Positions 1 through 46,941 of a stretch of 46,941 bases of DNA are shown here, one piece after another. Origin of the DNA: a virus. Its lineage: Duplodnaviria; Caudoviricetes. The stretch is from the IMG/VR virus record IMGVR_UViG_3300048586_000076, positions 1 through 46,941 of that record; one strand, given 5' to 3'. Below the pieces are notes generated by a model that worked only from the letters and a program-made list of their open reading frames with translations, did no database searches and was not told the DNA's origin. Within the stretch, counting starts at the first letter, position 1. Every line of letters starts with the position of its first letter. A program made the position numbers and the translations under genes.

Positions 1-127
1 CGAACAATCGATCCCTGAATGAGGGGAAAGACTTTTGGGACAAGTCGCTGCGCGATCCGCGCGAATGGGCGCAGCGGCTGCAGGAAGGTGACGTTTACGT
101 GTGGACGTCAATCCCTGATTGGGTGAC
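1..127. repeat. Terminal direct repeat, left copy (circular assembly overlap)
   Basis: nt 1-127 (cgaacaatcg...gggtgac) are identical to nt 46815-46941, and a CDS reads in frame through the junction. Confidence 0.97.
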
Positions 128-3100
128 GGATACGCTGCGCGGGCTCGGCTATGACGGCATCCGCGACACTGGCGGCAAGGGCGGCGGGCAAGCCCATGAC
201 GTGTGGATACCCTTCGACGAAACACAGGTGAAGGGCCAGTTTAACCGGGGGACGTTTGACCCGGCGAACGCGCGCATTCTGTTCCAGAGCAAGAACCAAG
301 GCAACGCAAAGCCGCGCGGCTCGATCCGGCTTGCACCTGGGCAGACGGTGGTCTCGCTGTTCCAGACGGCGGACCTGTCGACGTTCCTGCACGAAAGCGG
401 GCATTTCTTTCTTGAGGTTTTGAAAGACGTTGCCACGCGATCGAACGCGCCGGCCGGCATTGTGGCGGATTGGAATACGGTTCGGGCCGAACTCGGCATC
501 GGCGACGACGGCGTGATTTCGACCGAAGCGCATGAAAAATTCGCGCGGGGTTTCGAGAAATATCTGATGAGCGGCGAAGCGCCAAGCGAGGCGGCGCGCG
601 GAATGTTCGCTCGCTTCCGGACGTGGCTGCTGTTTATCTATCGCACGGCCAAGAACCTGAACGCGGACGTGTCGCCTGCGCTCAAAGGCGTGTTCGATCG
701 GCTGCTGGCGACCGATGAGGAAATCGCGGCGGCGCGCGGCAACCCCGAATTCCGGCCGGTGTTCGAAACGGCGGAAGCCGCCGGGATGACGCCGGAGGCA
801 TTCGCCGAATATCGCAAGCTTGCCGATGAGGCGGTCGAAACCGCGCGCAACGATTTCATGTCGCGCATGCTCGGCGAAGTGAAGCGCGAAACCTCGCGCG
901 CTTGGCGTGAGGCGAAGGCCCGCGTGCGTGAGGAAGTGGTGCGCGAACTCGCGGCGTCGCCGGTCTATCAGGCCACGGCGTTCATGCGCGACGGCACCAT
1001 GCCCGATGGCTCCAAGGCCGAACGGCTGCAAATGAACCGCGACGATGTGATCGCGGTCTATGGTGAGGGCATCTTGCCGCGCCTTCCGAAATACGTTCCT
1101 CCCATTGTCTCGCGTTCGGAGGGCGTGCACCCCGACGTCATTGCCGGCATGTTCGGCTTTGCGTCGGGGCATGCCATGCTGACCGAATTGATTTCCGCCC
1201 CGCCGCTGGCGATGGCGACGCGCGATCGTGTCAATGAGCGTATGCGCGAACAATTCGGCGACCTGCTGTCGAACCAAGACGCTGCCGCGACTGCGGCTGT
1301 CGAGGCGATGCATAACGACAAGCGCGGCCAGTTTGTCGACGTCGAACTGACGGCGCTTAACAAGAAAGCGGGCATCAACGGTCAGCCGTCGGCGAAGCAA
1401 TTCGCCGCTCGTGCCGCGCGCGAAATGATCGGATCGAAAAAGATACCGGAGGCGACGCGCGTCGGCACCTATCAGGCCAGCGAAGCGAAGGCGGCGCGCG
1501 CGGCCGAACGCGCGATCTTGGATGAGCGCTGGATCGAGGCGACCGAATACAAGCGGCGTCAGTTGTTCAATCACTACCTGGCGCTGGAAGCCCGGCGCGC
1601 GCGCGATGAGGTTGACGCGGCTGTTCGGTACCTGTCGCAATTCACTGGCGGCAAGCGCTCGGCCACGATCGATCCCGACTATCTCGATCAAATCGAGGCG
1701 TTGCTTGAGCGCTTCGATATGCGCCGATCGGTATCGCAGGCGGACGTCGGGCGGCGCAAGTCGCTGGCGCAATTCATTGCGGAACAGGAGGCTGCCGGCA
1801 ATTCGGTCGACATGATCCCTGAGCCGCTTCGCAACGATGCATTCCGCCAGTCCTATAAAGACCTGACGGTTGACGAATTGCGTGGCCTGCGCGACGCGGT
1901 CAAGAATATCGAACACCTGGGCCGGCTCAAAAATAAGATCTTGGTAAAGCGGCGCGAAGCGGAATTCGGCGCGGCCCGCGATGAGATTGTCGCCGGCATC
2001 AACAAGCGGCCGGCGCTGCGGAAGCGATCGACCAATCGCAACCCGACGGCAAAAGAAAAGGCCTATGAAACGCTCGGCGGCCTGCAGGCCTCGCTCATAA
2101 AGATCGAGCAACTTGTTGCCGAATTGGACGACGGCGACGTGAACGGGCCGATGAACCGCCTGATCTTCGAACCTATCAGTGCGGCGCAATCTCGTGAAAA
2201 CGAAATGAATGCGGACATGACGCGCCGCATTGACGAAATTCTCGGGCGCTTCCCGCCCGGCTATCTGCAGGAACGCGTCACGATCGCCGGCTTGCCGGGC
2301 GATAACACGTTCACGCGCGGCGAAATCCTCGTTGTCGCGCTCAACATGGGCACGCAATCGAACCTCGATAAGATGCTCAAGGGCGAAGGCTGGACCGCCG
2401 CAAACCTGCAGGCGATCGTCGGCAACATGAAGGAAACCGATTGGCGCGCGGTGCAGGATATCTTGGACGCGGTCAACTCGCTCTGGCCGGAAATCGCTGC
2501 GGTCGAACGGCGCATGTCCGGCACGGTGCCGCCGAAAGTCGAGGCGCGCGAAATCGAGACGCCGTTCGGCACGTTGCCCGGCGGCTATTTCCCGATGACA
2601 TACGATCCGCGCCGCGCCTTCGATGTGGAGCAACGCGCGGGCGCTGCGCTGTTTGAGGAAGCGAACACGTTCCGGACGCCGTCGACCGAAAAGGGCTTCA
2701 CGAAAGCGCGCGTTGAAGGCTACGCGCGGCCGATCCGTTTCGACCTGGCCGTGCTGCCGGAACATATGTCGAAGGTCATTCACTACATCACGCATCGTGA
2801 AGTGGTGCGCGACGTCAACAAGCTGCTGACGGATGCCGCCGTACAGCAAGCGCTTGAGACGCGCGTCGGCCGAAATATCCGGGGGCTGTTCCGCGACTGG
2901 CTTGCGGACATTGCCAACGGCGACAAGCGGCCCGACACGGCGGAAGCGTGGCAACGGTGGGCGCTGGCGTCGCGGGCGAATATGTCGATCTTCGCGCTCG
3001 GCTTCTCGTTCACGACGGCGTCGGCACAGCTTGTCGGCTTGTCGTCCTCGCAAGCGTATCTGCGCGGGCGCTGGCTTGCGGTCGGGCTCAAGCAATTCGT

Positions 3101-4013
3101 GAGCAACCCGTTCGCCGCGCGCGATTTCGTCTATGCGCGATCCGGCGAAATGAAGCACCGGCAAAGCTCCATGGAAACGGACGTCCGCCGGGCGATCCTG
3201 AAACATACCGATCGGCGCAAGGGCGTCGTCGGCACCGCGCGGTTTCAGGCTGAGAACGCGCGGCGCTTCGCGTTCTACGGCATCGCGTTCATGGATAACA
3301 TGGTCTCGATCCCGACGTGGCTCGGCGGCTATCACAAGCACCTGTCAGAAAACGTCGGCGACGAGGCGGGCGCGCGCGCTGCCGGCGATCGAGCGGTCCG
3401 CCTGACGCAAGGTTCGGGCTATAAGAAAGACTTGGCGCGCGTCCAGCGCAACGATGTGGCGAACCTTCTCAACCCGTTCTATTCGCCATTCTCCGCGCTC
3501 TACAATCAGCTTCGCGACGTCAATCAGGAAGTCCGCGACGCGGACAACAATATCGACCGGGCCTATGCGCTGGCCCGGCTGTGGTGGATGATCGTCGTGC
3601 CGGCGATCCTCGGCGAACTGCTGACGGCCAAGCTGCCCGGCGACGATGATGAGGACGAAACGGCGGCCGGGTGGGCGGCGCGCAAAGTGGCGCTGTATCC
3701 GCTGCAGGCGGTTCCGATCGTCCGATCGTTTGCCGGCGCGCTCGATAACGGCTTCACGGTACAGCTTGACCCGCTGTCCCGATTGTTGGAAACCGGCAAG
3801 AGGCTGGCCCAATCGGTAAAGAACTATGACCGCGACGATGCGCCCCGGAAAATCATCCGCAATACGATCGACCTTGTCGGGCTCGGCGTCGGGCTCCCGG
3901 TCCGGCCGATCAATATCGCGATCAACAATACATGGCGGGCACTATCGGACGGCAATGTTGCGTGGCGCGATCTGATCAAGATGCGCCCTGAGAACGATAA
4001 GGATCGCAAATGA
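3..4013 (+). CDS. C-terminal half of giant internal virion/ejection (large polyvalent) protein, continuing from 42809 across the junction
   Basis: In frame with the ORF starting at ATG 42809. Contains the end of an ART-PolyVal-like domain (LGYDGI...WIPFDETQVK), an HExxH motif (STFLHESGH, 390-404) followed by HEKFARGFEKYL, and a long helical C-terminus. Confidence 0.85.
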   Translation, partial: NNRSLNEGKDFWDKSLRDPREWAQRLQEGDVYVWTSIPDWVTDTLRGLGYDGIRDTGGKGGGQAHDVWIPFDETQVKGQFNRGTFDPANARILFQSKNQGNAKPRGSIRLAPGQTVVSLFQTADLSTFLHESGHFFLEVLKDVATRSNAPAGIVADWNTVRAELGIGDDGVISTEAHEKFARGFEKYLMSGEAPSEAARGMFARFRTWLLFIYRTAKNLNADVSPALKGVFDRLLATDEEIAAARGNPEFRPVFETAEAAGMTPEAFAEYRKLADEAVETARNDFMSRMLGEVKRETSRAWREAKARVREEVVRELAASPVYQATAFMRDGTMPDGSKAERLQMNRDDVIAVYGEGILPRLPKYVPPIVSRSEGVHPDVIAGMFGFASGHAMLTELISAPPLAMATRDRVNERMREQFGDLLSNQDAAATAAVEAMHNDKRGQFVDVELTALNKKAGINGQPSAKQFAARAAREMIGSKKIPEATRVGTYQASEAKAARAAERAILDERWIEATEYKRRQLFNHYLALEARRARDEVDAAVRYLSQFTGGKRSATIDPDYLDQIEALLERFDMRRSVSQADVGRRKSLAQFIAEQEAAGNSVDMIPEPLRNDAFRQSYKDLTVDELRGLRDAVKNIEHLGRLKNKILVKRREAEFGAARDEIVAGINKRPALRKRSTNRNPTAKEKAYETLGGLQASLIKIEQLVAELDDGDVNGPMNRLIFEPISAAQSRENEMNADMTRRIDEILGRFPPGYLQERVTIAGLPGDNTFTRGEILVVALNMGTQSNLDKMLKGEGWTAANLQAIVGNMKETDWRAVQDILDAVNSLWPEIAAVERRMSGTVPPKVEAREIETPFGTLPGGYFPMTYDPRRAFDVEQRAGAALFEEANTFRTPSTEKGFTKARVEGYARPIRFDLAVLPEHMSKVIHYITHREVVRDVNKLLTDAAVQQALETRVGRNIRGLFRDWLADIANGDKRPDTAEAWQRWALASRANMSIFALGFSFTTASAQLVGLSSSQAYLRGRWLAVGLKQFVSNPFAARDFVYARSGEMKHRQSSMETDVRRAILKHTDRRKGVVGTARFQAENARRFAFYGIAFMDNMVSIPTWLGGYHKHLSENVGDEAGARAAGDRAVRLTQGSGYKKDLARVQRNDVANLLNPFYSPFSALYNQLRDVNQEVRDADNNIDRAYALARLWWMIVVPAILGELLTAKLPGDDDEDETAAGWAARKVALYPLQAVPIVRSFAGALDNGFTVQLDPLSRLLETGKRLAQSVKNYDRDDAPRKIIRNTIDLVGLGVGLPVRPINIAINNTWRALSDGNVAWRDLIKMRPENDKDRK

Positions 4014-5584
4014 GCATCGCGTCGACTGCAAGCGTCTCGGCCTGGTACGCCACCAACGGCGCAACCCGCACATGGAATTATGGCTTCAAAATTCCAGCGC
4101 TCGCAAACGTCGTCGTCGACATTCGCGACGATGCGACCGGGCTGGTGACGACGTCGGCTGTAAACATTTCCGGCACCGGGTTCGGGCTGGAAGCCGGCGG
4201 CGTGATCACTTATCCGATCTTGCCGAACGCTGCGCTCGCTGCCGGCTATTCGGTGCGCGTCCGCCGCGTGACGTCGAAACAGCAAACCCTTGTCCTGAAA
4301 AATCAAGCGGCGTGGAACCCGTCCGATATCGAAGGCGCGCTCGATCTGGCGGCCATGCGCGATCAAGAACGCGCGGATGCAATCGCACAGTTGCAGCTTG
4401 ATATCGTCCCGGCCCTGAGCGCTGCGGTCGAAGCGGCGGCGTCGGCCGCGACGGCGACCGCGCAAGCCGGCATCGCGACGACACAGGCCGGCATCGCCAC
4501 CACGCAAGCCGGCATCAGCACCACGAAAGCCGGCGAAGCGAACACGTCCGCCGGCAATGCCTCGTCCTCTGCCTCGGCGGCTGCGGCCTCGGCGGCTGCG
4601 GCGATCGCTGCGCTTGCGGGTATCCGCTTGCTCTTTTCGACGACGACGGCGGACGCTGATCCTGGCAACGGATATGTGCGGCTCGGCAACGCGACGCAAA
4701 ACGCTGCCGTCGTCATGCGCGTCGACCTGCTGGACCGCTTCGGCGTCAACGTCACGTCGATCTTGGATAGCTTGGACGTGTCGACGAACGTATCGAACAA
4801 GGCGATCTTCCGACTGACGGCGGAAGCCGATAGCAACCGCTGGCTTGAATTCCGAATGTCGGCGCGGGCCACGCCGTCGGGCTATCGCAATTTCACGATC
4901 GTCAACACGGGCGGATCGGCGACGTCGCCGCTGGTCAACAACGAGGCGGTGGTCCTGACGTATCGCCTGAGCGGCGACAAGGGAACGGACGGCGCGGGCA
5001 CGGGTGACGTCGTCGGCCCGGCCTCGGCGGTGTCGGGTAATCTCGTGACGTTCAACGGCACGACGGGCAAGCTCGTGCAGGACGGCGGCACGAAAGGCGC
5101 GCTCGCCAACAAGAACACGGTGGCTGCGGCGGACATTGATGCGAACGCCGTGACGACGGTGAAAATCCCTGACGCCAACGTGACCTATGCCAAGCTGACG
5201 AATGTCGCGACGGCTGCGGAATATCGAGCGAACACGGCATCGCGCATTCTGGATACGGCCGGCGTGTGGTCGGCGGCGGCTCCGGTGGCGTTGGCTTATG
5301 GCGCAACCATCACTCCGGATTTTGGCGCGGGCTTCAATTTTGATGTTGGCACCCTGACCGGCTCGCCTTCGCTCGCCAACCCAACGGGTAAGAAGGCCGG
5401 ACAGTGTGGCATATTACGGTTTGTGCAAGACGCTACGGGCTCGCGCGTGGTGTCAGCCGGTTCGGATTATGTAGGCTTCCCGGTTCTGTCGACGGGTGCG
5501 AACGCGATCGACTATGTGAGCTATCATGTAACGACGGCCGGCAAGGTGCTGTGCGCGATGCTCCAAAAGGGGGCGGCGGCATGA
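4010..5584 (+). CDS. Tail fibre protein
   Basis: N-terminal podovirus fibre-attachment-like segment (Y.TNGATRTWNYGF...V.VRRVT...IEGALD), an Ala/Thr-rich coil, a GDVVGPASA..GNL..FNGTTGKLVQDGG motif and a beta-rich C-terminus. Follows the ejection protein with an ATGA overlap. Confidence 0.85.
   Translation: MSIASTASVSAWYATNGATRTWNYGFKIPALANVVVDIRDDATGLVTTSAVNISGTGFGLEAGGVITYPILPNAALAAGYSVRVRRVTSKQQTLVLKNQAAWNPSDIEGALDLAAMRDQERADAIAQLQLDIVPALSAAVEAAASAATATAQAGIATTQAGIATTQAGISTTKAGEANTSAGNASSSASAAAASAAAAIAALAGIRLLFSTTTADADPGNGYVRLGNATQNAAVVMRVDLLDRFGVNVTSILDSLDVSTNVSNKAIFRLTAEADSNRWLEFRMSARATPSGYRNFTIVNTGGSATSPLVNNEAVVLTYRLSGDKGTDGAGTGDVVGPASAVSGNLVTFNGTTGKLVQDGGTKGALANKNTVAAADIDANAVTTVKIPDANVTYAKLTNVATAAEYRANTASRILDTAGVWSAAAPVALAYGATITPDFGAGFNFDVGTLTGSPSLANPTGKKAGQCGILRFVQDATGSRVVSAGSDYVGFPVLSTGANAIDYVSYHVTTAGKVLCAMLQKGAAA
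4458..4540 (+). repeat. 7-aa (21-nt) tandem repeat TTQAGIA in the tail fibre
   Basis: TAQAGIA-TTQAGIA-TTQAGIS-TTKAGEA in the translation. Confidence 0.75.
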
Positions 5585-6330
5585 AGTGGCGTCTTGACGG
5601 CGGCGTTCTAGTCCCGGTCCGTGAGCGGGTGCGGCGGCCTGAGATTGTCGCGCGCCGGTCCCGGCTGTTCATGCCCGGTGTCATCATGCCGCGCGCGCCG
5701 GGTGGCGCTTCACCAAGAACGTTTCAGCTTCTTCAATCGGTAAACGCAAGCCCCGCTTCTGCGACGCATACATACAGCGCGCAGAATGCCGGAGCGGCGG
5801 ACGCGGCGCGGTACCTTCTCGCTGTCCTGACGGCGGACGGAAACAACAATACAAGCAACGCAACCGCCACGATCGGCGGCGTGTCTGCGACGCGGCTGGT
5901 CGAAGCATTCAGCGCCGTCATGCATGTCGCGATCTTTATCGCGCTTGTGCCGACCGGCACCACGGCCGATGTTGTGGCAAGTTGGGGGGCGTCGAAAGGG
6001 CGCGGCACCCTGACGCTATACAGGTCTGTGGACGTTGGCACGATCACGCCGGTTTCGACAAATACGGCGACGGTAGCTAACGGCACCGCTGCCGGCGGTC
6101 CGACGCTGACGGTTACTGACGGCGGGTGTGCGCTATTTGGGGCGTTGTCAAACGCAAGCGGGCCGGGCGGAACTCATACATGGTCCGGCGCGACTGAGGA
6201 TTATGAAGTGGAAAATACTCGCACTCGATCGGTCGCAAGTGTAAACAATCTATCGGCTGGCACGATCGGCGTGACCTGCACGCGTAGCGCTACAAGCGGC
6301 GATATGATTGTCGCCGGCGTCTCATTTTAG
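5581..6330 (+). CDS. Tail fibre-associated beta-rich structural protein
   Basis: ATG 5581 overlaps the fibre stop (ATGA). Ala/Thr/Gly/Val-rich beta-strand pattern. Confidence 0.65.
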   Translation: MKWRLDGGVLVPVRERVRRPEIVARRSRLFMPGVIMPRAPGGASPRTFQLLQSVNASPASATHTYSAQNAGAADAARYLLAVLTADGNNNTSNATATIGGVSATRLVEAFSAVMHVAIFIALVPTGTTADVVASWGASKGRGTLTLYRSVDVGTITPVSTNTATVANGTAAGGPTLTVTDGGCALFGALSNASGPGGTHTWSGATEDYEVENTRTRSVASVNNLSAGTIGVTCTRSATSGDMIVAGVSF

Positions 6331-6348
6331 GAAACGGGAGAAGGGCGA

Positions 6349-6993
6349 ATGTCTAACGGTTATTGGCGCAATGCCGACGGCGCGCGGATCGACGCTGGCG
6401 GGCAATTCACTTTCCTGCAAACGTACAAGCAGGCGCTTGATCCCGTTGTTGTGACGATCCCTGAGACTGGCGAAACGGTCGAGGTTCGGCCGGCTCGCGT
6501 GGTCGACGTGACGGATCGGTTCACTGGCGTCGCGCCTGGTCCTGATGCTGCCGGCAAGAAGCACATGGCTGCGCTCGGTTATGAATGGGTGAAGGTCGCG
6601 CCCGCGCCTGACGCAAGTCTGTACGATTTCGAACCGGGCGAAATCGTCAACGGCGTGCAGCAATGGAAGGCGACGCCGAAGGATATCGAAGGCCTGCGAA
6701 ACGGCATCATCGCATCGCTCAAGGTCGAAGAAGAAACCCGCATCGCGCGCGTCGCTTCGCTGCAGGAACAGGTTCACAACCTGGCGCGCTATGTCGAAAT
6801 CAAGGAGAAGGCGGAAGCCGATCGCGACGACGACGATCGCGCGGACGAAGAAGAAATCAACAGCATGTATGTCCGCATCGCTGCGATTTCACAGCACGCG
6901 GATTACCTGCGGTCGATCGTCAAGTCGGCGACGTCGGTCGAAGATATCAAGGCGTTCAACAACATGAAACGCGATTGGCCGGACGGAGACTAA
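6349..6993 (+). CDS. Hypothetical protein, possible tail-fibre assembly chaperone
   Basis: GGGAGAAGG RBS, position after the fibre genes and a C-terminal 'ATSVEDIKAF...WP' signature typical of fibre chaperones. Confidence 0.55.
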   Translation: MSNGYWRNADGARIDAGGQFTFLQTYKQALDPVVVTIPETGETVEVRPARVVDVTDRFTGVAPGPDAAGKKHMAALGYEWVKVAPAPDASLYDFEPGEIVNGVQQWKATPKDIEGLRNGIIASLKVEEETRIARVASLQEQVHNLARYVEIKEKAEADRDDDDRADEEEINSMYVRIAAISQHADYLRSIVKSATSVEDIKAFNNMKRDWPDGD

Positions 6994-6997
6994 GGGC

Positions 6998-8269
6998 ATG
7001 CGTATCGGTGAGAAATCTTTCCGGCTGATCCTGACTGAGGAAATCAGCAACAAGGCGCGATACGAGGCGAAGTATCGCGGCGCGATCAATCCCGGCTGGT
7101 CGAGCGGTCCGACCATCGGGATTGGCTACGATCTGAAACATCACACCCCGGCCGAAATCCGCAAGGATTGGGGCGGTCGCATCCCTGACGATATGCTGCG
7201 CGTGTTGATCGGCGCGTCGGGCAAGCCCGGCTCTTACGTCTCGTCAATGCGGGGCAAGGTCGACATTCCCTATGACGTGGCGCTCGCGGTGTTTCGTGAG
7301 GTATCGCTGCCCAAGTGGGAGGCGATCACGGCGAAGGCGCTGCCGAACACGGACCTGCTGCCGCCGGACGCGTTCGGTGCGCTCGTGTCCCTGACATACA
7401 ATCGGGGTGCGGCCTATTACAACATGGCGTCGTCCAAGGATAAGTCCGGGCGCGGCACCGAAATGCGCGCGATCCGCAAGCTGATGTCGACGCGGCAATT
7501 CGATGCGATCCCCGCGCAATTCCGTGCGATGGCTCGGCTCTGGACCGGCGGCGTGGCGAAGCGCCGGCACACTGAGGCGCGCCTATTTGCGAACGCGCTC
7601 AAGGAAGCGCCCGTGCCCGCGCCCGCGTCGCAAGTCGTGGTCGAAGATAAGTATGCAACGCCGGACGTCGGCGACGCCGATCTGCCGATCGCGCCGAACC
7701 TGTCGGAGGAAAAGGGCCGGCCCGTCGTGGCGGTCGAGGCAATCCCCTACGATCCGACGGTGTATCGGGTGCAATGCCGGCTGCGCGATCTTGGCTATTA
7801 CGTCGTCGGCGAACCTGACGGCAAGATGGCGAACGCCACGCGCGACGCGGTCCTTGTGTTCCGCCGCAATGAAGGCTTGCCGCTCTCGGATGAAATCGAC
7901 GACGCGCTGCTGCTCGCTCTGGACAAGGCCGGCAAGAAGCCGATCGGCGACGCGCGCGCGACGGTGACGGGCTCTGACCTGGCTCCGAAGGTCGAGGCGG
8001 TGCGCGCAAGCAAGGCGCAAAAATTCGGATCGTGGCTGCTCGGCTTGCCGGCGCTGATCGGCTCGGCGATTGCCGGCGCGTTCGAATATGTCGGTGACGC
8101 TATGGATCAAGCCTCGCCGATCCTTTCGCATGTGCGCGACGCCATGGGCTCGGTGCCGGTGTGGGCGTGGGGTCTCGGCGTCGGCGGGATTGCGCTGTAC
8201 CTGTGGCGCAACGCGCATCGTGCGGAAACGGACGTTGTGCAAAAGTATCAAGACGGGAGGCTGCTGTAA
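6998..8269 (+). CDS. Endolysin: lysozyme-like domain + peptidoglycan-binding domain + C-terminal hydrophobic helices
   Basis: SSGPTIGIGYDL, ALVSLTYNRG and GVAKRRHTEARLF (phage lysozyme/pesticin-like motifs); VQCRLRDLGYY.G.PDGKMANATRDAV..F (PG_binding_1-like); two hydrophobic segments at the C-terminus. Confidence 0.85.
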   Translation: MRIGEKSFRLILTEEISNKARYEAKYRGAINPGWSSGPTIGIGYDLKHHTPAEIRKDWGGRIPDDMLRVLIGASGKPGSYVSSMRGKVDIPYDVALAVFREVSLPKWEAITAKALPNTDLLPPDAFGALVSLTYNRGAAYYNMASSKDKSGRGTEMRAIRKLMSTRQFDAIPAQFRAMARLWTGGVAKRRHTEARLFANALKEAPVPAPASQVVVEDKYATPDVGDADLPIAPNLSEEKGRPVVAVEAIPYDPTVYRVQCRLRDLGYYVVGEPDGKMANATRDAVLVFRRNEGLPLSDEIDDALLLALDKAGKKPIGDARATVTGSDLAPKVEAVRASKAQKFGSWLLGLPALIGSAIAGAFEYVGDAMDQASPILSHVRDAMGSVPVWAWGLGVGGIALYLWRNAHRAETDVVQKYQDGRLL

Positions 8270-8661
8270 TGCTGCCGTTCGCTCTCCCTGCTATCCTCGG
8301 ATCGCCGATCGCTCGCGCGCTCGGCCTCGTGGTTCTTGTGGCTATGGCGTATGTGTTTGTTGACGCGCGCGCTCGGACGCAAGAAAGGGCTGCCTGCAAT
8401 GAGCGGGCGAGGCAGTCTCAAGAAGCGGCCCGCGAAATCGACAAGACCGCCGCAGACAAAGCGGCGCAAAGGGCAATCGAAGCGGAACGGCAACTCGCCG
8501 ATCTGGATCGCAAACACAAGGAACTGATCGATGAATTCGAACGGGCACTCGAAACCCCTCTACCAAAACCAAAGCCGGGCACGGTCATATCTTGCCCGCC
8601 TGGTCGGCGTCTCTTTACTGACGATGACCTGCGCCGGCTGCGCGGCATTTCAAAAGACTGA
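8269..8661 (+). CDS. Rz: i-spanin (Rz-like)
   Basis: GGGAGG RBS and TAATG overlap with the endolysin stop. N-terminal TM followed by a coiled coil with Cys. Confidence 0.75.
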   Translation: MLPFALPAILGSPIARALGLVVLVAMAYVFVDARARTQERAACNERARQSQEAAREIDKTAADKAAQRAIEAERQLADLDRKHKELIDEFERALETPLPKPKPGTVISCPPGRRLFTDDDLRRLRGISKD

Positions 8662-8857
8662 GCAATTCGCGGCACAAAAGCGAACGCTGCCGCGTTTCCC
8701 TGAGTACGGTCAGCCGGTGAACGTGGCGCTGCAGCGTGATCCTGCAAAGCAGGCGGCGCGCGAAAGGGCTGGACGGGCAAAGGCGAATACGATCATTGTC
8801 CGGCTTCGGACCTGGTACGACGGCGTCGTGCGCGATTACGCGATGCCCAAGCGGTGA
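8531..8857 (+). CDS. Rz1: o-spanin lipoprotein (Rz1-like), start uncertain
   Basis: Overlaps the 3' end of Rz in another frame and has a lipobox-like LLTMTCAG-C. Confidence 0.65.
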   Translation: MNSNGHSKPLYQNQSRARSYLARLVGVSLLTMTCAGCAAFQKTEQFAAQKRTLPRFPEYGQPVNVALQRDPAKQAARERAGRAKANTIIVRLRTWYDGVVRDYAMPKR

Positions 8858-8866
8858 GGGTTGGGA

Positions 8867-9220
8867 ATGCCGGACGATGAGAAGCGTTATCCTGCCTTGC
8901 CGCTCACGGTCCGGCGGTTTCTCGAAACGCTATCCGATCAAGACGTCGTCAACATTGTCGACATGGCGGATTTCTACGCGCGGCTGCCTCGGCAGTCGCG
9001 CGATTTCCTGCTGCAGGCTAAGCCGGAAACGCTGCAATGGCTGCGCGATGCCCGGCAAGATGAAATCGAAAAGCTCGATCGCGCAACGCAACTCGCAAAC
9101 GCTGCCGGCGTGATGGCCGGCGTGATCAAGTGGGGAATGGCGACGTTCCTCGGTGCGCTGATATTCGCATCGCAGGCCGGCGACGCGATCACAAACATCC
9201 TAGCGTGGTTCAAGCGATGA
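8867..9220 (+). CDS. Membrane protein of the lysis cassette (holin candidate)
   Basis: C-terminal TM (VIKWGMATFLGALIFA) and position after the spanins. Confidence 0.5.
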   Translation: MPDDEKRYPALPLTVRRFLETLSDQDVVNIVDMADFYARLPRQSRDFLLQAKPETLQWLRDARQDEIEKLDRATQLANAAGVMAGVIKWGMATFLGALIFASQAGDAITNILAWFKR

Positions 9221-9708
9221 GACGCATCTGCGAAAGCCCTACCTGGGCGTGGCTCTGCGATCGTGGCAACCTGTCGCGCGCGCTGTCGATCGTGGTCATG
9301 GGCTCGCTCGGCGGGTGGGTCGGCTTCAACCTGGCGGACCGCGAACCTCCGATCGCCTATCGATCGATGACGGCGCGGCCGGCGGTGGTGTATCCCGGCG
9401 ACGTGATCCGGATCGAACACAAGGCAATCCGGTTTCGATCCTGTCAGACGCGCGTGATCCGGTACCTATTCGATAGCGCGGGCGGCCGGTACGTTGTCCC
9501 TGACCTCGGCTTTCCCGCGCGGACGCTGCCGATCGGCGACGATGAATTTACGGTGACGCTGCTGGTCGATCCCAAGATGGCGGAAGGGCCGGCGTACTAT
9601 CAGGCGACGCGGCAATACCGCTGCAACTGGACGCATTATTTCTGGCCGATTGAGACTGGCCCGTTCCGTGCGCCGTTCACGGTGGCGCACGGTCGCGATC
9701 CGGGTTAG
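9217..9708 (+). CDS. Single-TM protein with Cys-containing periplasmic domain (holin/antiholin-like candidate)
   Basis: ATGA overlap with the previous gene, N-terminal TM (ALSIVVMGSLGGWVGF), and RSC...YRCNW...WP motif. Last gene of the rightward late operon. Confidence 0.55.
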   Translation: MRRICESPTWAWLCDRGNLSRALSIVVMGSLGGWVGFNLADREPPIAYRSMTARPAVVYPGDVIRIEHKAIRFRSCQTRVIRYLFDSAGGRYVVPDLGFPARTLPIGDDEFTVTLLVDPKMAEGPAYYQATRQYRCNWTHYFWPIETGPFRAPFTVAHGRDPG

Positions 9709-9718
9709 GGCGGCGACG

Positions 9719-10096
9719 TTAGTCCTTGTCGTCGTCGCTCGCGCGCGCTCGGCCGTGGTGCCCTTCGGCCGGGCGCGCTGCATCTTCTTCGATGTTCTTG
9801 CGGAAGTATTCGAGGCGGTGCAATGCCGCCTGCGATAGCTCGCGCGCGATTGTCGATCCTGCCGGCGCTGGCTTGTCCATGATCAAGACGTGCGAGTACC
9901 ATTTCGACCGGCCGAACGCGATGATAAATAGCTGATACATTTCGGACCCGGCCTCGCGCTGCCGTTCAACAAGGACGTCGGCGATCTTCTCCAAGTGGGC
10001 GGCGGCCTTTACCGGGTGCAGCGTGTGTTCGAAGTCGAAGCCGGCATAGACCTGGCCGGGGAACGTGTCGAAGTCCGGCGGCGGAAACAGGCTCAT
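9719..10096 (-). CDS. Hypothetical protein
   Basis: ATG coupled to the stop of the upstream gene (ATGA) with a GAGG RBS. Confidence 0.6.
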   Translation of the reverse strand: MSLFPPPDFDTFPGQVYAGFDFEHTLHPVKAAAHLEKIADVLVERQREAGSEMYQLFIIAFGRSKWYSHVLIMDKPAPAGSTIARELSQAALHRLEYFRKNIEEDAARPAEGHHGRARASDDDKD

Positions 10097-10413
10097 GCCG
10101 GAACCTCGATAAAGTCCTCGCCGAACTGCCGCCAAAACTCGATCGGCCGATCGTCGGAATAAATCGCGCGTTCCTCATTCCGCACGCCGTTGGCGAACAC
10201 GCGGATTTCGATCCCGATATCCGCCCCGTTCCGCATGCGGTACGGAATGAACAGCGGGCGGCGCGTGTCGATATCGCGGACGGGCACGCGCATGAAGCCG
10301 AAAACCTTCTGCGGCTGGCAACAGCAACGGACGGGCAACCATTCGGTGCGCTTCGGCAATTCGAATGCGAGATTGATCGGCACGGCTTCGACGCTTGGGG
10401 TGGGGGCTTTCAT
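10093..10413 (-). CDS. Hypothetical protein (RCCCQP motif)
   Basis: ATG 10413 overlaps the upstream stop, with an AGGA RBS. Confidence 0.65.
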   Translation of the reverse strand: MKAPTPSVEAVPINLAFELPKRTEWLPVRCCCQPQKVFGFMRVPVRDIDTRRPLFIPYRMRNGADIGIEIRVFANGVRNEERAIYSDDRPIEFWRQFGEDFIEVPA

Positions 10414-10760
10414 CTGCGATTTCCTGCTGCGTTGGTGTTGACGACGGTAGCGTTTAGGTGGGGGTGGCGGGCCTTCACTTCTTTCGCGGGCGTCCACGAC
10501 TGCCGGCCCTCGCGGTCGCGATCGTCCTGAGCCTTGTAGTGCTGCGCCATGCGACACATGAAATTCCAGACGCCTTCGTTCGCGGCCTCGTCGCGGCTAT
10601 AGCGCATGCTCATAAACAAATCGTAAAGCTCTGCGCCGCGAAGCTTGCGGCGGTTCTTGAATTCGCTCCGGCATTTCTCGGAACAGAATTTCGCCTCTAG
10701 CCGGCGGGTCTCGTGAGGTTTGCCGCACTCAAGGCATGTCACTCGGATTGTCTTAGCCAT
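10410..10760 (-). CDS. Small Zn-finger protein (CxxC...FCSxxC)
   Basis: CLECGKP...KFCSEKCR, AGGAG RBS and its own promoter candidate upstream. Confidence 0.75.
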   Translation of the reverse strand: MAKTIRVTCLECGKPHETRRLEAKFCSEKCRSEFKNRRKLRGAELYDLFMSMRYSRDEAANEGVWNFMCRMAQHYKAQDDRDREGRQSWTPAKEVKARHPHLNATVVNTNAAGNRR

Positions 10761-10800
10761 CGGGTCGCGCTCCTGTCATGGGGCTTGCGGGTACCCGGAT

Positions 10801-10839
10801 AGAATAGGCCGGCCCATGACGCGCTGTCAAGGGCCGGCC
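10801..10839 (-). promoter_or_regulatory. Leftward sigma70-type promoter embedded in a dyad (possible terminator of the upstream gene)
   Basis: Minus strand TTGACA-N18-TATTCT inside GGCCGGCCC-TTGAC-N5-GTCAT-GGGCCGGCC. Confidence 0.6.
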
Positions 10840-10856
10840 GGTAGTGTGGCCCGGAA

Positions 10857-11186
10857 TTATTCTCCGCTGTCCTGCGGGCCGCTATAGCCGGTGTATTCGC
10901 CGCCCTGGTCGCTGTCCGCCGGCTCGGCGGTCTTGGGCTGGTTGCCCTTTCCGGCGGCCTTCGCGGCGGCCTTCGCTGCCTTTTCCTCGGCCTTGGCGAT
11001 TTCCTTGTCGTCCATGCTGGTCGCCTTGGCAGAAACCGACACGGCTTTCAGCTTCTTGATGAAAGCGAGGTCGCCGGTCTGCGCGGCCTTCACAAGGTTC
11101 AGCGCTCCGATCTGCTTGTCGACGTCGGTCTTGTCGACCGGCAAGAAACCGCTGATCGAAAACTTGAAACCTGAAACTCTTGGCAT
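10857..11186 (-). CDS. Hypothetical protein with Lys/Ala-rich tail
   Basis: AAGGAG RBS and 109-aa ORF. Confidence 0.7.
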   Translation of the reverse strand: MPRVSGFKFSISGFLPVDKTDVDKQIGALNLVKAAQTGDLAFIKKLKAVSVSAKATSMDDKEIAKAEEKAAKAAAKAAGKGNQPKTAEPADSDQGGEYTGYSGPQDSGE

Positions 11187-11246
11187 TGGTAGTCTCCTTG
11201 TTATGCCGCGATCCGCGCGGCGCGGTCGAAAGTGGTTAACGGCGGT

Positions 11247-11399
11247 TCAACTGTGTTGCGTAGCAAGGTGAAGGTCGCGCTTCAGCCTTTTCAGTTCGGA
11301 AGTGGCGTCCTTAATCTCGTCCTCCAGATTGCGGATGACGCGCTGCTGCCGGTCAATGTCGTTCTTAATCGCGCGGACCTTGGCCTGTGCAGGTGTCAT
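11247..11399 (-). CDS. 50-aa coiled-coil hypothetical protein (not in ORF track)
   Basis: Manual translation MTPAQAKVRAIKNDIDRQQRVIRNLEDEIKDATSELKRLKRDLHLATQHS*, with a GGAG RBS supplied by the boundary repeat. Confidence 0.7.
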   Translation of the reverse strand: MTPAQAKVRAIKNDIDRQQRVIRNLEDEIKDATSELKRLKRDLHLATQHS

Positions 11400-11421
11400 T
11401 TCTCAACTCCGTTTAGGCGGG

Positions 11422-11670
11422 TTAAACGACTACGCGATTGAGAAAATCCCGCAGCGCGCGAAGCTCGGACGGCGGTATCTCGAATTTGTGGAAGCCGTCT
11501 GCGTCGATCTCGACTTGCCGCTCATGGAAGGCAAGTTCGCCCCAGCCATTGCTGCCGTCCTCGTGCCCAGTCAGCTTGACCGTCAGCAGGCCATCGTCGA
11601 ACGACAGAATCTCGTTGCGCTTCAATTCCATGACTTCGCTCACTTGAGCCTCCGGTTTGCGTGCGTTCAT
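11422..11670 (-). CDS. Hypothetical protein
   Basis: 82-aa ORF filling the space between two boundary repeats. Confidence 0.6.
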   Translation of the reverse strand: MNARKPEAQVSEVMELKRNEILSFDDGLLTVKLTGHEDGSNGWGELAFHERQVEIDADGFHKFEIPPSELRALRDFLNRVVV

Positions 11671-11701
11671 TTTTGCGTCGTCTCACTACGTTAAGGCGGG
11701 T

Positions 11702-11914
11702 TTAGCGATACCAAAAATTGCCGCAGACGTAGCAGTCCACGCGGCCCGTAAGAATGTCCTCCACTGCTTGATCGCAATCGCAATCGGTCGCGTCGTCGCA
11801 ATAGATTTCGTCGATCTCGGCTTGTGTCGGGAGCGGCCTCGGCTGGCGGCCAGCGCAATCGGCCGGACAAGCCGGCCAGTTGCATTGCGGGCCTTTTTCG
11901 CAGGGCACGACCAT
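11702..11914 (-). CDS. Small Cys-rich protein
   Basis: ATG 11914 with a GGAG RBS from the repeat; 9 Cys including a C-terminal CYVC. Confidence 0.6.
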   Translation of the reverse strand: MVVPCEKGPQCNWPACPADCAGRQPRPLPTQAEIDEIYCDDATDCDCDQAVEDILTGRVDCYVCGNFWYR

Positions 11915-11940
11915 CTTCAACTCCGTTTAACGGCGGTCAG

Positions 11941-12915
11941 CTAAACCAAGTCGTTATCTTCGGGCTGGTCATCGCCCGCCGGCTGGTCTTGGTTTTCGTC
12001 CTCTGGCTGCGGCTCCGGATCGGCGGCCTTCGCGGTCGCCTTCTTGTTCTTTGCCGTCGGCTTCGGGTCGGTCGCGGTCTCGGTAAACTCTCCGTCGATC
12101 ACGCCGTCGTCGTCGACGGCGAAGCTTTCGGCGGCCTCGTTCAATTTGTCAGCCGCGCTCTTTTGCCGGCGGCCGGCGGGCGCGGCGGGCTTGTCGTCGA
12201 GGTCGTAATCGTCGTCCATGCGCTCGATCACGCGGCGCATGTCGCTGTCGACCGGCAAGTATTTCGAATGCCGGCGGATCACGGTCTTGCGCGCCATTTC
12301 GTCGAAGTCGGTTTTCCATGGGCCGAACGGCTTGCCGTCCTTGTCCTTCGATCGGGACCGGGCGGCGATGCTGTCGATCTGCGCGCGCGTCATAACCTCG
12401 CGCGATACCGCGCCGTCCTTCATCTTCACAATCGAATAGGCGTGCGTCACGGGGCCGGGGTCGCCATCGCCCGATGGCTCGTGTTCGATCCGCGCGTTGT
12501 CGCCCTTGATGAATTTGAACTTGTCTTTTTTATAGACAACGCTGCTATCCCAAGCCGCGATTTCTCCGGTGTTGCGGGCGCGCTTGATGACGCCTTGAAC
12601 CATCGGAATATATTTCGCTTCCTCGGCCCATTCCTCAACCCATGCGTTGCCCTGCTTGCGGCGCTTCTTGACTTTGAAGATGACAAGCGCGGCCTCGCGC
12701 CCGTCCAGCACAAGCCCGTCGGCGGCGGCCTTCATAACCTCTGCGACGACTGACTGAGGCGTGGCGCGATTAATCTCCGGCCGCATCGTCATGGTGGTCT
12801 TGAGAACGCGCAAGAATTTGTCGGCGGGAATGTATCCCGGCAACGCTTCAATGATCCCCTGTTTGCGCTGCTCGATGAGCGCGAGGGTGGTGACGGGCTT
12901 CTGCTGTTCGGCCAT
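11941..12915 (-). CDS. recT: RecT-family single-strand annealing protein
   Basis: PQSVVAEVMKAAADGLVLDGREAALV, YIPMVQG and GPWKTDFDEMARKTVIRRHSKYLP motifs, plus an acidic tail. Confidence 0.93.
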   Translation of the reverse strand: MAEQQKPVTTLALIEQRKQGIIEALPGYIPADKFLRVLKTTMTMRPEINRATPQSVVAEVMKAAADGLVLDGREAALVIFKVKKRRKQGNAWVEEWAEEAKYIPMVQGVIKRARNTGEIAAWDSSVVYKKDKFKFIKGDNARIEHEPSGDGDPGPVTHAYSIVKMKDGAVSREVMTRAQIDSIAARSRSKDKDGKPFGPWKTDFDEMARKTVIRRHSKYLPVDSDMRRVIERMDDDYDLDDKPAAPAGRRQKSAADKLNEAAESFAVDDDGVIDGEFTETATDPKPTAKNKKATAKAADPEPQPEDENQDQPAGDDQPEDNDLV

Positions 12916-12920
12916 GTGTC

Positions 12921-13766
12921 CTAGTCCTGATTGGTTTCGGTGAAGCTCCAGCGCGGCAACGCGATCGGCTGGACGCTGGTCGGGTATGCCGGCCAGCGAT
13001 ATTTCGGGTCGACCTGCTCGGCCTTGTGGTGTTCGGCATAGAGACTGAGCGCGCGCCGCATCACGGCCTGCCCCTCGGCGACGGCTGCGGCGTCAAGCTC
13101 GTAAGCTGCGAACGCGAAAGGCGCGGCCTTCTCGTAAACCATGAAGATAAAGCCCGGCGTCCGTTTCAGCTTCGCCGCGCGCGTCCAGCCTTCGGAATAA
13201 AACGCATGCTGGACGTGGTACCCATAGCGGCCGATCGCTGCAGCGAACGCGCGATAGCCGGCATTCTCGGCGGATTTCAAATCGCCGATGATATTAAGCT
13301 TGCGATTGTAGGCGTCCGGCCGGCAACGGCAAAGGACGCCCGTCTCGTCGTCCTCCCATAGGCCGGTCTGTTCGAACACGGCACCGTTCAAAAGCGCGCG
13401 CGCCGTGCTGTTGCGGTGCGCGTTGTCGCGGATGCTGCGAACCGTCTTATCCTCGGTGGGGTCGAGCGTTTCGAAGCCGTCGGCGGCGTTCGCTTCGACG
13501 ACGTCGGTCCATGCCTTCGCATTCTTGCGGGCGGCCGGCCCGACACGATACCGGGCCTCGTACTGATCCGGCTCAAGAATGCCGCAATGGATCGCCTGCC
13601 CTAACAGCAGGTGGCGTTCGGTCTTTTCCGATCGCTCGCCGTAGCGATAGTGGGCCGGCGTCTTGTCCCACAAATCCCACAAGCCGGATTTCGAAATGCC
13701 CGGCATCGCGTGGTATTCGTCATTCGGAACGTTGGCGATCGTCGTCGGGAGTTTGAATTCCTTCAT
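12921..13766 (-). CDS. recE: RecE / exodeoxyribonuclease VIII-like PD-(D/E)XK exonuclease (DUF3799-type)
   Basis: YHAMPGISKSGL, GQAIHCGILEP, CRCRPD, DLKS and YHVQHAFY motifs; adjacent to recT. Confidence 0.88.
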   Translation of the reverse strand: MKEFKLPTTIANVPNDEYHAMPGISKSGLWDLWDKTPAHYRYGERSEKTERHLLLGQAIHCGILEPDQYEARYRVGPAARKNAKAWTDVVEANAADGFETLDPTEDKTVRSIRDNAHRNSTARALLNGAVFEQTGLWEDDETGVLCRCRPDAYNRKLNIIGDLKSAENAGYRAFAAAIGRYGYHVQHAFYSEGWTRAAKLKRTPGFIFMVYEKAAPFAFAAYELDAAAVAEGQAVMRRALSLYAEHHKAEQVDPKYRWPAYPTSVQPIALPRWSFTETNQD

Positions 13767-13769
13767 GGC

Positions 13770-14120
13770 TCAAGCCCTCCGCTGATAGGTGGACGGGGCA
13801 AGGCGCTCAACTTGGCCCAATTTAATCAGGCGATCGAGTGTCCCGCTGGCTGTCTTGGCGGCGTACCCGTTCGCCTCAAGCGCCGCGCCAATCTCGGCCA
13901 GCGTGCGCGGCGCGCCGTGCGGAAGCGATGTTAACACGATATCGGTCGGCGTCGGCTCGCCCGGTTTTGGCTTCTTGCGCGCGATAGTCTGGCGCGGCGG
14001 TGCGGCGGGCGTGATCTGCTTGATATCCATGTGCCGGCCTTCGCCGTCCAGCACTTGAATGACAGTCGTCAGTTTGTCGGCCGGGATATCGACCGAAAAT
14101 CGAAACCAAGATTGTGACAT
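13770..14120 (-). CDS. Winged-helix DNA-binding protein (putative)
   Basis: C-terminal TLAEIGAALEANGYAAKTASGTLDRLIKLGQVER pattern. First gene of the leftward recombination operon. Confidence 0.6.
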   Translation of the reverse strand: MSQSWFRFSVDIPADKLTTVIQVLDGEGRHMDIKQITPAAPPRQTIARKKPKPGEPTPTDIVLTSLPHGAPRTLAEIGAALEANGYAAKTASGTLDRLIKLGQVERLAPSTYQRRA

Positions 14121-14161
14121 TGCGCCATTCCTTTCCTGCGTTGCGTCCTGTCAGTCGTCGA

Positions 14162-14204
14162 CAATTAGAGGCGTCTTGACGTGGTGTCAAGGCGGGCCTA
14201 ATAT
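14162..14204. promoter_or_regulatory. Back-to-back divergent promoters sharing a TTGAC-N5-GTCAA dyad
   Basis: Plus strand TTGACG(14176)-N17-TAATAT(14199); minus strand TTGACA(14190)-N17-TAATTG. Divergent genes lie on either side. Confidence 0.7.
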
Positions 14205-14233
14205 TTCTCGATCGAAAAATGAAGGGGCGCACG

Positions 14234-14542
14234 ATGAGCAATCGGGCCGAAAGAATTACCGCCATGTTTGGCGGCGTGATGGAAATGCATCGCGCGACGG
14301 GGATTGATCCCGCGACAATCTCGCGCTTCGCGGCCGGCGGCAAACGCGGCTATCACGGCATGATCCCGGCGCGGTTCAACAATCGCATCCTTGCCGGCGC
14401 TCGCAAGCGGAAGCTGGACGCAAAGGCGATCCTTGCGAACCTGTCGCCGAACGCTTGCCCGTGCTGCGATCGGCCGCTTGAGCCCGGCCAAGAAATCTCG
14501 AACAGCAAACTGCGCACGGCGATCAAGGCCTATGCCTCTTAA
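14234..14542 (+). CDS. Cro-like HTH protein with a C-terminal CxxC
   Basis: ITAMFGGVMEMHRATGIDPATISRF...GMIPAR Cro-type pattern and CPCC; first gene of the replication operon. Confidence 0.7.
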   Translation: MSNRAERITAMFGGVMEMHRATGIDPATISRFAAGGKRGYHGMIPARFNNRILAGARKRKLDAKAILANLSPNACPCCDRPLEPGQEISNSKLRTAIKAYAS

Positions 14543-15977
14543 CCTCCGGCCCTATCAGGACCGGATGATATCGGAGGCGCGTGTAGCGCTTCGGTCGTCC
14601 CGCTCTGTCCTGATGCAATGCCCGACCGGCGGCGGCAAGACTGTGATCGCCGCGAAAATGTGCGGCACTGTCAATGAGAAAAAGCGGCGCGCGTTCTTCA
14701 TTGCGCACCGCGATTTCCTGCTCGAACAAACGTCCCTGACATTCGATCGAGCGGCGATCCCGCATTCGTTCATCGCGGCCGGCGGCTTCCCGCACAATCC
14801 GCACATGCGAATTCAGGTCTGCGGCGTCGCCACTCTCGCGCGCCGGCTGGATCGCGTCGCGGCTCCGGACATAATCTTTTGGGATGAGTGCAAGCATATC
14901 GCTGCGTCGACCTATCAGAAGGTTTTCGAATGGGCCGGGCCTAACTGCAAGCATGTCGGGCTGGACGCGACGCCTGTGCGCCTGGATGGCAAAGGCCTTG
15001 ACCTAGCTTTTCAGTCGATCGTCCTTGGCCCGACGGTGGCGTGGCTTATCGAGAATGGGTTCCTGTCGGAATACCGGGCCTATGCTCCGTCGGCTCCGGA
15101 CCTGTCCGGCGTTCACACGACGGCCGGCGATTTCAATCGCGGCGAATTGGTCGACGTCATGGATAAGGGCGCGATCGTCGGCAACATGGTCGGCCATTAC
15201 AAGGCCCTAGCCGGCGGTCGGCGCGCGGTCTATTTCGCGGTGTCGGTCGAACACTCGCAGCATATCGCGGCGGCGTTCAATGCCGCTGGCATTCCCGCGC
15301 GGCACTTGGACGCAAGCTCGTCGACGCAAGAGCGCTCGCAAGCGGCGCGCGATTTCGCGCGGGGCAAACTGTCCGTCCTGGTCAACGTCGATCTGTTCGG
15401 CGAAGGCTATGATCTGGCGGCGCAAGCCGGCCAAGACGTGGCGATTGACTGCGTCGGCCTCGCGCGGCCAACGCAAAGCCTGGCGCTGCATCTGCAGCAA
15501 TGCGGCCGGGCGCTGCGCCCTGCTCCGGGCAAGGAATACGCTGTGATCCTAGACCATGCCGGCAATCTGGCCCGGCACGGGCTGCCCGATGATGAGCGGG
15601 AATGGACGTTGGCCGGCCGATCGAAAAAGCAAAAGGACACGGGGCCGATCGTCCGCCAGTGTCCCGAATGTTACGGCGTGCATCCCGCGACTAAGCCGGC
15701 CTGTCCCTATTGCGGCTATGTGCATCCGAAAGGTGAAGGCGGGCGCGCGGTCGAGGAACAGGACGGCGACCTGAAAGAAATCGACGTCAAGGCGATGCGA
15801 GCGGCGCGCGCGCGGGAGGAATGGCAATGCCAAACGATCGAGGATTTAATCCGGCTCGGCGTGCGGCGCGGATATTCTGAGCCTGAGAAGTGGGCCGGCT
15901 ACAAATGGACGGCGCGCCAAGCGGCGGCGCAACGTCGGGTCGAAGCTCAAGCCGCGCAATATCGAATGAGGTTCTGA
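14532..15977 (+). CDS. SF2 (DExH-box) DNA helicase with a Zn ribbon
   Basis: LRPYQ, PTGGGKT, DECKH, DATP, LFGEGYD, RPTQS...QQCGRALR, ILDHAGN and CxxC..CxxC motifs. Confidence 0.92.
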   Translation: MPLNLRPYQDRMISEARVALRSSRSVLMQCPTGGGKTVIAAKMCGTVNEKKRRAFFIAHRDFLLEQTSLTFDRAAIPHSFIAAGGFPHNPHMRIQVCGVATLARRLDRVAAPDIIFWDECKHIAASTYQKVFEWAGPNCKHVGLDATPVRLDGKGLDLAFQSIVLGPTVAWLIENGFLSEYRAYAPSAPDLSGVHTTAGDFNRGELVDVMDKGAIVGNMVGHYKALAGGRRAVYFAVSVEHSQHIAAAFNAAGIPARHLDASSSTQERSQAARDFARGKLSVLVNVDLFGEGYDLAAQAGQDVAIDCVGLARPTQSLALHLQQCGRALRPAPGKEYAVILDHAGNLARHGLPDDEREWTLAGRSKKQKDTGPIVRQCPECYGVHPATKPACPYCGYVHPKGEGGRAVEEQDGDLKEIDVKAMRAARAREEWQCQTIEDLIRLGVRRGYSEPEKWAGYKWTARQAAAQRRVEAQAAQYRMRF

Positions 15978-15980
15978 GCC

Positions 15981-16373
15981 GTGTCTGAGCAAGCGCTATC
16001 AAAGCAAATCCTGCTGCGCGCGTCCGCCCTGGGCGCGCGCCTGTTCCGGCAAAACACTGGCGTCGGGTGGGCGGGCAACGCGGAAATCAAATCCAAGGCC
16101 GGCGTGACGACGGTGATCATTCGCGACGCGCGTCCGCTTCGCGCCGGGCTCTGCAAAGGATCGTCGGACCTGATCGGCTGGACGCCCGTCACGATCACGC
16201 CGGACATGGTCGGCAAGACGGTGGCGGTGTTCACGGCGGTCGAGGTCAAGACTGACGGCGTGGTGATGACGCCTGAGCAATCGAATTTTCTGCAGCAAGT
16301 CCGCTCTGCCGGCGGGCACGGTATCGAGGCGCGCGACGTCGCGCATGTCGAATGGCTCAAAGCCTGGCCCTGA
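15981..16373 (+). CDS. VRR-NUC-like nuclease
   Basis: RLFRQNTG, GSSDLIG, AVEVKT and PEQ.NFL..V..AGG motifs. Confidence 0.85.
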   Translation: MSEQALSKQILLRASALGARLFRQNTGVGWAGNAEIKSKAGVTTVIIRDARPLRAGLCKGSSDLIGWTPVTITPDMVGKTVAVFTAVEVKTDGVVMTPEQSNFLQQVRSAGGHGIEARDVAHVEWLKAWP

Positions 16374-16412
16374 AAAGCGAACCGCCCGCTGGCCGGGAGG
16401 TCAACGGGCGGT
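16374..16412. terminator. Hairpin between convergent operons (probable, possibly bidirectional, terminator)
   Basis: ACCGCCCG(16381-16388)...CGGGCGGT(16405-16412), followed by TCGCTTTT on the minus strand. Confidence 0.7.
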
Positions 16413-16444
16413 CACTGACAGGAAACGCGCAGGAATGAGCGCAA
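16374..16444 (-). ncRNA. Candidate ~70-nt trans-acting small RNA complementary to early-gene RBS motifs
   Basis: Upstream TTGACG-N17-TAAATA. The 5' single-stranded segment CAUUCCUGCGCGUUUCCUGUCAGU is complementary to five leaders, followed by a GC hairpin and UCGCUUUU. Confidence 0.55.
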
Positions 16445-16448
16445 CCCG

Positions 16449-16477
16449 TATTTATTGCGTCATGGCGCGTGCGTCAA
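16449..16477 (-). promoter_or_regulatory. Leftward promoter candidate with no downstream CDS
   Basis: TTGACG(16477-16472)-N17-TAAATA(16454-16449), immediately after the primase stop. Confidence 0.5.
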
Positions 16478-16482
16478 GGGCG

Positions 16483-19023
16483 TCACTCGTCGCCCTCCTT
16501 TTTGCGAACGTAGGCATTGCGCGGCGGCTGCCCTAGCTCAAGCCGTACCTTCTTCTTGATCCATCCCATACGATACAGGCTCTCGGCGACACGCTTCTGA
16601 GCAAGGTTGTTGTGCTGATAGACCGGAAGGCCGATCGCGTCGCGCAACACTTGGGCGGCTGTGACCTGTTCCAGCGGCCGAACATAGCGCTCGATCGCGT
16701 CCTCCCATGGCTCCATTTCGGTGCGATCGGACTGAACCTCGCGCGCGGCCTGTTCTTCTTCCTCGGTAAGCCACCATTGCTCGCCCTTCAAAAACAGGTG
16801 CATCGCCTCGGCCCATAGCTGATCGCGATCCTGCTCGATGCCGGCAACGTCGAGGTCTTTCACGGTGACGGGCCAAAAGCGCCGGCCTCCGGTGGCGTCC
16901 TTCAAATAGCCGGTCCCGTTCGGGTTCACGGTGCCGGCGAAAATGAAGTGGCGCGGGAAATCCTCGGACGCCTTCGCATACGGCCGGCGAAGCGTGTCGG
17001 TCGTGCGTGTCATCCAAGCCTTAATGCTGTTCGCCTTGTGTCTGTCGAGCATGTCCATTTCCGCATGCTCAATAATCCAAGCGCGCTGCATATTCAGGAC
17101 GCTGTCCTTGTCCTCAATGTTGCCAACGCTATCGGAAAAAAACTGCCTACCGCCTACGTTCGCCAGCGTCTTGAATATCAGCGATTTCCGCCGGCCCTGC
17201 GGCCCTTCCAAGATGAGCATGTTATCGACCTTGCAACCTGGCTGCATCGCGCGGGCGCAAGCGGCGATTAACCAGCGCATGCCGAACGCGCGATTGATCG
17301 GCGTGTTGTCGGCCCCGAGATATTCGGAAAGCCACGGCTGCAAATCCTCGCCGGCCACGCGGCCTCCGCGAACGCGCGGAATGCCGTCCCATTTCAGGCT
17401 TTTGAGATAGTCGACCAGTGGGTTGAAACTCTTATCGCGGCACGCGACCAGAACGGCTAGGCCGGTATCGTTCGGCTTCGGTGATAGGCCGTGGCGCTCA
17501 AGGTAGGCCGTGCAGGAAATATAATCTTCCTCGGACATTTCGCGGACCTTCCAATCGTTCACGCCGGGGCGCTCCCATGGCGGCCGGAACAGGAGATAAA
17601 TCCGCTTGTCGAAAGTGTTGTAACCAAAGATGCCGCGAAGCTGCGGATCGAACCGACAATAAAGGATCATGTTCGCGAACGCGCGCGGCCTGATCGCGCC
17701 TTCGCCATTGAACAGCAGGCGGCCCTTCCAATTCGCGGCCTCGTCGTCGTCGTCGGTCCCCTCGGGGATTGCCGCGCCATGGATCGCCACGACGTTGCCG
17801 GCCTTCTCGCGCGCCGGCTTCGCTGGCTTGCTTTTCGCCTTCTCTGCGGTGTCGGGCTTCGCCTGCTCGATCGGCTTCGCCTGTTCTACCGGGTCGGTTT
17901 TGCGGGTACCCGCCTTCGGCTCGGGCTCGCTGTACGTCTCGGCTTTGCGGGTCTCGATATCCTGCAGGGTGATCGGCCGGACCCACTCCCGCATGAAGGC
18001 CAAGACGTGATCGGCGTCCAGTTTGTCGATCTGGATCGCGTCGGCGACGTCCCATCCTTTCGGCTTCCGATCGGCACCTGGGGGTGTGATGTATTTCGCC
18101 CGCTTCAAGCCGGCGGCGAACGCAAGCTCAATGATGCCGGGTCGCCACTGGCCGGACGGCGTCCAGTAGCCAAGCATGGTCCGGACACCTTCATCGTCGT
18201 TGTCCGGCCAGAACACGGCGGCGTCGCCAAGCTCGCTCCAATCGGTCTTAGCGTATGCCTTGCCGCCGCCGGCCCAAGACAAGGCGGCCATTTGCTTAAT
18301 GCCAAGGGCGTTGAATTCGTCGGCGCATTTCTCGCCTTCGACGACAAGCCTCTGTCGGTGGGCCTTGTCGCCGCCGATCTGCTCAAGCCCGTAAAGCCGG
18401 CGCGGCTCTGGCAATGATCCGTGCGACCAGCCTTCGAAACCCGTGTCCTTGTTCTTGGCCCATAGGATAGCCGGCGTGATCTTGCGATCCTCGTCGACGT
18501 CGACGCGCAAGACGTAGTGGCGCAACGTCCCGTCGGGCGCTCGGTAGGCGTGAACGCGCGACGGCGTGTAGCGGATCGAGGCGGGCTTGCCGTCCTTGTC
18601 GAGGCGCTTCGGGTTTAGGAGCGGCGGTGTCTGCTCGCCGGGCTCGATCGCGGGCGCGTCTGCCGGCGGCATCTTCGCGCGATAGCCGGCATAGGGGTCG
18701 ATCGTCTCGGCTGGCGGCGCGACCGATCGACCGGTGTCGACCTCGCGTTTACCGCCAAGGATTTCGCAAGCGCCTGTGAAGTCGACGCCCTGATGCTGCT
18801 GTACGAATTCGACGACGTCGCCCTGCGCGCCGCATCCGAAACAGTGGAATTTCTGGAAGCCGTCCCGCGATGGGTAAACGGTGAACGATGGCGTATTCTC
18901 GCCATGCAACGGGCAACAGGCTTTCCACTCCCGCCCGTCACGCTGCAGCGTCACGCCGAACTTGCGCGGCAAAATCTCGGACAGCGGGTTGTCCCGCTTT
19001 ATGTCGCTGATGTTGTATTTCAT
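16483..19023 (-). CDS. DNA primase-helicase (CHC2 Zn finger + TOPRIM + VirE/VapE-type ATPase)
   Basis: CCPLHGENTPSF...FHCFGCGAQGD, VVEGEKCAD...WPDNDDEG, GWDVAD, LEGPQGRRKS and YLKDATGGRRFWPV motifs. ATG 19023 preferred as start. Confidence 0.9.
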   Translation of the reverse strand: MKYNISDIKRDNPLSEILPRKFGVTLQRDGREWKACCPLHGENTPSFTVYPSRDGFQKFHCFGCGAQGDVVEFVQQHQGVDFTGACEILGGKREVDTGRSVAPPAETIDPYAGYRAKMPPADAPAIEPGEQTPPLLNPKRLDKDGKPASIRYTPSRVHAYRAPDGTLRHYVLRVDVDEDRKITPAILWAKNKDTGFEGWSHGSLPEPRRLYGLEQIGGDKAHRQRLVVEGEKCADEFNALGIKQMAALSWAGGGKAYAKTDWSELGDAAVFWPDNDDEGVRTMLGYWTPSGQWRPGIIELAFAAGLKRAKYITPPGADRKPKGWDVADAIQIDKLDADHVLAFMREWVRPITLQDIETRKAETYSEPEPKAGTRKTDPVEQAKPIEQAKPDTAEKAKSKPAKPAREKAGNVVAIHGAAIPEGTDDDDEAANWKGRLLFNGEGAIRPRAFANMILYCRFDPQLRGIFGYNTFDKRIYLLFRPPWERPGVNDWKVREMSEEDYISCTAYLERHGLSPKPNDTGLAVLVACRDKSFNPLVDYLKSLKWDGIPRVRGGRVAGEDLQPWLSEYLGADNTPINRAFGMRWLIAACARAMQPGCKVDNMLILEGPQGRRKSLIFKTLANVGGRQFFSDSVGNIEDKDSVLNMQRAWIIEHAEMDMLDRHKANSIKAWMTRTTDTLRRPYAKASEDFPRHFIFAGTVNPNGTGYLKDATGGRRFWPVTVKDLDVAGIEQDRDQLWAEAMHLFLKGEQWWLTEEEEQAAREVQSDRTEMEPWEDAIERYVRPLEQVTAAQVLRDAIGLPVYQHNNLAQKRVAESLYRMGWIKKKVRLELGQPPRNAYVRKKEGDE

Positions 19024-19088
19024 TCCCGGTCCTGTCGGGGACAACGTAACGAGATTTTGCCGCGCGTAAAAGCCGCTAGGGCTAGTGG

Positions 19089-19475
19089 TTATTGCTCGGT
19101 CGGCTCTACAAGGTGAACCTTCTTGCCCTTGTGCCATAGCTCATGGGCCTTATTGAAAAGCACGCAACCGATGGCGTCGACCTGATCCGCCTGAATGTGC
19201 GACATAAGGATCGTGCCGACTAGGTTCACGATATAAAGCGGCAAGGCGTGGATCGCCTCGGCGCGCGCTTTGTCGGTGTCGAGCTTGCCGGCGACTGCAT
19301 CCTCAAGCGCCGCCAAAACAATCGGCAGGGTTTTCATCATTGCAAGCTCAACCGGGTTGCGGGTGAAGCCCTGCGCCTCGGACTGTGCCATAAGAAATTC
19401 CTGGCGCGCCTTGTTGTCGGCATAGGACTGCAGAAAGCGCTCGCTCAATTCCAGCGTAATCGTTTCCTGTTTCAT
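19089..19475 (-). CDS. Hypothetical protein
   Basis: AGGAGA RBS and tight packing in the leftward operon. Confidence 0.7.
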   Translation of the reverse strand: MKQETITLELSERFLQSYADNKARQEFLMAQSEAQGFTRNPVELAMMKTLPIVLAALEDAVAGKLDTDKARAEAIHALPLYIVNLVGTILMSHIQADQVDAIGCVLFNKAHELWHKGKKVHLVEPTEQ

Positions 19476-19476
19476 G

Positions 19477-19758
19477 TCAGATAATCTCCTGCTGTTTTGG
19501 GCCGATCAACATGACGATCTTCCGTCGATCGCGTTCGCCCGGCCCTTTGCGAACGTCGACCACAATGCGCTGTCGCAGGACGGCGTCGCCCTGCGATAGC
19601 AACCGTTGAACGGCGTGCCAATAAAGCGCGCCTCCGACGGTGTTCGGTTTGCTGGAATAGCATCGCGTATCCTGCACGCGAACGCTATCGTGCTGTTCCA
19701 GCATTGAGCGCAACCGGCGCTCGGCTGCGGCGATCCGGCCTTCAACGTTTCGCAGCAT
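19477..19758 (-). CDS. Hypothetical protein
   Basis: ATG 19758 (MLRNVEGRI...) overlaps the end of the upstream gene. Confidence 0.55.
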   Translation of the reverse strand: MLRNVEGRIAAAERRLRSMLEQHDSVRVQDTRCYSSKPNTVGGALYWHAVQRLLSQGDAVLRQRIVVDVRKGPGERDRRKIVMLIGPKQQEII

Positions 19759-20416
19759 CAGCGTCCGCCTTCTGGATCGCGCGGACCTGCTCCATATACA
19801 TGGGGCCGTGCCACGTCGAGAACCGCGCGCCATAGTCATCGTCGAACACGTTGCCGCGCGCGTGAATTGCCGGCGTCTTGAAAGTCTTGGGCATAAGGAT
19901 ATCGCCGGCCTTGTGCGGGTGGCTCTCGATTTCGACGTCGATGAGGCACACGAAAGCATAGACGCGCGCGCCGCCGTCGTAATTGATGATCTTCGCGTAG
20001 GTGCGGCCATATTTGACGTCGAGGTGGACGGCGTCGAACGGGCACGCCTTCCACTCGCATATCATCCGGCGCGCCGCGTCGACATAGCCGGCGATCCTGT
20101 TGCGGATATCCGGCGATCGAGGCTTCGCGTATCGTGGCAGAAAGCATCCGCCAAGCTTGCCGGTCGATCGGTCGATGTGCTGCCGGATGCCGAAAACGTC
20201 GTGAACCAGGTGGGTCAAAGGGGCGCACGAAAGCGCGGTCCAGTTCATGGGGCAATGCTTGCCGACGGCGCACAAGTCCATCCGGAGGCTGTTAATTTCG
20301 TCGCGGTCCATTTTGTCATGCGGCGGCGCAAGCTCGTTGAACCGTTTCACGGCGCGATCGAGAACCATTTCGATCTGGTCGAAGTCGTCGCGGCTCAAGT
20401 GGTCGAATAGGCTCAT
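19742..20416 (-). CDS. Two-domain conserved phage hypothetical protein
   Basis: AAGGAG RBS; N-half HDVFGIRQHIDRSTGKLGGCFLPRY and C-half VYAFV...GDILMP.TFKTPA.HARGNV. Confidence 0.75.
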   Translation of the reverse strand: MSLFDHLSRDDFDQIEMVLDRAVKRFNELAPPHDKMDRDEINSLRMDLCAVGKHCPMNWTALSCAPLTHLVHDVFGIRQHIDRSTGKLGGCFLPRYAKPRSPDIRNRIAGYVDAARRMICEWKACPFDAVHLDVKYGRTYAKIINYDGGARVYAFVCLIDVEIESHPHKAGDILMPKTFKTPAIHARGNVFDDDYGARFSTWHGPMYMEQVRAIQKADADAAKR

Positions 20417-20432
20417 TTGGTCAGTCTCCTTG

Positions 20433-20678
20433 TCAGAATGGGATTTCGGGAAGCACGGCGGACCATGCCGCGCCGACGGTCTTTTGAAGTTTGGTTCGGC
20501 AGTCGATGCATAGGTATCCGTCAGAAATCATGTCGATGTGGATACCCTCAAACCGCGCCATGACGCGGCGGACCGGCGCGGAATGCTCCATTCTTTTTGC
20601 GGCGCTGGCGGGAACCTCCTGCTCAAAGCCACATCCTTCTCCGTCGCAACGGAAGCGTGTTACCTGCTCAATTCCCAT
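20433..20678 (-). CDS. Small Zn-binding hypothetical protein
   Basis: CDGEGC...LCIDC motifs and GAGAGGG RBS. Confidence 0.65.
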   Translation of the reverse strand: MGIEQVTRFRCDGEGCGFEQEVPASAAKRMEHSAPVRRVMARFEGIHIDMISDGYLCIDCRTKLQKTVGAAWSAVLPEIPF

Positions 20679-20838
20679 GTGCGCCCTCTCTTGCTTGGAA
20701 CTGAAAATCCTCGTCGTCGAACGCCTTAAACAAAGCGGTAATATTGCCCGGCCGGGATAGCCACAATTCGACGTGCGATCGCGCGTCGAACCATTGCCGG
20801 CTGTAGGCCATGGCGGCGGTATAGCTGAGAACCTTCAT
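20668..20838 (-). CDS. Hypothetical protein
   Basis: AGGAGG RBS before ATG 20838. Confidence 0.6.
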   Translation of the reverse strand: MKVLSYTAAMAYSRQWFDARSHVELWLSRPGNITALFKAFDDEDFQFQAREGAHGN

Positions 20839-20849
20839 CGGCGGCCCTC

Positions 20850-21059
20850 CTATCGAAGTGGGTTTTTCGACCAATCGAACCGCAAGCGGCCGATCGCCTC
20901 GCAGGCCTCATACTGCCGGCGATAGTCGTCTTGTAGGACGCGGCTTTCGCTCTCGTTGTAAAGCTCGGCGATCCCGTCGAGGCACGCGCGCAAGCCACTC
21001 TCGCTCGCGGTGGCCCAAATGGTGATGAGGCGGGAAGTGTGTTCGGCGACTGTCGTCAT
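20850..21059 (-). CDS. Hypothetical protein
   Basis: AGGAGA RBS. Confidence 0.65.
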   Translation of the reverse strand: MTTVAEHTSRLITIWATASESGLRACLDGIAELYNESESRVLQDDYRRQYEACEAIGRLRFDWSKNPLR

Positions 21060-21074
21060 GGTGTCGTCTCCTGA

Positions 21075-21350
21075 TTAGCGGTGGTCGACGTCGCTGCCGG
21101 TCCAGAACGGGGCAACGGTGGTGTCATTCTTCGGGGCAACCTGTCCGATGCGGCGATCGCGGCCGATCGAAAGGCGATCGCGCTCGGCCACGGCTTCCTC
21201 AAACGTGGCGAATTCCATCGTCTCCATGCGGCTGGTGCTCCACCATGCGCTGGCGCGGTGCTCGGGGCGGCGCAAATAAATGTGGTAGGGCTCGACCGGC
21301 TTGCCGCGCATTGCGTCGGTGGTGGTCATGGAGCGAATTACGTAGGTCAT
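21075..21350 (-). CDS. Hypothetical protein, first gene of the leftward early operon
   Basis: AAAGGA RBS, with a promoter candidate directly upstream. Confidence 0.7.
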   Translation of the reverse strand: MTYVIRSMTTTDAMRGKPVEPYHIYLRRPEHRASAWWSTSRMETMEFATFEEAVAERDRLSIGRDRRIGQVAPKNDTTVAPFWTGSDVDHR

Positions 21351-21378
21351 CTGCAGTCCTTTCCTGTCACGGTCCGCA

Positions 21379-21408
21379 TCAATACCGCGATTGTTGACAC
21401 CGCGTCAA
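21379..21408 (-). promoter_or_regulatory. Leftward early promoter within a TTGAC-N5-GTCAA dyad
   Basis: TTGACG(21408)-N18-TATTGA; the dyad TTGACACCGCGTCAA spans 21394-21408. Confidence 0.55.
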
Positions 21409-21419
21409 TACCCCCGATG

Positions 21420-21900
21420 TGGTTTTTTTCTGAACGGCTGTTAACCGACCGATGAACGCATATTAATCGAATACGATTTTACCGGCCATGCCACCATGTC
21501 AACAAACGGGGTTCGGCCTCGGGACGTCAATAAAATGTCCAATGATTTCTAGGCTGTACCCCCACCTATTTTTTTCCGCACCAACGATCGCGGTATTTTC
21601 TTCAATGATATCAACGATCGAAAAACAAATACCCCGTTTGCTGTTCCCCCTGGGGGAACGCCATCTTCAATGATTTCAATGCTGTACCCCCGTTCCTGGA
21701 ACAGTAGGCCAAAAGTACTTCTTCAAGAACCCCGTTTGCTATTCGCCATAATAATACCAGTGGCCTCACAAACGGGGTATGGAAGTAAAAAGTTTTGGAC
21801 CTCACCCTGGGGGAACGGTTCCGGACACGCATTTGAGCCATATGGAATGGGCATAAAACAGCGTTCCCCCGAAAATAATCCTACGGGGAACGGACTATAA
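21420..21900. other. AT-rich, repeat-rich non-coding region, putative replication origin
   Basis: ACCCCGTTTG in both orientations (21503, 21631, 21729, 21769), GGGGAACG/CGTTCCCC repeats and a 22/24 direct repeat at 21540 and 21668. Confidence 0.6.
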
Positions 21901-21986
21901 TCACATGCGCGGACGCTATTCCTATTCGCGGTCGGTCGCGCCCCTCGGACTGCCGGCCGGCGATCTACCCCTGAATTCAGAGAGGC

Positions 21987-22026
21987 AGAGACGCGGTGGC
22001 AGAACGCGGGCGCTGGTTAATTGACT
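21987..22026 (+). promoter_or_regulatory. Putative activator-dependent late promoter element upstream of terS
   Basis: AGAGACGCGG-N24-TTGACT, the same arrangement as in front of the capsid gene. The -10 element is weak. Confidence 0.45.
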
Positions 22027-22244
22027 GACCGGCCGGTCGGCGAATGTCGACGTTTGCATCGCGCGCGCGTGCGTGGCAGAATTCTGCGGTCAACGGTCGA
22101 TCGCATGAGCGGCGGCCGGGATGACATGGACGAAACCTTTCACGCGGAGACGTCATTCGAGCGATGTAACTTGTTGCCTGTTCACGCGCCCCGGCTGACG
22201 ACAAACACACGGCCGGGGCGCACGCATATTCGGATCAAGGATCA

Positions 22245-22943
22245 ATGGGAAAATCGACGCGCGGCGGGCCTGGCCCGGAGGTTGGCAAGCTGAGCGCTGC
22301 CGACCTGAAAGACTTGGAAGCGAAAGAATTCACGGAATTGCAACGGCTGTTTGTGCGCGCCTATCTCCGGCACCGCGACGCGGCGCGCGCGGTCCGCGAA
22401 GCCGGCTATGGTTGCAAATTCGAAAACGCGCGGGCGATCGGGCACCGCCTACTGCAGCGCCCGCATATCAAGGCGTTCATTGAAGCCCGGACGGCAGAGC
22501 TATTGGAGGAATTGGATATCTCGGCGAATTCCGTCCTTGGCGAACTCGCGCGGATCGGCCGGGCGAACATCGCGAAAATCATGGTGCAACCGGACGATGG
22601 CGGACCGCCGCAATTCGATCTGGCGAATGCCGATGAGAACCTGATGCGCGCAATTCAGGAGGTGACGATCACGACGCGCATGCTGCCGCCGGAGGAAAAG
22701 GACGGCGAACCGATCGAGCAACGCGAAGTGAAAATCAAGCTCGCGGGAAAGACGGAAGCGCTCGGCCTGCTCGGCAAGCATTTGAAGCTGTTTACCGACA
22801 AGGTTGAATTGTCGGGCTCGGTCGATATCGCGGCCGGCGTGCAACGGGCTCGCGACGTGGCGCGGCAACGGCTGATCGCAATGGAAGGCACGGCCGGCAA
22901 GCCTGCAGCGGTCGCCGCGCCGTCGAAGCAAAAGCGCTCATAA
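22245..22943 (+). CDS. terS: Terminase small subunit
   Basis: LQRLFVRAYL...AARAVREAGY...GHRLLQRPHI and IKLAGKTEALGLLGKHLKLFTDKVE (Terminase_2-type). Confidence 0.92.
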   Translation: MGKSTRGGPGPEVGKLSAADLKDLEAKEFTELQRLFVRAYLRHRDAARAVREAGYGCKFENARAIGHRLLQRPHIKAFIEARTAELLEELDISANSVLGELARIGRANIAKIMVQPDDGGPPQFDLANADENLMRAIQEVTITTRMLPPEEKDGEPIEQREVKIKLAGKTEALGLLGKHLKLFTDKVELSGSVDIAAGVQRARDVARQRLIAMEGTAGKPAAVAAPSKQKRS

Positions 22944-23027
22944 GGGTACCCGTCGCCGGGTACCCGACACCGTCGAATTTCCGGCGCAATGCGCGCGCGT
23001 CATGTTGCTGACAGGAAAGGAAGCGCG

Positions 23028-23312
23028 ATGAATGACAACATGCGAGACGCGGACCGTGTGACGGCCGATCATAATCGGATCGGCCAAAAGCTGTTCCGCG
23101 ATTTCATGAATGAGACGACGGTCAAGGGCATGCCAGCGTCGGAAGCGCTGGTTATTGCTGAAAGCTTTATCGTCGGCGTGATGCTGGTTAACGTCAAACT
23201 TGGCGGTGATAAGGTTGTCGTCGACATGATGATCGAGCGGACGCGCGCTCGGTTATTGGAAGCGCTCGCGGACGCGCGACTGTCGTCAATCAAAACGGAA
23301 GGGCAAGCGTAA
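23028..23312 (+). CDS. Hypothetical protein, first of the accessory block
   Basis: AAAGGA RBS before ATG 23028; the leader carries CTGACAGGAAA. Confidence 0.7.
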   Translation: MNDNMRDADRVTADHNRIGQKLFRDFMNETTVKGMPASEALVIAESFIVGVMLVNVKLGGDKVVVDMMIERTRARLLEALADARLSSIKTEGQA

Positions 23313-23605
23313 TGTTGGATCAACTGGACAAGCATCTTGAGCGGCGGACGTATCTGCTGCGGATCGAACCGTCAAAAAAGCTGATCGAGGCGGTGAAGGA
23401 ATTCAAGCGCCTGATCGCCAAGCGGCCGGCGGACGAAATCGCTGCAGCCGTGGCGCTGGTCAATGATCTGGTCGTGATCGAGCATCGTGTTCGGATCGAC
23501 GACGACAAGTCCGGCTTTCTGGCTCTGGCGCAACCGTCGACCGAAATGATGCAAATGATCAACGTCATGCAATTCGACGAAACCAAGGTGAAGCCAGATG
23601 CGTGA
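23312..23605 (+). CDS. Hypothetical protein
   Basis: TAATG coupling to the previous gene. Confidence 0.65.
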   Translation: MLDQLDKHLERRTYLLRIEPSKKLIEAVKEFKRLIAKRPADEIAAAVALVNDLVVIEHRVRIDDDKSGFLALAQPSTEMMQMINVMQFDETKVKPDA

Positions 23606-23852
23606 GCGGATCGAACTCGATATCGAGGGGTCGAAGCAAAACACGCTACGGTTTCGGCATTCGATCGTGGCGGACGTGCGCGGCGTGCCGTTCACTGTCG
23701 TCGCCACGGTCGACGTCGACGCCCTGACGCTCGGCTCTGGACGGATGACGGCGGCGGCATCGGTGCGGCAGTATTTCGACGAAAGCCGCAAGGAATTGCT
23801 CGCGGGTCTTGAGAAGGCCCGATCGAGCGAAGCGACTGGCGGTGCGCTGTGA
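23598..23852 (+). CDS. Hypothetical protein
   Basis: Overlapping start/stop with an AAGGTG RBS. Confidence 0.6.
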   Translation: MRERIELDIEGSKQNTLRFRHSIVADVRGVPFTVVATVDVDALTLGSGRMTAAASVRQYFDESRKELLAGLEKARSSEATGGAL

Positions 23853-24067
23853 AAAAACGTGGCGGATTTATCGAGCTTGTCGACGTTCACGGCGATACGT
23901 GGCTTGTCAACGTCGACCATATCAAGGCGGCTATCCCTACGCCCGATCGCAATACCGTCCAACTGCTGCTTTCTGGCGGCGGCGGCGGCGTGCTTATGTC
24001 CTGCGAATACGGCTGGCTAATCGCAAGCCTGCGCGACGCGGGCTGTGAAGTGGTGGCGTCGTCGTGA
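23849..24067 (+). CDS. Hypothetical protein
   Basis: GTGA coupling; FIELVDVHG...LVNVDHI motif. Confidence 0.6.
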   Translation: MKKRGGFIELVDVHGDTWLVNVDHIKAAIPTPDRNTVQLLLSGGGGGVLMSCEYGWLIASLRDAGCEVVASS

Positions 24068-24258
24068 CCCGCCGGCCGATCGAAACGCTTCTCCGGGTCG
24101 CGGCGTTCGTCGCGGCTCTGGTTCTCGGGGCGCAAGCCATGCCGGCCGTCTCGCCTGCGGCCTCCGGGCCTGATATGCTGATGCTCGCAATCGCCTACGC
24201 GGCGCTGCTGTTATTCGCGATCCTCGGCGCGCCGCGATGTTTACGGCCTTATCGATAA
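24064..24258 (+). CDS. Small two-TM membrane protein
   Basis: GTGA coupling and two hydrophobic helices. Confidence 0.5.
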   Translation: MTRRPIETLLRVAAFVAALVLGAQAMPAVSPAASGPDMLMLAIAYAALLLFAILGAPRCLRPYR

Positions 24259-24297
24259 TCGTTGGCGTCGTGATGGCGCTGCTGATGGGGGTGGACA

Positions 24298-24507
24298 ATG
24301 ACGACGATGCATGACGACGTGCGCGCTGCGATCCTGGCGCATCTGGAATTGCCGCAATGCTATGTCGAATTCACTGAGGACGGGCCGATACTGTGCGGTC
24401 CGTTCGGCGCTCGGGTCGGCCCGATGCGGATCGATGAGCCAACGCCGCAATATCGCGACGACGTGGTGAAGCTGCCGCGTTGGCCGTTCCGCCGGAGGGC
24501 CGCGTGA
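24298..24507 (+). CDS. Hypothetical protein
   Basis: Fits the operon tiling and ends with a GGAGG RBS for the next gene. Confidence 0.55.
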   Translation: MTTMHDDVRAAILAHLELPQCYVEFTEDGPILCGPFGARVGPMRIDEPTPQYRDDVVKLPRWPFRRRAA

Positions 24508-24593
24508 TGACCGCGCGCATGACGAAGGTCTATCAAATCGCGGCCGGCGTCGCGCTCGGCTATATCGCGTTCCTCGTCGTGTGGGTGCGCTGA
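24507..24593 (+). CDS. 28-aa single-TM peptide (not in ORF track)
   Basis: MTARMTKVYQIAAGVALGYIAFLVVWVR*; GGAGG RBS and TGATG coupling at both ends. Confidence 0.65.
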   Translation: MTARMTKVYQIAAGVALGYIAFLVVWVR

Positions 24594-24796
24594 TGCCGGT
24601 GAAAAAGGAAGGCCTGTCGCTGTTCGCTCAAGCGGTGGCGGTGCTGCAGGAACGGGATTTCAGGCGCGCATATCAGCTAGACGCGGCCGGGAAAAAGCCG
24701 CTCGCCGCGTCGGCGCGCGATCTGGTGACGGCGGCTGAGAAGCGGCTGCGGAAACAGGCAAAACGGAGGGCACAGAATGATCGTGGTGAAGGTTGA
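24593..24796 (+). CDS. Small basic hypothetical protein
   Basis: TGATG coupling to the previous gene. Confidence 0.55.
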   Translation: MPVKKEGLSLFAQAVAVLQERDFRRAYQLDAAGKKPLAASARDLVTAAEKRLRKQAKRRAQNDRGEG

Positions 24797-25052
24797 ATTG
24801 CATTCGGCTATTACCGGCCGCGTCTTAGAGTTGGCGCGCATGCATATCTGCAATCGCGGCGATAGCACCAACAAAAATCGAGGTGACTATGACGTGCGGA
24901 CGCTGCGCGGCCGGTCGAAACAAAACCTCGACAAGGGCACGGTGATGAAGCGCGGCGAAGTCCTGAACCATGCGCGGCTGCAGCTTCATGTCTGGAATTT
25001 GGTCGCGAAAGGCCTTCGATCGATGGGGTACGGCAATGACGGCGGCGCATAA
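24777..25052 (+). CDS. Conserved phage hypothetical protein
   Basis: GGAGG RBS; MIVVKVELHSAITG...ICNRG...GDYDV...HVWNLVAKGL. Confidence 0.75.
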   Translation: MIVVKVELHSAITGRVLELARMHICNRGDSTNKNRGDYDVRTLRGRSKQNLDKGTVMKRGEVLNHARLQLHVWNLVAKGLRSMGYGNDGGA

Positions 25053-25233
25053 ATGGGTGGTGCAGCGGCGGAAGCGCTATTGCCAATGCTGCGACGCGTT
25101 CCAGACGGCGGATAGCATGTCAAAGAACGCGTCATGGTATCCGTCGAAATTCAACGCCAAGAATTGCCCGCGCACGAAACCGGATCGGCCGCACGCGCAA
25201 GCGATCGCCGACGCCAAGGCGGCAATGAAGTGA
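25036..25233 (+). CDS. Small Cys-containing hypothetical protein
   Basis: ATG 25036; YCQCC and NCPR motifs. Confidence 0.5.
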   Translation: MTAAHKWVVQRRKRYCQCCDAFQTADSMSKNASWYPSKFNAKNCPRTKPDRPHAQAIADAKAAMK

Positions 25234-25244
25234 CGGCGCTGCGA

Positions 25245-25709
25245 ATGACTGACGGCATGTCGACCTGGGCGAAACAGCAGGCCGATCTTGAGGCGGCGAT
25301 CGAGCGCATGGAAGCGCGCAAGCGCGCCAAGAAAATCGCAGCCGGCGCGGCGATCCTCCCGGTTGCCGGCGGCAAGTATGAGGCGATTGTCGACGCGCAT
25401 CTGTTGCCGGCCCTGTCCGCCTATCGTTGGAATGTGAAGCTGTCGAAGGGCTCGGGCGCGCCGCATCCGAAGCGGACGACGGAAGCGCCCGGATCGTCGC
25501 GCGCGAAAGACTGCCAATATGAGCGGCGGCAAGTCTCGATCATGCTGTCGCACACGGTCTTGGAAATGTCCGGCAAGCCTCGGCCGCCGAAACACGTCCC
25601 CGATCACAAGAACGGTGACAGTCTCGATAACCGCGCCGACAATCTTGAGTGGGTGACGCAAGGCGAAAACATTCGCAGAATGTGGGCGCTGCGGAAAATG
25701 CGGAGATAG
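25245..25709 (+). CDS. HNH endonuclease (HNH_3-like); start may be GTG 25230
   Basis: PDHKNGDSLDNRADNLEWVTQGEN. Confidence 0.85.
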   Translation: MTDGMSTWAKQQADLEAAIERMEARKRAKKIAAGAAILPVAGGKYEAIVDAHLLPALSAYRWNVKLSKGSGAPHPKRTTEAPGSSRAKDCQYERRQVSIMLSHTVLEMSGKPRPPKHVPDHKNGDSLDNRADNLEWVTQGENIRRMWALRKMRR

Positions 25710-25711
25710 CT

Positions 25712-25792
25712 ATGATAGACGCGCTCGCGAATGCTGCAGGTGTCGCCTTTGTCGTTTGGTTCCTTGTGATACTCGCGGTGCGACGGGGTTAG
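25712..25792 (+). CDS. 26-aa single-TM peptide (not in ORF track)
   Basis: MIDALANAAGVAFVVWFLVILAVRRG*; GGAGA RBS 5 nt upstream. Confidence 0.6.
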   Translation: MIDALANAAGVAFVVWFLVILAVRRG

Positions 25793-25805
25793 TCGGGCGC
25801 ATGCG

Positions 25806-26144
25806 ATGACCGATCACTATGTCAGCTATATCTTGGAAGCCTCCGGCATGGATGCCGACGGCAACGCGTCTGCGCCCGGCGACGTTTTCGAAGGGCGACT
25901 GTCCGATGAGCGGATCGTGCATACGCGCGTGCTGGTGACGCGATCGGCGGACCTTGGCGCGGTCGACCTCGATCGGCTGTATTTCGCCGGCTATGATCGC
26001 GACTGGCGGATGGTCGATCGGGTGCGCCTGCAGCGCAACGAAGGCCTGTCACAAGAAAACCGCCTTGCCATTGCAATGGCGGAGGAACGCAAAGGCGTCG
26101 GCGTCCCGGCGGCCGGCGCGGACTATGATCCGTTTAACGAGTGA
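25806..26144 (+). CDS. Hypothetical protein
   Basis: 112-aa ORF in the operon tiling. Confidence 0.65.
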   Translation: MTDHYVSYILEASGMDADGNASAPGDVFEGRLSDERIVHTRVLVTRSADLGAVDLDRLYFAGYDRDWRMVDRVRLQRNEGLSQENRLAIAMAEERKGVGVPAAGADYDPFNE

Positions 26145-26150
26145 GGGCAC

Positions 26151-26390
26151 ATGAAACCGACACGGAATGAATTCACGACGCGCGAACTCGGCAAGCCGGT
26201 CGATTGGGATGACGAAAAGATGGGCGGGCCTTGCGATGCGCTGCCGATCGTTGATGCTCATGGCATGATGTTCTCTTACTGGCGCGCGTCGTGGCGTGAG
26301 CGGATCGCGATCTTGTGCGGCCGGCCGGTGCGGCTCGGCATTGTTGGCCGATCGCATCCCGTCGTGTCGGTCGATACAGCAAAGGTGTGA
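26151..26390 (+). CDS. Conserved phage hypothetical protein
   Basis: GAGGG RBS; GPCDALP...SYWR.SWRERI..L.G..V.LGI.GR.HP.V. Confidence 0.75.
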   Translation: MKPTRNEFTTRELGKPVDWDDEKMGGPCDALPIVDAHGMMFSYWRASWRERIAILCGRPVRLGIVGRSHPVVSVDTAKV

Positions 26391-26391
26391 C

Positions 26392-26895
26392 ATGGCGGAC
26401 ATGAAACCGAAGGCAAACCCGGCGCTCGCGGCGCTGCTAGATAGTCTGGACGATCCGGACGACGATGTGATGACCCCGCTGTTGCAGGATCGCGCGGAGG
26501 CCAAGCATCCGTGCTGCAACGCGCCGATCGAGGGGCCGCACATGCATTTTTGCGCGCACTCGATGCCCAAGGCTGCACTCCGAAAAGGGCTCGATCTCTA
26601 TGCTGCCTCGAAAGACGCCAATGATATCGCGGGTCTTGCTGATCTGCGTAATGATCGGACCGCCTTGCTTCGCTCGCTCGATCCTGCGGCTTTACGGAAA
26701 GCTGGCTTTGGAGACATGGACGACGACACCTTGCTCGCCGCGTGCCATTTGGCGCGCGTACACTGTGAGGAACTTACTGAACAGGAGCGCGCGTTTTCTG
26801 AGCGCTGGCTGCGCGATCCGAAAAAACGTCTCTGGTTGATCGAGAGGGGCCTGTATTGGGACACGACGCAAATCTTACCGCCGCTGAACTCATAG
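26392..26895 (+). CDS. Hypothetical protein
   Basis: AAGGTG RBS before ATG 26392. Confidence 0.65.
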   Translation: MADMKPKANPALAALLDSLDDPDDDVMTPLLQDRAEAKHPCCNAPIEGPHMHFCAHSMPKAALRKGLDLYAASKDANDIAGLADLRNDRTALLRSLDPAALRKAGFGDMDDDTLLAACHLARVHCEELTEQERAFSERWLRDPKKRLWLIERGLYWDTTQILPPLNS

Positions 26896-27254
26896 AAAAG
26901 CGCGATCACGGTCACGGCCACGTTTACCCGCGCCGCGATGGGCTGGTCGCCCGATGCGGCGGGCCGAACCTGTGCCATGTCTGCGCGTCCGATCTGGCGG
27001 AAAAGCACTCACGCGAAACCGGGCGGCAAACGAAAGTCGATCGGCTGGTGCGCTTGCCGGCTGTCCTGCTCGATGGGCCGAAGCGCATGGCGCTGGAAAT
27101 CGAAAGCGACGGGTCGGTGCCGGATATCGTGATCCTGCACAACATGGCCTATCTTCACGCCGGTTTCGACGCGGCCGGCAAACCGCAATTCCGGCGGAAA
27201 ACCTCCTATAACGCGTTCAACAAGACGTGGTGGAAAGTGGAGAATTGGGAATGA
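26856..27254 (+). CDS. Hypothetical protein with a Cys/His motif
   Basis: GHGHVYPRRDG..ARCGGP.LC..CA; TTG start with a GAGG RBS. Confidence 0.65.
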   Translation: MGHDANLTAAELIEKRDHGHGHVYPRRDGLVARCGGPNLCHVCASDLAEKHSRETGRQTKVDRLVRLPAVLLDGPKRMALEIESDGSVPDIVILHNMAYLHAGFDAAGKPQFRRKTSYNAFNKTWWKVENWE

Positions 27255-28192
27255 CGGGCGAAGGCGGGAAACTATCGAAAGAGGATTTCGGGCGGTTGCC
27301 GGACCTGATCGGCAAAGATAGCCAAGGCGTATGGCGGATGCAGAACGGTGGCGTCTTGGCGTCGCGCGAAACCGACGACGAAAGGCTCGCGCGCGAGACG
27401 CGGGAATTCGATGAGCAACAAGCGGCCTGGCGCAAGTCGGTCGACGATGAAATGCGGAAGCGGTATGTCGATGAGGACGACGACGGGCTCGCGCTGATCG
27501 ACATGGCGTCGCGCATGATGCGGATGATCCTGATTGCGATCGGCGTCGTGGCGCTGCTGCTGCTGCTGGTTTGGGGCGCTGGTGCTGCACCGGTCAAGCC
27601 GGCGGCGGCGGGCTGCCAAGTGGCGGCCGGAGTGAAGCCGGGTACCCTCCCGAAAGCGCGCGTCTATCTCATGCGCGGATTGGCCGGGCAGGTGTATAGC
27701 CGCGGCATGGATACGGTGGCGGCCGGGTCGGAACGAACGCAAGGCACGGCGGCGACGCGATATCTGCGCTCGCATTTCCGGGTGGTGTCGCTGTGGGAAA
27801 CCGTGCGCGCGAACCACAAGCGGGATTGTCTGCCGATCATCATCGGCGGGCACTCGCTCGGCGCGGATGCGGCGATCGACATGGCAGAGTGGCTTGAGGC
27901 GGAAGGAATTCACGTCGAATTGCTGATCCTGTTCGATCCAACGCCGTTCACGAAACCCGTACCGTCGAACGTCATGCGCGCCGTCAATCTCCGGCAGGAT
28001 CATGCCGGGTTCGGCAACGGCTATATCCGGCCGGCTCCGGGCTTCACCGGGCGGATCATTAATCACACGATGGCAGGGCCGAACCATATTCAGATTGATG
28101 ACTGGCCGCCGGCTCATGCGATCGCATGGTGCGAGATAGGCTTCGCGATCCGCCGCAATGTCGAGGCGTCTAACTGTGTCGAGGCGAACTAA
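27251..28192 (+). CDS. Membrane-anchored alpha/beta-hydrolase-fold protein
   Basis: TM (ILIAIGVVALLLLLVWG), VYLMRGL, nucleophile elbow GHSLG, LFDP and H.QID. Confidence 0.75.
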   Translation: MTGEGGKLSKEDFGRLPDLIGKDSQGVWRMQNGGVLASRETDDERLARETREFDEQQAAWRKSVDDEMRKRYVDEDDDGLALIDMASRMMRMILIAIGVVALLLLLVWGAGAAPVKPAAAGCQVAAGVKPGTLPKARVYLMRGLAGQVYSRGMDTVAAGSERTQGTAATRYLRSHFRVVSLWETVRANHKRDCLPIIIGGHSLGADAAIDMAEWLEAEGIHVELLILFDPTPFTKPVPSNVMRAVNLRQDHAGFGNGYIRPAPGFTGRIINHTMAGPNHIQIDDWPPAHAIAWCEIGFAIRRNVEASNCVEAN

Positions 28193-28472
28193 TTGCTGCG
28201 TACCGTTTTGCCGGCGCTGGACCGGCAAGCCGTATTCGGAATGGATATGCGCCGATCACTGGCGCATGATCCCGCAACGGTGGCGCAAGGCGTGGCGGCG
28301 GGCATATCAGCGGCGGGAAGATGCCGCGACGTTTGGCGTGGTCAATGGCGGGTATCGTCAATTCGAAAACTACCAGCGTTTCGCGGAACACTTCCGGGCG
28401 CGGACTGCTGAAATGCGGCTGTGGTCTCGCATGAAGCGTAAGGCGTGTCAGCGGGCGGCGGGGATCGGATGA
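28158..28472 (+). CDS. Cys/Trp-rich hypothetical protein
   Basis: CCVPFC...WICADHWR motif; stop overlaps the terL ATG. Confidence 0.65.
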   Translation: MSRRLTVSRRTNCCVPFCRRWTGKPYSEWICADHWRMIPQRWRKAWRRAYQRREDAATFGVVNGGYRQFENYQRFAEHFRARTAEMRLWSRMKRKACQRAAGIG

Positions 28473-29983
28473 GCGAACCGGACAAAGACCTCGATGCGGA
28501 ACTGACCGAACTCGCCGGTCAATTCTTCTATGATCCGTTAGGCTGGACGCTCGCCGCGTTCCCGTGGGGGCAAGGTGAGCTTGCGCGTTGGGAAAGGCCG
28601 GATGATTGGCAATGCGAACATTTAGAGGATTTCGGTCGGGAACTGAGAAAGCGAAAATTCGACGGCCACACGGCTGTCACGCCAACAAGGATGGCCGTAT
28701 CGTCCGGACATGGCATCGGAAAAACCGCAGACGTGAGTTTCGTGGCGCTGTTTATCATGTCGACGCGTCCGTTTGCGAAGGGGATTGTGACGGCGAACTC
28801 GTCGCCGCAGCTAGAGACGAAAACTTGGGCTGAGCTTGCGCGCTGGAAAAAGCGCTGTCTGTGGGGACCATGGTTTCGAATGGTCAGCGGGCGCGGCGCA
28901 ATGAAGCTGTTTCACCGCGATCATCCTGAGACGTGGAAGCTGACGGCGATGGCCTGGCGTGAGCATATGCCCGAAGCCTTTGCCGGCCAGCACGCGGCCG
29001 ATAGCTCGTCGTTCTATCTATTCGACGAGGCGTCCGCCGTGCCCAAACCGATCTTCGAAACGGCGGAAGGCGGTTTGACCGACGGCGAACCGATGATGTT
29101 CATGTGGGGCAACCCCACGCGAAACAGCGGCTACTTTTACGAAGCCTTCCACGGCAAGCGGCACCTGTGGAACACGCGCAAGATTGATAGCCGGACCGCG
29201 CGCATTCCGAACAAGGAAAAGCTGCAGCAGGATATCGACACGCACGGCATTGATAGCGATTACGTCAAGGTCAAAATCCTGGGCGAATTCCCGTCGCAAT
29301 CGTCGTCGCAGTTTATCCCGACGGCGGACGTCGAAGCGGCAATGAAGCGCGACGCGTTCTCGAACGCGACCGATCCGATTATCATCGGCGTCGACGTTGC
29401 CCGGTACGGCACCGACGAAAGCGTTGTCCGCGTCCGGCAAGGGCGCAACGGCAAGACATACAAGCCGCTCCGGTTTCGCGGTATCGACACGATGCAGCTT
29501 GCGGCGCACGTGTTCAAGCTCTGCAACGAATTACGCGCGGACGTCATATTCGTCGATGAGACTGGCGTCGGCGGTGGCGTCGTCGATCGCCTGCGCCAGC
29601 TTGCCGGCGATACCAACGTCGAAATCATCGGCGTCAATTTCGGCGGCAAGTCGCCCGATCGAACCTGCGCCAACATGGCGGCCTATATGTGGATGCAAAT
29701 GCGCGACTGGCTCAAGGCCGGCGGCGCGATAGAACAGCACGACGGGCTCAAGACCGATCTGACGGTGCGCGAGTATTATTTCGACGGGCAGAACCGCTAC
29801 GTGCTGGAAAGCAAGGACGATCTGCGCGACCGGGGCGAAGCCTCGCCGGATGACGCGGACGCGCTCGCTCTGACCTTCGCCTATCCCGTGGGGCCGCGTT
29901 CATTGACGAAAGCGGCTCAGACGCTTAGAGGGGACAATGCCGCACACGGGGCGGACTATGATCCCTATGGAACGGAGCGCTAA
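28469..29983 (+). CDS. terL: Terminase large subunit
   Basis: SGHGIGKT Walker A, LFDEAS Walker B, GNPT, GVDVARYG.D, DETGVGGGVVD and SPDDADALALTF motifs. Confidence 0.96.
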   Translation: MSEPDKDLDAELTELAGQFFYDPLGWTLAAFPWGQGELARWERPDDWQCEHLEDFGRELRKRKFDGHTAVTPTRMAVSSGHGIGKTADVSFVALFIMSTRPFAKGIVTANSSPQLETKTWAELARWKKRCLWGPWFRMVSGRGAMKLFHRDHPETWKLTAMAWREHMPEAFAGQHAADSSSFYLFDEASAVPKPIFETAEGGLTDGEPMMFMWGNPTRNSGYFYEAFHGKRHLWNTRKIDSRTARIPNKEKLQQDIDTHGIDSDYVKVKILGEFPSQSSSQFIPTADVEAAMKRDAFSNATDPIIIGVDVARYGTDESVVRVRQGRNGKTYKPLRFRGIDTMQLAAHVFKLCNELRADVIFVDETGVGGGVVDRLRQLAGDTNVEIIGVNFGGKSPDRTCANMAAYMWMQMRDWLKAGGAIEQHDGLKTDLTVREYYFDGQNRYVLESKDDLRDRGEASPDDADALALTFAYPVGPRSLTKAAQTLRGDNAAHGADYDPYGTER

Positions 29984-29984
29984 A

Positions 29985-30215
29985 ATGTGCGGGCCTGTTG
30001 TACCCGGAACCTTGTATCAGTCGGGCGGCTCTGCGCCCGCGATGCCGTCTCTGCCGCCAAGCGCGCCGAAACCGGCGAATTGGGCGGACGTCGTCCAGAC
30101 GAAAAATAACACTTACGACATTGAGCGCATGGCCGCGCTCTCGTCTGATACGATCTTCGCGTCGAACCTGGGCACGGCGACGACGGCCGGTAAGAAAGTC
30201 CTTCTCGGGGAGTAA
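29985..30215 (+). CDS. Small virion-associated protein preceding the portal
   Basis: GGAG RBS; MC...P-rich...KKVLLGE, a pattern usual just upstream of this portal type. Confidence 0.7.
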   Translation: MCGPVVPGTLYQSGGSAPAMPSLPPSAPKPANWADVVQTKNNTYDIERMAALSSDTIFASNLGTATTAGKKVLLGE

Positions 30216-30221
30216 TCCGCC

Positions 30222-31991
30222 ATGGCTCGCGCCGCGACTGCACGCAAACCTGCTATCCCGTTTGAAAATCGCGGGCCTGGCATTCGGCTGCCCAAGCCGA
30301 AATTCGTCGAAAGCAACAATCTGACCGAACCGTTTCAGCGGCGGTTTTCGCAGCTAACATCGGACTGGACGCCGTTCCGCGATGAGTGGCAGGGCATCCT
30401 CGAATTGACCCGGCCGCGTCGCGGCAAGTTTATGATCCTCGACAAGCAGCAAACCCGACTGCATGGGAAAATCCTAAACAACACGGCAACGATCGCGTCG
30501 CGCACCTGCTCTGCCGGCATGATGAGCGGCGTATCGTCGCCGGCCCGGCCATGGTTTCGCATCACGACTGACGATCCGGACCTGTCGGAATTCTCGTCGG
30601 TCAAGTCGTGGCTGATGACGACGGCGCGCCGCATGTCGACGGTGTTCGCTCGATCGAATGTCTATAACATGCTCGCGACGATCTACGGCGACCTCGGCGA
30701 TATCGGCAACGGCTGCAATCTTCTGGAGGAAGATTTCGAGGACGTGGTCCGCGCGACGCTGTTTCCGCCGGGGCAATTCCGGTTTGCGGTCAACGGGCGC
30801 GGGACGGTCGACACCGTCTATCGCGAATTCCCGCGCACGGTCATTCAGCTTGTCGACCTGTACGGCGACGACGTGTCGAAGCACGTCCGCGCTATGTACG
30901 ATCAAGGCAATTACGACGCAATCGTGATGTGCGTGCAAGCGATCGAACCGAACATGAAACAGGTTCGGAATTCTTACGGCGTCGAAGGCAAGCCGTTCAT
31001 TTCCGCGATCTTCGAACGCGATGGCGATCGCGACGAATGTCTCGAAATGAAAGGCTACAACGAATGGCCTTTGCAAGCGCCCCGGTGGGACGTGATGGCC
31101 GGCGACGTGTATGGCAACGGTCCCGGCCTTGACGCGTTCGGCGACAACAAGGCGCTGCAGCGATTGGAGCGGCGCAAGGCGCAGGCCGGCGACAAGCTCG
31201 TGACGCCTCCGGTGCAAGCGCCGACGGCGGCGCGCCGGACCATGACGCACGTTCCCGGCGGCGTCGTGTTCAACGATGCGACCACTCCGGGCGGCGTGAT
31301 CCGTCCGCTGTATGAGCAAAACCCGCAAGGCATCCGGTTTTTGTCAGAGGAAATCATGCAGCATGAACGGCGGATCAATACCGCCTATTATGCTGACCTG
31401 TTCCTGATGCTGGCACAGTCCGATCGGCGTGAGATTACCGCGCGCGAAATCGAGGAACGCCACGAGGAAAAACTGCTCGCGCTCGGCCCGGTGCTGGAAC
31501 GGCTGCACGACGAATTGTTGTCGCCGCTGATTGCGCGAACCTATGCGATCATGGATCGAGCGGGCCTGATACCCGAACCGCCGCAAGAACTGCAGAATGT
31601 GCCGGTGAAAATCGAATACATTTCGTTGCTTGCTCAAGCGCAACGGGCGGTGTCGACCGGCGCGACCGAAAAGTTTTTCGGCTTCGTCGGCAACCTGGCT
31701 GCAGGCAAGCCGGACGTTCTGGACAAAGTCGATTTCGATCAAGCGCTCGATGTGTACGGCGACAATATCGGTATCGATCCGTCAATCATCGTCGGCGATG
31801 AGGAAGTCCGCAAGACGCGCGCCGCTCGCGCTCAACAGCAGGCGGCGCAAGCTGCGGCGGCTGCGGCTCCGGCCGCGCTGCAGGGCGCACAGGCTGCGAA
31901 GGTCTTGAGCGAAACCGACCTCGGGGCCGATAGCGCGCTGTCTCGCATCCTCGATAGCGGCGGCTTCTCGGCCGGCGGTGCCGTTCAATGA
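30222..31991 (+). CDS. Portal / head-to-tail connector (T7/BPP-1 type)
   Basis: AGMMSGVSSPARPWF, PRW...GDVYG.GPG and ITAREIEERHEEKLLALGPVLERL motifs. Confidence 0.95.
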   Translation: MARAATARKPAIPFENRGPGIRLPKPKFVESNNLTEPFQRRFSQLTSDWTPFRDEWQGILELTRPRRGKFMILDKQQTRLHGKILNNTATIASRTCSAGMMSGVSSPARPWFRITTDDPDLSEFSSVKSWLMTTARRMSTVFARSNVYNMLATIYGDLGDIGNGCNLLEEDFEDVVRATLFPPGQFRFAVNGRGTVDTVYREFPRTVIQLVDLYGDDVSKHVRAMYDQGNYDAIVMCVQAIEPNMKQVRNSYGVEGKPFISAIFERDGDRDECLEMKGYNEWPLQAPRWDVMAGDVYGNGPGLDAFGDNKALQRLERRKAQAGDKLVTPPVQAPTAARRTMTHVPGGVVFNDATTPGGVIRPLYEQNPQGIRFLSEEIMQHERRINTAYYADLFLMLAQSDRREITAREIEERHEEKLLALGPVLERLHDELLSPLIARTYAIMDRAGLIPEPPQELQNVPVKIEYISLLAQAQRAVSTGATEKFFGFVGNLAAGKPDVLDKVDFDQALDVYGDNIGIDPSIIVGDEEVRKTRAARAQQQAAQAAAAAAPAALQGAQAAKVLSETDLGADSALSRILDSGGFSAGGAVQ

Positions 31992-32332
31992 GTGATGACC
32001 TGTATGCGGATGATCCGCATTATGCGGCCGGCGGCGCGCGGAAGCCGACGGCAAAGGAACGTGCGGAGGAAAAGCGCATCGCGGCCGAACGCAACGCGCA
32101 AATCACGGCGCTCATGTCGACAAAGCTCGGCCGGGCGCTGGCATGGCGCTGGCTCGGTGAGGCTGGAATTTTCCGGACGTCCTTCGCTGCCGGCATGCCG
32201 GACGTCACGGCGCACAATGAAGGCTTCCGAAAATTTGGGCTCATGGTGCAAGCTGAAATCCTGGAAGCGGTACCCGATCGCTTCTGGCTTATGGTGAAAG
32301 AGAATTCGGGCAACAAGGAGCAAGGCGAATGA
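31988..32332 (+). CDS. Bbp19-like protein
   Basis: LMSTKLGR...W..L...GIFRTSF...AHNEG.R..GL; position after the portal. Confidence 0.8.
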   Translation: MSDDLYADDPHYAAGGARKPTAKERAEEKRIAAERNAQITALMSTKLGRALAWRWLGEAGIFRTSFAAGMPDVTAHNEGFRKFGLMVQAEILEAVPDRFWLMVKENSGNKEQGE

Positions 32333-33168
32333 CTTGGGAACAGAGACGCCGCGCGCTCATGTGCGGCGCGGCGCATTTCGTGCCGTATGAAGGCGAGGGC
32401 GGCGGCGGTGGCGGATCAGGTGGCGGTGACGGCGGCGGTGGTGATAAGGGCGGCGCTGGTGCCGGCGACGGAAAAGGTGCCGACACTGGCAAGGGCGGCG
32501 ACAAGACGGGCGCGGATGGTAAGGGCGGCGCTGACGACAAGGGGAAAGGCGCTGACGATAAGGGCGGCGACGACAAGAAATCGAAAACCCTGATTGGCGG
32601 CGACGACGACGCGGACGGTGACGGCGACGGCGACGGCGACGGCGATGACAAGGGCGATCCCAAGCCGAAAGCGCCGGAAAAATATGAGGCTTTCACGCTG
32701 CCGGACGGCATGAAGGCGGATGAAAAAGCGCTTGAGGCCTTTCTGCCGATCGCCAAGGCGCTCGACCTGACGCAAGAGCAAGCGCAAAAACTGGTCGATT
32801 TCGAAGTCGAACGGATGGGCCAGTACGCCCAAACCATGCAAGACACATGGAAGGCGTGGGAGGATAGCGCGCGCATGGATACCGAGATTGGCGGCGCTGC
32901 GCTGGAAGCCTCGCTCAAGTCGGCGAACATCGCGCTCGCCGATCCCGATAAAGGCGGCATCGGCTCAAAGGCGCTGCGGGTGATGCTGCACAAGACGGGC
33001 CTGGGCAATCATCCGGAATTCATCCGGGCGTTCGCCCGCATCGGCAAAGTCCTCGGCGAACCCGATACGGCCAGCAAGGGCGGCAACGGCGGCGGCAACG
33101 ACGGCGGCGAAGATGCGAGGCTGGCCGCGATGTACCCGAAAACGGCGGGGCTCGGCCGCAAGAAATAG
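32329..33168 (+). CDS. Capsid scaffolding protein
   Basis: Gly/Asp/Lys low-complexity N-half, APEKYEAFTLPDG, LTQEQAQKLVD and GLGNHPEFIRAFARIGK motifs. Confidence 0.85.
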   Translation: MTWEQRRRALMCGAAHFVPYEGEGGGGGGSGGGDGGGGDKGGAGAGDGKGADTGKGGDKTGADGKGGADDKGKGADDKGGDDKKSKTLIGGDDDADGDGDGDGDGDDKGDPKPKAPEKYEAFTLPDGMKADEKALEAFLPIAKALDLTQEQAQKLVDFEVERMGQYAQTMQDTWKAWEDSARMDTEIGGAALEASLKSANIALADPDKGGIGSKALRVMLHKTGLGNHPEFIRAFARIGKVLGEPDTASKGGNGGGNDGGEDARLAAMYPKTAGLGRKK

Positions 33169-33240
33169 CGCGTCAACACGTTCCTCCCGTTGACGCGTTT
33201 TTACTGGACCGCTTGGCAGACCCGCCAAGCGGTTCTTTTT
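33169..33240 (+). terminator. Two tandem intrinsic terminators
   Basis: CGCGTCAAC/GTTGACGCG + TTTTT (33169-33202) and ACCGCTTGGC/GCCAAGCGGT + TCTTTTT (33208-33240). Confidence 0.8.
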
Positions 33241-33258
33241 ATTCGTGGCATGGTGGCA

Positions 33259-33321
33259 AGAGACGCGGGTTTCCGTGGCAAAAAATAAACGCTTGACGGG
33301 ATGAGGGTACCCGCATAGTGG
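33259..33321 (+). promoter_or_regulatory. Capsid promoter
   Basis: AGAGACGCGG box, A-tract, and TTGACG(33293)-N17-TAGTGG(33316) with GGGTACCC in the spacer. Confidence 0.65.
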
Positions 33322-33364
33322 GCGAATTGCTGAATTTATTCCCGTTGCTTCGGAGAAAGCACCT

Positions 33365-34459
33365 ATGCCGATCTTGAAAACTCTGGCCCGGATGGCATTC
33401 CTCGCGTCGATGGCCGCGATCGTTGTCTATCTCGGCTATACGTCCGGCGGCGATGTGACCATGTACGGCGCTGCCGTTATCGGCACCACGCTTCCGACCT
33501 ATGTCGACCTCGCTTCGCGCATGGACAAAAACGGCGCGATCGCGAACATCATCGAAGTGATGATGGCAAACAACGCGGTCATGCAGGACTTGCAAATCCA
33601 GACCGCGAACGATGGCACCGGCCACCGGACCACCGTCCGATCGGGTATCCCCCAAGCTGCATGGCGCATGCTGAACTATGGCGTGCCGCGTGTGAAATCC
33701 CGCACGGTGCAGGTCCGCGACACCACCGGCATGCTGGCGGCCTACATGGAAGTCGACAAGACTTTGGCCGATCTGTCCGGAAACGTGAACCGCTTCCGCA
33801 ACACGGAAGATGGCGCGGTCCGCGAGGGCATGACGCAGCAGATGGCGGAAACGCTGTTCTACGGCAACACTGACGTCAACCCGGAACGCTTCCTCGGGCT
33901 GGCTCCGCGCTATTCGCAGTTGTCGGCACCGTCCGGCGCGTCGATCATCGACGCGGGCGGCACCGGTTCGGACAACACGTCGATCTGGCTCGTGTCGTGG
34001 GGCGAACTCGCCACGCATGGCATTGTGCCGGAGGGCGTCAATGCCGGCTTCGATCATCGCGACCTCGGTGAGGTGACGCTGCTCGATGCGAACGGCGGCC
34101 AGTTTCAGGGCTATCGGACCTATGTCGAATGGCATTTAGGCCTGACTGTCCGCGACTGGCGGCAGAATATCCGGATCGCGAACATCGACGTGTCGAACCT
34201 GTCCTCGGACGCGAACTATCTCAAGGCGTTGATCAGCCTTATGATCGATGCTGAGGAAGCGCTGCCGGAACAGCAGGCCGGCACCAAGGTATGGTACGGC
34301 AACAAGACGGTTCGCTCGGCGCTCCGCAAGTCGATCCTTGCGCAGGTGTCGAACAACCTGACCGAAACCACGGTGAACGGTAAGCCGTTCATGGATTACA
34401 ACGGCGCGCCGTTCCGTCGAACCGACGCGATCATCAACGCAGAGGCGCGCGTCGTCTAA
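33365..34459 (+). CDS. Major capsid protein (BPP-1/epsilon15-like)
   Basis: GHRTTVRSGIP...WR.LNYGV, EVDKTLADL.GN, ETLFYGN...PERF.GLAPRY and GLTVRDWR...RIANIDV motifs; GGAGA RBS. Confidence 0.95.
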   Translation: MPILKTLARMAFLASMAAIVVYLGYTSGGDVTMYGAAVIGTTLPTYVDLASRMDKNGAIANIIEVMMANNAVMQDLQIQTANDGTGHRTTVRSGIPQAAWRMLNYGVPRVKSRTVQVRDTTGMLAAYMEVDKTLADLSGNVNRFRNTEDGAVREGMTQQMAETLFYGNTDVNPERFLGLAPRYSQLSAPSGASIIDAGGTGSDNTSIWLVSWGELATHGIVPEGVNAGFDHRDLGEVTLLDANGGQFQGYRTYVEWHLGLTVRDWRQNIRIANIDVSNLSSDANYLKALISLMIDAEEALPEQQAGTKVWYGNKTVRSALRKSILAQVSNNLTETTVNGKPFMDYNGAPFRRTDAIINAEARVV

Positions 34460-34501
34460 CGGCGCGCGTTTCGCAATCGGTCAAACCGGAGAACTGCAAA
34501 A

Positions 34502-34930
34502 ATGTTGCTCGATAAAGAAGGCCAGTTGTCGGCGGTGCAAGCCGTCACTGTTACCGCCAAGTCGACGAACACGATCGATCAAGGCCCTCCCGGCGGCCCG
34601 AATGCCGTCGCCGGCTCCGATAGTCCGCAGATGCCTGAACTGGTTTTCACCATTCAGGAGACGTTCACGGCCGGCGGCGCTGCAACCCTGACGATCCAGC
34701 TTCGAAGCTCGGCGAACTCTGATATGTCGTCGCCCGTCGTGCATGAAAGCTCCGAGACGTATGCGCTCGCGGCTCTGACTGCCGGCGCGCGCCTGTCGTA
34801 TCGGCCGCGTATCCCGATGGGGTCGCGTCGCTACGTCGACGTGAACTATGTGGTCGCGACCGGCCCGATGACGGCCGGCAAGATTTCCTGCGATCAAGCG
34901 ACCGCACGGCAGACTGCATTCCGCGCGTAA
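34502..34930 (+). CDS. Capsid cement/decoration protein (Bbp16-like)
   Basis: MLLDK...S..QAVT.TA.STNTID...RYV.VNY.VATGPMTAGK; follows the capsid gene. Confidence 0.85.
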   Translation: MLLDKEGQLSAVQAVTVTAKSTNTIDQGPPGGPNAVAGSDSPQMPELVFTIQETFTAGGAATLTIQLRSSANSDMSSPVVHESSETYALAALTAGARLSYRPRIPMGSRRYVDVNYVVATGPMTAGKISCDQATARQTAFRA

Positions 34931-34977
34931 GCGCGGAATGTCCACCCTCCCGCAACGTGAATTGAGGTTTGCCCACC

Positions 34978-35535
34978 ATGGCAAAGCGAACTCAGAAAGC
35001 TACGGCGGCCGGCTCGGCTGCCTCCACTGACGACACGATCGGCAAGGAAGTGACTGCGACCAATGCGCCCGATGACGGTGTCGATCGCGGCGTTGCCGGC
35101 GGCATTCCGTCCGGCGACAAGTCCAGCCAGCCGCATCACGATCGGCTGCCGGAAACCGCGCGCGAACAGCCGCGCTACCTGGACGTCACGCGCGCCCCGG
35201 AAGCTCAGTCGGTTCGGACCGTGATTGATCCGCTGCCCGGCGATCTGTCTGCGCCGGCCGATCCGGAGAACATCGGCCGCATCCCCGGCGGCAAGTTCCC
35301 GGCCCGCAAGAAGTACGAGACCGTCGACACCCCGACGCCTGTTCGGGTGAAGGCGAAAACGTACTACAACGATGTGATGTATGAGCCCGGCGCTATCATC
35401 ACGGGCTATGTCGGCACGATCGGCCGGACGCTGGAAAAGGTTGCGCCGTCCGATCTGAAACGGATGCGTGAATTCGATGCCGACCGCGAACGCGCGCAAC
35501 GTGTCGCGGCCGGGCTGGACGACGACGACGAATAA
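34978..35535 (+). CDS. Hypothetical virion-associated protein
   Basis: GAGG RBS; lies between the cement gene and a terminator. Confidence 0.65.
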   Translation: MAKRTQKATAAGSAASTDDTIGKEVTATNAPDDGVDRGVAGGIPSGDKSSQPHHDRLPETAREQPRYLDVTRAPEAQSVRTVIDPLPGDLSAPADPENIGRIPGGKFPARKKYETVDTPTPVRVKAKTYYNDVMYEPGAIITGYVGTIGRTLEKVAPSDLKRMREFDADRERAQRVAAGLDDDDE

Positions 35536-35567
35536 TCGAACCTGCTGCGCGTGAGAGTGGACGGCCG

Positions 35568-35604
35568 GAGGGGGTCGGGGTACGTTGCCCCGGCCCTTTC
35601 TCTT
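35568..35604 (+). terminator. Intrinsic terminator after the capsid cluster
   Basis: GGGTCGGGGTA-CGT-TGCCCCGGCCC hairpin followed by TTTCTCTT. Confidence 0.7.
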
Positions 35605-35617
35605 ATTCGGGTGAAGC

Positions 35618-36277
35618 ATGTCAGTCCTGAAAACCTACATTGCCAATCTGGCGCTCGGCCATATCGGGCAAGATGAAATCGAGACGCTGACGGGCGGCGA
35701 CAAGCCGGCGAATACTTGCTCGCGCCACTATCTGCACGCGATCGACTTGGCGCTTGAGGCATATGATTGGCCGTTCGCCCGCGCATACATTGTCGGCAAT
35801 GTCGTGCCGACGGAAGGCCTCGCCGGCTGGTCATACGCCTACGCATACCCGGCGCTGGCGATTGCGGTGCGCCGGATCGCGAAAGACGCGGCGTCCGAAA
35901 GCAATCAAGAATTCACGCTCGGGATGACGGCGGACGGCGGCGGCCGGGTGATCTTCACCAATCGCAGGGGCGCGCGGTTTGTCTGCACCGTCCGGCCTGG
36001 TAACGAAACGCTTTACACGCCGTCATTCGTCGAAGTCGCCGGCTGGTCGTTGGCCCGTCTGATTGTCATGCCACTGACGAAAGACGCCAAGCTCAAGGAA
36101 TTCTGCGAGCGCGGCTTCATCAATGCGATCAAGACGGCGTCGACAATCTCGGCCAACGAGGAAGGCGACGAGGCGACGCTGCTCAAGACGGACCCGGATT
36201 GGATCAAGGATCGCGACGGCGCAACGCCGTCCGGCCTGCCGCCTGTCGCGACCGAATGGGGGACTGAGTACCCATAA
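35618..36277 (+). CDS. Tail adaptor (tail tubular protein A-like)
   Basis: IANLALGHIG, L.AYDWPFA and W.YAYAYP motifs; conserved position. Confidence 0.85.
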   Translation: MSVLKTYIANLALGHIGQDEIETLTGGDKPANTCSRHYLHAIDLALEAYDWPFARAYIVGNVVPTEGLAGWSYAYAYPALAIAVRRIAKDAASESNQEFTLGMTADGGGRVIFTNRRGARFVCTVRPGNETLYTPSFVEVAGWSLARLIVMPLTKDAKLKEFCERGFINAIKTASTISANEEGDEATLLKTDPDWIKDRDGATPSGLPPVATEWGTEYP

Positions 36278-39111
36278 TGGAACTGATTAAATCCGTTCAA
36301 ACGTCATTCGGCGGCGGCGTCGTTTCGCCGGCCGTGGCGCAACGTCCCGATCTGCAGAAATACCAAGTATCGCTCGCGCGCGCGGTGAACGCGTTCATCG
36401 AGCGGACCGGCGGCGCGGTCAATCGATCGGGCTCGTATTTCATCGGCGCGACCGGCGGCCGATCGAACCTGGCCGTCGACCTGCTGACGGTCGGAACGAA
36501 ATTCGGCGATCAAACAAACGGCGCGACGGCGTGGTACAACAATGAGGACGTGCTGACGGCGGCAAATTGCGCGCGCAAAACGTCGGCCGCAAGCATGTCA
36601 CTCGGCGTCGCGTTCCCTGTCGCCAAGAAAATCGAAAGCGTCCGTATCTTCGGATCGTCCGATCAAGGGTATGTGTCGACGATCAATCCGAACGTTACGG
36701 TGCAAGTCCGCGCGTCGAACTCGCTGCCGTCGAACTATGCCACGGACGGGGTCGCGATCTTCACGTTTGAGCCGTCGGTCGACACGTTGAACGAAAGCGT
36801 GTCGCCGAAAACCGCAACGTTCCCGTCGAATGTCGCATATACCCATTGGTGGGTGCGCGTGTCGCACGATGGCGCAAGCAACCAAATAAACGTCGCCTCG
36901 ATCTATATGACGGAACAGGCAACGGACACGTCTGCGGACGACGTGGCGATCATCGAATTCATTGCGTCGACCGATGACACTTACATTCTGGAACTCGGGC
37001 ACCGCTATATGGAATTCTGGCGCAACGGTGCCAAGGTTCTTTATCCGGCCGGGCATCCGTTTGCCGGCAACGCGGTGCGCGTGATCACGCCGTACAGCGC
37101 GGCGGACGTCGAGGCGCTGCACTACGATCAGTCGAATGACGTGTTGACGATTTCGCATCCGGGTTACGAAATGCAAAACCTGACGCGATACGATCATCAC
37201 GATTGGAAAATGGAGCCCGTCGCCTGGGGCTCGGCGTTCAACACGCCGTCGAACTTTTCGCTTGCGAACCGGACAGACTGGAACGGCACGACGACAAAGC
37301 TGACCTATTGGTTTGCGGTGTCGGCCGGAACGTCGGATGGCACAAGCGAAAGCGTGCCGACAAACATGATCAAGGCGACGTCCGATTATCAGCTTGGTAC
37401 GCCTCGCGGCGGCGTGCAGTTGAAATGGAATAAGCTCACGGTCACGCCGGAGGTGTATAATATCTATCGATCGCCGACGGCGAACTCTGCCGATCTGCGC
37501 TGGATCGCATCGGTGACAGGCGCGAATTCCGCCTATAATCACGTCGGCAACACGGGCGGCAACGTGCCGCCGTCGACTGCGCGTAAGCCGTTCTATGGCT
37601 CGGATGACAATCCGTTCGGCCCGAACAATTACCCGCGCGAAACGGGCTATTTTCAGCAGCGTCGCGTCATTGCCGGCACGATCGACAATCCGCAATCGAT
37701 GTGGCTATCGCGGACCGGCAACCCGAACTCGCTCGCGATTTCGACGCCCGTCGTCGACACCGATGCCGTGATCTTCGCAATCGCCGCTCGTCAGCAGCAA
37801 AAAATTCTGCATGTCGTGCCGCTGGACGATCTGCTCGTGTTCACGAAAAGCGGCGAATGGCGGATCACGGGACCGGACAACGGCATCGTCACGCCGTCGT
37901 CGATCGCCGCAAAGCCGCTATCGAACTACGGCTCGGCCGATATCTCGCCGCTGCAGATTGGCGAACGCATCCTGTTCATTCAGGACATGGGCGGCGCGGT
38001 GCGCGATCTGGCGTATCAGGCGAACATTTCGACACTGACGGCGGACGATATCAGCGTCCTGGTGCAACACTATTTCCAGACACGAAAAATCAAAGATTGG
38101 GAATACGCTCCATTCCCGCATTCGGTTGTGTGGGTCGTGATGACCGACGGCACGATGCTGACCCTGACCTATATGAAGGAGGAAAAGGTTATCGCGTGGA
38201 CCGAACACAAGACGCGCGGCATTGTGAAGGGCGTCGCCGTCGTGCCTGAGAACGGGCAATCGATGGTCTATCTGCGCGTCAATCGATACATCAATGGCGC
38301 GTGGCGGCGCTTCATTGAGCGCCTGACGCCGCGCCGCTTTACTGACGTTCGCGATTTCGTCGGCGTCGACTGTGCGCTGTCTTACGATAACCCTGTGTCG
38401 GTCACGATCAATAATCGCGACAACGGAACGCGCGCGATCTTCAACGCGGTTGCGAACACCTTCACTAACGGCGACACGGTCGACGTCGTGACTGCGACCG
38501 GACCCGATGGCGAATTCCTTGCCGGCGAATACGTCATTTCCGACAAGGCGACCGATACCGTTTCGCTGAAAGATGGGGATGGCAATTATGTGCGGCTCCC
38601 GGTGGGCTGGCTCAAATTCGTGCCAAACATCATCCTGCGGAAAAAGGTCTCGGCTATGTCCGGCATCGATCACTTGGAAGGTGAGACGGTTTCCGGCCTG
38701 GCGGACGGCAACGTTGTCGAGGGGCTTGTCGTCACAGGCGGCGCGGTGACGCTGCCGTTCAAGGCCGGCCGCGTCCACCTGGGCCTTTCGTACCAGACTG
38801 AAATCGAAACGCTGGCGCTTGAGACGCAAGACTTGCGATCCGTCGGCGTGCCGAAAGACGTCTCAAGCCTCGCGATCCGCGTCGTCGAAAGCCGGGGCTT
38901 CGAAGTCTCGGGCGATGGCGTGCGCTATGTGTCGCCGAAGGCGCGGACGGCCGAACGATGGGGCGAACCGGCGAAGCTCTATACTGAGGATTTAGACCTG
39001 AAAATCTATGGCTCGTGGTCGCCGGCCGCAAAGCTCTACATTCGGCAACGGCTGCCGTTGCCGCTCAACGTCTCCGGAGTGGTGCCTATCCATGCTCAAG
39101 GCGGAAAATAG
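36277..39111 (+). CDS. Tail nozzle (tail tubular protein B-like)
   Basis: Q.SFGGGVVSP, YDQSNDVL, YP...GYFQQR, PQSMWLSRTG and HLEGETV..LADG motifs. Confidence 0.88.
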   Translation: MELIKSVQTSFGGGVVSPAVAQRPDLQKYQVSLARAVNAFIERTGGAVNRSGSYFIGATGGRSNLAVDLLTVGTKFGDQTNGATAWYNNEDVLTAANCARKTSAASMSLGVAFPVAKKIESVRIFGSSDQGYVSTINPNVTVQVRASNSLPSNYATDGVAIFTFEPSVDTLNESVSPKTATFPSNVAYTHWWVRVSHDGASNQINVASIYMTEQATDTSADDVAIIEFIASTDDTYILELGHRYMEFWRNGAKVLYPAGHPFAGNAVRVITPYSAADVEALHYDQSNDVLTISHPGYEMQNLTRYDHHDWKMEPVAWGSAFNTPSNFSLANRTDWNGTTTKLTYWFAVSAGTSDGTSESVPTNMIKATSDYQLGTPRGGVQLKWNKLTVTPEVYNIYRSPTANSADLRWIASVTGANSAYNHVGNTGGNVPPSTARKPFYGSDDNPFGPNNYPRETGYFQQRRVIAGTIDNPQSMWLSRTGNPNSLAISTPVVDTDAVIFAIAARQQQKILHVVPLDDLLVFTKSGEWRITGPDNGIVTPSSIAAKPLSNYGSADISPLQIGERILFIQDMGGAVRDLAYQANISTLTADDISVLVQHYFQTRKIKDWEYAPFPHSVVWVVMTDGTMLTLTYMKEEKVIAWTEHKTRGIVKGVAVVPENGQSMVYLRVNRYINGAWRRFIERLTPRRFTDVRDFVGVDCALSYDNPVSVTINNRDNGTRAIFNAVANTFTNGDTVDVVTATGPDGEFLAGEYVISDKATDTVSLKDGDGNYVRLPVGWLKFVPNIILRKKVSAMSGIDHLEGETVSGLADGNVVEGLVVTGGAVTLPFKAGRVHLGLSYQTEIETLALETQDLRSVGVPKDVSSLAIRVVESRGFEVSGDGVRYVSPKARTAERWGEPAKLYTEDLDLKIYGSWSPAAKLYIRQRLPLPLNVSGVVPIHAQGGK

Positions 39112-39568
39112 CGTTGTCCTACGGACGGCCGAACATGCCGACGTCGACGATCTGATTGCGAATGTCGCGGCGCGCGACGCGCGCGAAATCGTCGCGACGT
39201 TCGGGTGCGAGGCGGATGAGGGCATTCGTCGATCGGTCGAAATGGCGTCGCAAGTCATTGCCGGCTGTGTCGGTGACACGATGCTGTGTCTGTTCGGCGT
39301 TCATTCGACGCCGCTCGCGCCGGATATCGGCGCGCCCTGGCTGATCGGAACGGACCGGATACCGGCGAACCGGGCGGCGTTCCTGCGGACCTCGCGCAAG
39401 ATGGTCGGCCGGTGGCGCGCCGAATTCACTGATCTGGCGAACTATGTCGACGCGCGGAACGGGCCGGCAATCATGTGGCTGCGCTGGCTCGGTTTCACGA
39501 TTGAGAAACCTGTGCCATATGGGGCGTTGCTTCGCCCGTTCCACCATTTCCATTGGAGTGCGCCATAA
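39092..39568 (+). CDS. GNAT-fold protein (T7 gp13-like)
   Basis: GAPWLIGT and L.NYVDARN..AI.WLRWLGF motifs. Confidence 0.8.
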   Translation: MLKAENSVVLRTAEHADVDDLIANVAARDAREIVATFGCEADEGIRRSVEMASQVIAGCVGDTMLCLFGVHSTPLAPDIGAPWLIGTDRIPANRAAFLRTSRKMVGRWRAEFTDLANYVDARNGPAIMWLRWLGFTIEKPVPYGALLRPFHHFHWSAP

Positions 39569-40077
39569 TGTGTACGCCTGCAGCAGCTTTGGGCACGACG
39601 CTAATCGGCGGCGCTGCGTCGGCGTTCGGCAGTTATAGCCAAGCCTCGGCGCAACAAGCCTCGGCCGATTACTCTGCCGGCATTGCCGAAATGAACGCCA
39701 CGCTCGCCGCTCGTGCCGCAAAGGACGCGATCGAGCGCGGCCGATCGGACGTCTCTGCGATCTATCGCAAGGGCGATCAAATCATGGGCAAGCAAAAGGC
39801 CGGCTTCGCCGCCAACAATATCTCGCTGTCATTCGGCTCGCCGCTGGACGTGATTTCGGACACGGCGGCCTTTACCGAAATGGACGTCAAGAACCGGCTG
39901 GTGAATGCCGAACGGGAGGCGATCGGGTACCAGACGCAAGGCATGAACTTCTCGGCGCAAGCGGCCGGGCTCCGGATGCAATCCGACTATCTGGACACGG
40001 CCAAGTATGTTGCCCCGGCTTCAACCCTCCTGTCGACCGGCGCTAAGGTCGCGGATTACTGGTATAGGCTTTCCTGA
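39568..40077 (+). CDS. Small internal virion/ejection protein (T7 gp14-like)
   Basis: MC start, hydrophobic N-terminus and G.QKAGFAAN.I....GSPLDV motif. Confidence 0.8.
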   Translation: MCTPAAALGTTLIGGAASAFGSYSQASAQQASADYSAGIAEMNATLAARAAKDAIERGRSDVSAIYRKGDQIMGKQKAGFAANNISLSFGSPLDVISDTAAFTEMDVKNRLVNAEREAIGYQTQGMNFSAQAAGLRMQSDYLDTAKYVAPASTLLSTGAKVADYWYRLS

Positions 40078-42809
40078 TGGCTGTCATAGTCCCCCGCGTA
40101 TTCAACCCCACTGTCGACGTCCAGCCGCTTCCGGGTACCCGGCTATCGGCGGAAGGCATGAACGCGGACGCGTTCGGCGCAAGCATGGGTCGGGCGCTGC
40201 AGCAGTTTGGCGTCGGCCTGGGCGACGTCGCGCAAGTCTCGGCCAAGCTGTACGAGGAACAGCAGGCGCAGAATGCGCTCAAGTGGTTTAACGATGCGGC
40301 GGCCCAAGCGCGCAAAAAAATGTACGACGACGACGACGCGATTATGAAGCGGTCCGGATCGCAGGCCATGGGCGCGTCGAAAGAGTGGGACGATTGGGCG
40401 CTCGCGACCGGTGAGAATGCCAAGCGGACGCTGGTCGACCAATACGGCCGGCGCGCGGGCGAGGCGTTTGAAAAGCTGTGGTCGTCACACTCGCGATCGC
40501 TCGGCGACGCGACGGCGCGGTATGAGTTGCAGCAGCGCAAAGGCTTCCGCGACGAAACCGAGAAAGGCCTGATCGCCACGGCGGCGGCGGACGCGGCGAA
40601 CAACTATCTCGATCCGGAATTTGTCGAGCGCTCGATCGGCACGGTGCGCCGCGCGATCCTCGCGAACGCTGCCGGCGATCCTCCTGAAATGGTCGAGGCG
40701 AAGCTGCGGCAAGCGTCGAGCGCTGTGCATTCCGGTATCGTCCAGCGCATGGCGGTAAGCGATCCGATCAAGGCCATGGAGTATTACAAGGCGAACGCCA
40801 ATAGCTTCGACGGCGGCGATCATGTGAAAATCCAGAAGCTTCTTGAAGTCCCGTATGAGCGCGCGCAAGCGAATGAGTACGTTCGCCAGCGGACGTCTAT
40901 CAGCGCGCCCGCGCGGGCGCTCGGCGTCGTGACGGAAAATCTGGAAACGCCTACAGGTACCAAGCTGACGACGGAATTGTTGCAAACGTCGCTGCAGCGG
41001 TACGAGGGCGATATTCCTGCGGCGGTGGTCGCGGCGACACATGGCGACGACGCGGCGACGAAATGGCTCGCGTCCGGCCGCGACTATGCCGCGATCCCTG
41101 ACGGCGACAAGACAAAGGCATTCGTCGAAACGGTGCAAGGCCGGTACGGCGATCGGGCCGGCGGCAACAAACCGCTTGATCCGCCAATCTCGCCGGCTGC
41201 GGAAATCCGCATGGGTGGGCTCCCGCCTGCCGGCCAACGAATGACGCGCGATAATTGGTCGCTGTCATTCTACAAGCCGCAAGACATGCTGCCGCCAAAC
41301 GACGCGAACGTGTTTGTCGACGCGCGCGCGGCGAAGATGGCGGATGAACTCGGTCGCCGGTTTTTTGAGGAAACCGGAAAGCGGGTCGGCATCAATGACG
41401 ACGCAAAGGCGAACGTGCCGACACCGTTCGGTGTCAGCATTTCATCGCAGGGCCGGCGTCGCGGGGCTCGCGATCCGGAGGACAATCCGGGCGCGCCGGG
41501 CTCGCAGCATACGCAGGGGCGCGCGTTCGATTTCCAAGTGCAAAACCTGACCGACGACGAAAAGAAGCGGTTTCTTTCGATGGCGAAAGAACTCGGTTTT
41601 ACGGGCATCGGTTACTATGAAGGCAAGGGCGGGCATCTGCATCTTGATACGGGCGCGGCGCGATCGTGGGGCACCGCGCCGGCATGGGCTCAAGCGGCGG
41701 ACGCGTCCGCGCCGCGCCTGGCGCAGACTGCGGTCAACCCGCAAAAATTCGATCTGGAAGCCGAACTTGCGGAAGCGGATGCAAGGTTCGGCGATCGGCC
41801 GGACGTGCTGACGCGCGTGCGCCAAGGCCTGATCGTCGAGGCTAACCGCCGCGACCGGATCGAGAAACAGCGCGATCAAGAAGTGCTGAAAGGCGCATGG
41901 TCGCATGTAGCGAAGGGCGGCTCGATCGCGGACATGCCGCCGGAAATGGTGACGAACCTTTACACGCGCGCGCCGCAAGCTGTGCCGGCCATGGAACGGT
42001 TTGAGGAACGGCGGTCGAAAGGCCAGAAGATTGAAACCGATTATGCTGTCTATGCGCGCGTCGCCGCTATGGATGACGACGGCGTTCGCAAGACGACGGT
42101 CGAGGAATTGATCCCGTATCTCGGCCCGACGGAATTGAAAGAGTTTGCCAAGCGCAAGGCCGATATCGACAAGGCTGATCGAGGCTTTGCCAGCGGCGAC
42201 GTCGCCGGTACGCAGACGCGCAACGAAATTGTCCGGTCCGCCATTGCCGGCTCTGACTTCGCCAAGATGGAAGGCAAGCCGGAGAACGCCAAGCGCGCCG
42301 GCATGCTGCAGGCTCGCGTCGATCAATTCATCACGTCATTCGCACAAGCGAATAAGCGCGCGCCGCGATCGGATGAAATCCGCGCGGAAGTCGACCGGCT
42401 GATGACGCCTACAAGCATCGATCGGCCCAACATCGGGACTGGCAATTATTATGCGTTCGAACTCGGGTCGGCGTCCGACAATGCGGTGAAGCGCGGCATT
42501 GGCGAAAAGGTCGAGGCGGACAAATTCACGCCTGTCGCCAAGCTGACGGAAGTCCCGCCGGCCGATCTGGTCTTTCTCAAGGACGCCTATACGCGCGAAC
42601 GCGGGCAGTTGCCGAAAGAAGATAAGGCGGTCGAGCTATACAATGCGGCTCGGCGCGCGCAAATCGGCGGCCTGAGCGATCCCCCGCCGGAGGATCGTCG
42701 GGAAATCGTCTCGGCTCTGACCAAAAAATATGGTCGCGCCCCGACGGCTACTGAGATACAGCGGGCGTACAGCGCGCATGTCCTGCGCTATCTGCCAAGG
42801 GGCTATTGA
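40077..42809 (+). CDS. Internal virion/ejection protein with an M15-type peptidase domain
   Basis: GAPGSQHTQGRAFD...GFTGIG.Y...HLHLD Zn-peptidase motif within a helical scaffold. Confidence 0.82.
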   Translation: MAVIVPRVFNPTVDVQPLPGTRLSAEGMNADAFGASMGRALQQFGVGLGDVAQVSAKLYEEQQAQNALKWFNDAAAQARKKMYDDDDAIMKRSGSQAMGASKEWDDWALATGENAKRTLVDQYGRRAGEAFEKLWSSHSRSLGDATARYELQQRKGFRDETEKGLIATAAADAANNYLDPEFVERSIGTVRRAILANAAGDPPEMVEAKLRQASSAVHSGIVQRMAVSDPIKAMEYYKANANSFDGGDHVKIQKLLEVPYERAQANEYVRQRTSISAPARALGVVTENLETPTGTKLTTELLQTSLQRYEGDIPAAVVAATHGDDAATKWLASGRDYAAIPDGDKTKAFVETVQGRYGDRAGGNKPLDPPISPAAEIRMGGLPPAGQRMTRDNWSLSFYKPQDMLPPNDANVFVDARAAKMADELGRRFFEETGKRVGINDDAKANVPTPFGVSISSQGRRRGARDPEDNPGAPGSQHTQGRAFDFQVQNLTDDEKKRFLSMAKELGFTGIGYYEGKGGHLHLDTGAARSWGTAPAWAQAADASAPRLAQTAVNPQKFDLEAELAEADARFGDRPDVLTRVRQGLIVEANRRDRIEKQRDQEVLKGAWSHVAKGGSIADMPPEMVTNLYTRAPQAVPAMERFEERRSKGQKIETDYAVYARVAAMDDDGVRKTTVEELIPYLGPTELKEFAKRKADIDKADRGFASGDVAGTQTRNEIVRSAIAGSDFAKMEGKPENAKRAGMLQARVDQFITSFAQANKRAPRSDEIRAEVDRLMTPTSIDRPNIGTGNYYAFELGSASDNAVKRGIGEKVEADKFTPVAKLTEVPPADLVFLKDAYTRERGQLPKEDKAVELYNAARRAQIGGLSDPPPEDRREIVSALTKKYGRAPTATEIQRAYSAHVLRYLPRGY

Positions 42810-45800
42810 TGGGCGTCTATGATTACCTGGCCGATCCGGCTTCGCCTGAGCCGGACGGCTTCGACGGCGTGACGCAAGCGCCCAAGCCCGACATGGGCCT
42901 GACGGACGCAAACCCTTACGACGCGATCGCCACGGAAATGGCAAATGAGGAAACGGCGCGCGTCGATCAAGCCCTGAAAGTCGCCGGCCGCATCGATCCT
43001 GAGCGCTATATCGACGCGCAACGGGTGGCGTTCAACGTCGGCGTGCCACTCGATCAAGCCCTGAACGATAACGACGGCGAACTCGCGCGCGCGCAACGCG
43101 TCGCTGAGACGCGGAAAATCCTGGAGGGCAATCCGAAGCTGGCCGAATGGTTCGCTGAAAAGGACAACGGGAACGTCGTCAAATTCGATGAACTGAAAAA
43201 GCTGGACGGCGTCTCGTGGTTGACGTCGGCGGCCGGCGCGGCGTGGAAAGAAGGCAAGCGCGACGTCCGCCTGAATTCGCTGCGGTGGGCGCAAATGAAC
43301 GGCGAAGCGACGCCGGAAATGATCGCCGAAGCGAACAAGCTGAATGAGGAACAGCTTGCGGAAGGCAAGCGCACATTCGGCGCGGACGGCATTCTCGATG
43401 AGGCTTGGACGCTGGCCGTGCAGCAGTTGCCGAATATGGCATACACGATAACGGAAACGATCAAGGGCGGCCTCGGCGGGGCCACGGCCGGCGCGGCTGC
43501 CGGCGCTCTGATTGGCGATGAGGCTGGCGCGATCACGGGCGCGGCGCTCGCGGCTCCGGTCGGCGCGGTTTACAAGGGCTTCATGGCGTCGGCTGCTCTG
43601 GAAGGCGGCGCGGCCTATAACGAATTCCTCAATTTCAAAAACAGCGACGGCACCGGTATCGATGAGCCTGTCGCCCGTCGTGCCGCGCAAGTCGTCGGCC
43701 TGGTCAACGGCTCGCTGGAATTGGTCGGCTTGAAATATACGGTCGGGCTTATCCCCGGCGTCGATCGCCTGTTCCGCTCGGCCGTGCGTGAGGGCGTGGC
43801 GGAAGCGATCAAGGATCGGACGGTGCAGCGTGCGCTCGTCGGGCTCGGCGCGAACGTGGCGAAGTCTGTCGCTGTGGAGACCGGCACCGAAGGCCTGCAG
43901 GAATTTGCCCCGGCGATCGGCGGCGAACTCGTGAAAGCGCTCGGTGGCAAGGACGTCGAACGCGCGTCGCTCGGCGACATTGCCGGTCGCGTGCGCGATG
44001 CGATGGTCGACACGGCCAAGGCGCAAATCATCCTCGGGCCGTTGTATGCCTCGCCGCGTTTCGTTCGCGATATCCAAATGGCACGGCGCGCGTCGCGGGT
44101 CGAGCAATCCGTCCGCGATCTGATTGAGAATGCCAAGGATAATTCGGCGCTCATTGATCGCAGTCCGGACCGGGCAAAAGAAGCGATCGACAAGCTGACC
44201 GAAGCTGGCGGCTCTTTCGATCGGATATTCATCCCGGCGGAACAGGCGCGCGAATTGTTCCAGTCGCATCCTGAGCTTGAGCAAGCTATGCCCGGCTTCA
44301 CGGCGCGGCTCGCGGAAAGCACCGCGACCGGCGGCGATTTCGAAATGTCGACGTCGGAATTCTACGCCCACCTGGCGCGGACCGAACTTGCGGAAGCGAT
44401 CTTGCCGAACATGCGGCTGTCGCCGGATGGCGTCACAATCTCGCAAGCGCGCAAGTTTAACGAAGCGGTGCAAGAGGTTCGTCAGTCGATGTTCGATATG
44501 GACGTCGAAGCGCTGCGGGCCGAACGGGAGAAGATGGGGCCGGAGGCGCGCGTTTATGATTTCGTGCGCGAACAATCGATCCGCACGGGAAACTCTCCGA
44601 CGGTCGCGAATGATCACGCGAATATGTATCAGTTTTTTTTCGGCACGCTGGCGAAGCGATGGGGCGACGGAGAGGACGCCTTTTCGATGTTCGCGCCCTA
44701 CGGCTTCCGCATGCAGCGCGAAATGCCGGACGCCGTCCCGTATCAGAAGCGGACCGAATTCGACCTGGTGCTAGATGCGATCCGCGCCGGCAAGTCCGGC
44801 CAAGCCGAACTGGCGGTCCAGCGTGCGAAAGGGCCGACACTCGGCGAATGGCTGAAACGCCGCGGCGGCATCGTCGGCGATGAAACGGCGTCCGAACTGA
44901 CGTCGGCCGGAATGCAGCAATACATTGCGCGCGTCGATCCCAAGACGGGCCGCGTGGTGAGCGGGCGCGCGCGACGCGAACGGCTGCAGGCGCTTGCGAA
45001 CTATCAGATTGACGGCACGATACAGGCGGCGCGGGAGGAAGGCTTTTTCGATGACCTCGGGCCGGACGCTGAAATCGGCCTGAATGAATTCATGGAAGCG
45101 CTGTCACGCGATACTTATTCGCCGCGTCTCGCGTCCGAACCGCAATCGTTCCTGGCGTCGATCGCGCAAACGACGGACATGCTCGCCGAACTCGGCATCG
45201 ATATCAGTGCCGACAATGAAACGATCCGCGCGCAAATTGCGGCGGCTGCCGCCGGTCAGCCGCAAGAGGGCGATCTATTCCAGTTTGCCGGGCAATTCGC
45301 GTTCGGGCTCAACAATGCAAAGCTGACTGAGGCGCGGGCGATGGACCTGCGCGGTGAGCTTGCCGGCGATATCTTCGACCAGACTGGATTTTTCAAAGGC
45401 GCTGATGGCGCGTGGCGTTTCGAGATTGCCGACAATGAGGCGTCGTTCGCCGCACAGTGGGAAATGCTTGAGACGGGCAAGGACTACAAACTGAGCATGC
45501 TGCTCAAGCATGACAAGCTGTTTGCGGCCTATCCGTCGCTGCGAGAAATCACGGTCGAAGTCGACAACGGAATGCTGCTCGGCCGGGCTAATGGCACGTT
45601 CTATCCGGACAAAAGCCATATCGCCCTGAGCCAAAAGCTTCCGAAAGACAAAGCGCTGTCGACGCTGCTGCATGAAATCGCCCATGCAATCCAGTCGATC
45701 GAGGGGTTTGCGCCGGGCGGCAACACGTCGATGGGCGAACTCTATGAGGGTGAGCGCGTCGAATATCACAAGGCGCGAGCGGCCAAGCTGACTGCGGAAT

Positions 45801-46941
45801 GGGAGGCGACCGCCACCGAACTCGATAGCGCGACAAGCAACGACGATCGCAATCGGCTGCAGCGTGACCTTGACGGCGTCGAACGGGCGCTCCGGATCGA
45901 ACACGCGCAAATGGTGACGGCGGCGAAATACGAATACTACAGACGGCTGGCCGGCGAAGTGGAGGCGCGCAACGTCCAGACGCGTCAAGATTTCGATGAG
46001 CAACAGCGACGCGATATCCCGCCAAACTATTCGCAGGACACGCCCTATAATCAACAGCAGGTCTTGATCGCGCGATCGGAAGTCGCTGGCGACGCATTCG
46101 ACGCCGGCACGCTGGCAATCGACACGCCGGGCAAGAAGCCATTCGATGCGTGGTTCGGCGATAGCAAGGTGGTCGACGCGGACGGCAATCCGCTCGTCGT
46201 TTATCACGGCTCGGCCCGCGTCGATCGGATCGAGGCGCGCAAGAAATTCGACAAGAAGCGCGCGACCTCCGGGCCTATGGCATTCTTCACGAATGACCCG
46301 GCGCTCGCTTCGTCCTATTCGACAAAGAAGGGCGACACGTCGCTGCCGGACGATGGCGGTTATGGCGAATGGTTTCGGATCAAGGTCTATCGCGAGCGCA
46401 ATGCTCGGCCGCTTCCGTCGGCATGGTACGGCATCCCGCAAGAGGAACGCGCGCGCGTGGCGTCGCTGGCTGGCCGCGTCACAATGGACGATCAAAATAA
46501 CATCATCCTCGCGCCGGAGGGGGAAACCAACGGCATCGGCAGTTACGACTATGAATTGAAGCAGGCGCGCGGAAATCACTTTCAAGCGCTGGTCGAAAGC
46601 TGGCTGAATTCCGGAGCGCTGTTCGGGCAAGAGGAAAAATTCTTCGAAGTCCTGCGAACTGCCGGCCTGACGCTGCCTGTCGAAGATCACGATCCGAACA
46701 TGACGCGCGCGGGCGTGATCCCGGTGTACCTGTCGATCAAGAACCCGCTGGACACGTCGAACATTCCGCAATCGGTGGTCGACGCGATCGTTGCCGCGAC
46801 GAAGGGCAAGCGGTCGAACAATCGATCCCTGAATGAGGGGAAAGACTTTTGGGACAAGTCGCTGCGCGATCCGCGCGAATGGGCGCAGCGGCTGCAGGAA
46901 GGTGACGTTTACGTGTGGACGTCAATCCCTGATTGGGTGAC
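42809..46941 (+). CDS. N-terminal half of giant ejection/polyvalent protein (2,672 aa total; LPD23-like and ART-PolyVal-like domains)
   Basis: ATG 42809 (TGATG coupling), in frame with 99..4013 via the overlap. Contains a Gly-zipper segment, TGFFKGADGAWRFEI...LLHEIAHAIQ.IEGF...Y.RLAGEVEARNVQ and WFGDSKVVDADGNPLVVYHG. Confidence 0.85.
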   Translation, partial: MGVYDYLADPASPEPDGFDGVTQAPKPDMGLTDANPYDAIATEMANEETARVDQALKVAGRIDPERYIDAQRVAFNVGVPLDQALNDNDGELARAQRVAETRKILEGNPKLAEWFAEKDNGNVVKFDELKKLDGVSWLTSAAGAAWKEGKRDVRLNSLRWAQMNGEATPEMIAEANKLNEEQLAEGKRTFGADGILDEAWTLAVQQLPNMAYTITETIKGGLGGATAGAAAGALIGDEAGAITGAALAAPVGAVYKGFMASAALEGGAAYNEFLNFKNSDGTGIDEPVARRAAQVVGLVNGSLELVGLKYTVGLIPGVDRLFRSAVREGVAEAIKDRTVQRALVGLGANVAKSVAVETGTEGLQEFAPAIGGELVKALGGKDVERASLGDIAGRVRDAMVDTAKAQIILGPLYASPRFVRDIQMARRASRVEQSVRDLIENAKDNSALIDRSPDRAKEAIDKLTEAGGSFDRIFIPAEQARELFQSHPELEQAMPGFTARLAESTATGGDFEMSTSEFYAHLARTELAEAILPNMRLSPDGVTISQARKFNEAVQEVRQSMFDMDVEALRAEREKMGPEARVYDFVREQSIRTGNSPTVANDHANMYQFFFGTLAKRWGDGEDAFSMFAPYGFRMQREMPDAVPYQKRTEFDLVLDAIRAGKSGQAELAVQRAKGPTLGEWLKRRGGIVGDETASELTSAGMQQYIARVDPKTGRVVSGRARRERLQALANYQIDGTIQAAREEGFFDDLGPDAEIGLNEFMEALSRDTYSPRLASEPQSFLASIAQTTDMLAELGIDISADNETIRAQIAAAAAGQPQEGDLFQFAGQFAFGLNNAKLTEARAMDLRGELAGDIFDQTGFFKGADGAWRFEIADNEASFAAQWEMLETGKDYKLSMLLKHDKLFAAYPSLREITVEVDNGMLLGRANGTFYPDKSHIALSQKLPKDKALSTLLHEIAHAIQSIEGFAPGGNTSMGELYEGERVEYHKARAAKLTAEWEATATELDSATSNDDRNRLQRDLDGVERALRIEHAQMVTAAKYEYYRRLAGEVEARNVQTRQDFDEQQRRDIPPNYSQDTPYNQQQVLIARSEVAGDAFDAGTLAIDTPGKKPFDAWFGDSKVVDADGNPLVVYHGSARVDRIEARKKFDKKRATSGPMAFFTNDPALASSYSTKKGDTSLPDDGGYGEWFRIKVYRERNARPLPSAWYGIPQEERARVASLAGRVTMDDQNNIILAPEGETNGIGSYDYELKQARGNHFQALVESWLNSGALFGQEEKFFEVLRTAGLTLPVEDHDPNMTRAGVIPVYLSIKNPLDTSNIPQSVVDAIVAATKGKRSNNRSLNEGKDFWDKSLRDPREWAQRLQEGDVYVWTSIPDWV
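46815..46941. repeat. Terminal direct repeat, right copy
   Basis: Identical to nt 1-127. Confidence 0.97.

Follow-up and report, generated by a model that had tools for sequence, protein, structure and literature searches.

What is encoded in the short gap between the convergent VRR-NUC and primase genes of this phage? The initial annotation proposed a small RNA complementary to the ribosome-binding sites of several early genes. Our comparative analysis identifies a conserved candidate small RNA gene and gives strong evidence that it controls early leaders of the same phage by antisense pairing. An RNA with such complementarity would likely turn these genes off, in viruses without the usual repressor protein.

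The window, i.e. the whole stretch of 46,941 nucleotides analysed here, is a complete virus record flanked by direct terminal repeats, and its G+C content is 61%. Judged by its portal, capsid, tail and internal virion proteins, the phage is a BPP-1/epsilon15-like podovirus (its portal protein is 40–41% identical to the epsilon15 and BPP-1 portals). No near DNA relative was found in the phage collection and no exact 19-nt match in viral contigs, and the closest proteins from cultured phages are less than 50% identical to those of the window. A cultured member of the clade was not found, because the three cultured phages checked (Persinger, phiRSP and KLEP18-1) carry helicase and primase on one strand rather than convergently. 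The host is presumably an alphaproteobacterium: sister prophages occur in Mesorhizobium, Aminobacter and Pleomorphomonas records. One contig with the gene cassette described below (L164) is filed under a gammaproteobacterial MAG. At the far end of the window, no clear gene was called over ∼4 kb (42809–46941) before the record end, and a 1304-aa frame at the record start (1–4013) adjoins this stretch; the two probably form one long virion gene spanning the terminal repeat.

The early region consists of leftward genes (a 116-aa gene, a RecE-like exonuclease and RecT), rightward genes (Cro-like, helicase and VRR-NUC) and a primase-helicase that converges from the right:

13770–14120, minus strand: first leftward gene, 116 aa, with a C-terminal part that a low-confidence model (pTM 0.41) renders as winged-helix-like
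13766–12921, minus strand: RecE-like exonuclease, directly after the 116-aa gene
12915–11941, minus strand: RecT, after the exonuclease
14234–14542, plus strand: Cro-like helix-turn-helix (HTH) protein, candidate binder of the promoter palindromes discussed below
15981–16373, plus strand: VRR-NUC gene, the end gene of the convergent cro–helicase unit
16483–19023, minus strand: primase-helicase with a CHC2 zinc finger and a VapE-like domain, starting at ATG 19023

The putative small RNA gene lies between the last two of these, its promoter beginning 5 nt past the primase-helicase stop:

16449–16477, minus strand: predicted sigma70-type promoter of the small RNA, TTGACG-N17-TAAATA (−35 box TTGACG at 16477–16472, 17-nt spacer, −10 box TAAATA at 16454–16449)
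16373–16442, minus strand: predicted ∼70-nt small RNA, its ends placed from the promoter and terminator
16416–16442, minus strand: seed region of ∼27 nt, with a core (16425–16416) predicted to be single-stranded
16373–16415, minus strand: terminator-like hairpin (16415–16377) and T run (16376–16373), abutting the VRR-NUC stop codon

There is no minus-strand ATG inside the predicted RNA. The predicted fold comprises one strong hairpin and a weak 4-bp one and leaves the seed as a linear stretch, with an unpaired probability of about 0.9 in its core. For the 42-nt hairpin region the folding energy is −27.8 kcal/mol (z −5.6), a value that 0 of 200 shuffles equalled. A rule combining promoter, seed, hairpin and T run gives three matches in the window, the two others lying inside structural genes. 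An E. coli-type consensus scan omits the promoter because it has no T at the sixth −10 position, and omits the terminator because the T run is short. Just 5 of 14 cassette promoters have a T at that position, which agrees with the 30–43% given for alphaproteobacterial promoters in PMC7703639. At the Rfam gathering score, zero families matched in the window or in four related loci; at E up to 10, the matches were Hrs13 (17.7 of 52 bits), Atu_C4 (13.5 of 80 bits; a Rhizobiales sRNA model) and sR14.

The initial annotation also raised a rival plus-strand open reading frame at ATG 16435, translated with the motif as its own leader; this 33-aa frame was rejected, as it is not conserved. A further suggestion, that the CCUCCC at the hairpin apex acts as an anti-Shine-Dalgarno sequence, found no support in the window. 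The apex is partly paired in the predicted fold, leaving a 4-nt loop, and its matches to window leaders are at background (2 versus 1.4), so that a second seed there is unsupported. Over 14 genomes, terminator loop regions gave 50 leader matches versus 24; 21 of the 50 come from L084 and L088, in which the matched words are common Shine-Dalgarno contexts. The loop regions of L244, L102, L252 and L326 also match their own leaders (that of the window does not): the L102 loop has a 9-nt match to its own leftward leader, and the L244 loop matches CCGCATGA across three start codons. Just beyond the small RNA promoter, a terminator-like hairpin with a T run lies on the plus strand (16477–16502). The cro–helicase–VRR-NUC transcript might traverse the RNA gene up to this point and so make a full-length antisense copy that could titrate the RNA.

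The predicted targets in the window are as follows:

14120–14155, minus strand: main predicted target, the leader of the first leftward gene (start 14120), matched in three sequence blocks
21360–21369, minus strand: predicted target, the leader of gene 21350, with a perfect 10-nt run
10771–10778, minus strand: predicted target, the leader of gene 10760, with an 8-nt run and its class supported in six phages
19021–19036, minus strand: predicted target, the leader and start codon of the primase-helicase, with a 7-nt run and a second block
23008–23018, plus strand: possible target, the leader of gene 23028 downstream of the small terminase, with a 10-nt run using the defined seed

We located TCCTGTCA at 10771, 14146 and 21362 (and also at 9439, outside any leader), TGACAGGA at 23009, TCCTGTC at 19030, TTCCTGCG at 14133 and CATTCCT at 14126. 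Each of these five target sites is oriented antisense to the minus-strand RNA, and the promoter and motif coordinates and the orientation reported in the initial annotation thus agree with the sequence throughout. The words are concentrated in the window's own leaders: TGACAGGA occurs in 4 and GACAGGA in 5 of its 58 called leaders, whereas among 606 leaders from 13 related phages the counts are 1 and 7, respectively. Seven matches of at least 8 nt to the seed occur in the window, where foreign seeds yield ∼2.4 by chance.

The five leaders had been expected to rank top for pairing with the RNA, which was borne out for one of them. The 14120 leader ranks first of 58 (−36.2 kcal/mol, with 0 of 500 seed shuffles as good; net ensemble binding −23.8 kcal/mol), and its pairing would span about −34 to −1, the Shine-Dalgarno sequence included. 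By duplex energy, 10760, 23028 and 21350 rank third, fourth and sixth, and primase falls outside the top four; net binding is −10.7 to −12.7 kcal/mol for the four targets other than the stronger 14120. Gene 21350 is the first gene after an operator-bearing promoter upstream of the primase gene cluster, and the leader of its L324 homologue matches the seed of L324 itself over 9 nt. For gene 23028, which may not be an early gene, no homologue was found among the fetched related loci listed, and the evidence comes from within the window genome. A 10-nt seed match also occurs on the minus strand at 19461–19470, at codons 2–5 of the gene just upstream of primase (19475–19089). Its energy rank is 50 of 58, and it is possibly a sixth target or a chance match.

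We then compared the locus among relatives. In 18 distinct genomes, the primase operon is succeeded by a promoter box, a variable stretch of 23–48 nt, a GC hairpin (−22 to −29 kcal/mol) and a T run. These genomes are the window, L001, L017, L084, L085, L086, L088, L102, L112, L164, L244, L252, L286, L324, L326, L433, L444 and L445. Twelve of these cassettes were found by rule among 75 ranked loci, all distant, that came from VRR-NUC and primase searches; those of L164 and L084 were spotted by eye (the L084 −35 box is TTGTTT), and that of L112 was completed from the opposite end of its circular record. All four genomes fetched afterwards (L433, L445 and L444 among them) contain the cassette, which in L444 sits behind one further gene and has a weak T tail. 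L437 carries the L286 seed and the two are counted as one, and L434 and L443 repeat L252 and L244, respectively. The cassette occurs also where VRR-NUC is not adjacent, and was not found in eight other convergent loci. The small gene upstream of it in relatives is highly variable and was unusable as a search query.

In an alignment of 15 cassettes, the conserved parts are the −35 box and the hairpin only. Within the stem, 87.9% of cells are paired and 10 of 11 pairs have double changes (0 of 500 shuffles as good; 37–50% paired in slid-structure controls), although the structure was named from the same alignment, which biases this covariation test in its favour. On the primase tree, the cassette genomes need two label changes. 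L096 and L098, in which no cassette was found, fall in the same weakly resolved part of the tree as cassette genomes, on a long unresolved branch. A single origin of the cassette is compatible with this tree. Outside the clade, L362 has a promoter–hairpin–T cassette about 1073 nt after a primase-like gene. L220 has a separate element on its plus strand (4845–4960) consisting of a promoter, an anti-Shine-Dalgarno stretch, a hairpin and a T run. It lies between the leftward promoter and the CI-like gene, in sister prophages that carry CI and integrase, and a similar stretch is present in L223 and perhaps in L090 and L246.

Because the cassette is always on the same strand behind the primase operon, the regulator could instead be the primase-operon mRNA, acting through its 3′ end either within the full transcript or as an excised piece, which would feed back on primase and leave a minor role to the internal promoter. 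Its hairpin is a likely terminator of that operon, and in several relatives the −35 box lies inside the last codons of the upstream gene. Yet a TTG..-N16–18-TA.. box precedes the seed in all 18 genomes, whether the context is coding or non-coding, and we regard this explanation as improbable.

Evidence for trans-acting pairing comes from the leaders themselves. Over leaders of 55 nt, raw duplex energy mainly reflects G+C content and ranks non-targets high, and we therefore relied on contrasts between cognate and foreign seeds; gene starts came from a simple purpose-written caller, so that the leader sets contain errors. The seeds of 12 compared phages share at most 8 nt pairwise, save those of L252 and L326. 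In a 12 × 12 matrix of first leftward leaders (−40 to +15; chosen by position after some matches had been seen, with two start codons set by hand), own seeds average −31.2 kcal/mol versus −21.4 kcal/mol for foreign ones. This contrast was reached in 0 of 200,000 permutations, and again in none when the close relatives L326 and L085 were left out. The longest complementary run averages 8.2 nt for own and 5.5 nt for foreign seeds, and the own leftward leader is the best one for 8 of the 12 seeds. L001 is an exception: its seed ranks 7 of 12 on its own leftward leader (67 of 500 shuffles as good) and has its best sites at other leaders.

Other leader classes behave similarly. For primase leaders of nine phages (9 of 15 seeds, as the start-finding pattern missed six genomes), the run test was equalled in 83 and the energy test in 563 of 100,000 permutations, and three of the nine phages have no clear match. 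For gene-10760 leaders in six phages, the respective counts are 52 and 542 of 20,000. Exonuclease leaders (n = 9, overlapping with the leftward set) also favour their own seed. By contrast, capsid, tail, large terminase, RecT, VRR-NUC and helicase leaders have no own-seed preference, and portal leaders give at best a nominal preference, confined to runs (778 of 20,000); none of these seven control classes gives a convincing signal. The leader targets claimed in the initial annotation thus hold up in part: the leftward, primase and 10760 classes recur in relatives, although the window's primase run is a short 7 nt, and for 23028 the evidence comes from the window. The broader claim that several leaders are antisense in trans to one RNA is upheld, since relatives keep the layout and their seeds differ yet match their own leaders.

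Counts over whole leader sets point the same way. In 14 genomes, 66 leaders have a run of at least 8 nt with their own seed versus 22.0 expected from foreign seeds, with no excess in L252 (0 versus 2.2), L326 (3 versus 2.6) and L102 (1 versus 0.8). Among 664 leaders, 9-mers antisense to the RNA number 32 versus 4 same-sense ones, a ratio inflated because seeds are pyrimidine-rich and leaders purine-rich. Each phage tends to have its own regulon word: GACGGGA in four leaders of L001, including primase; AGCTACCACA in three of L084; GCAAGCC in five of L164; CTGCCAG in four of L244; and CCCTGCCA in three of L324 (the leftward gene and the homologues of 21350 and 10760). A second seed segment was noticed in L244 (CCGGTGAA-type, in four leaders) and in L324 (CCGATGAAAG, in two leaders), which suggests that one RNA may serve two regulons in these phages. 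Of the held-out genomes, L445 carries the word CCTGCCA in three leaders (leftward, primase and 10760-type), which make up 3 of its 5 non-self sites, and L444 has the same word directly before a start codon between cro and the exonuclease. For three held-out leftward leaders, the own seed ranks second of 17 after normalization (raw fourth, third and third) and never first. The leftward leader of L437 has GGTACG with its complement in the seed, and those of L252, L326 and L433 have GGGAAC with matching seeds.

These contrasts bear on two further explanations. One is that the gap holds an ordinary terminator of convergent genes, with matches that reflect chance pyrimidine/purine pairing or a decayed plus-strand gene start at ATG 16435. 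Its promoter is indeed missed by the E. coli-type scan, and some 8-nt matches are expected by chance. But anti-Shine-Dalgarno content is controlled for in the contrasts between own and foreign seeds, which largely refute this account and leave it with hardly any probability. In addition, the seed complement lacks an opposite-strand ATG in 10 of 14 cassettes (the remaining four give unrelated frames), and the cassette is found away from VRR-NUC. The other is that the shared words bind a phage protein on DNA or RNA, or that pairing activates or stabilizes the mRNA. It could draw on the GGA contained in the window motifs, on their position near promoters in three cases, on their TGACA beginning, which resembles a palindrome half-site, and on those matches that lie upstream of the Shine-Dalgarno sequence rather than on it. 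A protein site is nevertheless hard to reconcile with motifs that differ wholly between phages, always mirror the seed, favour the mRNA strand (32 versus 4) and follow start codons, internal ones included (primase and exonuclease). Pairing at 14120 would, moreover, cover the Shine-Dalgarno sequence. We consider it quite unlikely.

The predicted target units also share a promoter feature:

14176–14190: TTGAC-N5-GTCAA palindrome forming the back-to-back −35 boxes of the leftward and rightward promoters, a likely operator
21394–21408: second perfect palindrome, at the promoter of the 21350 unit
10816–10830: third palindrome, with one mismatch, at the promoter of the 10760 unit

Each of these three palindromes (at most one mismatch) thus lies at the promoter of a predicted target unit, and 0.03 perfect copies are expected per shuffled window. 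Of 14 genomes examined, nine have a perfect palindrome at their leftward promoter. The −35 region of the RNA itself has three to five mismatches to it in 12 of 14 cassettes. The window Cro-like protein has Atlas leads of 0.83–0.85, under 0.9, to P22_Cro/YdaS clusters; its L001 and L017 homologues match P22_Cro/YdaS below the cut-off, and the window protein has no such Pfam match.

Gene content sets the clade apart from its sisters. No tyrosine integrase, resolvase or homologue of the sister-type CI-like protein was found in the 11 virus records of the clade, eight of which are at least 90% complete; this agrees with the earlier view of a phage lacking a recognizable CI repressor. An HTH_3 match is present in two of the 11 records, one of them at the cro position, and a ParA-like gene in one. 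In the sister clade, where primase lies in tandem, integrase and a CI-like gene are present in 5 of 5 records, and an HTH gene of ∼205 aa lies opposite cro in 15 of 15 loci (HTH_3 above the cut-off in 5 of 6 tested, with no peptidase domain listed). The rule that picked out twelve of the cassettes found none after primase in the sister-clade loci. This contrast between CI and RNA is one clade against another, a single event rather than a repeated one. The one ParA-like gene is in G001, the complete circular record of L001 (G001:C1:18080–19080, minus strand), and the L001 seed has its top match in the leader of the preceding gene, which hints at a plasmid-like state in this member.

How does the candidate RNA relate to known phage RNAs? 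By analogy, it appears to work like P1 C4 and P4 CI and to belong to neither family; the likeness in logic only that had been noted earlier is borne out by the lack of an Rfam match and by a different fold and target layout. According to PMC5320573, the C4 RNA of P1/P7 is likewise ∼70–80 nt long and acts in trans, base-pairing with phage leaders so that a ribosome-binding site is occluded, and owes its specificity to a variable part. It differs in having three stem-loops, being cut by RNase P from a precursor, pairing through two loops and serving temperate immunity. The window RNA has instead one terminator hairpin, a linear 5′ seed, its own promoter and several dispersed targets, and matches neither the Rfam covariance models nor the arrangement of three stem-loops with a′/b′ loops. 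In P4, too, an RNA rather than a protein holds replication genes off by pairing with the early transcript; according to PMC4825925, CI RNA is processed from the transcript that it controls, pairs with the flanking seqA/seqC and causes premature termination. The window RNA, unlike P4 CI, has targets 2–7 kb away in separate units; they do not flank the RNA in its own transcript, lying in other units or far upstream.

Cis-antisense RNAs offer a second comparison. The sar and OOP RNAs overlap their target genes. In the window, only the T run overlaps the VRR-NUC stop, the VRR-NUC and helicase leaders have no cognate preference, and complementarity to several leaders is short and interrupted. P22 sar, lambda OOP and aQ are also short RNAs with their own promoters that lower the expression of phage regulatory genes, although each is described with a single target and a cis action is proposed for aQ (PMC12197685). 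PreS (lambda), VpdS (VP882) and 24B_1 are phage-encoded as well. According to the same source, all three belong to temperate phages: the target of PreS is the host gene dnaN, VpdS is a competitor for Hfq, and for 24B_1 an action on d_ant is proposed. The accessible part of this source describes none of these six RNAs as a multi-leader regulon in a non-integrating phage, nor own early leaders that covary with a seed across a clade. For virulent Pseudomonas phages, the text available from PMC10914365 reports candidate non-coding RNAs and gives no targets. Six contig ids have no occurrence in the searchable part of the PMC10690425 supplements (10,006 candidate viral RNAs), and we found no description of the cassette in open-access literature text; a preprint on arbitrium (10.1101/2025.11.23.689978) concerns, in its accessible part, protein antirepressors and has no bearing on the cassette.

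The sequence features agree with the general class of trans-acting base-pairing sRNAs. A promoter, a non-coding body and an intrinsic terminator are present by sequence and conservation in 18 genomes, together with an accessible seed that covaries with several translation-start regions. The seed-plus-terminator build of the window RNA is the general anatomy of Hfq-type sRNAs.

Taken together, we are highly confident that a pairing RNA exists, and we moderately favour a model in which a trans-acting antisense RNA and the Cro-like protein shut off the early units of a non-integrating phage. Layout, conservation, seed–leader covariation and gene content form its observed basis, from which we infer transcription, pairing in the cell and repression; the timing is drawn from gene content alone. 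In this model, (i) host sigma70 polymerase would transcribe the RNA from the moment of entry, and read-through of the primase operon would add to the supply; (ii) as the RNA accumulates, its seed would pair over ribosome-binding sites and shut off translation, preventing 30S subunits from loading on the primase gene and on the genes that head the leftward recombination, 21350 and 10760 units; (iii) the block on a first gene may be polar on the remaining genes of its unit; and (iv) the Cro-like protein, acting on transcription, and the RNA, acting on translation, would jointly end the early phase, since palindrome promoters head three target units and the promoter of the RNA itself mostly lacks the palindrome. 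Genes for recombination and replication would thus be closed down with a delay. Since the predicted duplexes cover or directly adjoin the Shine-Dalgarno sequence and start codon, repression is the most probable effect, and polarity is possible because pairing at 14120 would start among the first bases of the transcript predicted there.

The main rival keeps the same RNA and pairing and makes immunity the main job: the early units would be held off in a non-integrated carrier or plasmid-like state, or a second phage of like kind would be blocked, and immunity groups would be defined by the seed instead of by CI. We give this a low probability, although it has several points in its favour. Seeds vary from phage to phage in the manner of immunity determinants, the CI-like gene located opposite cro in all 15 sister loci is missing from the clade, the promoter of the RNA mostly escapes the palindrome, G001 joins a complete circular genome and a ParA-like gene to an adjacent leader that is the top match of the seed, and the C4 and CI RNAs serve immunity (PMC5320573 and PMC4825925). 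Against it stand the absence of integrase and resolvase from all 11 records, the single ParA-like gene among them, and the fact that the contrast between CI and RNA is one clade-against-clade event. Of the two roles first suggested, immunity or an early-to-late switch, early shut-off thus fits better than classical prophage immunity, given that 11 of 11 records lack an integrase and a CI-like gene. The two are mutually compatible. A bolder version, which we hold to be rather unlikely, is that a single reprogrammable RNA replaced CI as the master early off-switch, its fast-changing seed setting groups of superinfection exclusion or carrier immunity.

Known phage antisense RNAs mostly act on one neighbouring gene in temperate phages, or on host targets. 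If early shut-off by this RNA is true, these viruses would have a multi-target RNA regulon inside the phage's own programme, without an integrase or CI-like gene. Structure-based screens would see such RNAs as mere terminators, because the functional part is not conserved. The many seeds, each mirrored in its own targets, amount to natural compensatory variation that would make the regulon testable with plain reporters and no phage culture, and would provide a natural panel of largely orthogonal seed–leader pairs. They would also show a regulator and several of its targets changing sequence together.
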